Position numbers and translations under genes: made by a program. 64,000 nt of DNA from contig CALHLD010000026.1 in NCBI GenBank assembly GCA_938034445.1, positions 562 to 64,561 of the forward strand, read 5' to 3'. Shown here piece by piece: positions 1 to 64,000 of the stretch (positions within the stretch are counted from its first letter, which is position 1; the number at the start of each line of letters is the position of its first letter). Source of the DNA: an uncultured archaeon (lineage in GTDB: Archaea > Thermoproteota > Nitrososphaeria > JACIWG01). The notes below the pieces were generated by a model, which saw only the letters and a list, made by a program, of their open reading frames with translations, searched no databases and had not been told where the DNA came from.

Positions 1-695
1 CCAGCTTCATCGATGTCTGCTCTGGTCTGGTTTCCCTCTAAATATCCCCAATATGATTCTCTTGGCGGATTCTGTCTATGTACAACCATGTGGTTAAAGA
101 ATATCATGTTATATGAGGCTATTCCTGGAAGAATTATTTTTGCACCACCACCGTAGCCGGTCATAGGATGTGGAACTATGCTGCCAATACCTATTCTTAA
201 ATCACAAGAATTATATTCTGAATTTATCTCAACCGGTGTCCCTTTGCTTGTTTTACCAACATACGTGCAATTTGAGAAAGGATTATGATTATATACCGGA
301 TAGTTTTTTACAACATCTTCACCCAACTTTTTGGAAAAGTCATCTCTATACCATGCTCCATGTAAGCCTCCGCCCATAATAAACCTGATACGCTCGTCAG
401 AAATGCCTGTCTCCTTTAACTCTCTTAAAACATAGGGTATAATCTGATACGCTCTTGTGACTCGAGTCATGTCATCAACAACGATGACGACATCCTTTTT
501 CCCTTCAGCGAGTTTTCTAAGCGGCTTTGTTCCGATAGGCTCACGTAGTGCTCGCACAATTTCCTCGCTTTTAACCAAAGGTTTATTGTAGCCTTTCATA
601 GGCAAAAATGAAACTTGCCATTCCTCTGGAAATAGTAGTTCTTGCATCTTTTGTCCATACCATGCCAATGTTGGAACCTCAAACCTTTTGTACAT
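1..695 (-). CDS. LarA-like nickel-pincer lactate racemase family protein (DUF2088), N-terminal part; 3' end beyond window start
   Basis: Minus-strand ORF starting at the ATG at 695 (MYKRFEVPTLAW...). I checked the reading frame by hand. Translation contains EPIGTKPLRKLAEGKKDVVIVVDDMTRVT, ERIRFIMGGGLHG and GGGAKIILPGIASYNMIFFNH. These match remembered LarA motifs (DPIGS..L..LA.GK..VVI..D.TR; ARIRILVATG.H; FSGGRKSVLPGIASY). Confidence 0.7.
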   Translation of the reverse strand, partial: MYKRFEVPTLAWYGQKMQELLFPEEWQVSFLPMKGYNKPLVKSEEIVRALREPIGTKPLRKLAEGKKDVVIVVDDMTRVTRAYQIIPYVLRELKETGISDERIRFIMGGGLHGAWYRDDFSKKLGEDVVKNYPVYNHNPFSNCTYVGKTSKGTPVEINSEYNSCDLRIGIGSIVPHPMTGYGGGAKIILPGIASYNMIFFNHMVVHRQNPPRESYWGYLEGNQTRADIDEA

Positions 696-747
696 AATTA
701 ATATTCATCTCCTCAAAACCACTATATTTTCTCATACTATAAAACCT

Positions 748-1755
748 TTAACCTCTCCTATCCTTCCCACCTTTTCTTATTCTATAATTGAAAATTAATA
801 TTAAGGTGAACGATGCCAAAATAATTAAAATTGTTGGTGTAAGCCAATAAAATTTTTGAGTAGAAAGATTTTCTTCTTCACTTATTTTATCGTAGGCTGA
901 AATTGTGATAGTATGCTGTCCCTCAATATTATCCAATAAAATGGTTGTAATATTTTGGTTTTTTAATAATTTTCCATCAAATTTCTTTCCATCTAAAGCA
1001 AAATCTAGTTGACTATAATATTTTTCATTTTCTACAAAAAGATTTATTAAGAATTTTGAGTTTGAATAAAAATCAATTTTTATTACTAAAACATTTCCAT
1101 TATATCCATAAAATATATTACTGATTCTTCCAGTAGTGAACCCAGCAACATTTATCTTGTAACTTTCGAAATTTAGGTCAAATATTCTATCACTCAAAAT
1201 TGTTTCAGGACAAGCTGGCATTCTTCCCTCATCAGAATATCCTAGAGATTCCCACAAACCTTTATAATCATAGTCTATGACTTCTATTCGTGAAATGTGT
1301 GTAACCCACTTGTAACCCCACCTGCAGGGTAAAATTATACGATAACCTCCTTCTCTACCTACAATTTCAGACAATATTGTTCCATTTGCCTCTAACGCTA
1401 AAATAACTGTTGGATCTAAAGCTTCTCTTAAAGTTATACTTGATGTAAAACCATCTGAGGCATAGAATAGAACTTCTTTGGCATTATCCTTAAGTTTTGC
1501 CTTGGAAAGTAAGTAAATTAACGGCACACCTGTCCAATTAAATTTTGCAACCTTATATCCCTCAACACACCAAAGCTCAACTATCTCCCAAACTTGTGGA
1601 AAGTTTCTCAACTCATCATAGGAAATTTTTAGTGGATTTTCTACTAATCCTTCAACAGTAAGTTCTTTAGGCTCCTCTAACGAATTGACCATACTGTTTA
1701 GGTTAGAGGATAAAACTATTGCTATAATTAGAAAAATAATGTTCTTTTTATTCAA
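748..1755 (-). CDS. molybdopterin-dependent oxidoreductase (sulfite-oxidase/YedY-like Mo-binding domain) with N-terminal signal peptide and C-terminal TM anchor
   Basis: 335-aa ORF. Motifs WTGVPLIYLL, DGFTSSITLREAL, LALEANGTILSEIVGREGGYRIILPCRWGYKWVTHISRIEVID fit the Oxidored_molyb fold. Hydrophobic N-terminus and a C-terminal hydrophobic stretch followed by basic residues. Confidence 0.65.
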   Translation of the reverse strand: MNKKNIIFLIIAIVLSSNLNSMVNSLEEPKELTVEGLVENPLKISYDELRNFPQVWEIVELWCVEGYKVAKFNWTGVPLIYLLSKAKLKDNAKEVLFYASDGFTSSITLREALDPTVILALEANGTILSEIVGREGGYRIILPCRWGYKWVTHISRIEVIDYDYKGLWESLGYSDEGRMPACPETILSDRIFDLNFESYKINVAGFTTGRISNIFYGYNGNVLVIKIDFYSNSKFLINLFVENEKYYSQLDFALDGKKFDGKLLKNQNITTILLDNIEGQHTITISAYDKISEEENLSTQKFYWLTPTILIILASFTLILIFNYRIRKGGKDRRG

Positions 1756-1872
1756 GCTTACACAATTTGACTATACTGTACCCGCTTATAATATTTTCTA
1801 AAAAACTGTTTTTATAAAGTTCAGAAAGTATAAAAAAGTGATAGCATATTATATTGGCATGAGGTGTAGGAT

Positions 1873-3510
1873 TTGAAGGTTAAGGAAGCGATTGTTAACA
1901 TTTTAAAGATGGAGGGTGTGAACTTTGTTACATGCTTTCCGCCAAACAAGCTGATAAATCCATGTGCCGAAAATGGTATAAGAACAATTTTAGTCCGCCA
2001 AGAAAGGGTTGCAATAAACATTGCTGATGGTTTTGCGCGTGTAAGCTTTAAGCCTGGTTTAGTCCTTGTCGCAGGGGGTGTAGGTATAGAAAATGCTTTC
2101 TCAGGAATCTCACAAGCTTACTCTGATATGGTGCCAATTCTTGTTTTTGTAGACCAATCTTCTACTGACAGAATCGGTACGAGACCAATACAAGACTTTG
2201 ATGCATTATTCACATTACATAAAGTAACCAAGTGGGTTGAACGAATAAATTCTGTGAAACAGACAGAAGAATTTATGCGGAGAGCGTTTACATATTTGCG
2301 TTCAGGCAAAACTGGTCCAGTGGTGCTAGAGCTTCCAGAAGATTTAGCTGAAGAAAATATGGTTACAGAATTATCTTATAAGCCTGTTAAAGGTTGGAAA
2401 TGTGCGGGAGACCCTGAAGATATTAGAACTGCTGTGAAAGCCTTATCTTCAGCTAAAAACCCACTTCTTTATGTTGGTGAAGGCGCCTTTTATGCCAAAG
2501 CTTGGGATGAAGTTAAAGAATTTGCTGAACTACTACGTTTACCTGTTATGACGACATTGAAGGCTAAGAGTATCTTTCCAGAAGATCATCCACTTTCTGT
2601 TGGTGTTGGCGGTAGAGTTGGCAGTAAGGTTGCTGCACACTTTCTAAAAAAGGCTGATCTTGTGTTAGCTATTGGTGCAAGCTTAACCAGAGGTTTGACT
2701 ACCTCAATAATAGGTGCACCGATGCCAAGAGGAAAAATAATTGTACAGTCTACTGTTGACGAATGGGACATAAACAAAGACTATTATGCAGACTATGTTA
2801 TAGTTGGTGACGCAAAGCTTGTGCTAAGACAGCTTATCGAAGAAGTTAAGAGACAGAATGTTAAGCTTTCTGGAAGAGAAGGGTTAGAGGATGAAATTAG
2901 AAGGTTAAAGGAAGAATGGTTAAAAGAATGGATGCCAAAACTTACTTCAAATGAAGTGCCCATAAACCCGTACCGTGTTATATGGGAAATTGTTCAAACG
3001 GTTGATAGAAAAAATACTATAATAACACATGATGCAGGCTGTCCAAGAGATCATCTAGCACCATTCTATGAAGCAATAATACCAAGAGGATATTTGGGCT
3101 GGGGTCATCATAGTACGCTAGGCTACTCACTTGGTGGTGCAATGGGCGCAAAACTCGCTTGCCCAGATAAGACTGTAATAAATGTTGTAGGTGACGCTGG
3201 GTTTGGAATGGTGGGCATGGATTTCGAAACAGCGGTACGGGAAAATATACCAATACTAACTGTTCTATTAAACAATTCTGGAATGGGTACATATTTTGAA
3301 TGGACACCTTCTACATCTAAACTTTCAGGCAAATATGCGGAGGTTGCAGAAGCTTTAGGCGGATACAGTGAAAGAATTGAAAAACCAGATGAAATTTCAT
3401 CCGCCCTAAAAAGGGCTATAAAGGAGACTAAAAATGGGAAACCAGCCCTTGTTGAAATAATAACAAAGGTTGATGTAGAGTTTCAAACAAAGTATTGGAA
3501 AGACATTTAA
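1873..3510 (+). CDS. thiamine-pyrophosphate-dependent enzyme, acetolactate synthase large subunit / sulfoacetaldehyde acetyltransferase family
   Basis: 545 aa. The N-terminal TPP_N-like region (VNFVTCFPPNKL..ILVRQERVAINIADGFARVS) and the C-terminal GDAGFGMVGMDFETAVRENIPILTVLLNNSGMG TPP-binding motif are both present. Confidence 0.8.
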   Translation: MKVKEAIVNILKMEGVNFVTCFPPNKLINPCAENGIRTILVRQERVAINIADGFARVSFKPGLVLVAGGVGIENAFSGISQAYSDMVPILVFVDQSSTDRIGTRPIQDFDALFTLHKVTKWVERINSVKQTEEFMRRAFTYLRSGKTGPVVLELPEDLAEENMVTELSYKPVKGWKCAGDPEDIRTAVKALSSAKNPLLYVGEGAFYAKAWDEVKEFAELLRLPVMTTLKAKSIFPEDHPLSVGVGGRVGSKVAAHFLKKADLVLAIGASLTRGLTTSIIGAPMPRGKIIVQSTVDEWDINKDYYADYVIVGDAKLVLRQLIEEVKRQNVKLSGREGLEDEIRRLKEEWLKEWMPKLTSNEVPINPYRVIWEIVQTVDRKNTIITHDAGCPRDHLAPFYEAIIPRGYLGWGHHSTLGYSLGGAMGAKLACPDKTVINVVGDAGFGMVGMDFETAVRENIPILTVLLNNSGMGTYFEWTPSTSKLSGKYAEVAEALGGYSERIEKPDEISSALKRAIKETKNGKPALVEIITKVDVEFQTKYWKDI

Positions 3511-3511
3511 C

Positions 3512-4195
3512 TTAAATAAAGTTAATTAACTCCATCAAACTTTTAACTTTTTTAACCCTCAATTCCCTAATTTTATCTTCCCTATCAACTAATATTGCAT
3601 TTATGCCCGCGTTTACTGCACCAAGATAATCGTTTTCTAGGGAATCGCCAACGAACAACGTCCTCTCTTTCTCCAACCCATATTTCTCAAGTGTTTTAAC
3701 GAAAATTTCTTTTTCAGGCTTAACACATTTGAATGTGTCTATACCAACCTTTATCTTAAAATATTCTCTAATACCCGTTATACCTAAAATGTGTTCAATA
3801 TCGCTTTCAAGAGAGTTTGAGATAACTCCCAAGACAATACCGTTTCTATATAATTTTAATAACGTTTCCATAACATCTTGATATAATACTATGTTTACAT
3901 GATCCCACCACATCCTATCCATTACATCAGCAATCTCTTCCACATTACCTCTAACCCCAAGCTTTTCAAGTAATCTGAGATTAAAGTTTATCCAAAATCT
4001 TCCCCCCATTAAAATGATTTCCTTTAAAATTGTTGGATTGTTTAGTTCATCATAAACCTTAGCAATATCCTCAACTTTTATTGTAACATTATACTTTCTT
4101 AGAATTTTATTATAAACTCCTGCAACTTCCAATATGTCTGAACCTTTTATTAACGTTCCCCCTAGGTCGAATAAGACTGTAGTAATTTTTGGCAC
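3512..4195 (-). CDS. HAD-superfamily hydrolase
   Basis: 227 aa. Motif I VLFDLGGTL. C-terminal FVGDSLENDYLGAVNAGINAILVDR, typical HAD motifs III/IV. Confidence 0.7.
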   Translation of the reverse strand: MPKITTVLFDLGGTLIKGSDILEVAGVYNKILRKYNVTIKVEDIAKVYDELNNPTILKEIILMGGRFWINFNLRLLEKLGVRGNVEEIADVMDRMWWDHVNIVLYQDVMETLLKLYRNGIVLGVISNSLESDIEHILGITGIREYFKIKVGIDTFKCVKPEKEIFVKTLEKYGLEKERTLFVGDSLENDYLGAVNAGINAILVDREDKIRELRVKKVKSLMELINFI

Positions 4196-4254
4196 ATCCG
4201 TCTTTACATTATAATGTATAATAAATTTTTTAAATTTAACAAAATTCAGTAATA

Positions 4255-4262
4255 TTTATATA
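4255..4262 (+). promoter_or_regulatory. TATA-like box (TTTATATA) about 32 nt upstream of the PadR start, consistent with a leaderless transcript
   Basis: Sequence taatatttatatagtttta lies upstream of the ATG at 4294. The spacing fits an archaeal BRE/TATA at about -26 from the transcription start. Confidence 0.4.
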
Positions 4263-4277
4263 GTTTTATATCGGGGT

Positions 4278-4293
4278 CGATATCGATATTGAT
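4278..4293. promoter_or_regulatory. palindromic candidate operator (GTCGATATCGATATTGATAT; core ATATCGATAT / TCGATATCGA) abutting the PadR start codon
   Basis: Perfect 10-nt palindromes seen directly between the TATA-like box and the ATG at 4294. PadR regulators typically autoregulate through inverted repeats. Confidence 0.4.
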
Positions 4294-4833
4294 ATGATGC
4301 ATAGGCACTGGGAAAAGCACACTGCATGTGTTCCAAAAGGCTTCCTAAGATTAACTATACTAAAGCTTTTAAATGAAAGGGAACTTTCTGGTTCGGAAAT
4401 AATGGATATAATAGAGAGGGAAACTAAAGGTCTTTGGAGGCCTAGTCCTGGTTCAGTTTATCCATTACTTGCATGGTTAGTGTATAAGGGGTTTATTAAA
4501 GAATCTCAAAAGAGTGAAAATGGTATGAAAAGGTACACGCTTACAGAGGAAGGGAAAGCTTTTCTAAAAAATGCAAGGGATGTGATTATGGATTTCGGTT
4601 CATTAAAATTTATGATTCCTACGCTAATAAGCCAATTTGGTATAACGCCTAGGGAAGAAGATCTTCAACTTAAAGCATATTTGACTAGATTTTTTAGTGA
4701 CCTCATCAATTTTAGAAAAGACTTTGAAGTTAACCCTTCTAAACAAAAGTTTGAGGAAGTCTGTACAATTATCAGAGAAGCTTGTGAGAGAATTGAAAAC
4801 GTTTTAGATCAGGATGATAAAGTTAATGGTTAA
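4294..4833 (+). CDS. PadR-family transcriptional regulator
   Basis: 179 aa. LTILKLLNERELSGSEIMDIIERETKGLWRPSPGSVYPLLAWLVYKGFI is a canonical PadR winged-HTH. It is the first gene of an operon with an ABC exporter. Confidence 0.75.
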   Translation: MMHRHWEKHTACVPKGFLRLTILKLLNERELSGSEIMDIIERETKGLWRPSPGSVYPLLAWLVYKGFIKESQKSENGMKRYTLTEEGKAFLKNARDVIMDFGSLKFMIPTLISQFGITPREEDLQLKAYLTRFFSDLINFRKDFEVNPSKQKFEEVCTIIREACERIENVLDQDDKVNG

Positions 4834-4845
4834 GGTGAATATTGT

Positions 4846-5844
4846 ATGCATCTTGTAGAGGTTAAAGGTTTAACAAAAATTTTTAACGGCACTATAAAGG
4901 CTGTGGACAATGTTAGCTTTGAAGTTGATGAAGGTGAAATCTTTGGTCTCCTTGGTCCAAATGGTGCCGGTAAGACTACGATAATAAATATGCTGACTAC
5001 TGTACTGAAACCTACCTCTGGAACAGCATTAATAGGTGGATATGATATTGTAAAGCAGTCTAAAGAAGTTAGACAGTTGATCGGCGTTGTGCCCCAAGAG
5101 TATACTGCTGACGAGGATTTGACAGGCTACGAGAACGCGCTATTGTGTGCAGACCTATACGGTATTACAAGAAGTTTATCAAAACAGAGGATAAATGAGC
5201 TTTTTAAGCTAGTGGAGCTTGAAAATGCTGCACACAGGCTTGTAGAAACATATTCTGGTGGAATGAGAAGAAGACTTGAACTTGTTTGTGGTCTAGTGAG
5301 TAGACCTAAGCTACTTTTTTTGGATGAGCCCACTTTAGGTCTTGATGTCCAAACCAGGGCCGCAATATGGAATTATATACGGAGATTAAAGGACGAATAT
5401 AATATGACCATATTTCTGACAACACATTATATGGAAGAAGCTGACTCACTATGCGATAGGATAGCAATAATAGACCATGGTCATGTACTAAAAATAGGTT
5501 CTCCTATCGAATTAAAAAATAGTATTGGAGGCGATATTATAGAAATTGAAGTGAAAGAGGATGCGGATGATTTGTCAAAAATTTTGTTAGATATAAAGCA
5601 TGTTAAAAATGTAAAAAGGAACAATTCAACCTACATCGTTAGAGCAGAGTTAGGCGAGGAAGTTGCACCCGAGATTATTGAGGCAATTAGGGCTAAAGGT
5701 TTACATATTTCAAAGATATCTCTAACAAAACCTACACTAGATGAAGTATACTTAGAGTATACTGGTCGAAAGCTTAGAGATGCGCAAGCAAACTGGGAAG
5801 AGATTGCCTCAATAAGAAGAACGATAAAGAGGGCTAGATCCTGA
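4846..5844 (+). CDS. ABC transporter ATP-binding protein (DrrA/ABC-2 type)
   Basis: 332 aa. Walker A GPNGAGKTT. Signature YSGGMRRRLEL. Walker B LLFLDEPTLGLD. Confidence 0.9.
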   Translation: MHLVEVKGLTKIFNGTIKAVDNVSFEVDEGEIFGLLGPNGAGKTTIINMLTTVLKPTSGTALIGGYDIVKQSKEVRQLIGVVPQEYTADEDLTGYENALLCADLYGITRSLSKQRINELFKLVELENAAHRLVETYSGGMRRRLELVCGLVSRPKLLFLDEPTLGLDVQTRAAIWNYIRRLKDEYNMTIFLTTHYMEEADSLCDRIAIIDHGHVLKIGSPIELKNSIGGDIIEIEVKEDADDLSKILLDIKHVKNVKRNNSTYIVRAELGEEVAPEIIEAIRAKGLHISKISLTKPTLDEVYLEYTGRKLRDAQANWEEIASIRRTIKRARS

Positions 5845-6743
5845 TGAGCGCACAGACTAATCTCACAGATAACAGAAATTTGGAGGTTAATGTGAGTCCC
5901 CTACATGGTCTTTGGGCTTTAACAAATAGGGAGTTGAAAAAATGGTACAAGAAACCATTTATCCTTACAATGTCCTTAGTCCAGCCTTTTATTTGGCTCG
6001 CGCTCTTCGGCAGAGCAATGAACATTAACGCAATATTCACGAGTGGATCATTCAATATACCTGGCCTAAATATTCCTAAAGAGATAATAAATCAGATATC
6101 AAAGCAGATTATGGAGTCCACATTCGGAACATCAGACTATTTCTCATTTCTTGCTGTTGGAATGCTTTCTTTTATAGCCTTGTTTACTGCAATGTTTAGT
6201 GGAATGTCAATTGTATGGGATAGACGTTTAGGTTTCCTTGGTAAGGTTCTTAGTACACCAATATCTAGGGGTATAATTCCTTTAAGTAAGGTTCTAAGTG
6301 CTGTAGTCCGTGCAATTGTTCAGGCATCAATTGTTTTAATAATAGCTGTCTTCCTAGGCTTAGACACGTCACATATTACATTGTTTAATGTTCTAGGCGC
6401 ATTTTCTGCACTTTTCCTAATGGTATTAGGTTTTTCATCTCTTTTTGTTATGCTCGCAATACGTTCTACAAGCTGGGAAACGCAGCAAGCTATAGTAAAT
6501 CTTCTTAATATGCCATTAATTTTTGCAAGCAATATAATTTTTCCAGCAAAATATATGCCAGAGTGGCTTCAGCCAATTGTTTACATAAATCCTATCAGCT
6601 ACGCAACAGACATTTCTAGACAACTACTACTAGGTTCGCCTGGAATGGCAAGTTTAGCCTTTGACTTCCTATATTTGGGCTCATTCGCTTTAACTATAAC
6701 TATAGTAGGTATTATATTGTCTTGGCACTATTTAAGCAAATAA
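5844..6743 (+). CDS. ABC-2 family transporter permease
   Basis: 299 aa. Start overlaps the stop of the ATPase gene. Six predicted TM segments, ABC-2 type layout. Confidence 0.8.
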   Translation: MSAQTNLTDNRNLEVNVSPLHGLWALTNRELKKWYKKPFILTMSLVQPFIWLALFGRAMNINAIFTSGSFNIPGLNIPKEIINQISKQIMESTFGTSDYFSFLAVGMLSFIALFTAMFSGMSIVWDRRLGFLGKVLSTPISRGIIPLSKVLSAVVRAIVQASIVLIIAVFLGLDTSHITLFNVLGAFSALFLMVLGFSSLFVMLAIRSTSWETQQAIVNLLNMPLIFASNIIFPAKYMPEWLQPIVYINPISYATDISRQLLLGSPGMASLAFDFLYLGSFALTITIVGIILSWHYLSK

Positions 6744-6758
6744 TAAAATTCATAATTT

Positions 6759-7046
6759 TTACTCTAAAATTTTCATCCAAGATTTAATATAATAAATTTC
6801 CCTAACAAGCTTATAAAGTGCATCTTGTAAAGCATATCTCATAAAATTGGTTATCTCATTATCTTTTTTAATGATTTTAAAAAGTTTGGTTTCTAAACCT
6901 TCTCCTATATTTAACAGAATCTTTGCTGTCCAAATTTGCTGTGGTAATGTTGTTTCCGTATCGACATCTTGTTTAAATGTTTTTCTTTCACCTACGCTAG
7001 AAAATCTTTCTGTAATAGTATGCAATTTACTAAAGTTAATAGCCAA
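6759..7046 (-). CDS. hypothetical protein (95 aa)
   Basis: ORF only. Lies downstream of, and co-directional with, the two secreted-protein genes. A same-size antisense ORF overlaps it, so the coding status is uncertain. Confidence 0.3.
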   Translation of the reverse strand: MAINFSKLHTITERFSSVGERKTFKQDVDTETTLPQQIWTAKILLNIGEGLETKLFKIIKKDNEITNFMRYALQDALYKLVREIYYIKSWMKILE

Positions 7047-7292
7047 TATTAGATCGCCTAAAAGGCCTAATTTTCCTCTAACATAGGTGTTCGTGGATTT
7101 AAATCCTCCTCCACCTTAGCACCTCTACTTCTAGTACAGTTTCCATATTCGCTGATTTCTGTATCTTTTCCTACCTATTTCGACTGCAATCCCCAGCTGA
7201 GCAGTATTCATACCAAAGTAGGTACAAGTCCATCAATTCAGCTCTTTCCAGTCTTTTGGATGACTCTTGTATTTCTACCTATTTCTCCTCAG

Positions 7293-8090
7293 CTATGGAT
7301 CTGGAGGAAAATATTCATTATCGCCAGTGTAAGTTGTGCTCCAAAGACATGTGCCTGCGGAGTAGTGTGTTCCCCCATTGAATCCTATTTTGACAACGTT
7401 AGGTCTATATACGTAGATTAGCATCGACGAGGGAGATGACTGGTCGTACACGTAAGTTGAACCGGAATTTCTCCTCCCTGTTGATAGCACTTGGGCCCAC
7501 AACGCTATCTGGTCAACATAGATATTGCCAAAGCCAGTTGTTTGGCCTGATTCAGCTATTCCTCCAACGTTGCCTGAAAGCCTACCGTAGGCTACGGAGT
7601 GAACTTTTACATAAATGGCAACTCCAGTTGAACTCTTTGTAAACATGAATGTTATACAGCCCAAAGACGGATAGACGGCTATACTAAAATAAATAGGATC
7701 AGAGGCACTCCATCCTGCTGGAGGTAGCACACCATTACCTTGATAGCCTATTCCAGGCTTGTAGTACGTCCAGAACATAGCCCATGAATGCGGAGGAATT
7801 AAAGTCTTTCCACCACTTATTGAAAGGTAGACATCAAGGCCATTGTATATGTACCCATTTTGTACGAACACACCGTCAGTTGTGGTAGAAGACATCCAGA
7901 AGAAAAATACGGCTTGATTTGGTGAAGTTGACCAACGCATACCTTGAGTGGGCATCTCTATGGAATCATATTGAGATGTCGTTGGTTGCATTGAGGTACC
8001 ATATTGCCACGCTTTCACAGACGATAGAGAAAGCAACAAAAGCGATATCGTAGTGAGCAGCAATATTGAAAGAAGCTTATTGCTTAACAT
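7293..8090 (-). CDS. secreted hypothetical protein (signal peptide; beta-rich, Ser/Thr/Gly/Tyr-rich, lectin/glucanase-like composition)
   Basis: 265 aa. N-terminal LLSILLLTTISLLLLSLSSVKA signal-like segment. G+C visibly higher than the neighbouring genes. Confidence 0.5.
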   Translation of the reverse strand: MLSNKLLSILLLTTISLLLLSLSSVKAWQYGTSMQPTTSQYDSIEMPTQGMRWSTSPNQAVFFFWMSSTTTDGVFVQNGYIYNGLDVYLSISGGKTLIPPHSWAMFWTYYKPGIGYQGNGVLPPAGWSASDPIYFSIAVYPSLGCITFMFTKSSTGVAIYVKVHSVAYGRLSGNVGGIAESGQTTGFGNIYVDQIALWAQVLSTGRRNSGSTYVYDQSSPSSMLIYVYRPNVVKIGFNGGTHYSAGTCLWSTTYTGDNEYFPPDP

Positions 8091-8098
8091 ATTTACCT

Positions 8099-8674
8099 CT
8101 ATTTTACCTCTATTGTTCCTCTTACAGCCAGTTCCTTATCTTCCACTTCGAACATTATGGTGAATGAGTATAATCCTGGGCTGACTTCCACATTACCAGC
8201 CGTGGGACTCCTTTTCGCCTCCCATTCAAGATAGAAAACATAGTCTTGGGGCGGATTCTCTCCAGTGGCCAGGGTTCTGTGAGGCAGCCAAATACACACG
8301 TCGTAAACCTTTTCTTCATTGGAGTTTGCTACAGTAAATCTTGCTAGACTAACATTCCAAGCTTTTGGTCCTGTAAGGTTAATTCTCATCCGTAGTGTTT
8401 CCCCAGTTTTCACGCTTGAACTTGAAAGAAAGACATTTACTCCCAAGCTCTCTAAGCTACTTGTGAATCTTGGACCGTTGAATTCTGCTGGAGCGACAGT
8501 GATAGTTCGGTTTTCCCCGTTAATTGTTTTGTTTCCGCTAATAGTCATAGTTCCAGTGCTTATGGTTACATGAGTATCTTGAGAGTTAAACCCTTTAAAA
8601 CTCAGCGTGATGCCAACACCTGTAACTAAGAGTACAACAAGAAAACACAAGACAATATGCGTTCTGCCGAACAT
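8099..8674 (-). CDS. secreted/membrane-anchored hypothetical protein
   Basis: 191 aa. N-terminal hydrophobic segment IVLCFLVVLLVTGVGITL followed by several N-x-T/S sequons. Same G+C-elevated patch. Confidence 0.5.
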   Translation of the reverse strand: MFGRTHIVLCFLVVLLVTGVGITLSFKGFNSQDTHVTISTGTMTISGNKTINGENRTITVAPAEFNGPRFTSSLESLGVNVFLSSSSVKTGETLRMRINLTGPKAWNVSLARFTVANSNEEKVYDVCIWLPHRTLATGENPPQDYVFYLEWEAKRSPTAGNVEVSPGLYSFTIMFEVEDKELAVRGTIEVK

Positions 8675-9189
8675 AACACTTACTCTCCAAGGACAGCATA
8701 AGATGAATCAGCTTATAAGTTTTCGAACAATTTTTATTAAAATAAATGTTCCCGATAGTGATTTTCTAGAAAAAGATAAGGAAGTTCAGAGTTAGATAAA
8801 CGATTCTTGCAGACGTTGTTTGTTCGAACCATTATTGAGCGAAAACCAGCCATTTCGTAAGTACAAGCAAAAAGTTAAATGATTGGCAGGAGGCGCATGT
8901 TTGAGATTATCAAGAAAGAATTTGCCGGAAAATTCATGCGAAATCCACATAGCACAGTCGCACACACGCATAAGCGTTTGATGGCCCAAAAGAGATTTGA
9001 ACTTCCATTTCCTTCTGTCGATGTTTTAAGCAGCCGTTTCTAACTTAGGGCTTAAAACAGGATTTTAATCTACGCAGCCTACTACGGTTATTTTTGTTTA
9101 TGGAAGAGCACAAGATTCTAGGACGTTGTGCAGACATAGTTGAATCCATCTTCGACAAGTTAGTATGCTTCTTCAACATTTTTCCAATT

Positions 9190-9762
9190 TCAATATTGTG
9201 GTCTTAAAAACATTTTGTCAGTAGGCTTATATTGATACGGTTGCCCAAATACTTCACTATAAGCTAAGTTATTTACTCCCCTCCTTGGTGTTATCATGGG
9301 CTCCTCATCTGGATATCCTACTGGAATTATTGCTACAGGTTTCAGTTCCCTCACATCTACACACTTACTCACTTCTTCATCATTAAATGCTCCAACCCAA
9401 ACACTACCAAGTCCTAAAGCTGTTGCTGCAAGTTGCAAATATGAGGCTGCAATCGTAGCATCTTGTAGACAATAAAGGTCTATACCACGTTTACCGTATC
9501 TTCTTGCAGACCTTTTTGGGTTGCTTAAAAATACAAATACGACGGGCGCTTCTGTAATAAACTCTTGGCCTAATGCGGCTTCAGATAATCTTCTCTTTCT
9601 ATCCTCATCCTTTACTACAATAATCTCGTAAGCTTGTAGGTCTCCTGCTGAAGGTGCAAGATTCGCAACCTCTAAGAGCCTGTTTATCTTCCATTCTTCA
9701 ACAGGATCTTTTTTAAACGCTCTAACTGAACGTCTCCTAATAATGGTTTCAAAAAACTCCAT
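9190..9762 (-). CDS. nitroreductase-family protein
   Basis: 190 aa. IIRRRSVRAFKKDPV...LAPSAGDLQAYEIIVVKD is a classic nitroreductase N-terminus. Confidence 0.8.
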   Translation of the reverse strand: MEFFETIIRRRSVRAFKKDPVEEWKINRLLEVANLAPSAGDLQAYEIIVVKDEDRKRRLSEAALGQEFITEAPVVFVFLSNPKRSARRYGKRGIDLYCLQDATIAASYLQLAATALGLGSVWVGAFNDEEVSKCVDVRELKPVAIIPVGYPDEEPMITPRRGVNNLAYSEVFGQPYQYKPTDKMFLRPQY

Positions 9763-9839
9763 ATAAAAACCATTCTTCTAAATAATATAAAAATATTTTT
9801 AAACACAATATCTTTAAATTTTTTAGAGTTTGAGCTCAA

Positions 9840-11096
9840 ATGGTTGATGCAAGAATTTTTAATGATAAATTGGATTTTCTTGAAAACAAAATTTTTGATG
9901 GAAAACTTGTAGTGCCAGATTATAGCAATCTTTGCATAGTTAATCTGCATTCGATTATAGAAAAATTTTTTGGAATAAAAAGCTTATCGCCTTCGAAAAT
10001 GTATATCGAAAATTTTCCAGATTTCACTAACATTAATAAGATTGTCCTCTTTATTATTGATGGTCTAGGATACAGTTTTCTGGAGAACCATTTAAGTAAG
10101 ACAAGCATACTTCTTCCAAATGTTAAAGATCATTATCTTACACCAATAACATCAACATTTCCGTCTACTACATCAACAGCTTTAACAAGCCTTTTTACAG
10201 CCCAAACTCCAGTTGAACATGGTATTGTAGGGTACACAATGTATCTAAAATCTTTAGGCCTAATAATAGATATGCTAAATTTTACACCAGTCTATGGTTG
10301 GATGTCAAATGAAAATATAGTGCAAGAGTTGGGTGCAAATAAAAGCTTATGGACTACAAAACTTATGGAAGAAGGAATAAATGTGCGCATATTAACAAGA
10401 TTCACTACAGCTGAAAGTGGGCTATCTAAGATAATTTATCAAGGACAAAAGATAATAACCTACGTACTTGCCACAGACCTAATCGTTAATTTAAAAAAGT
10501 TGCTCGAATCTACAAATAATCTAATGCTTATTGTCTACTATCCTGGATACGATACCCTTTCACATTTATACGGTCCTTTTTCTGAAGAAGCAGAAACTGA
10601 TCTCACTTTTTTCGAAAGCCTGATTAAAACATTTTTAATTGAAAAACTTGATAAAAAAGTAAAAGATGAAACATTATTTATATTAACTTCTGATCATGGG
10701 CAGTCTCATACAGAGAATGTGATGTTCATAAAAGATATGCCTAGAATATTTGAACATCTCATAATACCGCCGGCAGGTGATAGTAGAGCAGTCTTCCTTT
10801 TTATTAAACAGAATAAAGTTGATAAATTAAAAGGGTTACTCCAGGAGGAGTTGATTGATTTTAAAATACTGGATTCTAATGAGATGTTAAATAAAGGTTT
10901 TTTTGGGGCGCCAAAAACGGATAAAGAAAAAATTACATTAGATGAAAGGATAGGTGACTTGACTCTAGTAGCCACTGGTCAAAGTTCGATACTTTATCCA
11001 TACTCTGAAAAAGATAGGGAACGAAGTAAAAAGGGTTCTCATGGCGGATTAAGTTTAGATGAAATGCTCGTCCCACTATTCGCCTTTAAACTATAG
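9840..11096 (+). CDS. alkaline-phosphatase-superfamily metalloenzyme (type I phosphodiesterase / nucleotide pyrophosphatase family)
   Basis: 418 aa. IIDGLGYSF. TSTFPSTTSTALTSLFTAQTPVEHGIVGY, holding the catalytic Thr/Ser. TSDHGQS. Confidence 0.7.
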   Translation: MVDARIFNDKLDFLENKIFDGKLVVPDYSNLCIVNLHSIIEKFFGIKSLSPSKMYIENFPDFTNINKIVLFIIDGLGYSFLENHLSKTSILLPNVKDHYLTPITSTFPSTTSTALTSLFTAQTPVEHGIVGYTMYLKSLGLIIDMLNFTPVYGWMSNENIVQELGANKSLWTTKLMEEGINVRILTRFTTAESGLSKIIYQGQKIITYVLATDLIVNLKKLLESTNNLMLIVYYPGYDTLSHLYGPFSEEAETDLTFFESLIKTFLIEKLDKKVKDETLFILTSDHGQSHTENVMFIKDMPRIFEHLIIPPAGDSRAVFLFIKQNKVDKLKGLLQEELIDFKILDSNEMLNKGFFGAPKTDKEKITLDERIGDLTLVATGQSSILYPYSEKDRERSKKGSHGGLSLDEMLVPLFAFKL

Positions 11097-11158
11097 TATC
11101 CTTACAAATCCATTTCACAAAAACTTATCTTTTCCAAAATTTAATCCACAAAAATAAT

Positions 11159-11596
11159 ATGATACATGTTAGAAAATATAGTGAAAGAGATTTAGAACAA
11201 ATTTTGAAGATAGAACGGTCCTCGTTCAAATTCCCGTACCCAATGAGTCTGTTTAAAGAACTTTTATCAAATAGGCATACTAGAATGTTTGTTGCTGAAA
11301 CTGTTTCTGACAAAATTGTTGGATACATACTTTATTCGATAAAGTCACCAAAGTGTTTACTCATTTCAGTAGCTGTAGACCCAGAATATAGACGTATGGG
11401 TGTAGGCACTATGTTAATGAAAGCCTTTCTAGATGATATAAAAGATGTTGTTGAAGTAGTTGAATTGCAGGTTAGCTGCAATAACTTTGAAGCGATAAAG
11501 TTTTATTATAAGTTTGGTTTCAAGGTTACTGGTATACTAAAGGGATATTATCCTGACGGGGAAGACGCTTTTCTTATGGTTAAATCTTTAAATTAA
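11159..11596 (+). CDS. GNAT N-acetyltransferase (RimI-like)
   Basis: 145 aa. AVDPEYRRMGVGTMLM acetyl-CoA-binding motif. Confidence 0.8.
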   Translation: MIHVRKYSERDLEQILKIERSSFKFPYPMSLFKELLSNRHTRMFVAETVSDKIVGYILYSIKSPKCLLISVAVDPEYRRMGVGTMLMKAFLDDIKDVVEVVELQVSCNNFEAIKFYYKFGFKVTGILKGYYPDGEDAFLMVKSLN

Positions 11597-12541
11597 TTTT
11601 TGAATTATAAAATCAACCTTTTCCTTAACCATATTATATAATCTTTCACTAAACATTCCTTTTGTAAAAGCTTCCTCAAATTTTTCTTCATCAACAATCT
11701 TTATTGAACCATCAGGGTATACGCATATGTCTATTTCAAGGTCAACATACCTTATGCCGTTTGAAACAAGTTCGACACCTGTTCCAATGTTCACATATTT
11801 TCCCTTAAGCTTTCCATCTCTCGAAAGATACTTTGTAACAATATACATTTCTCCTATCCTAGTAAAGGATTCTGCAATATCATTCTCTTCCTTTTGAACT
11901 TCAAGTCCATCATAGTATCCATCACTTTTGATAAATCTAGAATATTCTAATTTATCATCTAGAAATTTTTTTACGGTAGCTGTTCCAAGCTCATAAACTC
12001 TACCATCCAATTTATGATGTAAAATTCTAATTCTATCACCTTCTTGAGGCAAATGTTTTACTATAACTGCATAAAAGAGTTGTTTCACACTCTCATATGG
12101 TTGTCCTATTTCCAATAATTTTTCAGCCTGCGCAACATACGAAGCAATCTCATTGTTCCATGTTTTGAAAAGATGGTGGTCATCGATTGTTGGGGTGATT
12201 GTGTTTCTTATCCTATCCAATTTCCTTTTCGAATATAATGGGATTATTATGTCCACTATACCGTTAACCAAGCTTTGAGGTGTAAGATGCCTGAAGATAG
12301 GGTCGTCCAAATTTTCTCTAAAAACTCTTACAACATCCTTTATGGCCTCATTTTTTCCTATAACTATCACACCATTTCTATCCAATCTGTCTCTGACTTC
12401 AACATCGAAGCTTTCTTCGTTAGGTTCAATGTTAAATCTATTTATGATTTCAATAGAAGGTTGTGCAATTTTAAAGCCGTTTTCTATGAAAAGTTTAGTT
12501 AATGCTGTAGAATATATTCCCCTAACCTTCACTTTGACCAT
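11588..12541 (-). CDS. FAU-1 / RNase E-like RNA-binding protein (DUF402 family)
   Basis: 317 aa. The N-terminus MVKVKVRGIYSTALTKLFIENGFKIAQ matches the remembered FAU-1 N-terminus (VRIRGIYATALTK). It is shorter than Pyrococcus FAU-1. Confidence 0.5.
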   Translation of the reverse strand: MVKVKVRGIYSTALTKLFIENGFKIAQPSIEIINRFNIEPNEESFDVEVRDRLDRNGVIVIGKNEAIKDVVRVFRENLDDPIFRHLTPQSLVNGIVDIIIPLYSKRKLDRIRNTITPTIDDHHLFKTWNNEIASYVAQAEKLLEIGQPYESVKQLFYAVIVKHLPQEGDRIRILHHKLDGRVYELGTATVKKFLDDKLEYSRFIKSDGYYDGLEVQKEENDIAESFTRIGEMYIVTKYLSRDGKLKGKYVNIGTGVELVSNGIRYVDLEIDICVYPDGSIKIVDEEKFEEAFTKGMFSERLYNMVKEKVDFIIQKLI

Positions 12542-12547
12542 TAAAAA

Positions 12548-13582
12548 TTACACCTTCCTTATCATCCAATTTCCATTAAACTTTGAGACTGAAAACCTTG
12601 TTCCTAATATCTTTTCGCAAAGCCACATATTTGTTTCTAGATGGTCTGAAACTTCCCTAACTATGAACGAAGATTCTCCATTAGCTAGGGCCATGTATGG
12701 TATTAGCATATCAGCCATGTGAACATCAACTGTAACCTTTCTTTCTATTTCAGAAATAAGTTTTTCAGCTGCCTCTACACCCACACTTTCACTAGATTTA
12801 CCTATTTCTCCAATAGCATCAGAACCTAATATTACACCCCTATCACTCTCACACCACAAGACAATAGAACTTCCCTTCTGCATCGGGTTCGACTCGTCAT
12901 ATACGATATCGATTCTCGAATTAAGCCCTATTTTATTAAACTCTCTTGCAGCCGCTGAAGCTTGCCTCTCAGAAACTCTTCTATCTTTTAAAAATGTGCA
13001 TATTGAAATACCACGTACCTCCTTCATGTTTCCAAACTCTTCCAATACTATTGGAAAAAGTCTACTTACTGGATTTACAGAAAGTACTGCCTCCCCCATA
13101 CCAACCGGATAATATCCATATTTTATTACTTGGATATCTGCACTTACTCCCATTTTGTTTAAAACTTTTAGTAACACATTTTTTAGATAGTTTATTGTAG
13201 GCGATGCCCTAACATCTGTTCCACCCCTTTTTACTGTTAAATTCACTTTTTCTTTAGCGAATATACATATAGGTAAAACTGTCATAAAAAGCATTGGAAT
13301 ACTACCAGCTGTACCTATTTCACTTTCGAAATTTCCACCCCTTATTCTAGTAGGCTTAAACCAAAGCTCCTTTGAGCCTAAGTATGCACCCTTAACCTCA
13401 GCATCAACAAGCTTTGAAGCCGTCAGGACTGCCTCCAAATGTTGTGGCCTAAGACCTGGATTATCCCTCTTCTTCCTAATATTAAAAATATGTAGCTCTT
13501 CATTTAGTATCGAAGCTAAAGCTATAGAAAGTCTAAGTATTGTACCACTTCCACTCTTTTCTCCCCCATCTATCTCTATCAT
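12548..13582 (-). CDS. rtcA: RNA 3'-terminal phosphate cyclase
   Basis: 344 aa. MIEIDGGEKSGSGTILRLSIALASIL resembles the RtcA N-terminus (IDGS.GEGGGQILR.A.ALS). Size and domain order fit. Confidence 0.75.
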   Translation of the reverse strand: MIEIDGGEKSGSGTILRLSIALASILNEELHIFNIRKKRDNPGLRPQHLEAVLTASKLVDAEVKGAYLGSKELWFKPTRIRGGNFESEIGTAGSIPMLFMTVLPICIFAKEKVNLTVKRGGTDVRASPTINYLKNVLLKVLNKMGVSADIQVIKYGYYPVGMGEAVLSVNPVSRLFPIVLEEFGNMKEVRGISICTFLKDRRVSERQASAAAREFNKIGLNSRIDIVYDESNPMQKGSSIVLWCESDRGVILGSDAIGEIGKSSESVGVEAAEKLISEIERKVTVDVHMADMLIPYMALANGESSFIVREVSDHLETNMWLCEKILGTRFSVSKFNGNWMIRKV

Positions 13583-13658
13583 AGAATACGCTTATGAAAG
13601 TATAAATTATAATATAAATTTTTAAAAGGAAAAAAGAAAAAATAAAATTTAAACTTTC

Positions 13659-14876
13659 TTATTGGCTTACAGGTTTCTTGAGCAGCAGAATCACTATCAC
13701 TATTCCAATCGCCGCAAGTAGTGCTACCATATAAAATGATGAAAGATAGCTTCCTGTGATATCACGTATGATGCCAGAAGTTAATGCTCCTATAATTGCG
13801 CCAGTACCGTAGGCTGTAAATACGATACCATAATTTTTTCCATAAAATTTTGTTCCAAAAAATGATGCTGTTGCAGTAGGTGCGATGGCAAGCCATCCGC
13901 CTAGATTAAGCCAGAGAATACTGAAACCAATTAAGTAAAGTGCAACATTTCCATCTCCAAAGAAAGCTAGTGCTAAAGATGCTGTAATAATCATAGTATA
14001 AGAAAGTAGTGCCGCATATTTTGGTGTTATTCTATCAGTAAGCCATCCAAATAATGGCCTTCCAAAGCCATTAAAGACTGCAAAGATTGAGACCGCTAAG
14101 CCAGAGGTTATTGGATCAACTCGAGCAACTTCTCTACCAAAGGGTGCGGAAATACCTATCGCCATTAATCCAGCCGTTGTTCCTATAGTGTAGGTTAACC
14201 AAAGTGCATAGAAGCATTTTGTTTTAAGCATCTGATAAGGTGTATAATTGGATTGAGTGCTTATACTTTGGATGCTACCCTGACTTTTTAGGCTAATATC
14301 TTCTGGAGGAAATTTTAGTGGCAGTGAAAGCAAGAATAGTGTTAATAGGAAAAAGGTTCCAAGATATCCGAAGGTTGTAAGTGGACCCAGCATTAAAATT
14401 AAGTACGTCATTAAAGGCGCCATAACAAGTGCTGAAAGGCCGAAACCTAAAACTGTTAAACCTATAGCCAGCCCCCTCTTGTCCGGAAACCATTTTGCAG
14501 AAACACTAATAGGCACACCATAAGTGATCCCTACACCGATTCCTCCCAAAAGACCATACAATAATGTTAGAACATATATGTTTGGAGAAAAGCTTGCAAG
14601 TATCCATCCAGCTCCAACCAATAAGCTTCCTAATATTGAAGTCTTCTTTGCTCCAATCTTTTCTAAAATTATACCGCCAAAAGGCATAGTGTAACCAAAT
14701 GTTGCAAGAAAAACCAGATACGGTAGCCCACTTTCTGTTACAGAAATGTTCCAAAAACTTTCTAAAGGCTTTCTAAAAACACTAAAAGCGTAGATGGCGC
14801 CAAGAATTAAATGTATAACTGCACCAACAATCACATAAATCCATCTCCTATTATAAGAGCTAGTATGTGATGTCAT
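13659..14876 (-). CDS. MFS transporter (oxalate/formate antiporter-like)
   Basis: 405 aa. 12 predicted TM segments, MFS layout. Confidence 0.8.
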   Translation of the reverse strand: MTSHTSSYNRRWIYVIVGAVIHLILGAIYAFSVFRKPLESFWNISVTESGLPYLVFLATFGYTMPFGGIILEKIGAKKTSILGSLLVGAGWILASFSPNIYVLTLLYGLLGGIGVGITYGVPISVSAKWFPDKRGLAIGLTVLGFGLSALVMAPLMTYLILMLGPLTTFGYLGTFFLLTLFLLSLPLKFPPEDISLKSQGSIQSISTQSNYTPYQMLKTKCFYALWLTYTIGTTAGLMAIGISAPFGREVARVDPITSGLAVSIFAVFNGFGRPLFGWLTDRITPKYAALLSYTMIITASLALAFFGDGNVALYLIGFSILWLNLGGWLAIAPTATASFFGTKFYGKNYGIVFTAYGTGAIIGALTSGIIRDITGSYLSSFYMVALLAAIGIVIVILLLKKPVSQ

Positions 14877-14967
14877 ATTTGGTCCTACTTGCTAGCAAAG
14901 AAGACAATTTATATTCTTTTCTTTAAAAATGGTAAAAATTTTTAAAATAGTATAGAATTCAATAAGT

Positions 14968-15444
14968 GTGCGAAGACTATATAATGATAAAGATCTTCAG
15001 GAATACATTAAATTAAATAAACTTGAAGCTGAAATCCTATATTTTAAGGAGCATACTATGACTGTTGAATCAGCAGCAGAAAAATTAAAAGTGCCTAAAG
15101 AATATATTATAAAAAGTATTTTGGTCTTAAATGAAAGAAGTGAACCCTTTCTAATAATATTAAATGGTGATAGAAAAGTATCGTTTCAAAAGGTTATGAA
15201 AATTACTAATTCAGAAAACATCAGGTTAGCTAAAGCGAAAGAAGTTAAGGAAATTCTAGGATATGAGATAGGGAGTGTGCCGCCAATTTTTCATAAAAAT
15301 AGTGTAAAAGTGTTTATTGACGAACGTGTCCTTAAATACGATTACGTTATTGGTGGTGGAGGTTCAACTCACTCTCTCCTTAAAATTAGGCCAAAGGATG
15401 TCCTTAATCTAACGAAAGCGCTAGTTTATGATATTAGTGAATAA
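14968..15444 (+). CDS. YbaK/ProX-family aminoacyl-tRNA deacylase domain protein
   Basis: 158 aa. The conserved lysine context and the GSVPPIFH region fit the YbaK editing domain. Its last 8 codons form direct repeat copy A. Confidence 0.7.
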   Translation: MRRLYNDKDLQEYIKLNKLEAEILYFKEHTMTVESAAEKLKVPKEYIIKSILVLNERSEPFLIILNGDRKVSFQKVMKITNSENIRLAKAKEVKEILGYEIGSVPPIFHKNSVKVFIDERVLKYDYVIGGGGSTHSLLKIRPKDVLNLTKALVYDISE

Positions 15445-15449
15445 AAAAT
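15420..15449. repeat. direct repeat copy A (GCTAGTTTATGATATTAGTGAATAAAAAAT), equal to the 3' end and stop codon of the ybaK-like gene
   Basis: Matches 18523-18552 at 27 of 29 positions, with extended weaker similarity upstream. Both copies read in frame as xLVYDI(S/G)E-stop. Confidence 0.65.
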
Positions 15450-15972
15450 TTAATGCTTTATTGCTTAATTTAGTTTCCGATTGGCTGTTAATAAAAGATA
15501 CATCAAGAAAGAAATAGAACAGTGAAGCTATTGCAACCAAAGTACAATTATCAGATTTGTATTAATTTCATCTACAATGATGTTTAGAGAAAGTTTGAAC
15601 TGTTTATTTAAATGAGGCTGCAGCAATGCTTGTTGGAATAGCAGCTAGGGCCAAGAGCGGTCATTTTAACCGCTAGGGAGAAGGATGGAAAAAAGAGGTT
15701 AAGGCTTAACTGTGGCATGCTTATAAGCGAACATATTAACACTTCCGGAAGGTCTGGTTGGTCAGTGTTTAGTATATGCGAGCCATAGTAAAAGTCAAGA
15801 ACCTCTATGTGCGATGGCTAAGTGACTAAGCTCAAATTGGCTAGTCAAAGCCCAGAGTTTGATTAGAACTAGGGTTCTACAAATAAAAATTGGGCATTTT
15901 TAGAGAAAGTGGTGTTTGAAGTAACTGTATGGCGAATGAGATACATTTATATAACGCCGTTATATAATTATA

Positions 15973-16395
15973 TTGGGTGATGAAATGCCAAAAATATCCA
16001 TAATTGTGGCTTCAGAAAAACTGGATAAGCTATTTCCGGCGGCAACACTGGCCACAACAGCAGCCGTTATGGGCTGGGAATCAGAGATGTTCTTTACATT
16101 CTGGGGTCTCTTAGCCCTAAAAAAGGGTTATGAGCCAAAGGAAGTTAGCTCAGATTACAAAAGCTATGAAGATGATTTAAGGAGAGCAATCAGCTCAGGA
16201 GCTATGCCAAGCTGGCTAGAAATATTGGAGCAGGGGAAGAAGACTGGAAAATTGAAGATTTACGCTTGTTCCACAACGATGAATTTTCTTGGTGTGAAGA
16301 CTGAAGACCTAGTAGCATATGTTGATGAGGTTGTTGGTGCCGCGTCCTTTTTAAGTAAAGCGAAAGATTCAGATATTAATCTCTTCATATCATAA
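15973..16395 (+). CDS. DsrE/DsrF-like sulfur-relay family protein
   Basis: 140 aa, probable true start MPKISII. KISIIVASEKLDKLFPAATLATTAAVMGWESEMFFTFWGL and a C-terminal Cys (IYACSTTM) fit the DsrE fold. Confidence 0.65.
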   Translation: MGDEMPKISIIVASEKLDKLFPAATLATTAAVMGWESEMFFTFWGLLALKKGYEPKEVSSDYKSYEDDLRRAISSGAMPSWLEILEQGKKTGKLKIYACSTTMNFLGVKTEDLVAYVDEVVGAASFLSKAKDSDINLFIS

Positions 16396-16400
16396 TATAG

Positions 16401-16640
16401 GTGGTAACTTTGGAAGCTAATATAGTTGTTGATGCGCGAAATAAGTCTTGCCCAGGCCCACTTTTGGCATTAACTAAAGCAGTTATGAAGGCCAGTCCAG
16501 GTCAGATAATTATGCTCCTGTCAACCGATCCAGGTGCCCCTCAAGATATTAGGGAATGGGCCTCACATGCGGGTCATAAGGTTCTGAATGTTGAAAAGAT
16601 GGGTGAAACATATCGGATATACTTAGAGGTTTTGGGTTGA
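16401..16640 (+). CDS. tusA: TusA-like sulfur-carrier protein (CPxP motif)
   Basis: 79 aa. DARNKSCPGPLLALTKAV is the TusA active-site CPxP. Lies 5 nt after the DsrE-like gene. Confidence 0.8.
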   Translation: MVTLEANIVVDARNKSCPGPLLALTKAVMKASPGQIIMLLSTDPGAPQDIREWASHAGHKVLNVEKMGETYRIYLEVLG

Positions 16641-16965
16641 CCTATAGTGACCTATCAGAACCGGCATACTGGTTAACACCGTGTGTCCCGGATAGGCCCT
16701 GACAAGAGGATTAAGAATCCGGTCAGGTTAACCTCGGATAAAACGGGTGAACGATTGAGGAAATCATAAGCAAATGTTGAGCACTTTTTAATCTAATAGA
16801 CGATAATGTAGCCATACGCTGACTCCCTTCATAATGCTTCTATAAGCTCGGTATATAGCGCCTTGGTCACTAAGTCTATGAAAAAATTAAAGCTTCAAAA
16901 CTAAACGATATAATCAAATCTTTTCAATTATGAAAATCATTAAATATAATCATTTCAATTTTAAG

Positions 16966-17400
16966 TCAAATTTTAAGTTCTGTTAAAGTACGTTTTATCT
17001 CGTTCACAACAAATTTAGCGTTATCAATTATTTCTTTGGCTTTTTCTCGAGTATAATATTCCATTGGAGTCAACCATTTGCCTCCAACTTTTAGAGGATA
17101 ACGTGCATACACCACCTCCCTTTGGATCATGCCTCCCTTCTCAATCAATTGAATGTATCTTTCTTCCCTAAGCAGCTCTGGTTTCACTCTTCTGATAACC
17201 GCTGCTAAGCCGCTTATCGCTCTATGATTTTTTGCCTCATTTCCTCCAAGTTTTATGATTAAGGCGTTTGCTATACTTTCAACAGCTAAAGAAGCATGAA
17301 AAACGGCAGAATCATATTCTCCGGTTTTAAAACGTTTTTCCGCCCTAGCCAAATTCACTTCAGAAACCCTAATTAAAACATCTATTTTGTTTTCAACCAT
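16966..17400 (-). CDS. HEPN-domain protein (toxin partner of the minimal nucleotidyltransferase)
   Basis: 144 aa, all-helical. Overlaps the upstream MNT gene by 19 nt, the classic HEPN/MNT pair arrangement. Confidence 0.65.
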   Translation of the reverse strand: MVENKIDVLIRVSEVNLARAEKRFKTGEYDSAVFHASLAVESIANALIIKLGGNEAKNHRAISGLAAVIRRVKPELLREERYIQLIEKGGMIQREVVYARYPLKVGGKWLTPMEYYTREKAKEIIDNAKFVVNEIKRTLTELKI

Positions 17401-18014
17401 ATTCTTGTCTCACTTAAATATTCATGGCTGCATCTAATCTCTTCCACCCTACTATGCAGTATTCTGGCTAGCTTGCCCGTCTTATCAACTAAAACTTCAA
17501 AGCCTTCTGCGATACCATATATAATGCCGCCTTCACTTGAATAAACATTATCGAGGAAATCTTCTTCTGTCAAAATTAATGGTTCAATCATAATGTGATA
17601 TTCTCTTTCAAGCTCTAAAATTTTGGGCATAATCTTCGCCTTAGCCTTTTCGAGTGGTTTATCGACAACGATAATCATGTCCAAATCACTAAGCTCATTA
17701 GCCCTTTTCTGAGTTACACTACCAAAAAGAACGATGGTCTTAACAATAGGCAGTTTTGAAAGTTTATCGGACATTCGTTTAGCTTGGAAGCGCATATATA
17801 AACTTAATTCATAAGTGGAAACATCTAACTTGTGGGCTAAACTATACCATTTACCATCCTTTTTAATAACTCCTTTACTTTCTAATTCTCTAAGCTTAAA
17901 AGTCAACCATCTATCACTTAATCCAGTCTCAGTCTTCAATTCTTTGTAAGTATGTCTTCCATGATTCAAGACCAGGAACACTTTTCCTTCAGGAGTTAAA
18001 GAGACTATTTCCAT
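17382..18014 (-). CDS. minimal nucleotidyltransferase (Pol-beta fold) with N-terminal wHTH; antitoxin partner of HEPN
   Basis: 210 aa. VLFGSVTQKRANELSDLDMIIVV carries the GS...D.D nucleotidyltransferase motif. The N-terminal 60 aa are wHTH-like. Confidence 0.75.
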   Translation of the reverse strand: MEIVSLTPEGKVFLVLNHGRHTYKELKTETGLSDRWLTFKLRELESKGVIKKDGKWYSLAHKLDVSTYELSLYMRFQAKRMSDKLSKLPIVKTIVLFGSVTQKRANELSDLDMIIVVDKPLEKAKAKIMPKILELEREYHIMIEPLILTEEDFLDNVYSSEGGIIYGIAEGFEVLVDKTGKLARILHSRVEEIRCSHEYLSETRIWLKTK

Positions 18015-18522
18015 CGTTATTCACCAATTAAATATAATACACCAAATAATAAATACTTTACTAAGTAAAGTTAGACTGAATCTTGACCGAGATTCAACTA
18101 AACCTTGAAATTATAACTTCATGGTTATTAAAAAAATTAAATGAGCAAATCTTATCTGATTTCAGGTTTCTATAAGATCGGCCCAAAAGGACTTTTGCAT
18201 TCTGTTAAGAAGTATGGTGGTTTAAATGTTGACATTCTCCTCGGCTTAAGTCGGGAGATTCTCGGTTCTTTGTCCTTAGGGGTTCATCATACCGAGTTCG
18301 GGCTGTGTCAAATCAGCCCATAGCATGAGCGTATAACCTGTGCCCCGCTCGCCCGAACCACCTCCCCCACTTCAGCCTGAAGCCTTATTCGGGCTCTTGG
18401 ACACCCAGACTACATTCGAGCGACACGCTCAAAATATGAGCAGAAAATTCTATATTTAAATTTATCGACAGTTCATTCCAGAGCTAAAGCTCTAGGCTTT
18501 CTTGTTGAATTTTTGTAAAGGA

Positions 18523-18552
18523 GCTAGTTTATGATATAGGTGAATAAAAAAA
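18523..18552. repeat. direct repeat copy B (GCTAGTTTATGATATAGGTGAATAAAAAAA), an orphan copy of the ybaK-like 3' end
   Basis: See copy A. Sits 3.1 kb downstream with no ybaK body attached. Confidence 0.65.
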
Positions 18553-18566
18553 TAAAATTGGGGGGC

Positions 18567-20327
18567 CTATTTTCGTTTCCTAAGTAATAGTCCCACTATA
18601 GCTACGGCAACAACTACTATAGCTAAAGCCAAAATTGTTGGAGTATAATCTGGCTGAGTAGGTTGTGTTGTTGTCACCGTAGTTATGACTGTTGTAGTTG
18701 GTACTGTAGTCGTGACGACTGTAGTGGTTGTTGGAGGCGGTGAAGTTATAGTTTCTTCATAAATGTATGTATTAACTAGAGCGTCCCAGAACACGTATCT
18801 TCCAACAGGAATGTCGGTGCCCTTTATGTTTCTCGACTTCACGTTCAAGAAAACTACATTGTACAATGGTATTTCTGGAAGTTCACTTGTCAATATCTCC
18901 TCAAGTTTCTGTAGAAGCTCTGTTTGTTTTGTTGGGGAAGGTTCTCTCATCCATGAATCAAGTAATTGGTCGACTTGTGGATTACGGTATAGCATTGTGT
19001 TAGAAAATGCTACACCCGGCTGTATCCATGATGAATGGAAGAGCTGGTATGACCACATTGGTTCAACCCAACGTTTTACTAGAACAAAATCGTACTGATA
19101 TTTTGTCTCCAAGTCTAACATTGTTCCAAAGTCCACTCTCTTTAACACAACTTCTATTCCAACTTTGGAAAGTTGGTCTTTGATTAGGTCTGCTACAGCT
19201 GCCTCTTCAGCTTCACCTGTTCTTGTTAATAATTCTATTTTGAATCTTTTACCATCTGCACCTTTAGTGTATCCTGCCTTGTCGAGAAGTTCGTTTGCCT
19301 TTTCAAGGCTGTAATCGTATTTTGCAAGATTCGGAGATTCTGGAATAGTTGCTGGGAGTATCCGGTATGTTGGTGTACATAATCCTAATGTTGCCTTTTG
19401 AACTATATCTTTTCTATCTAACGCGTAGGATATGGCTCTTCTCACATCAGGATTGCCTAATATGGTGTGGTTTGTGTTAATCTGTAGTGTCATCTTGTAA
19501 GGTGGTCTCTGGTGCGCTATCACTTCAAGATTCGGGTTTGTGCCAAGTTTTGCTGCTGCCTCATACGGTAAACCTCTGAACACATAGTTTACTTCTCCTG
19601 TTTCGAGTGCTGAAACCATTGTCATTGGATCAGTTATAAATCTGATGATCAGCTTTTCAAGGTATGGTTTACCTTTGTCCCAATAGTTGGGGTTTCTTTC
19701 TAAAAGTATGTGGCTTCCCTTTACCCATTCCTTAAATACAAACGGCCCTGTACCAATAGGCTTCGTTCTGAACTCGCTTTTTTCGAAATCTTGTCCTTCT
19801 AGTATATGTTTTGGAACTATTGCTGTATCAACTGAAGCTAATAGAGTTAACTGTACGGCTGGAAGTAGCTGTTCGACTTTTAATTTGACGGCTGTCTCAT
19901 TTAATATTTCCACTTTAGCGTTCTTAAAGTATGCTGCACCGAATATATCGTACTTTGAGATTATTTTTTCGAAAGAGAATTTCACATCCTCTGGTCCAAA
20001 GGGTTTTCCATCATGCCATGTAACCCCCTTACGTAAGTTGAAGACATACGCGTTTTCGTTTTCTAAAATTTTCCACGATTCTGCAAGGCTTGGTATAATT
20101 TTTAGGTTTGTATCTGTATTTAATAGTGAGTCAAATATTTGTGCAGCCACAAAGGATGCATGCCATGCTCCGGTTGTTGGGTCAATGACCTTTGGTTCCG
20201 CGACCAGTCCGATAACAATTTGTCCTCCAACCTTAGGCTTTGTTAGTGCTTGTGAAGCTATTGATGTAATTAGTATCAGTAGTAGGGTTGCTAAAGCTAT
20301 TTTCCAATATTGTTTTTTCCTTTGCAT
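18567..20327 (-). CDS. ABC transporter substrate-binding protein, family 5 (peptide/opine/nickel), with C-terminal Thr-rich linker and TM anchor
   Basis: 586 aa. SBP_bac_5 architecture. C-terminal TSPPPTTTTVVTTTVPTTTVITTVTTTQPT then hydrophobic ILALAIVVVAVAIVGLLL and RKRK. Confidence 0.85.
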   Translation of the reverse strand: MQRKKQYWKIALATLLLILITSIASQALTKPKVGGQIVIGLVAEPKVIDPTTGAWHASFVAAQIFDSLLNTDTNLKIIPSLAESWKILENENAYVFNLRKGVTWHDGKPFGPEDVKFSFEKIISKYDIFGAAYFKNAKVEILNETAVKLKVEQLLPAVQLTLLASVDTAIVPKHILEGQDFEKSEFRTKPIGTGPFVFKEWVKGSHILLERNPNYWDKGKPYLEKLIIRFITDPMTMVSALETGEVNYVFRGLPYEAAAKLGTNPNLEVIAHQRPPYKMTLQINTNHTILGNPDVRRAISYALDRKDIVQKATLGLCTPTYRILPATIPESPNLAKYDYSLEKANELLDKAGYTKGADGKRFKIELLTRTGEAEEAAVADLIKDQLSKVGIEVVLKRVDFGTMLDLETKYQYDFVLVKRWVEPMWSYQLFHSSWIQPGVAFSNTMLYRNPQVDQLLDSWMREPSPTKQTELLQKLEEILTSELPEIPLYNVVFLNVKSRNIKGTDIPVGRYVFWDALVNTYIYEETITSPPPTTTTVVTTTVPTTTVITTVTTTQPTQPDYTPTILALAIVVVAVAIVGLLLRKRK

Positions 20328-20446
20328 CTTCGAAACTGAAGGAGCTACATTATTTAAACTTTACTATAACTTCAATGTGATAAATCAAATTTGGAATAAA
20401 ATCTCTTACAAAATATAATATATTGAAAAATATTTTATTAAAAATT

Positions 20447-21469
20447 TTAAAATATAAGTTCGAAATGCGAATCCTTTTCTCTTAAATAAGCTTTGTTAGC
20501 TAAAGCTAAATATTTAAAATACTGTGTCTCCACTCTTTCTCTAATATTATCTAAGGCTTCAACTATATTGTTTTTCTGTTCAACAAAGTAAATATCTACA
20601 CTCCTATTATCCAATTTTACAGCTATAACTAGTCCTAGATTTTCCATTTCATGCATTAGTGGATAGAATACAAAGTTTCCAAGACTATAGAAGACCAATT
20701 TACCATTACATGATTCTATTGGCTGTATCGCATGAGGGTGTCCACCAACTATCATATCTCCTCCAAAGTCTATGATATTTTTAGCAAGTTCCTTAACATA
20801 TTCGAGGACAACTTTATTGTATGGTGCTAATCCAACACCCCAATGTGGGTGTATAATCAAATAGTCTAATTTTCTTTTATTGTTGTATATAATGTTTTTA
20901 AGGTATTCCATATCCTCTTTTAATATTTCCCCTTTGACAATATATGGTGGTGCAGGCTCTTCTAAAACTTCTCTTGGATCAAGGTTGATTCTTGTTACCA
21001 CTCTTAGGCCTGCAACCCCCGGCTTATCTCCTCTGCTTAATGCTTCTGGAGCATATGTTGTGGTCAGGCCTATTATTCCAATCTTTTTTTCATCAAAATC
21101 TAATGTGCAAGGTGAAAATGCTTCCCCTATCGTTTTCCCATAACCATAATTCATTATTTTTTCTTTTGCAAGGATTTCCCTGGTATAGTCTGCTGCCTTT
21201 TCTCCATAATCCATTATATGGTTATTTGCTAATGAGACTGCTTTAATGTTCATTTTTTTAAGAAAGTCAACTATCTCAGGTTTCGTTTTTAGTGCTGAAT
21301 ATTTGTTCATTGGTTTTAACTCTTTATCTACGACTATTGGTGTTTCAAGGTTTGCTATAACATATTTGCTGTGACTAAAAATTTTTTCTAACTTTTCTCC
21401 AATAAATAAATTTGAGGGATCATCCGCATATATGTCCCCACAGAAGCATAGATCGTACTCTTCTATCAT
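20447..21469 (-). CDS. CapA/PgsA-family metallophosphoesterase-like protein (poly-gamma-glutamate-associated family)
   Basis: 340 aa. CFCGDIYADDP, LANNHIMDYG and HPHWGVG match PGA_cap family motifs. Confidence 0.65.
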   Translation of the reverse strand: MIEEYDLCFCGDIYADDPSNLFIGEKLEKIFSHSKYVIANLETPIVVDKELKPMNKYSALKTKPEIVDFLKKMNIKAVSLANNHIMDYGEKAADYTREILAKEKIMNYGYGKTIGEAFSPCTLDFDEKKIGIIGLTTTYAPEALSRGDKPGVAGLRVVTRINLDPREVLEEPAPPYIVKGEILKEDMEYLKNIIYNNKRKLDYLIIHPHWGVGLAPYNKVVLEYVKELAKNIIDFGGDMIVGGHPHAIQPIESCNGKLVFYSLGNFVFYPLMHEMENLGLVIAVKLDNRSVDIYFVEQKNNIVEALDNIRERVETQYFKYLALANKAYLREKDSHFELIF

Positions 21470-22677
21470 TTAAACCAAGTCTGTTTAATTACACGAAATG
21501 CATTCTCTCCGACAACTTTTGCAATCTCTTGGTCAGAATATCCATGCTTTACGAGCCATCTTACTATGTTGGGGTATTCGGATGGATTTTCTAGACCATC
21601 TACAAATGGCACTTCCTGAAATTCTGGAAGGTTATCTCTAAACGCTGAGGTTATAGAAAGTTCTTTTGCAAATGTGTGGTGTAATGCTACATGGTCTCCG
21701 AATAGTGTGTCTGGGCCGAATGCTACATGGTTTATTCCAACCAGTTTCACAATATATTCAAAATGTTCCATTACACTTTCAATTGAGTGTCTTCTATTGT
21801 TGTAGGTTAAGGTTGTATGTGGTGCGGCTTCGACACCTATTACGCCACCTTTTTCTGCCAATGATTGTATCACATTATCTGGCTTCATTCTTCTTGAAGG
21901 CCATAGTGCTCTCGCTCCTGCATGTGTTATAAAGACAGGCTTTTTGCTTGCTTCAATCACATCTAAAGATGCTTTATCACTTGAATGTGATATGTCAATG
22001 GCTATTCCAAGCTTATTCATTCTTTCAACTAAGTTGTACCCCTGGTCTGATAATCCTCCATCATGTTTGTTGGCTATACCGGAAGCAAATTCATTGCCTT
22101 CACTGTATGTGATGCCCATCACCCTGACACCGAACCCGTACAAGACGTCAACCTTATCAAGTTCTGTCCCTATGTGTGGTGTTGACTCTAAGTGTATAAC
22201 TATGGCTGTTTTTCCTTCCTCATGTGCTTTAGGTATGTCATCCACTCTTTTTGCTATAAATGCTAGATCTTGGTGGTCAACGTCTGATATAAACATTCCA
22301 ATCTGGTGTACAACATTTTCCCATGCCCAAGCATCTGGTGATTTAGCCAAAGCTACACCATCACTTAATGCTGCAAATATTACATCGAGGCCAGATGCAG
22401 CAATACCCTCGTATCCTGTAAATAATCGCCCCCTTCTCAGATATTCAACTGTTTCAGAAGGGTCTTCTGGGAAGACTTCAAGATGGTCATGTGTTGAGAT
22501 GGTTAAATATTTTTCAAATATTTCTTGGACCCTTTCCTCCTCCGTTTTAGATAAGGGTATGATTGTTGAGTTTACTCTCCCAACCTGTTTCGCGAGTTTG
22601 AATTCTCTGTAATCTTTTCCAGCTTCGAGATAACTGAACGACTGGTATCCATCATACTTTTTTCTTTTTGATGTCAT
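21466..22677 (-). CDS. M19-family membrane dipeptidase (renal dipeptidase-like)
   Basis: 403 aa. TISTHDHLEVFPEDP, GIDISHSSDKA and the HxD metal ligands fit Peptidase_M19. Confidence 0.8.
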   Translation of the reverse strand: MTSKRKKYDGYQSFSYLEAGKDYREFKLAKQVGRVNSTIIPLSKTEEERVQEIFEKYLTISTHDHLEVFPEDPSETVEYLRRGRLFTGYEGIAASGLDVIFAALSDGVALAKSPDAWAWENVVHQIGMFISDVDHQDLAFIAKRVDDIPKAHEEGKTAIVIHLESTPHIGTELDKVDVLYGFGVRVMGITYSEGNEFASGIANKHDGGLSDQGYNLVERMNKLGIAIDISHSSDKASLDVIEASKKPVFITHAGARALWPSRRMKPDNVIQSLAEKGGVIGVEAAPHTTLTYNNRRHSIESVMEHFEYIVKLVGINHVAFGPDTLFGDHVALHHTFAKELSITSAFRDNLPEFQEVPFVDGLENPSEYPNIVRWLVKHGYSDQEIAKVVGENAFRVIKQTWFK

Positions 22678-22729
22678 TGCGCCCCTTTACATTTAGACAG
22701 TTTATAAATCTTAATTACATGCTTGAAGA

Positions 22730-23719
22730 CTATTTTCTGTTAAAAAGATGGCATAAAACATAATGTTCCGAACCGATTTCAATCCTATCCGGTTCTATCT
22801 TGTCACATAAGTCAAACCTATATTGACATCTTGGATGGAATCTACATCCCTTTGGAGGATTTACTGGAGAAGGTGGTTCACCTTCAAGTGTGGGTAATGT
22901 CTTTGTTTTAGCGCTTTTTGGGTCTGGTGGTGGAATAGACTCGAGTAGGCCTAAGGTGTATGGGTGTTTTGGTTCATTAAATATTCTTTCAGCCGGCCCC
23001 TCTTCTACAACCTTACCTGCGTACATCACACTTATCTTGTCAGCTATACTTTTTAGTAAAGGAAGTTCATGACTAATTATTATGTAGGTTAAATTGTATT
23101 TTTCCTTCAAATCTATTAGTAGATTAAGTATCTGCGCCTTTATCGTAACATCTAGCGCTGCTGTTGGTTCATCTAATATTACTACCTTAGGTTTGAGTGC
23201 TAATGCTCTGGCTATGCATACTCTCTGCCTTTGTCCTCCACTCAGCTGATGGGAGTAACGGTTTAAGAATTCTTTTGGTGGTATTAGTCCTACTTCTTCC
23301 AAAAGTCTTTCTATTGTATCCATTTCTATTTTTGCATTGTGTACTTTGAAGGGTTTTTCTAAAATATCTTTAACAGTTTTTCTAGGATTTAAGGATGAAA
23401 ATGGGTCTTGAAATACTGCTTGAACATTCTTTCTAAAATCTTTCGCGTTCCCACCATTTGATAATATTTTGGTTAAGTCTTTACCTAAAAATTCTATTTT
23501 TCCTTCTGTCGGTTGTTCTAGGCCTAAAAGCATTTTTGTGACCGTCGTTTTCCCGCTTCCAGATTCCCCAACTACACAGTATGTTTCCCCCTCCTTTATC
23601 AGAAAGTTCACACCATCTACAGCTTTAATATAGGCTTTTTTGAATAACCCTGTCTTTACTAAATAATATTTTTTTAAATCTTGTATTGAAAAAATTGTTT
23701 GTCTCATAATTTCCAGCAC
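22730..23719 (-). CDS. oligopeptide/dipeptide ABC transporter ATP-binding protein (DppF/OppF-like)
   Basis: 329 aa. GESGSGKTT, LSGGQRQRV, ILDEPTAALD. C-terminal oligopeptide-transporter extension with Cys residues. Confidence 0.9.
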   Translation of the reverse strand: MLEIMRQTIFSIQDLKKYYLVKTGLFKKAYIKAVDGVNFLIKEGETYCVVGESGSGKTTVTKMLLGLEQPTEGKIEFLGKDLTKILSNGGNAKDFRKNVQAVFQDPFSSLNPRKTVKDILEKPFKVHNAKIEMDTIERLLEEVGLIPPKEFLNRYSHQLSGGQRQRVCIARALALKPKVVILDEPTAALDVTIKAQILNLLIDLKEKYNLTYIIISHELPLLKSIADKISVMYAGKVVEEGPAERIFNEPKHPYTLGLLESIPPPDPKSAKTKTLPTLEGEPPSPVNPPKGCRFHPRCQYRFDLCDKIEPDRIEIGSEHYVLCHLFNRK

Positions 23720-24681
23720 CTAACTTTCTTTAAACCATCATATTCAATGAGTGGCGGCTCCTTTTCACATTCTTGAGCACTATTTTTGCACTTGCCTAGA
23801 AAGTTGCATCTTTGTCCTACTTTCGAATTTTCTTCCTTTTCTGTCAAAGAAGCTATTTTATCTTTTAATTTTTTCACTTCTCCCTGATATATTGCTTGGG
23901 ATGATGTGATAAGCATTTTAGTATAGGGGTGTACTGGATTTGTGAATATTCCTTCTGCAGCGTCTTCTTCGACTATCTGTCCATTGTACATTACATAAAT
24001 TCTATCCGCTAAATATGATGTCAGACTTAGGTCATGAGTTATTAGAATTATGGAAAGATTATATTCTTTTCTTAAATTATTTAATAGTTTAAGAATCTGC
24101 GCCTGAATTGTGAGATCTAATGCTGTGGTAGGTTCGTCTGCGATCAATAGTTTTGGGTTTGCTGATATTGCCATGGCTATAAAAACACGTTGAGCCATTC
24201 CACCACTTAACTGGAAGGGATACATTTTAAGCACTCTTTCCGGATCTGCTATCCTCACCTTTTTCAACAACTCTATTGCTTGTGCTTGTGCCTCTTTATC
24301 AGATATTTTCGGATTGTGTGCTTTAAGTGCTTCAGAAATTTGCTCTCCCACTGAAATTATTGGATTAAGATACGATATTGGGTCCTGAAATATTACTGTC
24401 ACATCTCTTCCTCTAATTTCACTCATGAATTTTTCGTCAGCTTTTAAAATGTCTTTCCCATCGAATAAGATCTCCTTTGCAGAAATTTTTGCATATGGTG
24501 GCAATAGTCCCATGATCGCCATTGCAACTGTAGACTTGCCACTTCCCGATTCTCCAACCAGTGCAACACATTCTCCTTTTCTTACATAAAATGAAACATT
24601 TTTTACCGCGTCCACTTTATAATCTGTTAGAAGGTATTCAACATTTAACTCTTCAACTTTAAGCAAAAGATTATTTTCCAA
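23704..24681 (-). CDS. oligopeptide/dipeptide ABC transporter ATP-binding protein (DppD/OppD-like)
   Basis: 325 aa. GESGSGKST, LSGGMAQRV, IADEPTTALD. Confidence 0.9.
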   Translation of the reverse strand: MENNLLLKVEELNVEYLLTDYKVDAVKNVSFYVRKGECVALVGESGSGKSTVAMAIMGLLPPYAKISAKEILFDGKDILKADEKFMSEIRGRDVTVIFQDPISYLNPIISVGEQISEALKAHNPKISDKEAQAQAIELLKKVRIADPERVLKMYPFQLSGGMAQRVFIAMAISANPKLLIADEPTTALDLTIQAQILKLLNNLRKEYNLSIILITHDLSLTSYLADRIYVMYNGQIVEEDAAEGIFTNPVHPYTKMLITSSQAIYQGEVKKLKDKIASLTEKEENSKVGQRCNFLGKCKNSAQECEKEPPLIEYDGLKKVRCWKL

Positions 24682-24687
24682 CCACTA

Positions 24688-25506
24688 TCACCTCACACTT
24701 TTTGGGTTGAATAAATCGTTTAATCCGTCGGCCAATAAATTTACTGAAAGAACTGTAGCGGTTATGAAAAGGCTTGGAAAAAGTAATGTCCACCAACCGC
24801 CCACATAAATTGCTTGTCTTGCTATAGCTAATATTCTGCCCCAACTTGCTGTATTAGGGTCTCCTAGTCCTAGGAAGCTTAATCCTGCCTCAACTAATAT
24901 TGCGTCCGACATTTGTAGCGCTGCGGCAACAAGAACTGGTGGCATAACATTTGGTAAAATCTCATTGAACATGATGTCAAGGTTTCCAGAGCCTAAAACT
25001 TTTGCCGCTTGCACATATTCTCTCTCCTTAATAGAAAGGACTTCAGCCCTCACTATACGTGCAATTGTAGGCCATGAAAATATGCTTAGAATTAATATTA
25101 TGTTAGTTAAGGTTGGTCCAAAAATTATAACAGCAAAAATTATTAAAATGAATCTTGGAATAGAAAGGAAGAAGTCTGTTACACGCATCAAAAGTTGGTC
25201 AAGTTTTCCTCCAAAATATCCTGCTGGTAAGCCAATAAGAATAGATATTATAACAGTTAAGCCTGTTGAGACAATGCCAACAAACAGGGCTGTACGTATT
25301 CCATATAGTGTCCAAGAAAATATGTCTCTACCCAATTGATCTGTACCCATAGGAAACTGTGAAGAAGGTTCAGTAAGGCCAGGCGCATATCCTGTTCTAA
25401 GCGGCTCCTTATCTGTTAACACCCCTGCAGTAAGTCCTAAAAAGACTATAATTGAAAGTAATGTAATCGATATTGCCAATGAACGGGATCTCCTAAATAG
25501 GTTCAC
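24688..25506 (-). CDS. ABC transporter permease (DppC/OppC-like)
   Basis: 272 aa. BPD_transp_1 EAA-like motif region. Six TM segments. Confidence 0.85.
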   Translation of the reverse strand: MNLFRRSRSLAISITLLSIIVFLGLTAGVLTDKEPLRTGYAPGLTEPSSQFPMGTDQLGRDIFSWTLYGIRTALFVGIVSTGLTVIISILIGLPAGYFGGKLDQLLMRVTDFFLSIPRFILIIFAVIIFGPTLTNIILILSIFSWPTIARIVRAEVLSIKEREYVQAAKVLGSGNLDIMFNEILPNVMPPVLVAAALQMSDAILVEAGLSFLGLGDPNTASWGRILAIARQAIYVGGWWTLLFPSLFITATVLSVNLLADGLNDLFNPKSVR

Positions 25507-25510
25507 ATAA

Positions 25511-26488
25511 TCACCTCAATTTTACTCTCGGGTCCACGTAAGTGTAAATTATGTCAGTAATTATATTAGCAATGATTACAGAAATAGAAGTTAATACAAA
25601 TATACCATTTAAAAGCGGAAAATCTCTTGCTTCTATCGCCTCTATCGTTAATCTTCCAACACCAGGCCAAGAAAATATTGTTTCAGTTATAACAACCCCA
25701 CCTATTATTAACCCCAACTGGATTCCTGCAACTGTGATTATGGGCAAAAGCGCATTTTTTAATGCATGCTTAAATAGAATTCTCCTCCATTTTAATCCAC
25801 GTGCCTTTGCAGCGATAATATAGTTGGAATAAAGTGCCTCAATCATAGATGTTCTCGTAAGCTTAACATAGGTTGCCATTTGTATAAGTGCTAATGATAT
25901 TGAAGGTAGAGCTAAATGCCATAATACATCACGCACATAATTTATTGGATCGTCTGGTGAAACACCAATACTCACGTATCCACTTAATGGGAAAAGCCTG
26001 TACTGAATAACAAGAAATAATATTAAAAATTGTGCGAGGGCAAAAATGGGTATAGAATAAAAGATTAAGCTCAGAGATGATATAACATTATCTGCTACAG
26101 TATCTTTTCTTATTGCTGCAACAACACCCAATACTATGCCAAAGAATATTGCAATAAGTGCACCAGTGCCTGCTAAAAGAAGTGTTGTAGGCACTCTTTC
26201 TAAAATAACATTAAGAACAGGTCTTTTAAAAGTAAATGAGTATCCGAAATCTCCAGTAAACAATTTACCTAAGTATATCATTAGTTGCTCATGTAGAGGC
26301 TTATTTAATCCATAAATTTCTCTAATCATTTCAATATACTCTTTTGTGGCAGTCTCACCTGCCATGAGCACTGCAGGATCTCCGGGCGCAAGCTTCAATA
26401 AGATGAATGTGAATATAATTACAGCTGGAACCATTACAAGCCCAATCAGAATTCTTTTCAAAAGGTATTCTTTAGTTCCACCTGGCAT
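25511..26488 (-). CDS. ABC transporter permease (DppB/OppB-like)
   Basis: 325 aa. Six TM segments. Conserved permease loop IIAAKARGLKWRRILFKHALKNALLP. Confidence 0.85.
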   Translation of the reverse strand: MPGGTKEYLLKRILIGLVMVPAVIIFTFILLKLAPGDPAVLMAGETATKEYIEMIREIYGLNKPLHEQLMIYLGKLFTGDFGYSFTFKRPVLNVILERVPTTLLLAGTGALIAIFFGIVLGVVAAIRKDTVADNVISSLSLIFYSIPIFALAQFLILFLVIQYRLFPLSGYVSIGVSPDDPINYVRDVLWHLALPSISLALIQMATYVKLTRTSMIEALYSNYIIAAKARGLKWRRILFKHALKNALLPIITVAGIQLGLIIGGVVITETIFSWPGVGRLTIEAIEARDFPLLNGIFVLTSISVIIANIITDIIYTYVDPRVKLR

Positions 26489-26490
26489 AA

Positions 26491-27231
26491 CTAACCCAGC
26501 AGATGTTTTAATTTATTATAATCTGGCTTTGGAAAACTTCTAATACTCTGTTTAAGATTAAGAGAAAGTAACATTTCAGCCGTTTTTAAAGAAACTTTAA
26601 CAGGGTTTATTACTGGCAAATCAGTTTTATTCTTCAGAAGTTCATCAACAAGTGCATAACCCATTGACATACAGCCTAAAACTACAGCATCTCCACCTTT
26701 TTCTTTAACAGTATCGAGTATGAGTTCAGCAAGCTTCTTAGAAGCCTCCTCCCTATTTTCTATAAACTTTACAACAGGAATATTTGCCGGAACTATTGCC
26801 GTAACTTTTTCAGTAAAACCATATGAATTGATCATGTGTCTTGTAAGTATAACAGTGCTTTCTAAAGGTGAAACAACTATGAACTCGTCAGCCAACTGTG
26901 ATGCAAGATGTAATGTGGATTCAGCTGGTCCGACCACAAGTTTATTTACAAGTTCTCTAGCAGCCCGTAGTCCAGGGTCTCCAAAACATCCTATAACAAA
27001 TGCATCATATGAATTCTGTAAACTATATATTTTCGAAAGATACGAAGATGCAGCAAACGCTTCTTCTACACAATTTTCTATTGTAAGCGGCCCACTATCA
27101 ACACAAACTATATCAACAGTTGAATTTTCAACAATTTTGTTTGCTATATTCTTTCTTCTTTCAGCCTCTTCAGATGATAGTCCTATCCCAGGAATCACAT
27201 ACCCAATTCGATATTTCCTTGATACAGCCAT
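26491..27231 (-). CDS. Asp/Glu/hydantoin racemase-family protein
   Basis: 246 aa. Two-domain pattern with IGCFGDPGL and VVLGCMSMG Cys-containing motifs, typical of Asp_Glu_race. Last gene of the peptide-transport operon. Confidence 0.65.
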   Translation of the reverse strand: MAVSRKYRIGYVIPGIGLSSEEAERRKNIANKIVENSTVDIVCVDSGPLTIENCVEEAFAASSYLSKIYSLQNSYDAFVIGCFGDPGLRAARELVNKLVVGPAESTLHLASQLADEFIVVSPLESTVILTRHMINSYGFTEKVTAIVPANIPVVKFIENREEASKKLAELILDTVKEKGGDAVVLGCMSMGYALVDELLKNKTDLPVINPVKVSLKTAEMLLSLNLKQSIRSFPKPDYNKLKHLLG

Positions 27232-27331
27232 CTAGATTCCCATTCTCTCATAAAAATGGCCTATATAAATTTAAACTCAACAAAAGCATAAATTGAAAAC
27301 ATTTTTATTTATAAAAAAATTATCCTATTGT

Positions 27332-27517
27332 ATGCCAAAACCAAAAGTAGATCAAGACACATGTATTGGATGCGGAGCCTGTGTAGCAATATGTCCGGAT
27401 GTATTCGAGTTAGGCGATGACGGTAAGTCACATGTGAAAAATCCTGACGCATGTGATAAGTGTGACTGTCAAGCTGCAGCTGACGGTTGCCCAGTAGGTG
27501 CAATAACATTAGAGTGA
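27332..27517 (+). CDS. small [4Fe-4S]/[3Fe-4S] ferredoxin
   Basis: Probable start MPKPKVDQDTCIGCGACVAICPDVFELGDDGKSHV...CDCQAAADGCPVGAI, a Pyrococcus-Fd-like Cys pattern. The longer ORF beginning at 27293 is probably an over-extension. Confidence 0.8.
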   Translation: MPKPKVDQDTCIGCGACVAICPDVFELGDDGKSHVKNPDACDKCDCQAAADGCPVGAITLE

Positions 27518-27551
27518 TACACAAACAAAAAATTATTACTCCTACCCCCTT

Positions 27552-27827
27552 TTATTTATTCACATTTTCTTGAACTAAAACCTTGGAACTCTGACGAGAT
27601 ATTTCAGAAACTACAGCTATTATGTCACTATCCTTAATCTGCTCCATTCTTGGAATATATTTGTCAATTAAATCGTTCTTCTTTTTAGTAGCAACCATAG
27701 GTTTCAGTAGTAAGCCTTCCTCCAATGGAATAATTTCTAACATTGTCCCATTCCATAACCTATATCTTCTTATAAAAGGTACAGGAATGTTCACATACCC
27801 ATTTCTAATTTTGGTCATTATGGGCAT
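27552..27827 (-). CDS. AbrB/SpoVT-type swapped-hairpin DNA-binding protein (antitoxin-like)
   Basis: 91 aa. NGYVNIPVPFIRRYRLWNGTMLEIIPLEEGLLLKP resembles the AbrB/MazE fold pattern. Confidence 0.45.
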   Translation of the reverse strand: MPIMTKIRNGYVNIPVPFIRRYRLWNGTMLEIIPLEEGLLLKPMVATKKKNDLIDKYIPRMEQIKDSDIIAVVSEISRQSSKVLVQENVNK

Positions 27828-27996
27828 GCATTATCAACATTTTTCTATCTTTCCTATATTTAAAAGGGAATAGATAAAAAATTTTTATCAAAAAGGATTT
27901 AAAATTTAGATAAAGTAAAAGTTTATAAAATTTATAATAAAATCTAATAATTAAATATTTTTTAAATTAATTTCATTGTTTTTATTAAAAAAATCA

Positions 27997-28851
27997 TTAA
28001 CTTATAGCTTTCTTGACAGCTGCACTAAAGCTTTCAATATCCTTCCAACCTTCTTCAGCAATCAAGTTGTTAAGTCTCTCCTCATCTATTGGTCGGCCAA
28101 ACTCTTTCTCTAGTTTTCTTCTTAATTCTAATGACTGTGAAAGTTGGACAAGGAATATGTAAAGTTCCATATCAAGCAGTAACGCCTCCTTATAATATAA
28201 TATCAGGACCGCCTTAGCTAACTCTTTGTCCTTAAAACCAAGTAATGCATCAGAAAGCAAGCTTTCAAGCACCTTCTTCTGACTTTCCAAATACTCGTTA
28301 AATATTTGATTTATTTGTTCTGCAAATTTATAATTTTTCAACATATAACCAATTATTTGTTCCAATTGAATATTAAATATTGTCTGATAAAGTACAGCAA
28401 TATGCTTAGAATATTGATAATTCTCTAAGCAAAAATTTAGTGTAAAAAGAAAATCATGCCAAATGGTTTTTAAAATATTCTCTAATATATTTCGTGGATT
28501 ATCCTTTTCGATTATAGCAAATAATCCAGCTGACCTATTCTTTTTATCGAAAAAGCTTTTGAAAATAATGTATATGTCGCCATCAGAAATTGTACTTAAG
28601 TCTATTGCACGGTTTATCTCATAATATGTTGCCGGAGGATATGTTGAAGGATCAACTTTCCTTTTAACTAAATTTTTGTCCATTAAACTTTTTAAACGGT
28701 CACTTAAGGTTCTGGAACTTAGTCCACTTTTTTGTCTCAATTCCTTCCATCTTACTCTTTGCTGCTTACTTAGTATATCTAAAATTATGCTTTCCGTCGC
28801 AATTTTTTGCAGTTTCTGCACTTTAGTGCTCATTGAACTTAGTTTATGCAA
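27997..28851 (-). CDS. winged-HTH protein with uncharacterised all-helical C-terminal domain
   Basis: 284 aa. ILDILSKQQRVRWKELRQKSGLSSRTLSDRLKSLMDKNLVKRKV is wHTH-like. The remaining ~200 aa match no family I recognise. Confidence 0.5.
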   Translation of the reverse strand: MHKLSSMSTKVQKLQKIATESIILDILSKQQRVRWKELRQKSGLSSRTLSDRLKSLMDKNLVKRKVDPSTYPPATYYEINRAIDLSTISDGDIYIIFKSFFDKKNRSAGLFAIIEKDNPRNILENILKTIWHDFLFTLNFCLENYQYSKHIAVLYQTIFNIQLEQIIGYMLKNYKFAEQINQIFNEYLESQKKVLESLLSDALLGFKDKELAKAVLILYYKEALLLDMELYIFLVQLSQSLELRRKLEKEFGRPIDEERLNNLIAEEGWKDIESFSAAVKKAIS

Positions 28852-28911
28852 AAGCCATTTTAAATTTTTCTAATTAATATGAATTTAACTTAAATTAAGT
28901 TTAACCAAAAC

Positions 28912-29604
28912 TTATTTTTGTTGGCAAAAATGTGGCTTCCTTAAATTTAGTTCCTCAAGAAGTCTCTCTTTTTCTTCTTTAGCCATTTTTGAATAGTATC
29001 TGTTTTTTGGATCATTTATACTTTCTATATATGCATTTATCACTTGACCTATGTGTTCATCATTGCTTTCATAGCCTATTCTAGGATAAATTTCATTCCA
29101 TTCATTACTTCCAAAAGGAATTATTTTGACAACCTTTCCTACAATATGGAGTTGCGGTATTATCTTTTCTTCTTGAGTGAATATATCTCTAACCTTTACT
29201 AGACTGTTTTCTAATAAAGCAATAATTCTAGCATGAACAACAATTGTTCTGTTATTTTCAGAATTTACTGCCAAATATTGAATTAGATCATTCACTTTTA
29301 ATCTTGAAGGAACAGAATAGACAATAATGTCACCTGGAAATGCAATGTCTTTTAACCACATGTCACATAATCCAAGGTGTCCACTATTTACAATATAATA
29401 GTCGCCTAAAGTGTTCAAAAAAATTTTGCAGGCTCTATATACCTCGTCAGGATTTTCTTTTGATAGCAAATGTAATACGTTAAGTATTGAAAACTCTAGA
29501 TTTTCTGATGAATTAATGATTTCCTTAACTATCTTAGGATAGTTATCAAAACGTGCGCGTATATTCTTAACATCACTATCTTTTTTAATCATCATAACAT
29601 ACAC
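28912..29604 (-). CDS. hypothetical protein (230 aa), no recognisable domain
   Basis: ORF with a clean intergenic gap to the wHTH gene and ending 66 nt from the tRNA-Cys 3' end. Coding-like composition. Confidence 0.45.
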   Translation of the reverse strand: MYVMMIKKDSDVKNIRARFDNYPKIVKEIINSSENLEFSILNVLHLLSKENPDEVYRACKIFLNTLGDYYIVNSGHLGLCDMWLKDIAFPGDIIVYSVPSRLKVNDLIQYLAVNSENNRTIVVHARIIALLENSLVKVRDIFTQEEKIIPQLHIVGKVVKIIPFGSNEWNEIYPRIGYESNDEHIGQVINAYIESINDPKNRYYSKMAKEEKERLLEELNLRKPHFCQQK

Positions 29605-29669
29605 ATTTCCTCGCCACTTTAAAAGGCTTTATATTTTATTAAATCACTTTAACTAAATTTTATTAATGA

Positions 29670-29740
29670 GGTGGGGAGGGGATTTGAACCCCTGTATATC
29701 CGCTCTGCAGGCGGACTCGTAGCCGCTCCGACACCCCACC
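29670..29740 (-). tRNA. tRNA-Cys (anticodon GCA), CCA not encoded
   Basis: The reverse complement folds as a cloverleaf. 7-bp acceptor stem GGUGGGG/CCCCACC. Anticodon stem UCCGC/GCGGA with loop CUGCAGA. 5-nt variable loop. T-arm AGGGG-UUCAAAU-CCCCU. Confidence 0.85.
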
Positions 29741-29786
29741 TTCAACAACTAGATTTAATTTCCAGAAATAAATATTTTTCTATTCC

Positions 29787-30041
29787 CTACTTAACTACTG
29801 TTTCCTTCTCCATCTGCTGCTGTTTAATTATTTCTGAAATTATAGCCTCTATATCATTTTCAACGGTGGGCTTTACTTTTTCAGAAACCTCTTTTGGTAT
29901 TTCATAAGATGTGGGTTTTATAAGTATTCCATCTCCAACATCCATTAAAATCACCAATTTATTTTCTGTAATATTATATTTTTCGATAAGTTCTTCAGGA
30001 ATCGTTATTTTCTTATCCTTGATTCTCGTATGTATTATCAT
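29787..30041 (-). CDS. AbrB/SpoVT-like small DNA-binding protein
   Basis: 84 aa. N-terminal KDKKITIPEELIEKYNITENKLVILMDVGDGILIKP has the AbrB/MazE-like swapped-hairpin pattern. Confidence 0.45.
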   Translation of the reverse strand: MIIHTRIKDKKITIPEELIEKYNITENKLVILMDVGDGILIKPTSYEIPKEVSEKVKPTVENDIEAIISEIIKQQQMEKETVVK

Positions 30042-30143
30042 GTCACCAAACCATTTTGTTACATGTTTATATTCTTTATCATCATTTGAAGCATCAACCT
30101 GCTGGAAAATTTTTATACTTGTCTAAGAATATAGCAAATCATA

Positions 30144-32012
30144 GTGTATAAAGAGATTTTTCCATATCAATTTAGAGAATATCAGAAAGAGTTTCTAGAC
30201 TTCATTATGTATAATGTTAGTGCTAAAAATTTAGTTTTAAATGCTGTTACCGGTTTCGGTAAAACACCACTTATTTTATCTGCATTGCTTCCAAAAGCTT
30301 TTCAAGAAGGTCGTAAAATTGTTTGGGTGGTGAGAACAGGAAACGAAATAGATCGGCCTATTGAAGAGCTGAAGAATATAGTGGAAAAGGGTGGTTTTAA
30401 AATTTTCGGCTTCTCTTTCCGTGGAAAACGTGATATGTGTTTACTTATTAGGGATATGAAAATTAAGGGGAAGATTGATTATGAAGATGCTAAATATATT
30501 TGTGATTTGCATAAGGATAGCTGCATATATTATCAGAATCTTCCAGAAAGGGTGTTCTATAAATTTAGAGACCCCCTACTATATTCTCAGATTCTTTCAG
30601 AATGTAAGCGATTGAATGTTTGTCCCTACTATTTTCAGTTAAAGCTTTTACCTGACGCGACTGTTGTGTCTATGAGCTATAACTACATACTTAATGAGAA
30701 TATAAGGTGGGTTGTAAACTATGGTTTAAAATTAAAAAACGCTTTTCTTGTAGTCGATGAAGCGCATAATCTTCAAAATGCCTGCATGAATCTAAACTCT
30801 GACTCTATTACAGAGACAAGCATCTTGAAGGCGATAAGGGAGGCTAAAAACTTTTATCCCAAAGGTGAAGATATTATTTACTTTCTAAAAAATTTTCTTA
30901 CATTTTTAAGAAACGAATGCAAAGATATTAAAGAAGACAAGGAATTTGACTTTAAAAGTTTCATACAAAAGTTTGGTCAAAGAGAGTTTGTTAATATCAT
31001 AAAACGGTTACACAGACTAGGCCTAATGGTGAGGATTGAAAAGTTTAGAAAAAATATGGCACCTAGGTCAAGCTTATATCATTTAAGTACATTCTTTGAG
31101 AATTCGATAAAAAATTTGGATGTTGAGGGTATTGCTTTCATATTAAGTAAGGACAAGAAGGATAAGATTAAGCTTGAAATGTTCGACATGAGGGTAAGCG
31201 AAATTCTTTCAAACATATGGCGTCTTTCCTATAGATGTGTTTTCTGTTCGGGAACTTTAAATCCTGTAGACGAGTTCGCTAAAGTTATAGGCTTAGAAAA
31301 CTATGTTGGAAAATCTTTTCCATCGATATTTGATGAAAAAAATGTGCACACAATTATAACATCATATCTTACCACAAAAGGTGAGGAACTTGAAAAGGAA
31401 ATGGCAAAATTGTTCGTAAATTCCATCAACACATTCATTAAGGCTATTAAAGAAAATGTAGCAATATATGCTGCAAGCTACAGAATTTTAGAAAATCTTT
31501 TAGATTCTGGTCTAGAAAAGGTTGTGGTTGAAAATGGAAGAAGGTTTTTCCTCGAAGAAGAGGGAATGAGTGGTAAAAAGGGTAGGGAAATTTTAGATAG
31601 CTTTAAAGATTGTGCAAAATCAGATCAAAAAGGAGTTTTATGTGCTACAATGTTCGGACGTTTTTCTGAAGGTGTAGACTTTCCAGGAAAGGAGCTTGAA
31701 GGAATATTCCTTGTTGGGATACCCTTCGAAAGATTAACTGTTAAAACAAAATTGTACATTAAATATTTCCAGAAACTTTATGGTGAAAGAGACGGCAAAT
31801 ATTATGCGTACATTCTTCCAGCTTTAAAAAGAGCTTCACAAGCTTTAGGTCGTGCCCTAAGGTCTAAAGAAGATAAGGCTGTTTTTGTGCTTGGAGATAG
31901 AAGATATAGAAGGTATCTTAATCTACTCCCTGACTTTATTTCAAAAAGTTATAGTACTGCTAGAAACTTAGATGAACTTTCTAAAGAATCCCTAAAATAT
32001 TATCTACTTTAA
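30144..32012 (+). CDS. xpd: XPD/Rad3-family Fe-S DNA helicase
   Basis: 622 aa. FPYQFREYQKEF. Walker A AVTGFGKT. Four-Cys Fe-S domain (RDMC..IC..SCIYY..VCPYY). DEAH box VVDEAHNL. C-terminal helicase motifs. Confidence 0.8.
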   Translation: MYKEIFPYQFREYQKEFLDFIMYNVSAKNLVLNAVTGFGKTPLILSALLPKAFQEGRKIVWVVRTGNEIDRPIEELKNIVEKGGFKIFGFSFRGKRDMCLLIRDMKIKGKIDYEDAKYICDLHKDSCIYYQNLPERVFYKFRDPLLYSQILSECKRLNVCPYYFQLKLLPDATVVSMSYNYILNENIRWVVNYGLKLKNAFLVVDEAHNLQNACMNLNSDSITETSILKAIREAKNFYPKGEDIIYFLKNFLTFLRNECKDIKEDKEFDFKSFIQKFGQREFVNIIKRLHRLGLMVRIEKFRKNMAPRSSLYHLSTFFENSIKNLDVEGIAFILSKDKKDKIKLEMFDMRVSEILSNIWRLSYRCVFCSGTLNPVDEFAKVIGLENYVGKSFPSIFDEKNVHTIITSYLTTKGEELEKEMAKLFVNSINTFIKAIKENVAIYAASYRILENLLDSGLEKVVVENGRRFFLEEEGMSGKKGREILDSFKDCAKSDQKGVLCATMFGRFSEGVDFPGKELEGIFLVGIPFERLTVKTKLYIKYFQKLYGERDGKYYAYILPALKRASQALGRALRSKEDKAVFVLGDRRYRRYLNLLPDFISKSYSTARNLDELSKESLKYYLL

Positions 32013-32025
32013 AAAAATTATCGAT

Positions 32026-32403
32026 TTAAAGCTTAATCACCTTTGTTAGGGTGCCTCTCTCAATTTCCCTAACCTTCACTCTAGCTGGCTTTAAAATAAG
32101 TTTAATCAACTCTAATGCAACATGAGGCTTTGATTTTTCCCCGCATGTAAAAATGTCAACACTAGCAAAACCATATTCTGGCCATGTGTGAATAGATATA
32201 TGTGATTCTTCAAGAGCAATTATACCCGTAACTCCGTAGGGGGTAAACTTCTTAAAAACTTCCCCAATTGCTTTCATATTAGCGTTTACAACAGCATCTC
32301 TTAAAACTCTTCTAATTAGCTTTACATTGTCCAATAAACTTGGTTCACAGCCGTAAAAGTCGGCTATTATGTGATAACCGAGTCCTTCTGTCATAAAGTT
32401 CAC
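32026..32403 (-). CDS. speH: S-adenosylmethionine decarboxylase-type pyruvoyl proenzyme (SpeH; could be the arginine-decarboxylase paralog)
   Basis: 125 aa. GYHIIADFYGC, ALEESHISIHTWPE (self-cleavage Ser) and VDIFTCG are the AdoMetDC class 1 motifs. Confidence 0.8.
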   Translation of the reverse strand: MNFMTEGLGYHIIADFYGCEPSLLDNVKLIRRVLRDAVVNANMKAIGEVFKKFTPYGVTGIIALEESHISIHTWPEYGFASVDIFTCGEKSKPHVALELIKLILKPARVKVREIERGTLTKVIKL

Positions 32404-32779
32404 CCAATAGACCTTATATTTTATTTAATTTAAATTTTTTGCCATATTTTGGTTTTATACTTCAAAAACTAATTATAATAAGGATTATATCATTTTTTCT
32501 TAACTAATATTAAATTAGGCAATTTATTACAATTAAATAATATTTTTATCGTTATAATATGATATTTTATGAAAATAATCTCAAATATAGCCTTTAAAAT
32601 GTTTTTAAACCTATTTTTTGAGTAATAATCTAAAAATGGTCGTAAAATTGTGTAATTAATTCGATTTTAAATTTTTGTGCTTAAATTGATTTTGGTAACA
32701 AAATTTTTATCAAATTTATTAAATTATAATACATGAATAAAATTTAAATACGCTAAATTGAACGTTATTAAAGATTAAA

Positions 32780-33319
32780 ATGGAGTTTGAAATTGTTATA
32801 AAAAATAGACGAAGTGTTCGTTTGTTCGAAGAAAGAGAAATTTCTGATGAAGTTTTATTAAAAATGGTGGAACATGCATCCCTTGCTCCTTCACCTGGAA
32901 ACCTTCAACCTTGGGAATTCATTATAGTTAAGAATAGAGATCTGATTGAAAAAATAGTTTCAACAACCTACTCGGGAAATGTAAAAACTTCGTCCCCTCA
33001 AACATGGATAAAGTCCGCATCGGCAGTGATAGTGGTTTGTTACATTCCTCGTCCAGTTTCCGCAAGATATGGTGATGAAGGTCGTGTTCCAGGTTTACTT
33101 GGCCTAGGCGCAGCAATAGAAAATCTACTCTTGTCAGCGGTTAACATGGGTCTTGGCGCATGTTGGGTGTCAGGTTTTAGGTCTGATGAACTATCAAAGG
33201 TTTTAGGTCTTCCTAAAGGAAGCGAACCCATATCAATAATTCCAGTCGGGTACCCTAAAGAAATTCCAGAAGCTCCGCCAAAACTTCCGGTAGACCAAAT
33301 CACCACTTTTATTAAGTAA
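32780..33319 (+). CDS. nitroreductase-family protein
   Basis: 179 aa. RRSVRLFEEREISDE...LAPSPGNLQPWEFIIVKN. Confidence 0.8.
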   Translation: MEFEIVIKNRRSVRLFEEREISDEVLLKMVEHASLAPSPGNLQPWEFIIVKNRDLIEKIVSTTYSGNVKTSSPQTWIKSASAVIVVCYIPRPVSARYGDEGRVPGLLGLGAAIENLLLSAVNMGLGACWVSGFRSDELSKVLGLPKGSEPISIIPVGYPKEIPEAPPKLPVDQITTFIK

Positions 33320-33328
33320 AAAAATATT

Positions 33329-34501
33329 TTAATATGATAAAATCTTTTTCATATATTGAGAGTATTCCATGAACCTTCTGTAAGAAAATTCAACGTGGAC
33401 TAAATGGTCTGATCCAGGAATATAGCCTCCCATTTCTCTTAAGATTGGCACTTTTGAATCAACTTCTTTACGCATCCTTTCTCCTCCTAGAGAAATTTCT
33501 CTTTTATCTAAGTTGCCTATTAGAAAAAGTTTATCGCCATATTTCTTTTTCACAGTTATCGCGTCCATTCCCGCATTTACTTCAAGAGGCCATAAACCAG
33601 TTATTCCTGCATCAATAATAAGGTCTAGAAGAGGATAGAGATTGCCGTCACTGTCCATTAAAATTCTATGAATCTTATTCTTGTTCAAAAAGCCTATGAC
33701 ATTTTTATAATGTGGAAGTAAAAACTCTCTATAAAGTTTTGGGGAAATGCACGGGCCATTTTTTTCAGCTAAATCTTCCCACCAAAAAACTAAATCAATT
33801 CTATCCTTCAAGGTTTCAACTGAATTCCTAATCGCTTCAACAGTAAAATATTCCCAATGTTTCAGCATGTCTTCAATAAGTTCTGGATCTTTATAAAATG
33901 TGGTTAAAAATGTTGGAATACCCATTAGTTCCGCTCCAAACCCATAAAAACCGTTCAAGCATATTGCTGTGGGACCATCTTGATGTTCCTCAAAAGCTCT
34001 AATATATGCTTCACTATTCCAGTCCTTTGGCTGTCTACAAGGATCATGGGGATTCAAACGCATTTTATATTCCTCCCAACTCTTTCTATCTTTCACAGGA
34101 AATTCTAGAAACATAGGCATACTGTACCATATATGCTCTGCCTCCCTAAACCTTCTCGCAACAGCACCCGTCTGTGTTAAAACATCGATATACCTTTCAT
34201 CTTCTCTTAAAATTCTTTGCCTATATCTTGGGAGAGGTCCAAGATCTAATGGAACTGTTAGACTTAGAAAATTATAGCATCCAAAATACTTGTATGGATT
34301 AAAGCCTTTAATAATTGGCCAGTTTAACAATGAAACACCGCCAACTCTAACCTCCCAATCTATAACCAATACTTTGTCAGCTGGAAGCCCCTCATTTAAC
34401 CATTTAACTAGAGTTTCATCATAGAACCTTTCACACCATGGTAATATATCAGGCTTCTTAAAATTCATTACAGCTTTTATTCTCTCTCTTGGCGTCATCA
34501 T
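33329..34501 (-). CDS. uroporphyrinogen-decarboxylase (URO-D) family protein (MtaA/CmuA-like methyltransferase fold)
   Basis: 390 aa. N-terminal TPRERIKAVMNFKKPD and the overall length fit the URO-D family. Function not assignable. Confidence 0.55.
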   Translation of the reverse strand: MMTPRERIKAVMNFKKPDILPWCERFYDETLVKWLNEGLPADKVLVIDWEVRVGGVSLLNWPIIKGFNPYKYFGCYNFLSLTVPLDLGPLPRYRQRILREDERYIDVLTQTGAVARRFREAEHIWYSMPMFLEFPVKDRKSWEEYKMRLNPHDPCRQPKDWNSEAYIRAFEEHQDGPTAICLNGFYGFGAELMGIPTFLTTFYKDPELIEDMLKHWEYFTVEAIRNSVETLKDRIDLVFWWEDLAEKNGPCISPKLYREFLLPHYKNVIGFLNKNKIHRILMDSDGNLYPLLDLIIDAGITGLWPLEVNAGMDAITVKKKYGDKLFLIGNLDKREISLGGERMRKEVDSKVPILREMGGYIPGSDHLVHVEFSYRRFMEYSQYMKKILSY

Positions 34502-34611
34502 AGGAAAGCATATTAATTTTGTATTATTTAAATAATTCTACATTTGTAAAAATATGCCAAAATTAAGTAAAATTTATATAATATATAAAATTTTGTAACA
34601 TGGGATAAAAT

Positions 34612-35130
34612 ATGAGTTTGAATGGAAAGAGGATTGCAATTCTTGCTGGCCCAGACTACGAGGATCTTGAATTACACTATCCACATCTGAGGCTAATTGA
34701 AGAAGGGGCTGAGGTGAAAGTTATTGCAATGGAAAAGCAGACTGTAGTAGGAAAGCATGGCCTATCGATAATGCCTGATTTGACTTTTGCAGAAGCAAAC
34801 CCTGAAAATTTTGACTGTGTAATAGTTCCGGGAGGTTGGGCTCCAGATAGACTGAGAAGATATCCTGAAGTATTAGACTTTGTAAGAAAAATGTTTGAAT
34901 TAAAGAAAATTGTGGCAGCAATATGCCATGGACCACACGTGCTTATTTCAGCAAACATATTAAAGGGTAAAACTGTGACCTGTTTTTCAGCAATAAAGGA
35001 TGATGTAATAAATGCTGGCGCAAATTATGTGGACAAACCGGTTGTAAGGCACGAGAACATAATAACATCAAGGATTCCAGCTGACCTGCCATACTTTTGC
35101 CAAGAAATAATAAAAGCTCTTAAAGAGTAG
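34612..35130 (+). CDS. pfpI: DJ-1/PfpI-family intracellular protease
   Basis: 172 aa. Nucleophile elbow AAICHGPHVL. KRIAILAGPDYEDLEL. Confidence 0.85.
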   Translation: MSLNGKRIAILAGPDYEDLELHYPHLRLIEEGAEVKVIAMEKQTVVGKHGLSIMPDLTFAEANPENFDCVIVPGGWAPDRLRRYPEVLDFVRKMFELKKIVAAICHGPHVLISANILKGKTVTCFSAIKDDVINAGANYVDKPVVRHENIITSRIPADLPYFCQEIIKALKE

Positions 35131-35174
35131 CCAAACTTTATAAGCACATCTAAAATCTCTTTTTTGAGAAGGGT

Positions 35175-35573
35175 TTGAAATACTATATTGGGCCAATTGT
35201 AGCATTAATTTTATCGTTTCCACTTTTAGTCCCAACCTTTTTTATTTACCCAAATCTTCTAAATTCAATCTATGTTTTTGCAATAATGTGCCTAATTTTT
35301 TTAACAACTGGCATACTCTATGATCTTTCACTGATATTGTTTAAGAAAAAATTGGTTGCCTTCAAAAAATTTGCATTGTATTCAGGGTTTTTCTGGCTAA
35401 TTTCATTAGTGCCAATAAAGTTTATCCACAATAACCTATTATCACTTTTACTCTCATATTCATGTATTGATGTTACAATAACATACTTAGCAGTATACGC
35501 TTTATCAGGATTTATTTTCGGTATAATGTTTTCAATAGTCTACAGGTATATTGTAGCATTTGCATACGCTTAA
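35175..35573 (+). CDS. small integral membrane protein (4 TM)
   Basis: 132 aa, highly hydrophobic. No motifs. Confidence 0.4.
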   Translation: MKYYIGPIVALILSFPLLVPTFFIYPNLLNSIYVFAIMCLIFLTTGILYDLSLILFKKKLVAFKKFALYSGFFWLISLVPIKFIHNNLLSLLLSYSCIDVTITYLAVYALSGFIFGIMFSIVYRYIVAFAYA

Positions 35574-35579
35574 ATCATT

Positions 35580-35850
35580 TTATGGTTTCACGATAGCTTT
35601 AAGAGCTAACCCATTTATCGCAACCTCAAAGGCTTTGTGTATTTCCTCTAACTTAAAAGTATGGGTTATTATTTTAGACGTTGGAATTAGTTTTTTGGAA
35701 AGAATTCTGAGTGCCACATCAAATGTGTTTGCATATCTCATTAAACCTTTAACATCCAACTCTTTTACGACAACATTCAAAAGTCTAGAAGGTATGTCCT
35801 CATTTGGAAGATTTCCAATTAACACAATACATCCACCTTTACGTACACAT
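35580..35850 (-). pseudogene. C-terminal fragment of a zinc-type (MDR) alcohol dehydrogenase, truncated by the adjacent IS
   Basis: GGCIVLIGNLPNEDIPSRLLNVVVKELDVKGLMRYANTFDVALRILSKKLIPTSKIITHTFKLEEIHKAFEVAINGLALKAIVKP is an MDR C-terminal Rossmann tail. ADH-like sequence stops about 35845, upstream sequence is IS-derived, and no N-terminal half is found beyond the IS. Confidence 0.55.
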
Positions 35851-35899
35851 TTTAAATCCGTAGTTAACAGTTTCAAAATAGATATGTTTAAATATAAAA

Positions 35900-36097
35900 T
35901 TGTTAATTGCATTAAATGTGGAAACAAAAGAAAAACTGTTAACAACAAGCGAGTTTGCAAAAACCTTTAACGTTACAAGACATGCTGTAGCTAAATGGAT
36001 TAGAGAAGGAAGAATTAACGCAATTAAACTACCCGGTGGAAGATACAGGATACCCGAATCTGAGGTTGAGAAGTTATGGAAGTCGTTAAAGCGGTAG
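35900..36097 (+). CDS. excisionase/MerR-like HTH protein of the IS (possibly the frameshifted N-terminal HTH of TnpB)
   Basis: 65 aa. TSEFAKTFNVTRHAVAKWIREGRINAIKLPGGRYRIPESEV is HTH_17-like. Overlaps the tnpB start by 22 nt in another frame. Confidence 0.5.
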   Translation: MLIALNVETKEKLLTTSEFAKTFNVTRHAVAKWIREGRINAIKLPGGRYRIPESEVEKLWKSLKR

Positions 36098-37257
36098 TTT
36101 TCAAGCACGACGCCGATGTTAAGCCGTTGCTTGAAGCATTCAACCAGATGGTCAATGAATGCATGGAATATGCTTTGAGATACGGAGTCAACTCGCCGAT
36201 GAAGCTTGAGAAGGCATTGTACGATGAATTTAAACAGAAGTATGGGTTGGCAACACATTACTGCATATCGGCCTGTAGAGTAGCTTGTTCCGCTTTAAAG
36301 TCTTGGAGAAGGCTTGTGAAGAAGGGTAGAGCTGACAAAAATAAGCCTCCAGTCTTCAAGACATTAGCGATGAGGCTTCAGAAGGGGCTTATGAGGTTTA
36401 AAGAGGATAAAATAGTTGTAACGGTAAAACCACGTCAATGGGTTGAAATCCCCCTGATAATCGGCTCGTACCAGGCTCAATTCGTTGAGGCTTGGAGAAA
36501 GGGGGAGCTTAAACTTGGTGAAATAACGCTTTTAGAGGATAAAGCAATAGCGACTTTCAAGAAAGAGGTTCAAGAGGTTGCTCCTAAAGGCTATGCTTCA
36601 ATAGACGTCAACCTGATGAGCCTAGATGTTTTAAAGACAAACGGTGAATCGTTAGCATACAAGAAAACAGATTTGAAGAAGCTCTACGGAATAAGAGTCC
36701 ACTACTTCAAGAAGCGTAGGAAAATTCAGAGATTATCAAAATATAAGCCGAAGACCTCTAAACGCCTCATGGAAAAATACTCTAAACGCGAAAAGAGGAG
36801 GATAGACGACATCCTTCATAAGATTACGGCAAATATTGTTAGAGAACTTGTTAAGGAAGGTATTTCACCAGTCTTTGAAAAGCTTAAAGGATTGAATTAC
36901 AACGCTACGAGGAATCACCATGCGAAGCGTAAAAATCGCAAAGTTTCATCGTTGCCATATTGGAAAATTCAAAGATTCATAGAGTATAAGATGGCCTGGC
37001 ACGGCTATAAAACTCATTATGTTAACGCAAAAAACACAAGCAAGACTTGCCCAAGATGCGGGAGTCTGTCCCAAGCCAAGGGGCAAGTCTACGAATGTAA
37101 ACATTGCGGGTATGAAGCTGACAGGCACTTTATCGCATGCGTGAACATACTCAATATGTGGGGAACTGGGTTCTCCCCGAAAGCCCTCAATGAGCTAATC
37201 GAGAGGGAAGAGTTAGGTGGGAATGAAAGTAACAGATTACTACATATTCCTACTTAA
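36076..37257 (+). CDS. tnpB: TnpB (IS605 OrfB) RuvC-like RNA-guided-endonuclease-family transposon protein
   Basis: 393 aa. OrfB_IS605 core. RuvC-like region. C-terminal zinc ribbon CPRCG...CKHCG. Confidence 0.85.
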   Translation: MEVVKAVVFKHDADVKPLLEAFNQMVNECMEYALRYGVNSPMKLEKALYDEFKQKYGLATHYCISACRVACSALKSWRRLVKKGRADKNKPPVFKTLAMRLQKGLMRFKEDKIVVTVKPRQWVEIPLIIGSYQAQFVEAWRKGELKLGEITLLEDKAIATFKKEVQEVAPKGYASIDVNLMSLDVLKTNGESLAYKKTDLKKLYGIRVHYFKKRRKIQRLSKYKPKTSKRLMEKYSKREKRRIDDILHKITANIVRELVKEGISPVFEKLKGLNYNATRNHHAKRKNRKVSSLPYWKIQRFIEYKMAWHGYKTHYVNAKNTSKTCPRCGSLSQAKGQVYECKHCGYEADRHFIACVNILNMWGTGFSPKALNELIEREELGGNESNRLLHIPT

Positions 37258-37532
37258 CTCAGAACCCATCTCCAATTTTAGGTTTTTCTACTTCTTCGAT
37301 TCTCAAATCTTTTGGCCCATATAAAAGTGCACCTTTCAAGCAATTACACCATACTGAATATTGAAGGGAGTCTGCTTTTAAATTTTTTAACCTTATTTAT
37401 TGTTAAACTTTAATCGTTTCAAACAAGTAGTAAAGTGAATAAGTTACCGTTTTTGAGTAGTGACTTTTATGTATTCTTTATGCAAAGATACTTTTATATA
37501 CTTATATTGTTATATTATTATATGGTGGTGTA

Positions 37533-37775
37533 ATGAAGAAGTATGTGACTATTTCTGTTCCAGCAGAAGTTAAAAAAATTTTAGAGGAGGCTAAGGGTGA
37601 AGAGGAATGGGGTGACTTTCTTCTTAAGCTATATATGGAGATTAAAAGATTGAAAAGTTTGGAGGCATTCAAAAATTTGAAAGAAACATTATCTGAAGAA
37701 GATTTAAGGTCAATTATGATGTCCAGTAAAGAATTTAGAAGTGAGTTCAGTTTCAGGTCAACTAATTCTGAGTAA
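37533..37775 (+). CDS. vapB: VapB-type antitoxin
   Basis: 80 aa, small and charged. KYVTISVPAEVKKILEE N-terminal DNA-binding-like motif. Immediately precedes and overlaps a PIN gene. Confidence 0.5.
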   Translation: MKKYVTISVPAEVKKILEEAKGEEEWGDFLLKLYMEIKRLKSLEAFKNLKETLSEEDLRSIMMSSKEFRSEFSFRSTNSE

Positions 37776-37791
37776 AAGGCTGGTGATCTTA

Positions 37792-38139
37792 ATGAAGTTG
37801 TTTGATACAGAAGCTACTATCAATATGATAAGATCTAATAAGTACGAGCATGGTAGCGTATCAATTATAACGTTAATTGAATTTTTGAGGGGCATAAAGG
37901 ATGAAAAAAGGGATATAATTAAGAAACTTCTAGAAGCAAGTTTTGATATAATATGGATCGATAATGATATAATTAAACTGTACTGTAAAATTTATCAGGA
38001 ACTTAAAAAGAGGGGTGAACTTGTTCCTGATGCTGACCTACTTATAGCGGCGACTGCAATTTCAAAAAAGTTTGATTTAGTTTCAAACGATATACATTTT
38101 GAGAAGCTCATACCATTTGGGTTAAAGTTAATAAAATAG
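37792..38139 (+). CDS. vapC: PIN-domain ribonuclease VapC
   Basis: The ORF is callable from 37741, but MKLFDTEA at 37792 is the probable start. Acidic PIN residues are present (D in FDTE, E in LIEF, D..D in PDADLLIAATA, D in SND). Confidence 0.7.
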   Translation: MKLFDTEATINMIRSNKYEHGSVSIITLIEFLRGIKDEKRDIIKKLLEASFDIIWIDNDIIKLYCKIYQELKKRGELVPDADLLIAATAISKKFDLVSNDIHFEKLIPFGLKLIK

Positions 38140-38146
38140 TTTCATT

Positions 38147-38680
38147 CTATTTTATTATTGTTAAGCTTTTAACTACCTTAATAGCCTGTAACTCGCTGAT
38201 AACCTCCCCAGGAACTTCACCTTCGATTATGAGTGTTAATTTTGGTTCTTCAAAGAGCTCAGGGTCTTCTGCAAAAACTTCTCTTATAACAAGCTTATGT
38301 TTGGCTATGATAGATGTTACTTCAGAAATTATTCCAGGCTTTTCTGGATATGATGTTATAACTATTACTGTAAAACCAAGATAGTGTGCGACATCCTTAA
38401 AGAATGCTACAGGCTTTAAACGTGTAAATATGTATTCTAGGTTCGGATCCAAAAGTATATAATCTGCAGTCTGTCTAACAACCCTCCTGTCTATCCCTAA
38501 AGATTTTGCTATAGCGGTATCACTGACTTCGATATCGTCAAAGTAGAATCTTCCATTTTTATCTACCCTTAATCCAGTTTCAAGCATCTTTTTTAAAAGA
38601 AGTGCTCTTGCCTTTTTTCTCTTAGAAGATTCTTCAAGAATTGTTCCTAATCTTTTAAAAGGCCATGTCATCATGTTCAA
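38147..38680 (-). CDS. ACT-domain putative regulator of amino-acid metabolism (COG2150-like)
   Basis: 177 aa. C-terminal TLIIEGEVPGEVISELQAIKVVKSL has an ACT-like beta-alpha-beta-beta pattern. Divergent from the TrpB2 gene. Confidence 0.5.
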   Translation of the reverse strand: MNMMTWPFKRLGTILEESSKRKKARALLLKKMLETGLRVDKNGRFYFDDIEVSDTAIAKSLGIDRRVVRQTADYILLDPNLEYIFTRLKPVAFFKDVAHYLGFTVIVITSYPEKPGIISEVTSIIAKHKLVIREVFAEDPELFEEPKLTLIIEGEVPGEVISELQAIKVVKSLTIIK

Positions 38681-38766
38681 TTATGTTCATTTATAGTTAT
38701 ACTTATACATTTCTAAAAATGTATTCTTTTGTACATAAATGAATTTATATGTGCATTTTTTAACAT

Positions 38767-40143
38767 TTGTCCATGAACGAGATTTCACAAAACAAGATAA
38801 TATTACCGGTGGAAGAAATGCCAAAATATTGGTATAACATACTTCCAGACTTGCCGGAGCCTTTACCTCCACCAATTGACCCATCAACTGGAAATCCAGT
38901 TAATCCAACTGTTCTAGAAAGAATATTTGCAAAAGAATGCATTAGACAAGAAATTTCTATGGAAAATTATATACAAATCCCAGACGAAGTTCGTGAAATA
39001 TATTATGTTCTTGGAAGACCTACACCCATTTTCAGAGCTAAAAGGTTAGAAAAATACCTAGACACTCCTGCAGAAATATACTTTAAACGAGAAGATTTTA
39101 GCCCAACTGGGAGCCATAAAACGAATACTGCTGTAGCACAAGCCTACTATCTCTCCAAAGAGGGTGTTAAGAAGGTTACAACAGAAACTGGTGCAGGCCA
39201 GTGGGGTTCAGCACTTTCTCTAGCATCAGCGTTCTTTTCGCTTGAAACAATAGTTTTTATGACGAGGAGCTCCTATCTTCAGAAACCGTATAGGCGTGTT
39301 ATAATGGAGCTTTTTGGTGCAAAAGTTTATCCTTCTCCAAGTGACCAGACAAAAGTTGGAAGAAGTTATCTTTCATCAGATCCATCACATCCTGGAAGCC
39401 TGGGAATTGCAATAAGTGAAGCTCTTGAAGTAGCACTTGGACAAGATAATGCAAAATATTCTCTTGGAAGTGTACTAAATCATGTGCTTCTTCATCAGAC
39501 TATAATAGGTTTAGAGGCTAAAAAGCAAATGGAACTCATAGACAGGGCGCCAGATTATGTTATAGGATGTATTGGTGGTGGAAGCAATTTCTCAGGTATA
39601 GCCTACCCATTTTTGGGAGATAGGCTGAAGGGTTCTAGTGAAACAAGATTCGTGGCTGTAGAACCTAAAGCCGTTCCATCTACTACAAGAGGAAAATACA
39701 CTTACGATTTCGGCGACTCAGGAGGCTTAACTCCGATGCTTAAAATGTATACTGTAGGAAGCAAGTTTCCTATATCGCCTATTCATGCAGCAGGTTTAAG
39801 ATATCATGGTAAAGCGCCCTCACTATGCTTGCTTATAAAGAATGGATATGTTGAAAATAGGGCATATCATCAGACTGAAGTGATGCAGGCTGGTGCACTT
39901 TTTGCAAGATTGGAAGGTGTTATTCCTGCACCGGAGACAGCGCATGCGATAAAAGCTGTAATAGACATTGCACTTGATGCGAAAAGGAGGAATGAGAAAA
40001 CAGTAATATTGTTTAATTTTAGTGGACATGGTCTTCTTGACTTAAAAGCCTACGAGGACCTACTCTATAACAACCTAAAAGACTATGAGCCAACAGAAGA
40101 ACTTATATCACAGTATATTTCCCTTATCCCGAAGGTGAGCTAG
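38767..40143 (+). CDS. trpB2: TrpB2-type tryptophan synthase beta-like PLP enzyme
   Basis: 458 aa. N-terminal [24 protein letters not shown] is the TrpB2 signature. PLP lysine in [19 protein letters not shown] glycine loop. Confidence 0.8.
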
Positions 40144-40148
40144 ATATT

Positions 40149-40613
40149 GTGTCAAATAGGAAAACTTTCAATAAGGCTTCACAATCTAATGCATTTTTTT
40201 TACCAAAACCTGTGCTAGTGGATATAGAATTACTTAAGGCACACGAGGAAGTTGATGTAAAATATTGTGAGGAACTGAAAAAAACTATTGAAGTAGATAA
40301 AGTTATAAAAAAGCCAATTGTAGCGGATGTAAACACTTACACCATTTTAGATGGTCATCATCGTGTAAGTGCACTTAAAAGTCTCGGATGTAAGCTTGTG
40401 CCAACCATACTAGTAGACTACAGTAGTCCAATGATAATCTTGGATTCGTGGAAAAATATGCATTTGGACAAGAAAACCGTTATATCAAATGCATTGGAAG
40501 GGAAAAGATTCCCTCCAAAAACTACAAAACATATGATACAAATAAATGGAAAAATAAAGCATATCTCATTTATACAAAAGAATGTCAACTTGCCACTAAC
40601 TGCTCTAAAGTAA
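40149..40613 (+). CDS. stand-alone ParB/Srx-superfamily domain protein (DGHHR motif)
   Basis: 154 aa. KPIVADVNTYTILDGHHRVSALKSLG corresponds to the ParB/sulfiredoxin/DUF262 DGxxR nucleotide-binding motif. Lies 6 nt after the TrpB2 stop. Confidence 0.5.
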   Translation: MSNRKTFNKASQSNAFFLPKPVLVDIELLKAHEEVDVKYCEELKKTIEVDKVIKKPIVADVNTYTILDGHHRVSALKSLGCKLVPTILVDYSSPMIILDSWKNMHLDKKTVISNALEGKRFPPKTTKHMIQINGKIKHISFIQKNVNLPLTALK

Positions 40614-41300
40614 ATTTTTTAACAAACTATACATTCTTCTAGCATTCTCAAGCATGTTTGTGTCATTATTAAATAGCACATAGGCTTTAAAAGGTTTAAT
40701 TTTCAAAATCTTTTTACCAACTTCCTCAAGTTCCCAGTCTTCATAATAGTGTGAATACCAAAATTGTCTACCATGCATTCTAACATAAACTATCCCGTTA
40801 GGCGAAAATATTTTTCTTGGATGTTCCGGTGAATCAACACTAACAAAAGTTATGTTCAGTCCAGAAGCCCACTTAATCCATTCATCATTAAACCATTCAA
40901 CATTTCTGGCCTCTAAAGCAAATCTTTCACCTAACTTACATTCTTTAATAAAATCTTCTAACCTTTTAGAATATTTTGGTGAAATGATTGGAGGGAGTTG
41001 GAAAAGATAGAAATCGATTAGACCATCTAATGGTTTAAACAGATTCTCGAACCTTTTCCATAAATTAAATGCTTTCTCATTAAACTTGAACTTGTGTGTT
41101 ATAAGCTGATTCACTTTAATAATCCACCTTAAATTTTTGCCTTTAACGGTCCAAGATTTCACTTGATTAGGGAACGGAAATCGGTAGAAGCTCGCATTCA
41201 ACTCTATACAATTGAGTCCAGAATTTTTAGCATACCAAGAAAGGTTTCCCTCAATATTCCAATCATATGACCAGCCTGAAGTTCCAACAAAAATTTCCAT
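40605..41300 (-). CDS. DUF72 (UPF0759) family protein
   Basis: 231 aa. MEIFVGTSGWSYDWNIEGN...FYRFP is the DUF72 N-terminal signature. Confidence 0.75.
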   Translation of the reverse strand: MEIFVGTSGWSYDWNIEGNLSWYAKNSGLNCIELNASFYRFPFPNQVKSWTVKGKNLRWIIKVNQLITHKFKFNEKAFNLWKRFENLFKPLDGLIDFYLFQLPPIISPKYSKRLEDFIKECKLGERFALEARNVEWFNDEWIKWASGLNITFVSVDSPEHPRKIFSPNGIVYVRMHGRQFWYSHYYEDWELEEVGKKILKIKPFKAYVLFNNDTNMLENARRMYSLLKNLL

Positions 41301-41337
41301 ACACTTTCACAGTATGCGTTATTTTAATAAATATCCT

Positions 41338-42813
41338 TTAGTTTAAGTTTATGTTGATTGTTCCATGTGTGTCCTCTTTTTCTAGTTTGAAAGAAACAAT
41401 TTTTTTAAAATCTTTTAAACTTAAAATATTCTTACCTTCTTTTATTTCATAAACTGCTTTCTCACACTCCTTTACTGGTAAACTTAAATCATATTCATAA
41501 ACATATAACCTATTACCACTACTAGAGTATATTGTTAAGCATGCATCTTTGTATCCATACAATGGTATTCCCCCCCAGTTTAGTGTAGAAACTAAACTAG
41601 TTGGTAATACAAAGCTCACAGGAGGCTGTCTCTCAAATATTATTCTATTATCAAGTACTACTATTTCCCGATAACCTGCATCGATTGGCATCGCATCAAA
41701 TCTTGCAAGATTGGCTACAGTTGAAGTTCCTAAAAGGATCTTATCTCCTACAGTTTCTATTGAAGTTATTCTTGCACCAAATGCTCCAACTACACGCGCC
41801 ATAGGTGGAGTAATATATATTAGAAGCGATGGCCCTATGATAGTGTTCTGTTCTCTCATCACATTCTTTTCTAACTCGTTTTGTGGGAAGACTAATCCAT
41901 GTGTGAAACTGTTGAAGGCTGTTAGTAGTCCTCCACCAAATGTTATTGCCATAGTTCTACTTGGCGAATATCCAGAATATCCAAAATCAAAAAGTCTAAC
42001 AAATTTAATAGAATCTTTATCGAACAATGATGGTTCAGCAACCAATACCCCTCCCTTAACAAATGTGAAAAGTCTAGCGTAAGCTGAGATCATGCTTCCA
42101 ACAAAAGGTCTAATCACATTCCCGTAATCTACAGATACTTTAGAAAAGTCTTCCAAATACATTTTAGACCATCTTCTATCAAAGAGATCCATAAACTGTA
42201 ATCCCCTAAAATAGCCTAAATATGATATGTCGAAAAAGGCACTATCTAAGAATATTGTCCCCTTAAGTGCTGGCTCATTTGTTAATTGAACAATTTTCCC
42301 ACCTTTCCTCTCGAGTAAAAATACACCTAGATTTTTATGCCCGTCAGCCCTCGCTACAAGAAGAACATCATTTACTGGATCATATACTATCTCAGAAACC
42401 TCTCCTGTCCAGTCTGTTGGATGATTTATACCCTCCTTCCAAACAAGTCTAACATTCCCCTCTTTAACATTATACTCGTGAACATGACTATACTTGTTAA
42501 CAAAAGAAATAATTCTCCTATCACCCTCTCTAAGATATAATGCGGGTGCATGAACCCACCCTCCAAAATAAATAAAATCATCAACTACATCAACCGCATT
42601 ATAAGTATCTCCTCCAGAAACAGGCTTTGGTCCAACAAGATCGTAGTTGTACACTTTCTCCCTTTCCTCGTCTAAAAAGTGCGCTTCACCCTCAAAAGCT
42701 AGATTGAAGAATAATGTTCCCCTATAAAATTTTAAACCAAAGATCCCCCCTGAACCCCATTCTGGAGCAAACCTTGGAGGAAATCTGTAAAGTCTTTTTG
42801 AAATATCGGCCAT
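41338..42813 (-). CDS. hypothetical cytoplasmic protein (491 aa), beta-rich, no recognisable family
   Basis: Long clean ORF with coding-like composition. No motif I can assign. Confidence 0.5.
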   Translation of the reverse strand: MADISKRLYRFPPRFAPEWGSGGIFGLKFYRGTLFFNLAFEGEAHFLDEEREKVYNYDLVGPKPVSGGDTYNAVDVVDDFIYFGGWVHAPALYLREGDRRIISFVNKYSHVHEYNVKEGNVRLVWKEGINHPTDWTGEVSEIVYDPVNDVLLVARADGHKNLGVFLLERKGGKIVQLTNEPALKGTIFLDSAFFDISYLGYFRGLQFMDLFDRRWSKMYLEDFSKVSVDYGNVIRPFVGSMISAYARLFTFVKGGVLVAEPSLFDKDSIKFVRLFDFGYSGYSPSRTMAITFGGGLLTAFNSFTHGLVFPQNELEKNVMREQNTIIGPSLLIYITPPMARVVGAFGARITSIETVGDKILLGTSTVANLARFDAMPIDAGYREIVVLDNRIIFERQPPVSFVLPTSLVSTLNWGGIPLYGYKDACLTIYSSSGNRLYVYEYDLSLPVKECEKAVYEIKEGKNILSLKDFKKIVSFKLEKEDTHGTININLN

Positions 42814-42871
42814 CCTTCCATCAAATAAGTTGCAGTAATCTTTATATAAAATATTTTCAAATTATTATGTC

Positions 42872-44062
42872 ATGAGTTCTACTCCACTATTTCCAATATT
42901 TTATAGGATAACCGAACTTTATATGCCTGGAAAAATGGTATTTGGATTAAATTCCCTTGAAAGACTTCCAAAGGAAGCTCGTTTCCTTGGTGGAACTTCT
43001 AAGGTGCTTATACTAACAGATAGGCAAGTATTGTCAACAGGCTCTCCGGAAAAGGCTTCAGAAATTCTAAAGAAAGATGGTTTTGAAGTTAAAGTATACG
43101 ATAGTCTAGAACCAGAACCTAGAATAGAAGTTGTAGAAGATGCTGCAAACTTTGCAAAAAACTTTGACCCTGATGTTGTAGTTGGAATAGGTGGTGGAAG
43201 CGTAATGGATTCAGCCAAGCTTGTATCTGTATCCTTTACTCATACTGGTAAGTTAAGAGAGTATGTTGGCCCAAATCTTTTGAAAAAAAGAGGTAAACCA
43301 ACAATCTGTATTCCAACCACAGCTGGAACGGGTAGTGAAGTTACACAATATGCGGTTTTCACTATAGACGGAAAAAAGAAGACGTGTGCTAGCCCATACA
43401 TTATACCCGATGTAGCACTAGTTGACCCACTCCTAACAATATCATTACCATCCCATGTAACAGCAGGTTCCGGACTAGACGCTTTAAGCCATGCCATCGA
43501 ATCTCTAATTTCAACGGAAGCAACGCCAATAACAGACGAGCTAGCCTATCTTGCTATAAGATTAATATTCAATTACCTAAAAAAGGCATACTATAAGCCA
43601 AACGATGTTGAAGCAAGATACTATATGTCTATGGCTGCCACAATAGCGGGGATACCATTATGTAATGCAAGAATGGTTGTTGGACACTCGATTTCACAAA
43701 CAATAGGCCCCATGTACAAAATATCACATGGTATATCCTGTGCGATCACACTTCCATACATTATGAAATTTTATGCGCCAATAGTAAGTGAAAAACTAGC
43801 ACAGGTTACTATAGAAAGTGGAGAAGATGTTTCAAGTATGTCATTAAAAGATGCAGCCCTAATGTCAGCTGTTATAGTAAAAAGATTACTTGAAGAATTA
43901 AATATTCCTCATGCATTAAAAAGTTATGGTGTGCCAAAAGAAATGCTGCCAAAACTTGCAGAAGATTCTATAGTAAACTTTCCTAGACCAAACAGTCCAA
44001 TAGAATTAAATAAAGAAAATGTTTTAAGAATTCTCGAATGGATGTATGAAGGTGAAATTTAG
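42872..44062 (+). CDS. iron-containing (group III) alcohol dehydrogenase
   Basis: 396 aa. GIGGGSVMDSAK NAD-binding motif. Fe-ADH His-rich C-terminal half. Confidence 0.85.
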   Translation: MSSTPLFPIFYRITELYMPGKMVFGLNSLERLPKEARFLGGTSKVLILTDRQVLSTGSPEKASEILKKDGFEVKVYDSLEPEPRIEVVEDAANFAKNFDPDVVVGIGGGSVMDSAKLVSVSFTHTGKLREYVGPNLLKKRGKPTICIPTTAGTGSEVTQYAVFTIDGKKKTCASPYIIPDVALVDPLLTISLPSHVTAGSGLDALSHAIESLISTEATPITDELAYLAIRLIFNYLKKAYYKPNDVEARYYMSMAATIAGIPLCNARMVVGHSISQTIGPMYKISHGISCAITLPYIMKFYAPIVSEKLAQVTIESGEDVSSMSLKDAALMSAVIVKRLLEELNIPHALKSYGVPKEMLPKLAEDSIVNFPRPNSPIELNKENVLRILEWMYEGEI

Positions 44063-44211
44063 CATATCTTTAACTCTTTATTTCTTTTTAATTCTAAACA
44101 TAAATTAGTTTAAAAAGAACTATGTTTAGGATAAACTAATTTTTCTTATGGACAAAAAGAATAACTTTAACCTAAAATAAGTTTAACTTAAACCTATTTA
44201 CTTGTTTCATG

Positions 44212-44886
44212 TCATCTTATAACGTTTCCACCACAAAAGCGGGTTACATATTCTATAACCTTATCCACCGCCATCATAAGTATTTCATCACTAACTCCTG
44301 GTACACCACATACTAAAAATACAACATTTCTTGTTTTATCAGAAACTTTAGTAGCTTCAGCATCACGGTAAGGATATATTGCTACAAGCTTTTCTTTATC
44401 ACATACAACTATTTCGGTGCCATTTAATAATATTGGTTTCTCCATTCCAATTCCTAAAAATTTTTCTCCATTAGTAGCATTTCTCATGAAGAGTTCCCCT
44501 AAAATTTTGTCTTTGTCAAAGGCAGCAATAGGTACTCCACTCACAATAGAAGCGAGGTTGTATGAGTCAACTAGCATGTTTATGTGGGGAAAAGGTTTTT
44601 CAAGTAATATTCTGCGTATAAGTGCTTCAGAGGCGGGTCTAATCTTCGTAGGATCTATTCCTATTTTCCAGAAAAAATCTCTATATGCTCTAAATAATGG
44701 TTCATTTTTTAACCCATCTAATGTATACTTGGACCTAACATATTCTACTACTTCTTTTAAAAGCCTATTAAACTCACTATATGTTTTCTCATCACTTCTA
44801 TTGACATCTACATTATTTATTCCAAGAATATATGCTCTTAGGCCAGGAAATTTTTTCTCTAATTCTTCGTCAACCTTAAGCCACAT
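44212..44886 (-). CDS. B3/B4 tRNA-binding-domain protein (COG3382-like)
   Basis: 224 aa. Pattern resembles the PheT B3/B4 domain (DSYNLASIVSGVPIAAFD). Confidence 0.6.
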   Translation of the reverse strand: MWLKVDEELEKKFPGLRAYILGINNVDVNRSDEKTYSEFNRLLKEVVEYVRSKYTLDGLKNEPLFRAYRDFFWKIGIDPTKIRPASEALIRRILLEKPFPHINMLVDSYNLASIVSGVPIAAFDKDKILGELFMRNATNGEKFLGIGMEKPILLNGTEIVVCDKEKLVAIYPYRDAEATKVSDKTRNVVFLVCGVPGVSDEILMMAVDKVIEYVTRFCGGNVIR

Positions 44887-44903
44887 TCAGTATCACATTA
44901 ACA

Positions 44904-45701
44904 CTATACTTGTAAGTCTGGCAAATTTTCTAATGTTGTAACTTTAGCATCGTAGGGGTCTGCAATACCTTGGCAGAATACGTTAAGCGGCTGATCCTGT
45001 AAAAGGTTATAGCATCTGTGAGCCATTCCTGGTGGAATATAAATTGCGTCACCCTCACTTACTTCAGTTTCTTCACCAGCAACCTTAACCTTCCCCTTAC
45101 CTGAAACAATAAAATATATTGCTTCAGAATTGTGTGAATGGTATCCTAAAATATTTGGTACACTCATCATGCTTGCAAAAAGCAAATATTTCATCTGATT
45201 CCTTGAAAAGATGCTGTAAGAGTAGCATGTTCCCTCATGCCCAGGACTTGGCTTTTTAGAAGTCCAACGTTCAACAAGAATCCTATTTTCAAGTTCTTGT
45301 GAGCTTGTTTCTATAACATTTACCTCTTTAGATTCAGGAGGTGCTCTTACACAATATTCCATAAATATTATTGGCTGCTGCTCTAACCTAGAATATACTA
45401 TATAAGATACTCCAGGTGGAACATATACTGTGTCATGAGCTTTAATCGTCAATAAAGTTTGGTTAGACTGAATTTCTCCTTCACCTTGCAAAATAAACAG
45501 TATTTTTTCCAAATTCTGTCTCCTGTATAATGGTTTCTTTTCCCATGGTATTGTAACATATTTAACCCACTCCCAATATTTTGTAACCTTTATTCCACCT
45601 ACACGGTCTAAATGATCTTTTCTTCTAAAATAATATCTTGCATAAGAATTTCCATCATCTTCTATAATTGGTTCAATTTCCCTCCAATTCCTCTTATACA
45701 T
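44904..45701 (-). CDS. bicupin-domain protein
   Basis: 265 aa. Two cupin motif pairs (HDTVYVPPGVSYIVY and GDAIYIPPGMAHRCYN). Confidence 0.6.
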   Translation of the reverse strand: MYKRNWREIEPIIEDDGNSYARYYFRRKDHLDRVGGIKVTKYWEWVKYVTIPWEKKPLYRRQNLEKILFILQGEGEIQSNQTLLTIKAHDTVYVPPGVSYIVYSRLEQQPIIFMEYCVRAPPESKEVNVIETSSQELENRILVERWTSKKPSPGHEGTCYSYSIFSRNQMKYLLFASMMSVPNILGYHSHNSEAIYFIVSGKGKVKVAGEETEVSEGDAIYIPPGMAHRCYNLLQDQPLNVFCQGIADPYDAKVTTLENLPDLQV

Positions 45702-45860
45702 ATTTGCACATCAAAGTAAAGGAATAAAGGGATTTTAAAATTTTAGTAATATTTTAAAATAGATTCGAAGGCTAATTGCCTCAATAGAAGATCATATGAT
45801 ACATTTATGTTAAAATATTAAGTTGAATACTGTTTATAAAAAGTAGTTATATTCAATTTT

Positions 45861-46256
45861 TTATAGTAGTTTTACTTCAATTAATCCTTCTACTTTTTCT
45901 GCCTGCTTTTTGTCAAGCGTATACAGTATCGCATTTTCCATTCTCGCTAAAGCAACATAAAGTGCGTCATAAACAGTCAAATTCGTCGAACAGGCTAAAT
46001 CAAATGCTTCCTTTAATAGTTGATTTTCACCAACCACATTTAAACTGAAGTTGAATAGTTCAAATGTTGCACTTGACTTTATTTTAGCATCTTCTAGCGA
46101 AATATGCTTTCTTTTATATGCTTTCCAAATCGCATTTAACGTTTCTTTAATTGCATGGTCTACGGAATAGGAATTTAATATTATTTCAGAAAGTCTTCGC
46201 CACTCTGGCTCCTTTAATATGAAACTCGCTATTATAGACGCATCAACCACTTTCAC
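45861..46256 (-). CDS. vapC: PIN-domain ribonuclease VapC
   Basis: 131 aa. MKVVDASIIASFIL with the first PIN Asp. TVYDALYVALA region. Confidence 0.75.
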   Translation of the reverse strand: MKVVDASIIASFILKEPEWRRLSEIILNSYSVDHAIKETLNAIWKAYKRKHISLEDAKIKSSATFELFNFSLNVVGENQLLKEAFDLACSTNLTVYDALYVALARMENAILYTLDKKQAEKVEGLIEVKLL

Positions 46257-46473
46257 GGTCTTCTCTCACCGACAAAACTGAGAATCCTTTAGGTACACCA
46301 CCTGTCTTTTCTATATCTTCAATAATATCTTTCATTTTCTCTTGCGCCTCTATTTCTCGGATTTTTCTTTCTATAAATAGCCTTATTTCTTCTGGCCAGT
46401 TAATCTTATCTTTGAATTTGTCCACTTTCTTCTTTAATTCGTCTGAAACTTTTACTGCAATTATTTTACTCAT
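46243..46473 (-). CDS. vapB: VapB-type antitoxin
   Basis: 76 aa. Overlaps the vapC start by 14 nt. Charged and helical. Confidence 0.55.
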   Translation of the reverse strand: MSKIIAVKVSDELKKKVDKFKDKINWPEEIRLFIERKIREIEAQEKMKDIIEDIEKTGGVPKGFSVLSVREDRESG

Positions 46474-46555
46474 AGTTATACTTAAAGTTAAACTCCGTAT
46501 ATAAACATTTAGATAAATAAATTTTATTAGAATTTACTATTTTATTGTCTGTGGA

Positions 46556-46640
46556 TAAAGGTATAAGAGTTCTTGTAACAGGTGCAAGTGATAGAATTGG
46601 ACATGCCTTTGTTAGAGATACAAAATCTCCTCTATTATAG
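46556..46640 (+). pseudogene. diverged duplicate of the 5' end of the epimerase gene at 47092 (IRVLVTGASDRIGHAFVRDTK vs MRVLVTGAGGRIGRAFVREYK), ending in a stop
   Basis: Nucleotide alignment by eye: 17 identical nt (AGAGTTCTTGTAACAGG), then about 75% identity over the next 50 nt. Confidence 0.55.
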
Positions 46641-46854
46641 TTTCTCATGATTATTATATATCTTCCTGAAACTATTTCATGTTAATGTGAAATAAAACTT
46701 TTTATTAGACCATAGTATGAATTGCCTCATTCTTTAACGGCTATAATTTTTGCTGTAACCTCACCCCAACCTCCATAATCTCGTATACCATCATACTCTA
46801 ATACATATCTGGCATTTTTTGGCAAAATTGCGTAAAGTGTGTTGTCACAACCAT

Positions 46855-46905
46855 ATTCTTTAAGCAGAATAAATCAAATGCCTACTTTTAATAGTTGATT
46901 TCCAT
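46855..46905. repeat. duplicated internal fragment of vapC (TAAATCAAATGC..TTTAATAGTTGATTT), matching 45994-46040
   Basis: Two identical blocks of 12 and 15 nt separated by a short diverged spacer. Confidence 0.5.
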
Positions 46906-47091
46906 ACTAAAGTTAGAGAGTGTAAATATCATATCCAAATACATCTTAACCCCCTCTACCAAAATATAACTTTCTTTCGTAGATTTTACGAATTGTTTTC
47001 AATGTTACTTTAATTGAATTGTCTACTTTATTTCTCGGATAAGAAATTTCTTAGTAAAAGTTTATAACCAATAAAGCAGCTGTAAAATAAA

Positions 47092-47862
47092 GTGATGGCT
47101 AAGAATATGAGAGTTCTTGTAACAGGCGCCGGTGGTAGGATAGGCCGTGCTTTTGTTAGGGAATATAAGAATTATTATTTATTTCGGCTAATGTTACACA
47201 AAAGGGCTTTTGATATATTTGATGGTGAAGTTGTTTACGGCGATATCGCTGATTTTGATAGTGTGTTGAAGGCTGTTGAAGGTGTAGATGCAATAGTCCA
47301 TTTGGCTGCAGACTCTCGTGTTGAAGCTGACTGGAATTCTGTTTTAAATACAAACATTATTGGCACGTATAACGTTTTTGAAGCAGCTCGTCTCTGTGGG
47401 GTTAGGAGGGTTGTTTATGCGAGTTCAAATCACGCTTGCGGTACTCTCATAAATGAAAGGGATTTGGTTGGACCTGACGCTCCAATTGCACCGGACAGCC
47501 TTTATGGTGTTAGTAAGGTTTTTGGTGAAGCGCTCGCACACTACTACTTCAAAAAGCATGGGCTGTCTACTATATGTTTGAGAATTGGCATTTGTAGAGA
47601 TTTGGATGACCCTTCACAATTCTTTAGAGAATATTTGACAGGAGTGAAAGTGCATCCAACATACTCTCCAGAAAAGATTCTTGGATTGTGGATAAGTGCT
47701 CGTGACATGGCTCAACTTATACATAAAAGTCTTGAAACTGATGTTAAATTTGGAATATTTTATGGTATATCGAATAATAGGCATCCTGTTTTCGATTTAA
47801 GTGAAACTAGACTCAAGCTTGGATATAGTCCAGAAGATTGTGCTGAAAACCATCTGAAATAG
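47092..47862 (+). CDS. NAD-dependent epimerase/dehydratase (extended SDR) family protein
   Basis: 256 aa. VLVTGAGGRIG Rossmann motif. YGVSK catalytic YxxxK. Confidence 0.8.
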   Translation: MMAKNMRVLVTGAGGRIGRAFVREYKNYYLFRLMLHKRAFDIFDGEVVYGDIADFDSVLKAVEGVDAIVHLAADSRVEADWNSVLNTNIIGTYNVFEAARLCGVRRVVYASSNHACGTLINERDLVGPDAPIAPDSLYGVSKVFGEALAHYYFKKHGLSTICLRIGICRDLDDPSQFFREYLTGVKVHPTYSPEKILGLWISARDMAQLIHKSLETDVKFGIFYGISNNRHPVFDLSETRLKLGYSPEDCAENHLK

Positions 47863-47864
47863 TT

Positions 47865-49082
47865 TTAGCCCCATATGGAAAGCAGGTATGGTTTAAGTTT
47901 CATAAAAGTTAATGCCTCATTGTTTACTTTTTCTTCCGCCTCCTCATCTGACATGTCTAAGCTTTCTTTAACATATGTTGCAACACGCCCTAGCCAACAT
48001 ATTCTATATGCGTCCAAAACATCTTCTCTTAGATTTTGTGAACAGTACTTAAAATATCTTAGAAAATTGAATGAGATCTTAGCCCAATCTTCAACCTTTA
48101 TTCTAAGTTCTTTAACACAATTGCCTAATAGTTCAAAAATTTGTTCTGGTAATACGCTTTTTAACATCTCTCTTTTCTCATTAAAACCGTTCACGAAAGT
48201 TTCTTCCATAGCCTTAATGTTTACATTAAAAGGTTGAGGCCTTGTTTCCTCGATTTTTCCCTTAAAAATTTTAGGCTCAAAAACATGTACAATATTTTTC
48301 CAAATATTCTCATAGAGGTATGCATTATAGAAGAGTGCTCCAACAACCTGTTTAAACATTGGACCAAGATGTGCTGCTGGATCCTTTACGTCATGAACCT
48401 TCACACCCAAGTATGCCTCTCCAACATTCATATTGTTAGCTAAAGCTGTAAATGTTATAGTTATATCTATTCCAAATCTTGGCACAGACTCTGTATTCCA
48501 TAATGGTGTTTTAAGCAAAAGTTGTATAAGTTCTTTTGAAAGTCCAAAGTCACCACCAATAGGCTGCCTAATCTTGTATCCAAATAGTGTAAGAGTAAAT
48601 GGGTATGCTATTTGATTTGTTATGGTTCCATCATACTTGTACCTAGAATATCTTGGTGCAACAAACTGTACTCCCTCAAAGATTGGCTGTATAAGGAGTC
48701 TTATCCATTCTGAAGTAACACTTCTTAAGTCTGCGTCTAAAAATGCTAAAGCTTTACAGTTTAATTTTTCAGCAATTTGAAGAATTAGTTTTATTGCTGA
48801 ACCTTTTCCAGGTATCCCAGTATATGTTGTCACAATTCTATCAACATTTTTCGGTAAACTAACGCTTTCCGCTATTTCTCTTGTTTTATCTGTAGAATTT
48901 CCATCAGAGACAACAATAATCCCCCTCATTTTTGGAAAATTTTCTTCTAATCCATTTGCAGCCTGTTTGATGACATATTCTATTGTTTGAGCGTTATTGA
49001 AGGAAGGTATTCCAACTAAAATATCTACTTCACCATCTTTCGAAAAAATCTTATGCATTTCATTCAACCTATTCTCTACCAT
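47865..49082 (-). CDS. GT81/GT2-type glycosyltransferase of the glucosyl-/mannosyl-3-phosphoglycerate synthase family
   Basis: 405 aa. PGKGSA, FLDADL, GGDFGLSKELIQ and PRFGIDITI follow the remembered GpgS pattern (GKG, DxD, GGRVTE, QPLGGE, GYGVEIG). Confidence 0.65.
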   Translation of the reverse strand: MVENRLNEMHKIFSKDGEVDILVGIPSFNNAQTIEYVIKQAANGLEENFPKMRGIIVVSDGNSTDKTREIAESVSLPKNVDRIVTTYTGIPGKGSAIKLILQIAEKLNCKALAFLDADLRSVTSEWIRLLIQPIFEGVQFVAPRYSRYKYDGTITNQIAYPFTLTLFGYKIRQPIGGDFGLSKELIQLLLKTPLWNTESVPRFGIDITITFTALANNMNVGEAYLGVKVHDVKDPAAHLGPMFKQVVGALFYNAYLYENIWKNIVHVFEPKIFKGKIEETRPQPFNVNIKAMEETFVNGFNEKREMLKSVLPEQIFELLGNCVKELRIKVEDWAKISFNFLRYFKYCSQNLREDVLDAYRICWLGRVATYVKESLDMSDEEAEEKVNNEALTFMKLKPYLLSIWG

Positions 49083-49150
49083 ATTATACTAGTTTTCTCC
49101 ACTCATCTTTAAAAATATTAATTAAGGCATATTACAAAATTTTTTATGCA

Positions 49151-50305
49151 ATGTCTTTGAAGGTTGCAATTGTTAGATCTACCTTAAATAGGGGTTCAGG
49201 GCAAGTTGTTCATATTAGGGAAATATCTAAAAGGTTAATTGAAAAAGGCTATTATGTTGAATTGTTTTGTAGGGAATCTTTTGTCAGTTTAAAAGATGTT
49301 AAAGTAAACTGTGTTCCTGACCCTTTAAAAAATGTACCATTCCTCCGCCACTTTACATTCGCTTCATCTATAGTTAGGTGTACTAAAGGTTTTGACATAA
49401 TCCATACTCACTATCATCCTGGAATATTTGGAGGAATTTTTTCACACACATTTAATGATACTCCTCATGTATTCACTTTCCACGGCTTTGCTCCGATTAC
49501 ACGTTGGACGAATGTTAGGCAAATGGTAAAGATGCTTGACCATAGGATTGGGACATTTTTTGCTTTAAGATGGGGTGTGGATCATATACTTACTGTAAGT
49601 GAATACTTAAAGAGGGTGCTGGTGAAAAAATATCTTATCCCCCCCGAAATGGTTACCGTATGCTATAATGGTGTAGATTTTAAAAGATTTAGTCCGAAAG
49701 TGGATGGTGACAATTTTAGGGAAAGGTATAAACTAAAGGATAAGAAAGTAGTACTGTTCTTTGGTAGGCTGGTCCCATACAAGGGTGCACAATTTATTAT
49801 TAGAGCTGCACCTTTAATAGTAAAGGAGGTGCCGGAATGCTATTTTATCGTAGCCGGCGCCTCCAGACATGATAGGTTACAAATAGATAAGATGTTGAAT
49901 GTTTCAAAGTTGAAGAAGAGATTCATTTTCACTGGATTTGTTCCAGATGAAGAGGTTCCATTATTGTATGCATCATGCGACGTCTTCTCTTTCCCTAGTC
50001 TTTGGGAAGGCTTTGGAATGCCATTGGCTGAAGCTCAGGCTGTTGGAAAACCTGTTGTAGCATTTAATACTTGCGCGATCCCCGAGGTAGTGGAGAACCG
50101 TCGCTCGGGACTACTTGTTCCCCCGAATGATTGGAGGGCATTGGCCAATGCGATCATCTATCTTTTAAAGAATACTGATGTTGCATCAAGAATGGGGGAA
50201 TACGGTTACAACAGAGTAAGAAAAATATTCACTTGGGACATTGTTACAGAAAAGGTTGAAGAAGCATATAAGAAGGCCATAATACACCATAGCGTACAAT
50301 GCTGA
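49151..50305 (+). CDS. GT4 (group 1) glycosyltransferase
   Basis: 384 aa. C-terminal EGFGMPLAEAQAVGKPVVAF (E-x7-E motif). Confidence 0.8.
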   Translation: MSLKVAIVRSTLNRGSGQVVHIREISKRLIEKGYYVELFCRESFVSLKDVKVNCVPDPLKNVPFLRHFTFASSIVRCTKGFDIIHTHYHPGIFGGIFSHTFNDTPHVFTFHGFAPITRWTNVRQMVKMLDHRIGTFFALRWGVDHILTVSEYLKRVLVKKYLIPPEMVTVCYNGVDFKRFSPKVDGDNFRERYKLKDKKVVLFFGRLVPYKGAQFIIRAAPLIVKEVPECYFIVAGASRHDRLQIDKMLNVSKLKKRFIFTGFVPDEEVPLLYASCDVFSFPSLWEGFGMPLAEAQAVGKPVVAFNTCAIPEVVENRRSGLLVPPNDWRALANAIIYLLKNTDVASRMGEYGYNRVRKIFTWDIVTEKVEEAYKKAIIHHSVQC

Positions 50306-50955
50306 ATGCAATATTTGTCTTTGATATGGATGGTACCCTTTTATCTAGAAGGACTGTTGACGTACTTTGCACTCTTTTCAATTTGAATGAAAGGCTAAAA
50401 TTAATTGATAAAGTGAGTTTAACATTACCTGCTTACCGTATTGAAGAGATGATTGCAAAATTGTTTAAGGGAAAAAATGTTAATGATATGCTGTCCGCAT
50501 TTGATTCTATTCCATTAAATGATGGTGTCGAAGAATTTATCAGTAAAGTTAGGGCTCATGGTTGTGCAACTGCCATCGCGACTGACTCTTACACTTTTCT
50601 AGCAAAAAAATTAGCTAGCAGGCTTAAAATTGACTTTGTATACGGCCTTGATGTTAAAATTAGGGACAACATTTTTAGTGGAAAAATATTATCCGAGTAC
50701 AAGTGTCTAGAAATATCTTTATGCAGAAGATATTATGTTTGCAAATTGTGGTTTATTAGAGAATTAAAGAAAAAGCACGTGTGCCCAATAGTATCTATTG
50801 GTGACGGTGAAAGCGATTATTGCATGAGCACTGGAGCAGACTACCCAATTGCTGTTAACGCTAAAAGCGAAAAGCTAAAGGAAGTCTGTAAACTTAATGT
50901 TAAAAGTTTTAAAGACCTTCTAAAATTTGATATAAACACATTTATATCAAGATAA
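50299..50955 (+). CDS. HAD-family phosphatase (SerB/HAD-IB-like)
   Basis: 218 aa. VFDMDGTLL motif I. GDGESD motif IV-like. Start overlaps the GT4 stop. Confidence 0.7.
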   Translation: MLNAIFVFDMDGTLLSRRTVDVLCTLFNLNERLKLIDKVSLTLPAYRIEEMIAKLFKGKNVNDMLSAFDSIPLNDGVEEFISKVRAHGCATAIATDSYTFLAKKLASRLKIDFVYGLDVKIRDNIFSGKILSEYKCLEISLCRRYYVCKLWFIRELKKKHVCPIVSIGDGESDYCMSTGADYPIAVNAKSEKLKEVCKLNVKSFKDLLKFDINTFISR

Positions 50956-50971
50956 TATAAGATATACTTGT

Positions 50972-52387
50972 ATGAATTCAAAAAGAATTGATTTTTCTTC
51001 TATAAAGAATGTGAGATTAGAAAAAAGTATTGATTTAAAGTTAAATTCTATGATCACAGATGAAATAGGCATACATAGGCCTATCTCAATCTCTGTTGTT
51101 ATTCCAACAAAAATCGATGCAGGTAAAAAGACTAGAAGAAAAGAACTTGAAACTTTAACCAAGATACTGGAAGAATGTAGTAGGCTAGCGGACCTAGGTT
51201 ATATTGATGAAATTATTGTTGTTGATGCATCAATATATGAAAATGGTAAGCCTGACTACAGTATACTAACAAAGGTAATTAAAACAGCATACTTGCATTT
51301 AAAACTATTTAGGAGAGAGGTCGATCTTGTTGCATCGTCAAGGGCTGAAAGTTTGCATGCAAGTAAAGGATTTTTTAACTTTTTTGTGAAGGTTGTTCAC
51401 CAGTTTGATCCGCTAATTGCAAAACTTTTAGAGACTAAAGGAGTTTTAACAAAATTGAACATTGAACGTATGCCCTCAGGTAAAGGTGCCGCATTATGGC
51501 TTTCTGTCCCCTTATGTAGTGGTGACATCATATGCTTTATTGACTCCGATATAATGAATTTTAAAAAAGAGATGATTATCTCACTCTGTAATCCATTGAT
51601 AAAATCAATCAGTAATAACTCTTATTTCAAAAAATTATTTTCTAAAGCATTTTATAAAAGATTAACTTTAAGATACGAGTCTGAGTCGAAGGAATTTGTG
51701 TTTGGTGGTAGAGTCACAAGACTTTTCATTAAACCAATGCTTAAAATTCTATCAAGCAATTACCCTGACATATTCAGAGAATTTGATAAAATGAACTATC
51801 CTCTTTCAGGAGAAAATGCTATATTTAAGGAAGTTCTTGAAAATTTGTATTTCCCATGTGATTATAGTATTGAATTGTCCATTCTTTACCAAATTATTAA
51901 AAAGTACGGTATCAATTCGATAATGCAAGTTGACCTTGACCTATTCTATCATATTGGTCAATCTGTGAAAGGATTACATAATATGGTTTCACAACTTTCT
52001 GTCTACCTACTTAAATTGTTAGAAGAAAATGGAATAATTTTATCTGAGGACAGTTTGAATGTTTTAGTTAATGAATATAAAAATGAATGTAGAAAGTGGA
52101 TTAAAAAGTATAAAAGGTTATTTTATAGAGAACTTCAACCGTTAAGCAAAGAACTCAGAGCACCAATCCATTATAGTGAGTCTACAGAAAGAGAAAGGGT
52201 TGAAATCTTTTCTTCAATATTCTTTGAGGCAGTAAAAAGTAGGGATTATGAAAGTAAGATTCTTCCAGCATGGAAAGAGTTCATGAACCAAAGTGAGTAT
52301 ACCCTGTTAAGCTCATTACTTAAATATAGGGCTAATCAGTTTACATACGACCGTCTTTTAAAGGTCGGTCTTGTTCGGAAACCATGA
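50972..52387 (+). CDS. second GT81-like glycosyltransferase paralog (GpgS/MpgS-like core with ~120-aa C-terminal extension)
   Basis: 471 aa. SGKGAALW, FIDSDIM, GGRVTRLFIKP and PLSGENA parallel the motifs in the 47865-49082 protein. Confidence 0.55.
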   Translation: MNSKRIDFSSIKNVRLEKSIDLKLNSMITDEIGIHRPISISVVIPTKIDAGKKTRRKELETLTKILEECSRLADLGYIDEIIVVDASIYENGKPDYSILTKVIKTAYLHLKLFRREVDLVASSRAESLHASKGFFNFFVKVVHQFDPLIAKLLETKGVLTKLNIERMPSGKGAALWLSVPLCSGDIICFIDSDIMNFKKEMIISLCNPLIKSISNNSYFKKLFSKAFYKRLTLRYESESKEFVFGGRVTRLFIKPMLKILSSNYPDIFREFDKMNYPLSGENAIFKEVLENLYFPCDYSIELSILYQIIKKYGINSIMQVDLDLFYHIGQSVKGLHNMVSQLSVYLLKLLEENGIILSEDSLNVLVNEYKNECRKWIKKYKRLFYRELQPLSKELRAPIHYSESTERERVEIFSSIFFEAVKSRDYESKILPAWKEFMNQSEYTLLSSLLKYRANQFTYDRLLKVGLVRKP

Positions 52388-52405
52388 TTTATACATTCTT
52401 GTCCA

Positions 52406-53701
52406 CTATAGTAATGGTAAAAGTCTTCTACTAAGGATTGTTTCCCAACTAAATCTCTTCATAACATTGTTGAAATTAGAGTCTACGACATCGGCTACAA
52501 CTTCCTTATATATTCTGTAAGCAATATTATAGGGGCTTTCGTGGAGGTCGAACATGAACCCATCTATGCCTTCGCGGATAAGCTCCTGAAAAGGCGGTAT
52601 TCTTGAACAGAAAATCATTTTTCTTGCAGCACCCGCCTCTATCACAGGTAATCCAAATCCTTCTTCAATGCTTGGAATAAATACGATATCCGATATAGCG
52701 TAAGCGTCTCCAATACTCCATTTAATAATTTTCTCGCCCCTTCTAACTCTATCATGTGAGATTATATCGTGACAGAAGATCACATTATCCTCTAATCCCC
52801 TTCTTTTTATGATATGCTCAAGATACTCCATATACTTCATTCCCATTGTTATGGCTTGGTGATCTGGGGGGCCTGTTATTAGAACTTTAACAACCCTGTC
52901 CCCTATTAGCCTTTTCAACTCATCAGCAACATAGAGGGCGAGTTCAATATTCTTCCTAGGTGTCACTCTAACGGGAATCAACATGACAAGGTCTGTGAAG
53001 GAAATATCTAGCCTTCTCATTAAATCGAGGGTGATTTTATCTATCTTTAAATAGTCTTCAACGTGAACACCGTTTGGGATCACATGTATTTTTCCAAAAA
53101 GGTGCGAGTTAGACAACTGTTCTAGCTGACTTGCTCTAAAATGGCTTACGGTTACATAAGTTATGTTCCTATTTCTATGAAGAAGACATGTTAGGGGGAA
53201 GCGTCCTATTTTATCCTTCCATTCCTCTCTTAATATGGCTATATCGTGAATCCAGTAAATGAACTTGATGTCCAATTCTTCAGTTAACTCATTAATGGCG
53301 GCGGTTGCAGCAAAATTAAAAGGCATTGAAGGAATATTATGCACTATACATGTATCTAAATTTTCTAAAACTGGTTTAAGTTGCTGTTTAATCTGATTTT
53401 TCACGTCCAAAAACTCCTCAGTCTCTTCCTCCTTTTTTAATATATCCCTCTGTATTTCAAGAATTTTTTGACTCTTTGGAGAAAGTAATGGTATACTATG
53501 TTCAATAATATTTTCTCTATCGAATCCGCCTCCAGTGCCGTAAATCAAATGTACATGGTAACCACGATTTGATAAAAATTCTGTTTGTGCAGCGATCGCT
53601 ATTTCGACTCCACCTGTTTCAGAAGGTGGTGCAGTGTAATGAATTATACCCACATGTTTGTTTCTCTTAAAGTTATTTTTGTTTAAAGACTTTTTTTCCA
53701 T
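52406..53701 (-). CDS. GT4 (group 1) glycosyltransferase
   Basis: 431 aa. EEGFGLPVIEAGAARKMIFCS motif. Confidence 0.75.
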   Translation of the reverse strand: MEKKSLNKNNFKRNKHVGIIHYTAPPSETGGVEIAIAAQTEFLSNRGYHVHLIYGTGGGFDRENIIEHSIPLLSPKSQKILEIQRDILKKEEETEEFLDVKNQIKQQLKPVLENLDTCIVHNIPSMPFNFAATAAINELTEELDIKFIYWIHDIAILREEWKDKIGRFPLTCLLHRNRNITYVTVSHFRASQLEQLSNSHLFGKIHVIPNGVHVEDYLKIDKITLDLMRRLDISFTDLVMLIPVRVTPRKNIELALYVADELKRLIGDRVVKVLITGPPDHQAITMGMKYMEYLEHIIKRRGLEDNVIFCHDIISHDRVRRGEKIIKWSIGDAYAISDIVFIPSIEEGFGLPVIEAGAARKMIFCSRIPPFQELIREGIDGFMFDLHESPYNIAYRIYKEVVADVVDSNFNNVMKRFSWETILSRRLLPLL

Positions 53702-53807
53702 GATGCAATCATTCTCTATTCTCTGATGTATTTTTAAATTTTATAGACTTCATCAGAAGTATAAGTAAAACCATATAAAATGTCTTATAATAAGTAATTG
53801 GGATAGT

Positions 53808-54797
53808 ATGAGTAAAGGTGGGAATCTTACTCTTAAGAAAAAAATACAAAGCTTAAAGCATAGCAGTCTAAAAATCGTGTCATATTTAATCGTTCTAATT
53901 GTAATTTTGGTAATATTAAACTATTTTTTCGGATGGTCGACTTATGAAGACATACCTGAAAATTTAAAGCAATATAGTACTGTAATCCTTTTCATTAACC
54001 CTTATATTTCATACATTCATGCAGCACTTGTTTTTGGTTTTGGATATTTAATTACAAACACTTTAAGTGGTGCGATTTATCGTTACTTTATTAAATTAAC
54101 TGATCATCCTACCGCCTCTACATTTAGGACTTTAACGAAAATCGTCGGAATAGGGGTGCTTCTTACAGTTGTGGCTTCAATATTAAATGTTAACCCAGCA
54201 ACTGCATTAACTATAGGCTCATTTGGTGGATTAGTTGTAGGATTTGCAACACAAACAGTTTTATCCCACCTTATAGCTGGAATCTTCATATTAATTACTA
54301 GGCCGTTCACATTCGGAGATGTTGTAACCATTTCTGGGCAGACAGGTATTGTGAAGGAGATGAGATTAATGCATCTTGTGCTAGAGTCATTAGATGGTTC
54401 AGCTGAAATTTTAATACCGTGTGGAACTGTTATTTCGCAGATTCTTCTAAAGAAGAAACCTCCAATGCAAGTTAAACCATTAAAGACGATATTAATTTTA
54501 GAAGAGCCCCCAAAAAGTGTTAAAACTGGAACAATAGTTACAATAAAAGGCAAGCTTGTTGAAGCTGAAAGTGGAAAACCCATCCCAAACGTACCGATCA
54601 AAATTTTTGGTGAAGACTTGGGTGGAGATGATCTGCTTGCAACAGAAAATACTGACGAAAAAGGCGTCTTCACTATAAAATGGGAAGCCAAAACAACAGA
54701 CCTTTTAGACAATACTGTGGAACTCTATGCAAAATTTGAGGGAAACGAAGATTATCGCCAATCAAAGAGTGAAGTTTATGTGCTTGAAATTGTTTAG
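53808..54797 (+). CDS. MscS-family small-conductance mechanosensitive channel
   Basis: 329 aa. ILITRPFTFGDVVTISGQTGIVKEMRLMHLVLESLDG is the MscS pore-proximal/beta-domain signature. Three TM segments upstream. Confidence 0.8.
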   Translation: MSKGGNLTLKKKIQSLKHSSLKIVSYLIVLIVILVILNYFFGWSTYEDIPENLKQYSTVILFINPYISYIHAALVFGFGYLITNTLSGAIYRYFIKLTDHPTASTFRTLTKIVGIGVLLTVVASILNVNPATALTIGSFGGLVVGFATQTVLSHLIAGIFILITRPFTFGDVVTISGQTGIVKEMRLMHLVLESLDGSAEILIPCGTVISQILLKKKPPMQVKPLKTILILEEPPKSVKTGTIVTIKGKLVEAESGKPIPNVPIKIFGEDLGGDDLLATENTDEKGVFTIKWEAKTTDLLDNTVELYAKFEGNEDYRQSKSEVYVLEIV

Positions 54798-54964
54798 CAG
54801 TTATAATATATTAGTTTAAGCTATTCTAAGTTTACCATAAACATATCTTTAGTCATAATTGAAAAAATAAGTTTAAGATAAACTTATTATATGATAAACT
54901 CATTAGGTGGGGGGCTCAAATTATTTAAGTTTAAATAATGCAAATCTAATGACTGATACTTGAA

Positions 54965-56050
54965 ATGAGTACAGATTTTTTCTCAAAAAAGTTATCTCCT
55001 GTTGAAGTGAATAAGCCAACTTCAATTTGGCAACTTTTGGAGAAAATGTCCCGAACAGCCTATCAAGGACGTAAGCTGGCTGAAGCAGCTTATGTAATTG
55101 ATAAAATGATAAGGGATGATGATACAACTATAATTCTTGGTTTAGCTGGTTCCATGTCTACTGCTGGCCAGTGGAAGATCATAAACTGGTTTATTGAAAA
55201 TAATCTCATTGACATTTTAGTTTCTACGGGAGCTAATATTTCAGAAGACATTATCGAAGCTATGGGTTTCAGCTACTATCAAGGCACTCATCTTGTGGAC
55301 GACGAAGAATTGTTTAAGGTTGGATTAAATAGATATTACGATGTATATGGACGAGAAGACGATTATCTGAAAATGACTGAACTTATAGCATCATTCATTA
55401 AAACCTTAAACCCAAACTACAAATATTCTTCAAGAGAATTTCTTTATCTTTTTGGAAAATTTTTGCTTAGAAGGAAAATAAACAGTATAGTGGCTTTAGC
55501 GGCAAAAAAGAAGGTTCCAATATTTTGTCCTGCAATAGTGGACAGTGCGTATGGCGATGCCTTTTTGATGGTGGAATCTGAGGGTCTCCATTTCACCATT
55601 GATATGGTAAAAGATTATGTGGAATTTATGAAGTTGGCTGAAAAAGTTAAGGAAACAGGTGTTATATATATTGGTGGTGGTGTTCCAAAAGATTTTATAC
55701 AACTTTTTGCTGTTTCACCTGATCTACTTTATAAGGACAAGGTAATACATGGTAGGAAAAAGGAGCCAGTGCACTGTAAGGTGACAGACGAAAGCTATTA
55801 CCCGCACAAATACGCTGTACAGATCACCACCGACTCCCCTCAATGGGGTGGTTTATCTGGTTGCACTTTTGAGGAAGCAATCTCATGGGGTAAAGAATGT
55901 AGGAGTGGCTACCATGTCCAATGCTACTGTGATGCGACCATCGCCCTGCCAATAATCTCTCACGCTATTTGCGAAAAACTTGACTTCAAACGAAAGCCCA
56001 GTCAATTTCGTTTAGAAAAAAGCTTCTGGCAAATTAGGGATCTTTTTTAA
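54965..56050 (+). CDS. dys: deoxyhypusine synthase (or DHS-like homospermidine-synthase-type enzyme)
   Basis: 361 aa. Rossmann-like GLAGSMSTAG. NAD-binding VSTGANISEDI. Overall DHS architecture. Confidence 0.7.
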   Translation: MSTDFFSKKLSPVEVNKPTSIWQLLEKMSRTAYQGRKLAEAAYVIDKMIRDDDTTIILGLAGSMSTAGQWKIINWFIENNLIDILVSTGANISEDIIEAMGFSYYQGTHLVDDEELFKVGLNRYYDVYGREDDYLKMTELIASFIKTLNPNYKYSSREFLYLFGKFLLRRKINSIVALAAKKKVPIFCPAIVDSAYGDAFLMVESEGLHFTIDMVKDYVEFMKLAEKVKETGVIYIGGGVPKDFIQLFAVSPDLLYKDKVIHGRKKEPVHCKVTDESYYPHKYAVQITTDSPQWGGLSGCTFEEAISWGKECRSGYHVQCYCDATIALPIISHAICEKLDFKRKPSQFRLEKSFWQIRDLF

Positions 56051-56066
56051 TAATTAATTCTTTAAA

Positions 56067-57164
56067 TTATGGCCTTTCAGCTAATGTTAGTGAAATATTA
56101 ACTATCTTTCCATCCCTAATAACAGTTATGACCACCTTATCCCCTGGAGAATACTTGTAGGCCATAAGGTAGTTTAGGTCAGGGTCTTTCTTAATCGGGT
56201 AATTATCAATAGCTATGATAACATCTTTTGTTTTTAAACCACTTCTTTCTGCAGGAGAATTTCTTACTATTTGTGTGATTATAAATCCAGAGGTAATATC
56301 TTTGGGCAACCCATAGGATGATGCAATTATTGGATCCAAGTACTCGCCATAAATTCCAATATATGGATGCTTGTAAAATCCCTTCGCTATAAGTTCTGGT
56401 ACAATTCTCTTAACTATTGTTGATGGTACAGCGAAACCAACTCCTTCTGCAACAGACTTTTCTATTCCAGCCGTTGCGACGCCAACGACTTCCCCCCTCG
56501 AATTTATTAATGGCCCTCCAGAGTTTCCCGGGTTTATTGCAGCATCTGTCTGAAGCATTGGAACATATGTTATTCCTGTTCTATTAACTTGGCTTACAAT
56601 TCCAGACGTAATACTTCCTGTTAATCCGAATGGGCTTCCTATTGCATATACTGGCTCCCCAATTTTTATTGTTTCAGCAAGCTTTAATGGTGGATACTTT
56701 TCAGGCAATTCCGCCTTTAATACTGCTAAATCCGCATATGAGTCTTTTCCAATAAGTTTTGCCTCAAACATCTCGTTATCGTATGTCATGATTATAAAAT
56801 ATGTTCCCCCTTCAACGACATGTTCATTTGTTATAACATGTCCTTCATTATCATATATGAATCCAGAACCTAAAGCCAGTTGTTGATAATTTTTATCGTA
56901 TACTGTTACTTGTACAACACTTGGTGATGCAAGCTGGAATATTATTGATGCATCATTGCTTACATTACCAACATTATATATGACTGTAACTGTCTTTGTA
57001 TATGATGGGACAGTGGATGTAACTGTAATAGTTTTTGTTTCAATTGACGCTGTACTCGATTGTAGATATGCTGCATACCCAAAGATTATTGGCAACAATA
57101 TGGCTACACCTAATATTACAACTAAAGCCAATATTATTACTCCAACAATTTTTGAAGACATCAC
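56067..57164 (-). CDS. HtrA/DegP-family serine protease with PDZ domain and N-terminal TM
   Basis: 365 aa. TNEHVV (His). DLAVLK (Asp). GNSGGPLIN (Ser). C-terminal PDZ. Confidence 0.8.
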   Translation of the reverse strand: MMSSKIVGVIILALVVILGVAILLPIIFGYAAYLQSSTASIETKTITVTSTVPSYTKTVTVIYNVGNVSNDASIIFQLASPSVVQVTVYDKNYQQLALGSGFIYDNEGHVITNEHVVEGGTYFIIMTYDNEMFEAKLIGKDSYADLAVLKAELPEKYPPLKLAETIKIGEPVYAIGSPFGLTGSITSGIVSQVNRTGITYVPMLQTDAAINPGNSGGPLINSRGEVVGVATAGIEKSVAEGVGFAVPSTIVKRIVPELIAKGFYKHPYIGIYGEYLDPIIASSYGLPKDITSGFIITQIVRNSPAERSGLKTKDVIIAIDNYPIKKDPDLNYLMAYKYSPGDKVVITVIRDGKIVNISLTLAERP

Positions 57165-57226
57165 TGCAGAATTTTACTCAAATTTGTGTTAATAAACTTT
57201 GCTTAATTAAGTTAATCTTTTATCAC

Positions 57227-58486
57227 TTATTCTAATATCTCATTTATCATTCTTCTTCCGGAGGGGATAATCTTATGCGGATATATTTTAGTCGAAATTA
57301 TCTCACATCCTTCACCTAATACTATGTCATCGCCTATTACACTAACTCCAACTATTTTTGTAGGATCATTTAGTGAAGATTTTACTCTAACATGTCTACC
57401 TACTATGCTGTCCCTTATTTCTGCACCATCTTCTATCATCGCCCTATCCATTATTGCTGAACGTTCTATAACCACATTTTTGCCAACAATACAGTAATTA
57501 TCGATGCAAGCATCCCGTATAATTGTTCCTTCTCCAATGCTACAATGTCTTCCAATTAAAGCTGAACCCTCTACAGTTATCTTGCCACTTCTTATCTTCT
57601 CTAAAATTTCTTCTCTTCTCTTTAATGCCTCAGGACTATGGCCTTGTATCCAAACATTTGATTCATCTGATATTCTGCCCTCAATATCTAAACCTCTTGC
57701 ACCACTATGTAGGATTCGAAGCATTGCGTTTAAGTATCTTTGTGGTGTTCCAACATCATGCCATTCTCCCTTAAGAATGTATCCGTAAACTGGTGCTTTA
57801 GAATTTACCAAATATGGTATTAGGTCTAAACCGAAATCTAGTCTTCTATTTTTTTCAAGCATTTCCTTCACCTTAGGCTCATTAAACACTTTTTTAATTT
57901 CTGGGCTCAAAAGGTATATTCCAGTATTAGCAAGATTTGATGGTGCCTCCTCTTTTTTTGGTTTCTCAACAAATCTTTGTATTCTAAAATCTTTATCCAT
58001 CCCAACAACCCCATAATCTTCTACATTTTCTACATGCACAAGGCCGATTGTCATCAAAGCATTTCTTTCTTTATGAAACATTAGAAAATCAGCAACATCT
58101 ATGTCAAATATATTATCACCCTGAACTCCAACAACAGGAGAATCTATTTCATAATATTCCATATTTATTCTTACCGAGTCAGCGCTACCAAAATCTTCCC
58201 TATTGGGTTGATATTTGATGTGAATTCGGGGGTTTATACCATATTTTGCAGACAAGCCAACTCCATCTTGAAAATAGTCATAGAGTGCTCTGTAATTTAC
58301 ATAGCCTTTAACGCCAAAAATAAAGTGTCTAACACCCTGTCTCGCCAACTTTACTATAGCTATCTCAACCAATGGCCTATTCAACAATCTGACAAGCGCC
58401 TTAGAAACTTCGCAGGTTAATGGTTTAAGACGCTTAGCTTCCCCGCCAACAGGAATTATAACCCTCAAATTATCAACTTCACCCAT
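57227..58486 (-). CDS. sugar-1-phosphate nucleotidyltransferase with C-terminal left-handed beta-helix
   Basis: 419 aa. IIPVGGEAKRLKPLT. C-terminal hexapeptide repeats (IIRDACIDNYCIVGKNVVIE...). Confidence 0.8.
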   Translation of the reverse strand: MGEVDNLRVIIPVGGEAKRLKPLTCEVSKALVRLLNRPLVEIAIVKLARQGVRHFIFGVKGYVNYRALYDYFQDGVGLSAKYGINPRIHIKYQPNREDFGSADSVRINMEYYEIDSPVVGVQGDNIFDIDVADFLMFHKERNALMTIGLVHVENVEDYGVVGMDKDFRIQRFVEKPKKEEAPSNLANTGIYLLSPEIKKVFNEPKVKEMLEKNRRLDFGLDLIPYLVNSKAPVYGYILKGEWHDVGTPQRYLNAMLRILHSGARGLDIEGRISDESNVWIQGHSPEALKRREEILEKIRSGKITVEGSALIGRHCSIGEGTIIRDACIDNYCIVGKNVVIERSAIMDRAMIEDGAEIRDSIVGRHVRVKSSLNDPTKIVGVSVIGDDIVLGEGCEIISTKIYPHKIIPSGRRMINEILE

Positions 58487-58542
58487 ATATCATCAAAATT
58501 TTTATCTTATTTTAAAGTTATAAACTTTTCATAGAAACGTCT

Positions 58543-59439
58543 TCAGGCTATAACTTTTTTCTTACAATATATTGATAAAAGTGTTGGAATCAGCCAAGTT
58601 ATAATGCCTAAGAAGCCTAGTCCCCCAAATATTTCATTGTCTGGCGATTTAGTTATAAGGAAAGTGAAGCCCCATAATGCATTTATTGAACCATGTAATG
58701 AAGCAGCTGGGAGTACACTTTTGGATGAAATTCTTGCAAAAACGTGTGGAAACGTGAAAAGAATAGCTATTATTGTAAAAATTAGAATTCCTTCAATTCT
58801 ATGTACCTGATAATTGTGTCCAAGAAGTACTATTGCAGTAGCATGCCATAAGCCCCAAAGTACACCTACTATAATGTTTGTTTTCACGAACCCTAATTTT
58901 TCTATAAGTAAACTTACAAGGAATCCTCTCCAACCTATTTCTTCTCCAAGAGCGTAAATGGCATTTAAAGTTATTGCTACGATGTATGATGATAAAATCA
59001 TGGATAAGACAACTACAGTAAGTAATATTGTTTGGTTAAATTCTTGTGGTAAGATATTTTGTAAGGTTTCTACTTGTTCAATAAGTGTTTTTAAGGTAAA
59101 GAATCTAAAGGCTATTGAAAAGAGTATGTAGACGCCTAAGCTTGCAAAAGTTATTAAAGGTGAAAGAAAGTACCATTTTAGTGTTGAAATATTTCTTATC
59201 TGTCCTAAAAATCCTTTTAACTCGTTAAATATATTTTTTCCTAAAACTTTCAGTCCTATAACTGAAGCTAGAGTAGGTGTATACATTCTAATTGATCCCC
59301 AGATTAGAATTGTTGTAACTGAAGTCAGCGGATAGTTAGTTATAAGGTGGAAAGTAAGCAGGTCAATTAAAAGTGCTAGAAGGTAAGCGCTGATAATATA
59401 GTAAAGTATGCCTTTTACAATTGGAGAACTCATGGCCAC
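58543..59439 (-). CDS. CPBP-family (CAAX) intramembrane metalloprotease
   Basis: 298 aa. EEIGWRGFL (EExxxR). Downstream FxxxH and HxxxN-like motifs. Multi-TM. Confidence 0.75.
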
Positions 59440-59516
59440 AAAATTTTATATAATACAAATATAAAATTTTTGAGTTAGAAAATGTTTTTAAAATATAGGG
59501 ACAAAATGTACAGTTT

Positions 59517-60881
59517 ATGACAGTAATTTCCATAATAGGTGCGGGAAGTGTTGTCTTTACTGGAAGACTTATTGTTGACTTGTGTCTCACAAAAAGTTTG
59601 TATGGTAGTAAAGTTGTTTTGATGGACATTAATGAGGAACGCTTAAATGTAATGTATCAGTTGGCTACAAGGTACTTAAGAGAAACTAAGGCAAATCTTG
59701 TCATAGAAAAGACACTTGATAGGAGGCGTGCATTAGAAGTCTCAGATTTTGTTATTAACACTGTAAAAGTTGGTGGATACGAACCCATGGAAGAAGAGAG
59801 GAGAATTGCTGAAAAATATGGATACTATAGGGGTGTTGGTGAAAGGGTTAGCGACTATTATGGTGGTGTTGGCGCCTATCATCAACTAAAGTTCTTTCTT
59901 GAACTTGCAATTGATATGGAAAAGTATTGTCCAGATGCTTGGCTTATCCAAGCTGCAAACCCGGTTTTTGAAGGCGCCACTCTAATTAGTAGGCAAACAA
60001 AGATCAAGGTTGTTGGAGTATGCCATGGCCACTTAGGTTATAAGGATATTGTTAGAAAGCTAGGTTTGAACGAAGAGTATGTTAGAGTTACGATGGCGGG
60101 ATTTAATCACAATATATGGCTTAAAGATTTCCTCTATAAAGGTGAAAATGCTTACCCAATTTTAGATAAATGGATTGAGGAAAAGGCTGAAGAGTACTGG
60201 AATAGTGAAGAATATTTAAAGGGGCTTCCATGGGAATGTGAACAGCTTTCCAAGGCCGCTGTTGAAACATATAAGCTGTATGGTCTATTCCCTATCGGTG
60301 ACACGGTAAGAAGTGCTTCACCTTGGTGGTTTCATAAGGACTTAGAAAGTAAGAAAAAGTGGTTCGGTCCAACTGGTGGATTCGATTCAGAAATTGGTTG
60401 GACACTTTACTTAAACTTTCTTAAGGAAAATCTTGAAAAACTCTATTACCTTGCAAATAATCCTAGCCTTAAGCTTACTGACTTCTACCCTCCAACATTT
60501 AGCGGTGAACAGCATGTTCCATTAATTGACGCAATTTTAAATGATAAACGAACGATTTTACAGTTGAATATTCCAAATAATGGTATAATTTCGGGAATAC
60601 CTGATAACGTTGTAGTCGAAGTTCCAACAGTAGTTGACGGTACTGGGGTGAAAGGCATACACGTCGGTTCACTACCAAAGAAGATCATGCTATTCAATAT
60701 GATTCCTAGAATGCTTAAAATGGAACAGATTCTTCAAGCATTTCTCGAAGGTGATCGGACTAGTCTAATACTTATGGTGGCAGAAGATCCTAGAACAAAG
60801 TCATTTGATGACGCAAAAAAGGTTATTGAAGAACAGCTTAAACAGCCTTGGAACAGTGAAACCCTTAAACACTATAAGTGA
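59517..60881 (+). CDS. GH4-family NAD/Mn-dependent glycosidase (alpha-glucosidase/6-phospho-glucosidase-like)
   Basis: 454 aa. ISIIGAGSVVFT N-terminal NAD fold. VCHGH catalytic region. GH4 size. Confidence 0.8.
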   Translation: MTVISIIGAGSVVFTGRLIVDLCLTKSLYGSKVVLMDINEERLNVMYQLATRYLRETKANLVIEKTLDRRRALEVSDFVINTVKVGGYEPMEEERRIAEKYGYYRGVGERVSDYYGGVGAYHQLKFFLELAIDMEKYCPDAWLIQAANPVFEGATLISRQTKIKVVGVCHGHLGYKDIVRKLGLNEEYVRVTMAGFNHNIWLKDFLYKGENAYPILDKWIEEKAEEYWNSEEYLKGLPWECEQLSKAAVETYKLYGLFPIGDTVRSASPWWFHKDLESKKKWFGPTGGFDSEIGWTLYLNFLKENLEKLYYLANNPSLKLTDFYPPTFSGEQHVPLIDAILNDKRTILQLNIPNNGIISGIPDNVVVEVPTVVDGTGVKGIHVGSLPKKIMLFNMIPRMLKMEQILQAFLEGDRTSLILMVAEDPRTKSFDDAKKVIEEQLKQPWNSETLKHYK

Positions 60882-60887
60882 ACTTTC

Positions 60888-62186
60888 ATGAATCATTTTT
60901 CTCTAAAATATGCTTGGACTGTAGCAATTGTCTTGTTCATCTTTAGGTCTCTTCATACAGCTGACATTTATGTGATTTCGGTCGTTTTTCCACAAATTTT
61001 AGAAGAGTTTCAGATCACATATGCTAGTGGTGGTGCAATATTTACTGCCACTTTCGCTTTTTCAGTGTTACTTTATCCTGTTTGGGGCTACCTTTTTGAC
61101 AAGTATTCAAGAAAGCTTCTAATTAGCGTATCTGGCGTATTATGGGGTATAACGACTTGGTTAAATACTCTACCAAAGAATTTTGAAGGCTTCTTTATAA
61201 CAAGAACGTTGACTGGCGTTGATGATACTCCTCCATCTGGAATTAATAGTCTGATAAGTGACTATTTTCCTCCAAAAAGTAGGGGTAAACCTTTGGGCCT
61301 AATAAATGCAACAGGTGCTTTTGGGGCACTGATAGGCACGATTGTTGGAGTCATGCTAGGTTATGTTTATGGTTGGCGATATCTCTTTCTTATAACTGGA
61401 AGTGTAGGCATACTGATGGCTGTTATTGTATATCTATGCGTAAAAGATGTTCCTAGAGGAAGTTCAGAACCTGAACTTGCTGGATTAGTGGTAAAAGAGG
61501 ATCTTTATAAAATAAAATTTAGGGAAATGTTTAGTTTAGTAAAAAGGCCTTCACTACTTTTCCTTAACCTACAAGGTTTCTTCGGTGTTTTTCCATGGCA
61601 ATGTCTTCAAGCCTGGATTTTCACATATATGCTTAAGGAAAGATTGTTTAATGAAACAGAAGCCATGGTTGTTATGCTCATTTGGCTTACTGTGATGATC
61701 ATCGGAAATCTTGTAGGTGGTGCAATAGGTGACCTGCTTTTTTCTAAAATATATAGTGGTCGTGCGATAGTTGGTGCAGTGGACGTATTCCTTTCAGCAT
61801 TAACTTTGTATATCACACTAATGTGGCCAATAGAAGATACAGTTGGTTTCACAATTTTGGGTGCAGTAGCATCATTTATTCTGCCAATGGCCGGCCCAAA
61901 TGTATCTGCCGCTGTGACAGATGTTACAGAACCAGAGGTTAGAAGCTCTGCGGACTCACTACTTAGGATATTCGAGTTTGCTGGTTCTTCAGCTTCTCCA
62001 CTTATTGCAGGGTATTTAGCAGATTTAGTGGGTCTAGGGTCAAGTATCCTCTATGTCTCAGTGTCCACATGGATTATATGCGGAATATTATTTATTGCAC
62101 TAGCTTATGTGATACCTAAAGATATTATTGCTGCAAGGAATAAGATAAGACATAGGGCTAAGCTACTCAAAAGCACTGTTAGCTAA
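60888..62186 (+). CDS. MFS transporter (probable sugar/glycoside importer)
   Basis: 432 aa. 12 TM. MFS motif region around FDKYSRK. Confidence 0.8.
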   Translation: MNHFSLKYAWTVAIVLFIFRSLHTADIYVISVVFPQILEEFQITYASGGAIFTATFAFSVLLYPVWGYLFDKYSRKLLISVSGVLWGITTWLNTLPKNFEGFFITRTLTGVDDTPPSGINSLISDYFPPKSRGKPLGLINATGAFGALIGTIVGVMLGYVYGWRYLFLITGSVGILMAVIVYLCVKDVPRGSSEPELAGLVVKEDLYKIKFREMFSLVKRPSLLFLNLQGFFGVFPWQCLQAWIFTYMLKERLFNETEAMVVMLIWLTVMIIGNLVGGAIGDLLFSKIYSGRAIVGAVDVFLSALTLYITLMWPIEDTVGFTILGAVASFILPMAGPNVSAAVTDVTEPEVRSSADSLLRIFEFAGSSASPLIAGYLADLVGLGSSILYVSVSTWIICGILFIALAYVIPKDIIAARNKIRHRAKLLKSTVS

Positions 62187-63650
62187 AACAATTTTCTTGT
62201 ATACTTCAGAACTTTTTCTAGCTATCCTTTCCTTGGTGCCGAAGTCGACATAATAGAGGCCGAACCTCATCTTAAATCCCTGCGCCCACTCATAATTGTC
62301 TATAAGCGACCAATGAAAGTATCCCCTTACATCAATCTTTTCTTCCATAATAGTATTTTCTAAAACCTTCAAATGTTCCATAATAAAACTTGGTCTCAGC
62401 CTATCCTCGGAATCTGCAACACCATTTTCTGTAACATACAAAGGCTTATCATATTTTTTCATAAGCTCTAAAGCCCTAGCAAGTCCATTGGGATAAATTT
62501 CCCATCCAAAATCTGACGTCGGTTTTCCATCATTAGAAAAGTCATTAGGTTTACAATTATTTCCATATCCTTTAACAATTTCTGGAATAGTTGGTATTCC
62601 AGCAAAAAGTTTAGCTATTATAGACCTTTTGCCTCGGACAATGTTCCGTGTATAATAATTGATGCCTATCCAGTCAACCCTATTCCTTATCGAAGAATCT
62701 TTTTCTCCTTCATCTATTTTACTGTTCAAGTTTTCGTCAATCCATCCATTAGAAATCGCTTCAATAAAAAAGAGGTTATGTATATGGCTTGAAACATTAC
62801 ATGCATTTATGTCCTTTCTCCTATCATAGGGCTCCATTGGCACAATATTTAATATAATACCAACTTCAGAATCATTATTGAATTGCCTAATTGCATCGTA
62901 AGCTCTAGCATGTGCGACAACCAGATTACATAAACATCTTTTAAAAAGTCTAAAATTATTTAATCCAGGGGGAAATCCCATTTCTGGAAACAGGTATCCT
63001 GTTTCCGCAACAACATTTGGCTCATTAAATGTAACCCAAAAATCAACTATATCCCCAAGTTTCCATGCAAGATAAGCTGAATACTTCCAAAACTCTACAA
63101 TAGTTTCCTCGTCAACCCAACCCTTAGGTCCAACACGCCCTCCAGAATCTCTCACATTGATCGGATCATGGGCCCATAAAGGTAATGTAAAGTGATTTAA
63201 GCAAATAATAGGTTTCATGTTCTTGCTAATGATGTCGAGTATAATTTTCTTGTAATGATTTAATGCATTAGCATCAGCAATTTTATCCAACTTTTCAAGA
63301 AAATCTTCTTTAGCAGATATACTTGATATCCTTCCAAACTCATTTCTTTCGAAATCAACCTTAACATCCCTAGTTGGAGTTGGAAAAATTCTGCTCCATT
63401 CAATACCTAACCTATATGAGTTTAGCCCCACATCTTTCGCAATTTGATGATCTTTCTTATATAGGTTCCAATAATTGGGCCCATGCTCAGGTAAATCGCC
63501 ACTAACAACTTTATTTTCAATATTATATCTATCGTGAACCCATAAAAACCAATCAGTATTCCTATCTATACCTTCTCCACTAGAATCACCCATTTCAAAT
63601 TGGAAACCGCTAGCCGAAACTCCCCATAAAAAGTTTTTTGGAAAAGTCAT
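62163..63650 (-). CDS. GH1-family beta-glycosidase (LacS/beta-glucosidase-like)
   Basis: 495 aa. FPKNFLWGVSASGFQFE. TFNEPNV (acid/base Glu). YVTENG (nucleophile Glu). Confidence 0.85.
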   Translation of the reverse strand: MTFPKNFLWGVSASGFQFEMGDSSGEGIDRNTDWFLWVHDRYNIENKVVSGDLPEHGPNYWNLYKKDHQIAKDVGLNSYRLGIEWSRIFPTPTRDVKVDFERNEFGRISSISAKEDFLEKLDKIADANALNHYKKIILDIISKNMKPIICLNHFTLPLWAHDPINVRDSGGRVGPKGWVDEETIVEFWKYSAYLAWKLGDIVDFWVTFNEPNVVAETGYLFPEMGFPPGLNNFRLFKRCLCNLVVAHARAYDAIRQFNNDSEVGIILNIVPMEPYDRRKDINACNVSSHIHNLFFIEAISNGWIDENLNSKIDEGEKDSSIRNRVDWIGINYYTRNIVRGKRSIIAKLFAGIPTIPEIVKGYGNNCKPNDFSNDGKPTSDFGWEIYPNGLARALELMKKYDKPLYVTENGVADSEDRLRPSFIMEHLKVLENTIMEEKIDVRGYFHWSLIDNYEWAQGFKMRFGLYYVDFGTKERIARKSSEVYKKIVLANSAFE

Positions 63651-63721
63651 ACGATAATATTCTCACTCTACATAACTATATAAAATTTTTTAAATCTTCA
63701 AACAACATTAGTTTAGATAAA

Positions 63722-64000
63722 CTATTTCTTAAGCAATTGCAAAAATATTTCTTTTAAATCATCTACTCCTATACCCGAAAAAACAATTTTTTTCCCATAC
63801 TCTTCAAGAATGCTCTCAATTTCTTCAACAGTAAATTTGATTCCTTTTAAGGCATTCAAAAATTTTTCAAATTCTTCTATAGGGAATGCAAAAAAATCTC
63901 CACTGATAATAGCGTTTTTAATGACATCATTTTCTACATCCACTTCAATCTTTACATATTTTCCTCCAATTACCTTCTTATCCATTTCTAAGTGCACCAT
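63722..64000 (-). CDS. stand-alone lipoate-protein ligase C-terminal domain protein (LplA-C/LplB-like)
   Basis: 92 aa. Starts exactly at the window edge (ATG at 64000). The pattern resembles the accessory C-terminal domain that is a separate gene in Thermoplasma-type archaea. Recognition is by recall only. Confidence 0.4.
   Translation of the reverse strand: MVHLEMDKKVIGGKYVKIEVDVENDVIKNAIISGDFFAFPIEEFEKFLNALKGIKFTVEEIESILEEYGKKIVFSGIGVDDLKEIFLQLLKK

Follow-up and report, generated by a model that had tools for sequence, protein, structure and literature searches.

Flanking genes, direct repeat and empty sites

The window analyzed here is a stretch of 64 kb from an uncultured archaeon, with a G+C content of 0.354 over its whole length. 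On the plus strand, positions 14968-15444 encode a YbaK-like aminoacyl-tRNA editing protein of 158 amino acids (Pfam tRNA_edit, E = 1.6e-30), and the convergent gene at 18567-20327 on the minus strand encodes a family-5 solute-binding protein (SBP; Pfam SBP_bac_5, E = 4.6e-90). According to the initial annotation, the DNA between both genes is a 3.1 kb insert bounded by a direct repeat of the ybaK 3' end at 15420-15449 and 18523-18552. The repeat pair was recovered at these positions, with a recount of three mismatches in 30 nt (90% identity) where 27 matches in 29 had been given. Ungapped extension resulted in a repeat of 39 nt with 85% identity (15415-15453 versus 18518-18556), which contains exact runs of 15 and 12 nt only. 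In a self-BLAST of the window the repeat was detected with E = 1.6e-4; no further match with three or fewer mismatches to the 30-mer was present elsewhere in the 64 kb, and a comparable second match was obtained in 0 of 100 dinucleotide-preserving shuffles.

Self-comparison and alignment to empty sites identified the left copy (15415-15453, plus strand; attL-like) as the functional 3' end of ybaK, the last 9-10 codons and stop codon of which fall within the repeat, and the right copy (18518-18556, plus strand; attR-like) as a displaced, non-coding ybaK tail. At the end of ybaK the codons translate as K A L V Y D I S E stop, and in the second copy as K E L V Y D I G E stop. Both annotated codon changes, ATT to ATA (synonymous) and AGT to GGT (Ser to Gly), had been read correctly, and an Ala to Glu change (GCG to GAG) is also found immediately 5' of the 30-mer in the second copy. 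YbaK orthologues (57-92% identity) share the DISE/DVSE ending, and the right copy carries A151E and S157G, two substitutions at positions where YbaK proteins do not vary. Since an in-frame TGA is located at 18506-18508, four codons ahead of it, the second copy lies outside any ORF. The possibility that it marks the end of a ybaK paralog that once lay in tandem and has decayed was rejected, because YbaK-like sequence is absent upstream of ~18512 at both the DNA and the protein level.

Comparison with relatives, as proposed in the initial annotation, revealed 12 related loci (L003, L004, L005, L006, L025, L026, L032-L036 and L038; ~70-85% nucleotide identity, at least three levels of divergence) in which ybaK is followed directly by the SBP gene with a single repeat copy and without the 3.1 kb. 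In the nearest two, L025 and L026, the SBP stop codon lies 18-20 nt 3' of the ybaK stop codon. The left flank of the first copy and the right flank of the second copy are contiguous in all 12 loci: at the left copy, similarity to the empty sites covers the flank and most of the repeat and stops at ~15449, and at the right copy the right flank runs on into native sequence, while this copy itself preserves the T-rich stretch that lies 3' of the convergent SBP gene. The 3.1 kb are therefore a genuine repeat-bounded insertion, with 3,064 nt between the repeats. Occupied sites are confined to the population of the window and to L024 (94%), its closest relative. Logan contigs of run ERR9287632, an independent assembly, reproduce both outer junctions: one covers window positions 4968-16041 at 99.9% (15445-16041 being identical) and the other 18290-20415 at 100%.

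Contents of the insert

The sulfur-carrier pair, the HEPN/MNT pair and the three G+C-rich noncoding blocks described in the initial annotation were all found, and the insert could be divided into five segments. Segment A (15454-15875) is noncoding with a G+C content of 0.38, of which the block at 15600-15870 reaches ~0.42-0.45. It harbors an imperfect palindrome of ~115 nt (15694-15806), its fold z-scores are -2.3 (plus strand) and -2.9 (minus strand), and no match was obtained in the fetched loci, plasmids, phages, Rfam, Pfam or PHROGs.

Segment B (15876-16663, plus strand) has the order promoter-dsrE-tusA-'iscS and is 90.9% and 90.5% identical in nucleotide sequence to L028 and L041, respectively. 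It opens with a promoter of 107 nt containing a conserved palindrome (15941-15973), followed by a dsrE2-like gene starting with ATG (15985-16395, plus strand; Pfam DrsE_2/DsrE) and by tusA with its CPGP motif (16401-16640, plus strand; Pfam TusA), and it is cut 25-45 nt into iscS. Segment C (16664-16886) is noncoding (G+C 0.42) and corresponds to the second G+C-rich block, which reaches 0.48-0.51 at 16600-16750. Homology searches of segment C against the fetched loci and Pfam gave no match, and its fold z-scores (-0.3 and -1.6) are not significant.

Segment D (16887-18227, minus strand) has the order HEPN-MNT-'hmgR and is 79-81% identical to L031 and L040 at the nucleotide level. The HEPN gene (16966-17400, minus strand; Pfam HEPN, E = 8e-15) and the gene for a nucleotidyltransferase (MNT) with an HxlR-like winged helix-turn-helix domain (17382-18014, minus strand; NTP_transf_2, E = 3.3e-8; Polbeta, E = 2e-7) are adjacent and co-oriented, and overlap by 19 nt (17382-17400). 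By eye, the MNT motif FGS...DLD is present, and no clear Rx4-6H motif was identified in HEPN; toxin-antitoxin activity of the pair is assumed from family membership. A divergent intergenic region separates MNT from codons 1-29 of the gene for HMG-CoA reductase (18141-18227, plus strand; tblastn 58.6% over 29 amino acids, E = 6e-5).

Segment E (18228-18517) is noncoding, hairpin-rich and the most G+C-rich part of the insert (0.47 overall, 0.53-0.59 at 18250-18450). Its fold z-score is -3.8 for 18200-18450 on the plus strand and only -1.7 for the core. The sole family match in this segment, HgcC RNA (RF00062; minus strand, 18216-18321), was rejected, as its 25.4 bits are below the gathering score of 50 and two helices of the model are missing or unpaired. 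No homologue of segment E was present in any fetched locus, and in viral contigs the matches to two short segment E patterns were no more than chance ones. None of the G+C-rich blocks matches an Rfam family at gathering score, and foreign or decayed DNA explains them better than a functional role.

Origin of segments B and D

In L028 and L041, dsrE-tusA is followed by genes for Aminotran_5 (IscS) and NifU_N. Both loci have a G+C content of 0.42-0.43 and a tetranucleotide correlation with the window of 0.82-0.85, versus a G+C content of 0.34-0.38 and a correlation of 0.985-0.99 in true relatives. L031 and L040, which match segment D, likewise have a G+C content of 0.42-0.43 (r = 0.75). The GC3 of dsrE is 0.40, which is donor-like (donors 0.40-0.43) compared to 0.22-0.32 in the flanking genes of the window, and dsrE and tusA have dN/dS values of 0.09-0.11 and 0.32-0.38, respectively. 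Synteny of hmgR with MNT-HEPN is kept in L031, L040, L042 and L044. Both segments stop inside the neighbor gene of their home locus, B in iscS at +25-45 nt and D in hmgR at codon 29. These similarities and compositions show that segments B and D are foreign and truncated. The insert is a mosaic in which truncated pieces of chromosomes of G+C-richer Bathyarchaeia are combined with three noncoding segments, and its cargo is a patchwork from chromosomes rather than the backbone of a mobile element.

Search for integrase and mobile-element genes

As had been annotated, no integrase is located between the repeats: Pfam searches with all ORFs of the insert and all stop-free stretches of 36 or more amino acids in segments A, C and E detected neither an integrase nor any other mobile-element gene, and PHROGs searches with the four insert ORFs and three stop-free stretches gave no match. 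Replication, conjugation or virion genes were not found in the insert. The insert had no match among 72,556 plasmids and 50,697 phages, the att pattern had none in viral contigs, and the latter yielded a single weak match (33%), to the N-terminal part of MNT. The insert thus lacks recombinase genes, and none was detected in those window ORFs of 180 or more amino acids that were scanned or that bore Pfam marks on the loci of relatives. The only mobility gene seen in the window is TnpB, 18 kb away, and no integrase-bearing related element occupies the ybaK/SBP site in ~14 related loci. An SSV-type integrase split upon integration, for fragments of which a search had been suggested, is excluded, as the repeat is located in the host gene ybaK and neither repeat is adjoined by an ORF or family match. 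Regarding integrons, no IntI was detected in the 64 kb window and no attC-like repeat is shared among the repeats reported for the insert region.

The sister locus L024 and similar geometry at other gene ends

In L024 (sample SRR8369165), ybaK is followed by a different insert of 1.6 kb, in which no recombinase or integrase was found. The repeat copies of L024 reach ~55 nt, and at one position the displaced copies of both the window and L024 carry an A, in contrast to the C found in all ybaK tails. Segment D is the only DNA common to both inserts and is inverted in L024; the remaining insert DNA cannot be aligned, although the flanks are 94% identical. The MNT gene of L024 is frameshifted. HEPN has a dS of 0.33 versus 0.16-0.25 in the flanking genes, an excess which falls within sampling error for 144 codons.

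Similar arrangements were observed at two other gene ends. In L031 a repeat of the hmgR 5' end (169 nt, 75%) encloses MNT-HEPN, and in the window a repeat of the 5' end of an epimerase gene (57 nt, 81%) encloses a vapC fragment beside an intact vapBC pair. In L042 and L044 the toxin-antitoxin pair is present at hmgR without a duplication. Gene-end duplications bounding toxin-antitoxin DNA recur with varying repeat length, in three loci only and with empty-site controls only at ybaK.

Discussion

It is proven that 3.1 kb of foreign DNA were inserted after ybaK, with both the polarity of the event and a duplication of the target established. What is now present is a non-autonomous, integrase-less islet. 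The attL/attR interpretation of the initial annotation holds in so far as the insertion is real and repeat-bounded; the geometry itself is not specific to site-specific integration, since a similar picture results from integrase-free insertion with long target duplication, as documented in PMC2853133, and from homologous integration of the Campbell type. None of the present observations points to a recombinase.

The reading that we favor, tentatively and at slightly less than an even chance, is that of an islet that arose in a manner resembling insertion with long target duplication and is probably stabilized by its toxin-antitoxin pair. In a lineage-specific event, foreign DNA was inserted where only a very short spacer had separated the convergent genes for YbaK and SBP, and ~39 nt of the target were duplicated (up to ~55 nt, judged from L024). 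By this duplication ybaK kept its last codons and stop codon and the SBP gene its downstream T-rich stretch. Most likely, we infer, no dedicated integrase encoded in cis took part. Speaking for this are the absence of integrase and mobile-element genes, the similar geometry at other gene ends, although seen in few loci, and the precedent of integrase-free insertion in restriction-modification systems. Direct repeats would otherwise favor loss of the insert, and it probably persists because it carries the HEPN/MNT module, with loss being counter-selected.

The serious rival is the view of the initial annotation, to which we assign a substantial but smaller share of probability. It assumes a plasmid, virus or ICE-like element with an integrase and an attP mimicking the ybaK tail, from which deletions later removed integrase and backbone. 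The toxin-antitoxin pair, a possibly useful dsrE-tusA and junk would have been left as a CIME-like remnant, possibly still mobilizable in trans. Integrases classically target the 3' end of a conserved gene and restore it on integration, which counts against the integrase-less reading, as does a repeat length of 39-55 nt, which is within the range of archaeal att sites, for which attB in protein genes is known (PMC8371274). The attL/attR geometry with an empty site likewise fits this rival. The A shared by the displaced copies could be a character derived from attP. The sister lineage carries a different insert at the same site with only segment D in common; perhaps two different elements made use of this site, and the targeting would then be site-specific. 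Genes truncated at segment borders are expected from deletional decay. As the visible genome comprises 64 kb, an integrase might have acted in trans. If an integrase made the insertion, the attP of the source element would match ...GAGCTAGTTTATGATATAGGTGAATAAAAAATTTAATGC... On the other hand, neither insert contains an integrase, a fragment of one or a backbone gene; 12 of 12 related loci are empty and none has an intact element; viral contigs lack the att pattern and plasmid and phage collections lack the insert. Moreover, its identifiable cargo is DNA of housekeeping loci, the neighbors of iscS and hmgR, instead of element genes, and the duplications at the two other gene ends differ in length (57 and 169 nt), which one recombinase would not bring about.

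Exchange of cassettes at the ybaK/SBP junction as a hot spot, in which a recombinase whose gene lies elsewhere, either integron-like or with low specificity such as the pTN3 integrase, repeatedly inserts, inverts and swaps cassettes, appears unlikely. It would account for the unrelated content of L024 between flanks of 94% identity and for the inversion of segment D, and the elevated dS of HEPN is suggestive only. However, the window yielded neither an IntI-like nor any other recombinase, attC-like repeated structures were not noticed by eye at the segment borders, the dS gap is within sampling error, and relaxed constraint following the frameshift in the L024 MNT gene explains the extra divergence. 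Very improbable is an ancestral presence of the 3.1 kb with loss in relatives through recombination between the repeats: such a deletion also leaves one copy, so that the empty-site sequence alone gives no polarity, but all lineages from ~70% to 85% are empty and many independent precise deletions would be needed. In addition, segments B and D have a donor-like composition and match genomes of foreign composition more closely than the flanks match true relatives, and the repeats would still require an origin. An assembly chimera or a chance repeat is hardly credible. The window does stem from a metagenome assembly, and the Logan contigs break within the insert at 16041 and 18290 and thus cover the outer junctions, not the internal ones (B/C, C/D and D/E at 16663, 16887 and 18227). 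Nevertheless, both outer junctions were reproduced in the independent assembly of reads, exact runs of 15 and 12 nt are too short for joining k-mer graphs, in a different sample (SRR8369165, L024) this site also holds an insert that includes the same toxin-antitoxin unit, and the shuffles speak against a chance repeat.

Comparison with known systems

Archaeal att sites usually comprise 40-60 bp, and attB in protein genes is known (PMC8371274). With archaeal elements of tyrosine recombinases and CIME-like remnants the islet shares flanking direct repeats of this size, the conserved gene end as a target with a restored frame, the empty sites in relatives and a toxin-antitoxin cargo, which is common on such elements. 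It differs from them in lacking an integrase, whole or fragmentary, as well as replication, conjugation and virion genes, and in its target, a protein gene instead of a tRNA gene. The CIME concept stems from the streptococcal ICE literature.

A single crossover of a circle (Campbell-type) gives direct repeats equal to the homologous stretch, and homology-facilitated illegitimate recombination of transformed DNA was reportedly described by de Vries and Wackernagel in 2002. Both resemble the present case in that foreign DNA is anchored by short homology without an element-encoded recombinase being needed; the incoming DNA, however, would have to bring a fragment of the ybaK tail, for which they provide no source. 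To our knowledge, no such insertion has been described for archaea in nature.

HEPN-MNT modules (PF05168 and PF01909) are very widespread in thermophile and archaeal genomes (358 homologues with at least 60% identity, nearly all of ~210 amino acids). The pair in segment D conforms to them in its adjacent genes overlapping by 19 nt, with MNT first, and in its full-length domain matches, whereas its MNT has an N-terminal HxlR-like winged helix. In its usual home in Bathyarchaeia, the module is a stable neighbor of hmgR (four genomes) and not obviously mobile. HEPN toxins are RNases, and double-strand breakage by a restriction enzyme, as proposed for restriction-modification systems, can therefore not apply here.

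Integrase-free insertion with target duplications of >30 bp has been documented for restriction-modification gene complexes, among them a case with 46-bp repeats that overlap the 3' ends of genes (Furuta, Abe and Kobayashi 2010, PMC2853133; see also Nobusato et al. 2000). The former authors considered inserts of <20 kb with restriction and modification homologues, without a mobility gene and with duplications of >30 bp, and no archaeal case survived their screen (PMC2853133). The islet resembles these insertions in its size (3,064 nt), in the lack of a mobility gene, in repeats of >30 bp which both align to one empty-site copy (the 39 nt of the window being near the threshold) and which overlap a gene 3' end, as at H. 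influenzae HI0105, in a composition unlike that of the host, in repeat lengths that vary among loci and in an addictive cargo of the post-segregational killing type. Unlike them, it is located in an archaeal host, is a mosaic of several fragments, has repeats that at 85-90% are less similar than in most restriction-modification cases, and carries HEPN/MNT and sulfur-carrier genes in place of restriction-modification homologues. With such a cargo, it is at most a variant of the long-target-duplication phenomenon and not a member as defined.

Duplication of the ybaK 3' end around a 3.1 kb insert

The 30-mer at positions 15420-15449, the 3' end of a gene encoding a 158-aa YbaK/tRNA_edit protein (Pfam, E = 1.6e-30), is matched with 3 mismatches at 18523-18552. 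No other such match is found in the window, and a second match to the 30-mer was obtained in none of 100 dinucleotide-preserving shuffles. By ungapped extension the repeat covers 39 nt with 85% identity (15415-15453 and 18518-18556). Codon phase and stop are retained in the displaced right copy (copy 2), which differs from the functional left copy (copy 1) by a silent ATT to ATA change, by a Ser to Gly change (AGT to GGT) and by an Ala to Glu change at a residue that is invariant among YbaK orthologues; an in-frame stop lies four codons upstream of it. Both outer junctions were recovered in Logan contigs of run ERR9287632 (L001 and L002) with 99.9-100% identity. The repeat noticed in the initial annotation is therefore borne out. 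That annotation had also considered that copy 2 might be the tail of a decayed tandem ybaK paralog with homology extending upstream. YbaK similarity was not detected upstream of ~18512, and the paralog was rejected, as a tblastn search of YbaK against the window returned the last 11 residues only (E = 15).

Occupied and empty sites in relatives

YbaK relatives were drawn from genomes, metagenomes and an exact-protein look-up. In the loci L003 and L004 (both from MAG SKW303), L025 and L026, which share ~83-86% nucleotide identity with the window, positions 12003-15448 and 18526 onward map adjacently and overlap by 26-34 nt, demonstrating that these sites hold one repeat copy and no insert. The sites in L005/L006, L032-L035 and L038 (~74-81%) as well as in L036 (~70%) are also empty. 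Alignment of the sites (alignment A1) showed that in all empty sites the sequence to the left of copy 1 is contiguous with that to the right of copy 2, and that the target is matched by copy 1 at the left and middle and by copy 2 at the right. The comparison with relatives suggested in the initial annotation thus gave the result expected for an insertion, with ybaK running on into the post-insert sequence. The sole other occupied site was found in the closest relative, L024 (94% identity in the flanks; Logan SRR8369165). Given this distribution of occupied sites and the composition data described below, insertion in the lineage of the window and L024 is far more likely than repeated deletion elsewhere.

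In MAG SKW303 the junction between ybaK and the convergent gene for a family-5 solute-binding protein (SBP) is present on two contigs (JAOAKB01 contigs 12 and 27, corresponding to L003 and L004), both of them empty and with proteins 85-86% identical to the window protein, which suggests a strain mixture or a duplicated region. A second indel was observed at window positions ~6745-9190, where ~2.1-2.4 kb (~4.9 kb in L005) are missing from L004, L005, L033 and L035. It holds two ORFs on the minus strand (7293-8090 and 8099-8674), neither with a Pfam or PHROG match, and no direct repeats bounding it were found.

The insert is a patchwork of chromosomal fragments

The insert was divided into five segments, A to E. 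Its proteins were assigned by Pfam as DsrE2-like, TusA, HEPN and wHTH-MNT, in agreement with the cargo named in the initial annotation; context look-ups revised their nature, showing that they derive from truncated fragments of the chromosomal loci of other archaea. Segment B (15876-16663) comprises 107 nt of promoter sequence with a conserved palindrome, dsrE, tusA and the first 25-45 nt of iscS, and is 90.9% and 90.5% identical to the donor-like loci L028 and L041, respectively. In both loci dsrE-tusA leads a dsrE-tusA-iscS-iscU operon, and the window copy ends 25-45 nt into iscS. Repeats flanking dsrE-tusA at these home loci were not found. The near-perfect palindrome just upstream of dsrE (15941-15973; ATACATTTATATAACG / CGTTATATAATTATAT) is almost invariant in L028 and L041 and is probably an imported promoter or operator of the dsrE-tusA operon.

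Segment D (16887-18227) contains HEPN, MNT, a divergent intergenic region and the first 29 codons of the HMG-CoA reductase gene hmgR, and is 81% and 79% identical to the donor-like loci L031 and L040. The hmgR N-terminus was identified by tblastn (E = 6e-5), and the divergent arrangement of hmgR and MNT-HEPN is kept in four genomes (L031, L040, L042 and L044).

The donor-like loci have a GC content of 0.42-0.43 and a tetranucleotide correlation with the window of 0.75-0.85, compared with 0.34-0.38 and 0.985-0.99 in the true relatives. The inserted dsrE is likewise donor-like in its GC3 (0.40), with values of 0.22-0.32 in the flank genes and 0.26 in the dsrE of L029 and L030; its dN/dS is 0.09-0.11. 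A donor-like lineage probably shares the community of the window organism, because L041 comes from ENA assembly ERZ6864471, which also includes L029, and L029 has 99.9% identity to L030 from ERR9287632, the run in which the sequence of the window itself (L001 and L002) was recovered. L029 (8001-10401) and L030 hold an AT-rich dsrE-tusA-iscS-iscU operon from the same metagenome as the window, whose dsrE shares 82% nucleotide identity with the inserted gene. It may be native to the window organism or to a relative, in which case the inserted dsrE-tusA would represent a second copy of xenologous origin.

The noncoding segments A (15454-15875), C (16664-16886) and E (18228-18517, with the highest G+C) include the three G+C-rich blocks of the initial annotation. 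They had no matches in the other fetched loci, plasmids, phages, Pfam or PHROG and no Rfam family at threshold, and are regarded as foreign or decayed DNA. Known RNA families were searched with permissive E-values in the whole region and in each G+C-rich block, and were rejected since only a sub-threshold HgcC match and chance C/D-box matches were obtained; no tRNA was found in or near the insert by ARAGORN. The HgcC-like match in segment E (18216-18321, minus strand) reached 25.4 bits, the gathering score being 50, with E = 5e-4 on 381 nt. The matched sequence has the HgcC 5' hairpin and the 3' single-stranded GAGGAG..GUCA..UUUAAA stretch, lacks two helices of the model, and could be part of an archaeal ncRNA not characterised so far that was brought in with the foreign DNA. 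A structured RNA in block E was rejected, as the fold z-score was -3.8 with flanks and only -1.7 for the core, and homologues were absent. Segment A contains an imperfect palindrome of ~115 nt (15694-15806; arms of ~55 nt), which on either strand is folded more stably than shuffled sequence (z = -2.3 and -2.9).

A different insert at the same site in L024

In L024 the insert at the same ybaK-tail site measures 1.58 kb (6650-8228; Logan SRR8369165). Its displaced ybaK-tail copy is degenerate (...TAATCTAGCAAAAGAATTAGTTTATAATAT, an 8-nt deletion, AAAAAAATAAAATGGGGGG), and the repeat is longer on both sides, reaching ~55 nt. Segment D is the only part common to both inserts; it is inverted and 77-87% identical, with a frameshifted MNT gene and an hmgR fragment cut at codon 11 in L024. 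Common ancestry of the parts outside the toxin-antitoxin pair was rejected, as these parts, aligned locally in either orientation, scored no higher than shuffled sequences. Between the window and L024 the dS of HEPN, measured on 144 codons only, was 0.33, compared with 0.16-0.25 in flanking genes, which is compatible with a single ancestral insertion and later turnover as well as with two insertions. Both displaced copies have an A where all ybaK tails have a C, which would follow from a common origin as well as from a shared attP.

Search for a recombinase or mobile element

Neither an integrase nor an integrase fragment was detected in the insert. No Pfam or PHROG family indicating a decayed integrase or other gene was hit by the six-frame stop-free stretches of segments A, C and E. 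The initial annotation's statement that no integrase lies between the repeats holds. An integrase was likewise absent from the L024 insert, and no recombinase was recognised in the window among those ORFs of 180 aa or more that were scanned with Pfam or that bore Pfam marks on the relatives' loci. An SSV-type split integrase is excluded, as the repeat sits in a host gene. The only mobility gene is an IS605-type TnpB (36076-37257; OrfB_IS605 and a Cas12f-like TNB domain), which is followed by a VapB/VapC pair (37533-37775 and 37741-38139); TnpA was not recognised among the neighbouring ORFs.

Blastn of the insert against plasmids and phages gave 0 matches, and an origin from either was rejected. 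A viral origin was also dismissed: the att pattern was without match in viral contigs and the MNT search gave only a 33% N-terminal match. Two exact patterns from block E returned chance 16-17-mers only in viral contigs. By eye, a motif AAAAAATT(T)AA(T/A)GCT was spotted in L024 and at two junctions of the window insert (attL and C/D); it was discarded as too AT-rich and short for interpretation.

Further gene-end duplications near toxin-antitoxin genes

When 534 kb of fetched loci were compared with themselves, the local direct repeats obtained for the window and the Bathyarchaeia-type loci were those of neighbouring paralogous genes and four repeat pairs at three loci, namely the ybaK tail (one pair), L031 (one) and an epimerase/vapBC locus of the window (two). 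Repeat pairs were also obtained in DPANN loci (L009 and L021-L023); these were set aside, that of L009 being two tRNA-Leu genes and the others being unrelated to the insert.

In L031 (GCA_052744155.1, Bathycorpusculaceae) the hmgR 5' end is duplicated as a 169-nt direct repeat of 75% identity (4119-4287 and 5492-5657), so that MNT-HEPN is bracketed by repeats spaced 1,373 nt from each other. The distal copy, which follows HEPN after 31 nt, is a pseudo 5' end of 59 codons from the exact ATG. In essence, segment D of the window corresponds to a single hmgR/MNT-HEPN unit of this kind. In L042 and L044 the toxin-antitoxin pair stands in the same synteny with hmgR, and the duplication is absent. 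In the window the epimerase 5' end is copied over 57 nt (81%; 46562-46618 and 47106-47162), 544 nt upstream of the gene, and between the two copies lies a copied vapC fragment (46833-46904; 73 nt, 75%). A PIN (VapC) gene (45861-46256) and its 76-aa partner (46243-46473) adjoin the epimerase pseudo-copy. With empty-site controls for the ybaK tail only and with L042 and L044 free of the duplication, the pattern of gene-end duplication around toxin-antitoxin DNA is suggestive and not proven.

Origin of the islet

The geometry fits two mechanisms, site-specific integration followed by loss of the integrase, or integrase-free insertion with long target duplication. Archaeal att sites are typically 40-60 bp long and protein genes are among the known targets (PMC8371274). 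The repeat of 39-55 nt and its position in a protein gene agree with this, and under site-specific integration the attP would have read ...GGAGCTAGTTTATGATATAGGTGAATAAAAAATTTAATGC... Insertion with long target duplication has been described by genome comparison for bacterial restriction-modification (R-M) systems, including cases with 46-bp repeats that overlap gene 3' ends, and the screen retained no case from archaea (PMC2853133). In a later review R-M systems are the only ones credited with this mode (PMC3874152). The same product would result if a circular fragment with a piece of the ybaK tail entered by a Campbell-type single crossover. We slightly prefer the integrase-free insertion, because two different inserts occur at the site without a recombinase or a backbone, because the cargo is a patchwork of truncated fragments of housekeeping loci, and because similar duplications of very different lengths are present at other gene ends. 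The interpretation in the initial annotation is partly supported: the island is real as a repeat-bounded, integrase-less structure, and its site-specific integration is not demonstrated.

In empty sites a gap of only ~20 nt separates the convergent ybaK and SBP genes, and the T-rich stretch after the SBP gene appears to be supplied by the opposite strand of the ybaK tail. With such spacing and a shared tail, only an insertion that duplicates the segment would leave both genes intact. Toxin-antitoxin and R-M systems behave addictively, and by analogy the pair in the islet plausibly keeps in place a structure that would otherwise be lost by deletion between its own direct repeats.

As a wider and tentative reading, which we consider rather unlikely at present, toxin-antitoxin modules in these archaea might spread without a dedicated recombinase, as gene-end fragments that insert at gene termini and are then held by addiction. 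Such a fragment would consist of the toxin-antitoxin pair and a piece of the neighbouring gene's end, would enter by long target duplication or single crossover, and would leave a gene-end fossil with every move. The hmgR 5' fragment inside the ybaK-tail islet, the hmgR 5' duplication round the same pair in L031 and the epimerase 5' duplication round a vapC remnant could be such fossils.

Small repeat-bounded islets are common, and an insertion after ybaK is therefore in itself unsurprising. Less ordinary are the assembly of the insert, without an integrase, from truncated pieces of other Bathyarchaeia chromosomes, the toxin-antitoxin pair that still bears the first codons of its former neighbour hmgR, and the two additional gene-end duplications round toxin-antitoxin DNA in the same data. 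If the islet is what decay has left of an integrase-mediated element, it amounts to a routine genomic scar. If it arose by an integrase-independent route, it would show in what way addiction modules and small adaptive operons pass between uncultured archaea, and insertion with long target duplication would have its first counterpart in archaea. Were the wider reading true, it would provide a concrete mechanism for the long-noted and unexplained mobility of toxin-antitoxin cassettes, and would extend the Kobayashi-type mobility of bacterial R-M systems to archaeal toxin-antitoxin systems.

Follow-up and report, generated by a model that had tools for sequence, protein, structure and literature searches.

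A gene-less IS200/IS605-family derivative with a predicted TnpB guide-RNA scaffold very probably underlies a G+C-rich block between native and foreign DNA in an uncultured archaeon

Introduction

IS608 from Helicobacter pylori, the reference member of the IS200/IS605 family, employs TTAC and TCAA as left and right cleavage sites (C_L and C_R), and AAAG and GAAT as left and right guide tetranucleotides (G_L and G_R) (PMC3201880, PMC5934647). In the guide RNAs (ωRNAs) of TnpB, the scaffold stops at the right-end boundary of the element and the next 16–20 nt constitute the guide (PMC10055086). Palindrome-associated transposable elements (PATEs) are known from haloarchaea and from Geobacillus stearothermophilus (PMC4615843; PMC10055086), and PATEs encoding ωRNAs that are used in trans have already been described (PMC10055086). 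The HgcC RNA bears the right-end-like tetraloop motif of tnpB 3′-end transcripts (PMC4615843). PATEs consist of a left end fused to a right end, with no protein gene, and one such element in Halobacterium is transcribed (VNG_R0052).

The HgcC family was first discovered by a G+C screen. Other short, non-autonomous, structured intergenic repeats comprise MITEs with terminal inverted repeats (Sulfolobus SM1–SM4) and REP/REPIN sequences; such elements have terminal inverted repeats and target duplications, or are RAYT-dependent.

In the present work, we analyzed a 64,000-nt stretch of DNA from an uncultured archaeon (hereafter, the window). A first-pass annotation had singled out a dense run of perfect stem-loops in G+C-rich noncoding DNA at the right end of an island, and had proposed that it might be either a structured ncRNA or an att site. 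Our analysis assigns this block, with a probability of about 90%, to a non-autonomous IS200/IS605-family element of 286 nt, of which it is the G+C-rich core; the element lies on the minus strand and has lost the IS interior by deletion. Its ancestor was very likely an insertion sequence with tnpB, or with tnpA and tnpB, that lost its interior. This reading is based on homology, boundaries, motif geometry and structural covariation, and on the element being found in unrelated contexts but not in syntenic relatives. In this way, an eye-catching G+C-rich ‘RNA-like’ patch is explained as a known type of selfish element, which averts its annotation as a new ncRNA gene, an att site or a small protein.

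Results

The G+C content of the block was, as originally claimed, far above the background: positions 18216–18430 reach 54% vs. 35.4% in the window, the top value for any 215-nt stretch in the 64 kb. The four annotated stem-loops are present, three of them with corrections. GGGCTG-8-CAGCCC lies at 18300–18319 as described, while GAGCG/CGCTC at 18327–18350 encloses a loop of 14 nt, not 15, and GAGCG-aca-CGCTC is found at 18418–18430, 1 nt from the reported position. In the nested hairpin, GCCCGAA (18351–18357) and TTCGGGC (18388–18394) do enclose CTTCAG-c-CTGAAG, but a 1-nt loop cannot form and the inner hairpin is therefore effectively 5 bp with a 3-nt loop. With regard to hairpin density, 6 perfect hairpins (stems of ≥5 bp) were counted vs. 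2.1 ± 1.4 in dinucleotide shuffles, where 4 out of 500 reached 6; however, 62 of the 277 other 231-nt segments equal this number, so composition and stability are unusual here and the raw count is not. RNAfold z-scores, suggested as a check, were −3.3 for the plus and −1.35 for the minus strand, and thus folding energy cannot tell the strand. Neither a tRNA nor a tmRNA was found at the locus by ARAGORN, and a search of the whole window at the Rfam gathering score yielded no match at the locus, the sole match being a tRNA-Cys at 29668–29740. The hairpin block is real, but the feature proved to be larger (18229–18514) than annotated, with three conserved helices having been missed (18261–18296, the right-end hairpin at 18236–18258 and the left-end hairpin at 18478–18495). 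The left-end palindrome was also picked up by a bacterial promoter/terminator scan, whose models are bacterial and which is uninformative because the host is an archaeon.

Relatives were collected with two right-end patterns, which gave 58 genome loci and 28 metagenome loci (individual loci are given as L numbers). The full-length deletion derivative is also present in two metagenomic loci on unrelated contigs, L063/L073 and L075. In blastn comparisons with the window, L075 matched at 73% over 303 nt (E 6e-44) and L063/L073 at 70–71% (E 2e-31 and 9e-29); all matches were confined to 18223/18229–18519, and these loci have nothing but the element in common with the window. Further, native synteny with L095 ends at 18525 on the left side and Bathyarchaeia-like homology (L097) begins at 18225 on the right side, which delimits the element independently. 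It runs from 18514 to 18229 on the minus strand (286 nt, 47% G+C). Between its ends, no protein-coding gene was found besides a 24-codon tnpB remnant, and its ORFs have no Pfam match. The 64 kb contain a single copy, whereas L089, L092 and L095, which are relatives with conserved synteny, lack the element. Its occurrence in unrelated contexts is the pattern expected of a mobile element such as a PATE. With its left end fused to its right end, the 286-nt element is a PATE, an element of a known kind.

The ends of the element were compared with those of IS608, whose TTAC, AAAG, GAAT and TCAA recur here with the same sequence and in the same places. TTAC, the left cleavage and target site as well as the TAM for TnpB, lies in the flank, outside the element, at 18515–18518 (minus strand, as for all element features below); among 14 related elements, 12 have it immediately 5′ of their left end, and the other two have TAAC or CTAC there. 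AAAG (18497–18500) precedes the left-end hairpin, on the 5′ side of its foot, and lies inside the conserved AAGAAAGC motif of the family left ends. This subterminal hairpin (IP_L, CTAGAGC-TTTA-GCTCTGG, 18478–18495) has its first base 19 nt past the cleavage site, the consensus foot being at 18 nt, vs. 19 nt in IS608. Its stem covaries, with CTACGGT/ACCGTGG in L063 and L075, and a left-end HMM built with the window left out matched 18520–18465 with an E value of 1.2e-7. At the right end, GAAT (18258–18261) precedes the hairpin on its 5′ side and is present in 18 of 21 aligned right ends (GAAC in L063/L073, GGAA in L053), while TCAA (18229–18232), the last 4 nt of the element, is the terminus of 20 of the 21. 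Here, the spacing departs from that of IS608, as the gap between TCAA and the long right-end hairpin is 3–4 nt when measured to the hairpin foot and approximately 9–10 nt when measured to the foot of the inner stem, vs. 10 nt. Both ends carry subterminal imperfect palindromes and, as in IS608, terminal inverted repeats and target duplications are absent: the element lies 3′ of the target motif, the junctions read ...CTCCTTTAC, then the element, then CATTTAAACC..., and the flanks have no repeat. The same applies to the L063 and L075 junctions. Unlike IS608, the element in the window has no tnpA or tnpB, and it has an archaeal host and an archaeal-type promoter.

This predicted BRE/TATA promoter, GTCGATAAATTTAAATATAG, was recognized by conservation at 18450–18469 (TATA at 18460–18453). 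GTCGATAAG-TTTAAATA is kept in the left ends of relatives, approximately 25–40 nt 5′ of the tnpA or tnpB start codon, which suggests that it would act as a promoter in the window copy as well. The hairpin GAGCGTGTCGCTC (18418–18430), the fourth one in the first-pass annotation, coincides with the predicted transcription start, approximately 26 nt past the TATA centre. In L031, L081, L087 and L061, the hairpin GAGCGAGTCGCT is placed directly 5′ of the tnpB ATG, and it is also retained in L006, L063 and L075. It is followed in the window by a G-rich middle module (18351–18417) that contains the nested hairpin and is specific to one subfamily, being common only to the window, L063, L073 and L075. 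Two stems are kept in this module with 2 compensatory pairs each, a value matched by 19 of 500 shuffles and obtained from only 3 independent sequences. An origin of these 67 nt as a tnpA N-terminal remnant (‘LVWCPK’) was rejected: only 4–7 of 200 shuffles reach the score of the window, L063 and L075 are unsupportive and tblastn was empty. Neither the tnpA nor the tnpB 5′ end showed significant similarity to the module.

The promoter is on the same strand as an MNT-HEPN toxin-antitoxin operon whose genes start 215 nt downstream (TATA at 18460–18453, MNT start codon at 18014), and no strong terminator was found 3′ of the right end. That the element works in cis as a promoter or leader donor for this operon is nevertheless unlikely, because the Bathyarchaeia homologues L096 and L097 have the native MNT upstream region without the element, and this region is kept in the window (18225–18015).

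Downstream of the middle module, tblastn revealed a tnpB remnant at 18276–18350, consisting of the last 24 codons plus the stop (ERGTGYTLMLWADLTQPELGMMNP; counterpart in L042, KRAMGYTSIAGADLTQPEFGMMKGHA) in the same register as in relatives with an intact tnpB. Full-length TnpBs of related loci matched 18350–18228 with identities of up to 58–70% and E values down to 3e-8. In the 58 genome and 28 metagenome loci, the hairpin of the search patterns encodes the TnpB tail ...GA(A/V)(L/V)TQPE at the 3′ end of ORFs of 353–489 aa, which score as OrfB_IS605 plus Cas12f1-like_TNB and, at some loci, have a Y1_Tnp tnpA upstream. A decayed gene, which the first-pass annotation had set against its own reading, does explain part of the block (these 24 codons, with an hmgA remnant alongside).

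The segment 18229–18350 (122 nt) comprises this candidate scaffold, of the HgcC type, together with the right end. This half of the block (18350–18229) is predicted to encode a structured RNA, namely a TnpB guide-RNA scaffold of the HgcC kind. Its consensus structure consists of helix 1 (18344–18322), helix 2 (18319–18300), helix 3 (18296–18261) and the right-end (RE) hairpin (18258–18236). In blastn comparisons with right ends adjoining tnpB, identities were 74–80% (E 1e-12 to 4e-22). Covariation in homologues, another of the checks suggested beforehand, was evident across 21 right ends, whose consensus comprises 30 pairs with 95.8% of cells paired and compensatory changes in 13 pairs. None of 500 shuffles equalled the observed value and slid controls gave 27–48%, with the caveat that helix 2 was fixed beforehand by the search pattern. 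These structures could serve single-stranded DNA equally well. The score of 115 bits given to the window by a right-end covariance model does not count as evidence, as the window had itself been used to train the model, which makes the result circular.

The Rfam check suggested by the first-pass annotation retrieved HgcC (RF00062) on the minus strand at 18321–18216 with 25.4 bits (E 1e-3), under the gathering score of 50; sister-subfamily copies gave 30–46 bits, likewise under that score. Within the collected loci, HgcC matches intact tnpB genes at their 3′ ends (L014, L024) as well as gene-less copies (L002, L050). Like HgcC and the sense-overlapping transcripts (sotRNAs) of IS1341-type tnpB 3′ ends, the candidate is a G+C-rich RNA in AT-rich archaea that opens with a GGGCUG...CAGCCCGA hairpin, shows a UUNA-type loop in its right-end hairpin and closes in GUCA(A/C). 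In contrast to HgcC, it belongs to a sister subfamily ending in ...GAGUGUCAA instead of ...GGAGGUCAC, and it has a different central helix.

In relatives with an intact tnpB, the scaffold overlaps the tnpB 3′ end and stops at the right-end boundary, as in the ISDra2 and ISGst TnpB-ωRNA systems, with which the element also shares a TAM equal to the transposon target motif. By the known ωRNA layout, the guide would be drawn from the flank, which predicts CAUUUAAACCACCAUACUUC at 18209–18228. Unlike in those systems, the nuclease gene is deleted in the window and a candidate scaffold of approximately 122 nt is left.

A census of the family distinguished elements of approximately 1.1 kb (tnpB only), elements of approximately 1.5 kb (tnpA plus tnpB) and gene-less forms of 126–283 nt. 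Its hosts include Bathyarchaeia, Archaeoglobi, Nitrososphaerota, Odinarchaeota and a Fervidicoccus-like host. Gene-less derivatives are recurrent, with at least 8 different junctions, and they nearly always retain the whole scaffold. The retention of promoter and scaffold through at least 8 independent deletions would fit selection acting on the RNA as well as on the transposase sites. Pattern scans of viral contigs and blastn searches against plasmid and phage collections returned no match. Two Logan contigs (L059, L060) that end inside the block (18290–18303) were considered as a sign of a repeat and rejected, because the overlap is 14 nt only.

The repeated loss of the genes with retention of the scaffold could also be expected of a free-standing or domesticated cellular sRNA gene of the HgcC type with a host function, as opposed to a transposon remnant. 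Such a gene would fit the conserved promoter and the covarying helices, as well as the growth phenotype produced in Halobacterium by overexpressed PATE-derived/tnpB 3′ (sotRNA) transcripts (PMC4615843). This explanation is nonetheless improbable: the syntenic locus of the closest relatives of the host lacks the element, which occurs in unrelated contexts bounded by TTAC and TCAA, contains tnpB coding remnants and reaches no Rfam gathering score at the locus, and the guide-position sequence already differs among the three known copies (window, L063, L075). The structured ncRNA proposed initially is supported in part, at 18350–18229 and by strong covariation, but it would be encoded on the minus strand as part of a mobile gene-less derivative and not as a free-standing RNA gene. 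The window/L063/L075 subfamily, which has a promoter of its own and additional conserved stems on the 5′ side, could conceivably be a stand-alone guide-RNA gene under selection.

The island was confirmed as a 3.06-kb insert (15454–18517) that syntenic relatives lack, with one copy of a 39-nt imperfect direct repeat on either side (15415–15453 and 18518–18556, the right copy on the plus strand). The right copy abuts TTAC and derives from the 3′ end of the tRNA_edit gene, of which it is a decaying piece; this duplicated gene fragment beside the element has decayed to 85% identity. DsrE_2, TusA, HEPN and NTP_transf_2 are the only island proteins, and an integrase is not among them. With the edge of the block at most 4 nt from the right junction and the direct repeat around the island, the hairpins could be thought to bind the recombinase that inserted the 3.1-kb island, and so to form its att or recombination site. 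This is highly improbable, given that both repeat copies fall beyond the block, that no second copy of the block is present at the left end, that none of the island genes encodes an integrase and that L063 and L075 have the same 286 nt but not the island. What stands of the recombination-site proposal is that the element ends are predicted recombination sites for a Y1 transposase. An interpretation of the island as one large left-end-to-right-end transposon, with a left-end-like hairpin at 15650–15690, was rejected as both the left-end HMM and the right-end covariance model were silent; neither TCAA nor a hairpin was found at the island’s left end.

On the other side of the element, positions 18141–18228 (plus strand) hold a Bathyarchaeia-like N-terminal remnant of HMG-CoA reductase (hmgA) of approximately 29 codons, which is cut off at the right end (MSKSYLISGFYKIGPKG... 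vs. MSKSSLISGFYKLSPKE... in L096). The 60-aa ORF at 18141–18323, previously regarded as low-complexity, is made up of these first ~29 codons and then reads into the element. Nucleotide identity of the window to L096/L097 is 77–81% over 18225–16978. The element sits between native DNA, represented by the tRNA_edit 3′ fragment, and a Bathyarchaeia-like block (hmgA remnant, MNT, HEPN). As its flanks are of different origin and TTAC is missing from the corresponding site in hmgA homologues, its present position is not a simple canonical insertion. In an empty-site test with the 39-nt repeat inside the window, homology ended at the left end with no significant continuation past the right end, because the right-end flank is foreign hmgA DNA.

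Discussion

The deletion that produced the element would have retained the left end (hairpin and BRE/TATA), the short 5′ hairpin, the G-rich module, 24 tnpB codons and the right end. By analogy with IS608, a Y1 transposase (TnpA) supplied in trans would bind both subterminal hairpins on single-stranded top-strand DNA, the cut positions would be set by pairing of AAAG with TTAC and of GAAT with TCAA, and the element would exit as a single-stranded circle and re-enter 3′ of another TTAC. The left-end promoter is predicted to drive a transcript of approximately 200–220 nt from near 18430, the 3′ part of which would comprise the 122-nt ωRNA scaffold followed by a flank-copied guide of approximately 16–20 nt. 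A TnpB of the clade with the ‘GAxLTQPE’ tail, also acting in trans, could load this RNA and cut the empty TTAC-flanked site after excision, favouring retention of the element.

Neither a cognate tnpB nor a Y1 tnpA was found in the 64-kb window, so any activity needs proteins in trans and the copy may be inert. A resident tnpB (36076–37257) is unlikely to be the cognate nuclease, with approximately 33% identity to the family, no TQPE tail and no matching right end. An inert fossil, i.e., the same IS200/IS605 derivative with no usable guide RNA or mobility left, persisting as neutral DNA at a recombination scar, is a serious alternative to which we give somewhat less than even odds. In the window, 4 of the 30 consensus pairs are mismatched, vs. 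0 broken in copies beside an intact tnpB, which together with the missing cognate genes suggests that this copy may be a decaying passenger. The decay of the adjoining gene fragment points in the same direction, as do the flanks of different origin, owing to which the guide no longer fits any ‘empty site’. Against inertness, no damage is seen in the promoter, in either hairpin or in any of the four cleavage and guide tetranucleotides, 26 of the 30 pairs are kept (29 of 30 in the gene-less sister L075) and the trans-acting proteins may be encoded elsewhere in the genome.

Like described PATEs, the IS200/IS605 derivative in the window would require TnpB for the use of its predicted ωRNA and TnpA for mobilisation, both in trans. 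It differs from them in its sequence family, which is from thermophilic and sediment archaea, and in keeping its own BRE/TATA, a 5′ hairpin and a G-rich module specific to the window/L063/L075 subfamily. With MITEs and REP/REPIN it shares only the general character of such repeats; its ends are asymmetric, no duplication is present and a candidate guide-RNA scaffold is aboard. To the gene-less IS200/IS605 derivatives in which a TnpB guide-RNA scaffold persists, the findings add an archaeal, thermophile-associated family whose cleavage and guide tetranucleotides are exactly those of IS608. The practical value is modest, in that compact scaffolds and cognate TnpBs of approximately 353–390 aa from hot environments are candidate thermostable genome editors.

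Otherwise of a known kind, the element is notable only for its exact position at the seam between native and foreign DNA. Mediation of foreign DNA capture by IS200/IS605 ends, or by breaks at them, is a long shot, for which possible routes would be recombination between two copies of a PATE, or the repair of a break introduced either by TnpA at the right end or by TnpB/ωRNA. If true, gene-less guide-RNA elements would be seams for the assembly of mosaic islands in archaea. At this locus, the cleavage sites of the element and the native/foreign breakpoints lie within approximately 4–11 nt of each other.

The Hairpin Block Matches the 3′ End of TnpB Genes

The block at 18220-18450 belongs to a gene-less derivative of the IS200/IS605 family, a palindrome-associated transposable element (PATE), of which it forms the G+C-rich part. 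This element carries an HgcC-type scaffold of a TnpB guide RNA (ωRNA) and its own predicted promoter. Gene-less IS200/IS605 elements, and the idea of their ωRNAs working with TnpB in trans, have already been described (PMC10055086; PMC4615843).

The four stem-loops listed in the first-pass annotation were all found within 1 nt of their reported positions, but one loop comprises 14 nt rather than 15, and the inner CTTCAG-c-CTGAAG palindrome can only form as 5 bp with a 3-nt loop. The elevated G+C content was confirmed (54% at 18216-18430 vs. a 35.4% background), this being the top 215-nt stretch of the 64-kb window. Six perfect hairpins were counted in the block, compared to 2.1 ± 1.4 in composition-matched shuffles (at least six in 4 out of 500); however, 62 of 277 other windows of this AT-rich genome reached the same count, so that composition and helix stability are exceptional, whereas the supposedly dense run of hairpins is not. 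Folding with RNAfold yielded z-scores of -3.3 (plus strand) and -1.35 (minus strand), which did not indicate the strand.

The proposed Rfam search detected nothing at the gathering score and no tRNA at the locus, but a permissive scan returned a single weak match to HgcC (RF00062) on the minus strand (18321-18216, 25.4 bits, E 1e-3). HgcC has been tied, via a common RE-like tetraloop motif, to 3′-end transcripts of IS1341-type tnpB and to PATE-derived RNAs (PMC4615843); such transcripts now go by the name of TnpB guide RNA, or ωRNA. Species-representative genomes were scanned with the hairpin pattern GGGCTGNNNTGACNCAGCCCGA, which gave 58 loci (approximately 39 archaeal), and metagenomes with CAGCCCGARYTNGGTAKGATGAA, which gave 28 further loci. 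At the archaeal loci, the hairpin was located in frame at the ends of ORFs of 353-489 aa and coded for ...NILKRAxGY...GA(A/V)(L/V)TQPE... Representative ORFs of related loci matched OrfB_IS605 and Cas12f1-like_TNB, with a Y1_Tnp tnpA upstream in some loci. Among the collected loci, HgcC matched two intact tnpB genes at their 3′ ends, plus two gene-less copies. The minus strand of the window aligned with nine tnpB-type right ends (74-80% identity over 91-135 nt, E 1e-12 to 4e-22), and it retains the final 24 codons of tnpB as ERGTGYTLMLWADLTQPELGMMNP* (tblastn E down to 3e-8); no tnpB precedes this remnant in the window. The suggestion of a structured non-coding RNA thus held as regards a structured RNA scaffold, though on the opposite, minus strand and not as a cellular gene.

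Covariation in the Right-End Scaffold

Base pairs covary in homologous loci. In an alignment of 21 distinct right ends, RNAalifold predicted 30 pairs in six helices, with compensatory changes at 13 pairs; helix 2 was set by the search pattern and is thus uninformative in this respect, while the remaining helices were free. Paired cells amounted to 95.8%, compared to 27-48% with slid partners, and the observed covariation was reached in 0 of 500 shuffles. All 30 consensus pairs are kept in copies located beside an intact tnpB, and 26 in the window copy. These helices could serve the RNA (ωRNA), single-stranded DNA (recognition by TnpA), or both.

The Left End and the Limits of the Element

Comparison of the 5′ regions of full-length relatives revealed a conserved left end composed of TTAC, A(A/G)AA..GTCGCTAAGAAAG, a hairpin, ATGAATT and, further on, GTCGATAAGTTTAAATAT (BRE/TATA). 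In tnpB-only relatives, the hairpin GAGCGAGTCGCT follows BRE/TATA, immediately 5′ of the ATG. Every conserved left-end part is present on the minus strand of the window: TTAC (18518-18515), AAAG (18500-18497), the left-end hairpin (18495-18478), the TATA (18460-18453) and the hairpin GAGCGTGTCGCTC (18430-18418), which is the fourth of those annotated initially. A left-end HMM trained with the window excluded matched 18520-18465 (E 1.2e-7). At the other end, GAAT (18261-18258) lies 5′ of the right-end hairpin and TCAA (18232-18229) forms the last nucleotides. The cleavage and guide tetranucleotides TTAC, AAAG, GAAT and TCAA are identical to those of the Helicobacter pylori reference element IS608, and TTAC is 18-19 nt away from the hairpin, compared to 19 nt in IS608 (PMC3201880, PMC5934647). 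Based on this shared code and spacing, the element extends from 18514 to 18229 (286 nt), without target duplication.

A middle module of 67 nt (18417-18351, minus strand) separates the 5′ hairpin from the tnpB remnant and is common only to the window and three metagenomic loci (L063, L073 and L075). It shows no significant similarity to the 5′ end of either tnpA or tnpB. Two of its stems persist, each showing two compensatory pairs; one is the outer GCCCGAA/TTCGGGC stem of the nested hairpin described earlier, the inner part of which is not conserved. The observed covariation was reached in 19 of 500 shuffles with three independent sequences, and conservation of these stems is merely suggestive.

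A G-rich motif, AGGGGAGGTGGG(Y)GGG, is also conserved between hairpin and TATA in many left ends (e.g., L022, L024, L046, L064, L074 and L081). It is complementary to a C-rich CCAACCUCCCC segment of the sister-subfamily ωRNA, and the window subfamily has a similar motif in the middle module instead (18369-18358). Left-end/right-end pairing or pairing within the RNA is possible.

Size Classes, Mobility and Possible Partner Proteins

The same deletion derivative was found at full length in the three metagenomic loci, L063 and L073 sharing one site and L075 occupying a different one. These copies are 70-73% identical to that of the window, have TTTAC at the flank and diverge past TCAA; blastn similarity of their contigs to the window is limited to 18223/18229-18519, and no proteins are shared. 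A family census with the left-end HMM, measured from left end to helix 2, distinguished three size classes: approximately 1.1 kb (tnpB only), approximately 1.5 kb (tnpA plus tnpB) and 126-283 nt (gene-less). The gene-less class comprises at least eight different junctions, and nearly all its members keep the promoter and the entire scaffold. The right-end sequence they retain thereby exceeds the region defined for IS608 TnpA, which comprises the hairpin plus the cleavage site; such an excess would fit with selection acting on the RNA.

Near-identical gene-less copies of a sister subfamily, ending in ...GGAGGTCAC, occur several per metagenome-assembled genome (MAG), namely in one Archaeoglobaceae MAG (L002, L005, L016, L019, L048 and L057; HgcC, 46 bits on L002) and in Ca. 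Alkanophaga volatiphilum (L010, L024, L025 and L030). Multiple copies within single MAGs show that PATEs of this subfamily can amplify.

No Y1 tnpA was detected in the 64-kb window. The one full-length tnpB there (36076-37257, plus strand; 393 aa, OrfB_IS605 and Cas12f1-like_TNB) belongs to a different clade, approximately 33% identical to the PATE family, and has neither the TQPE tail nor a matching right end. An ωRNA of its own is presumably encoded in the G+C-rich 3′ end of this gene (36993-37207), and a small HTH-like ORF ends near 36080.

The Element Lies at the Seam of an Inserted Island

Genes for a substrate-binding protein (SBP) and tRNA_edit are convergent neighbours in the closest relatives (SBP 92%, 85% and 73% identical), separated by 18-61 nt in L095, L089 and L092-L094 vs. 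3.1 kb in the window. The closest named homologues of the SBP are from Fervidicoccus fontis (62%) and from Fervidicoccaceae or Sulfolobales MAGs, so that the host is probably a crenarchaeon of Fervidicoccales-like affinity. Since L095 aligns to 21415-18525 and again to 15453-13382, with 32 nt matching both sides, the intervening 15454-18517 (3.06 kb) is an insertion without counterpart in these syntenic relatives. The island is therefore real. Two imperfect 39-nt copies of the tRNA_edit 3′ end, in direct orientation (15415-15453 and 18518-18556, 85% identical), border it on either side. It encodes DsrE_2, TusA and the HEPN and MNT proteins of a putative toxin-antitoxin pair, with the PATE also inside. 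No integrase was found in it, and the att-site reading proved wrong for the block itself.

The nearest homologues of the MNT protein are from Bathyarchaeia (81%), and 18225-16978 shows 77-81% nucleotide identity to two Bathyarchaeia contigs (L096 and L097) with the order hmgA (HMG-CoA reductase, divergent)-MNT-HEPN. This identity indicates that the segment, with an hmgA remnant, MNT and HEPN, was acquired horizontally. The same homology identifies the 60-aa ORF, previously dismissed as low-complexity, as the first ~29 codons of hmgA reading into the right end of the element. The foreign block starts 4 nt from this right end, and the alignments place the element exactly between native DNA (left-end side) and the acquired block (right-end side). 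TTAC is absent from the equivalent point of homologous hmgA genes. Recombination between two copies, break repair at the end of the element or chance may account for the coincidence. Given its slight structural decay and chimeric flanks, the window copy may be a relic.

In Logan sample ERR9287632, two short contigs (L059 and L060) from a strain that is nearly identical (three SNPs in the MNT gene) both stop inside the block (18290-18303), with a 14-nt overlap at the foot of helix 2, which could be a repeat- or coverage-induced assembly break. In an 85%-identical relative, a different insert of 337 nt (L090 7792-8128, equal to L091; 43% G+C), with no Rfam match and no similarity to any fetched sequence, lies between SBP and tRNA_edit; the spacer is a possible hot spot for insertions.
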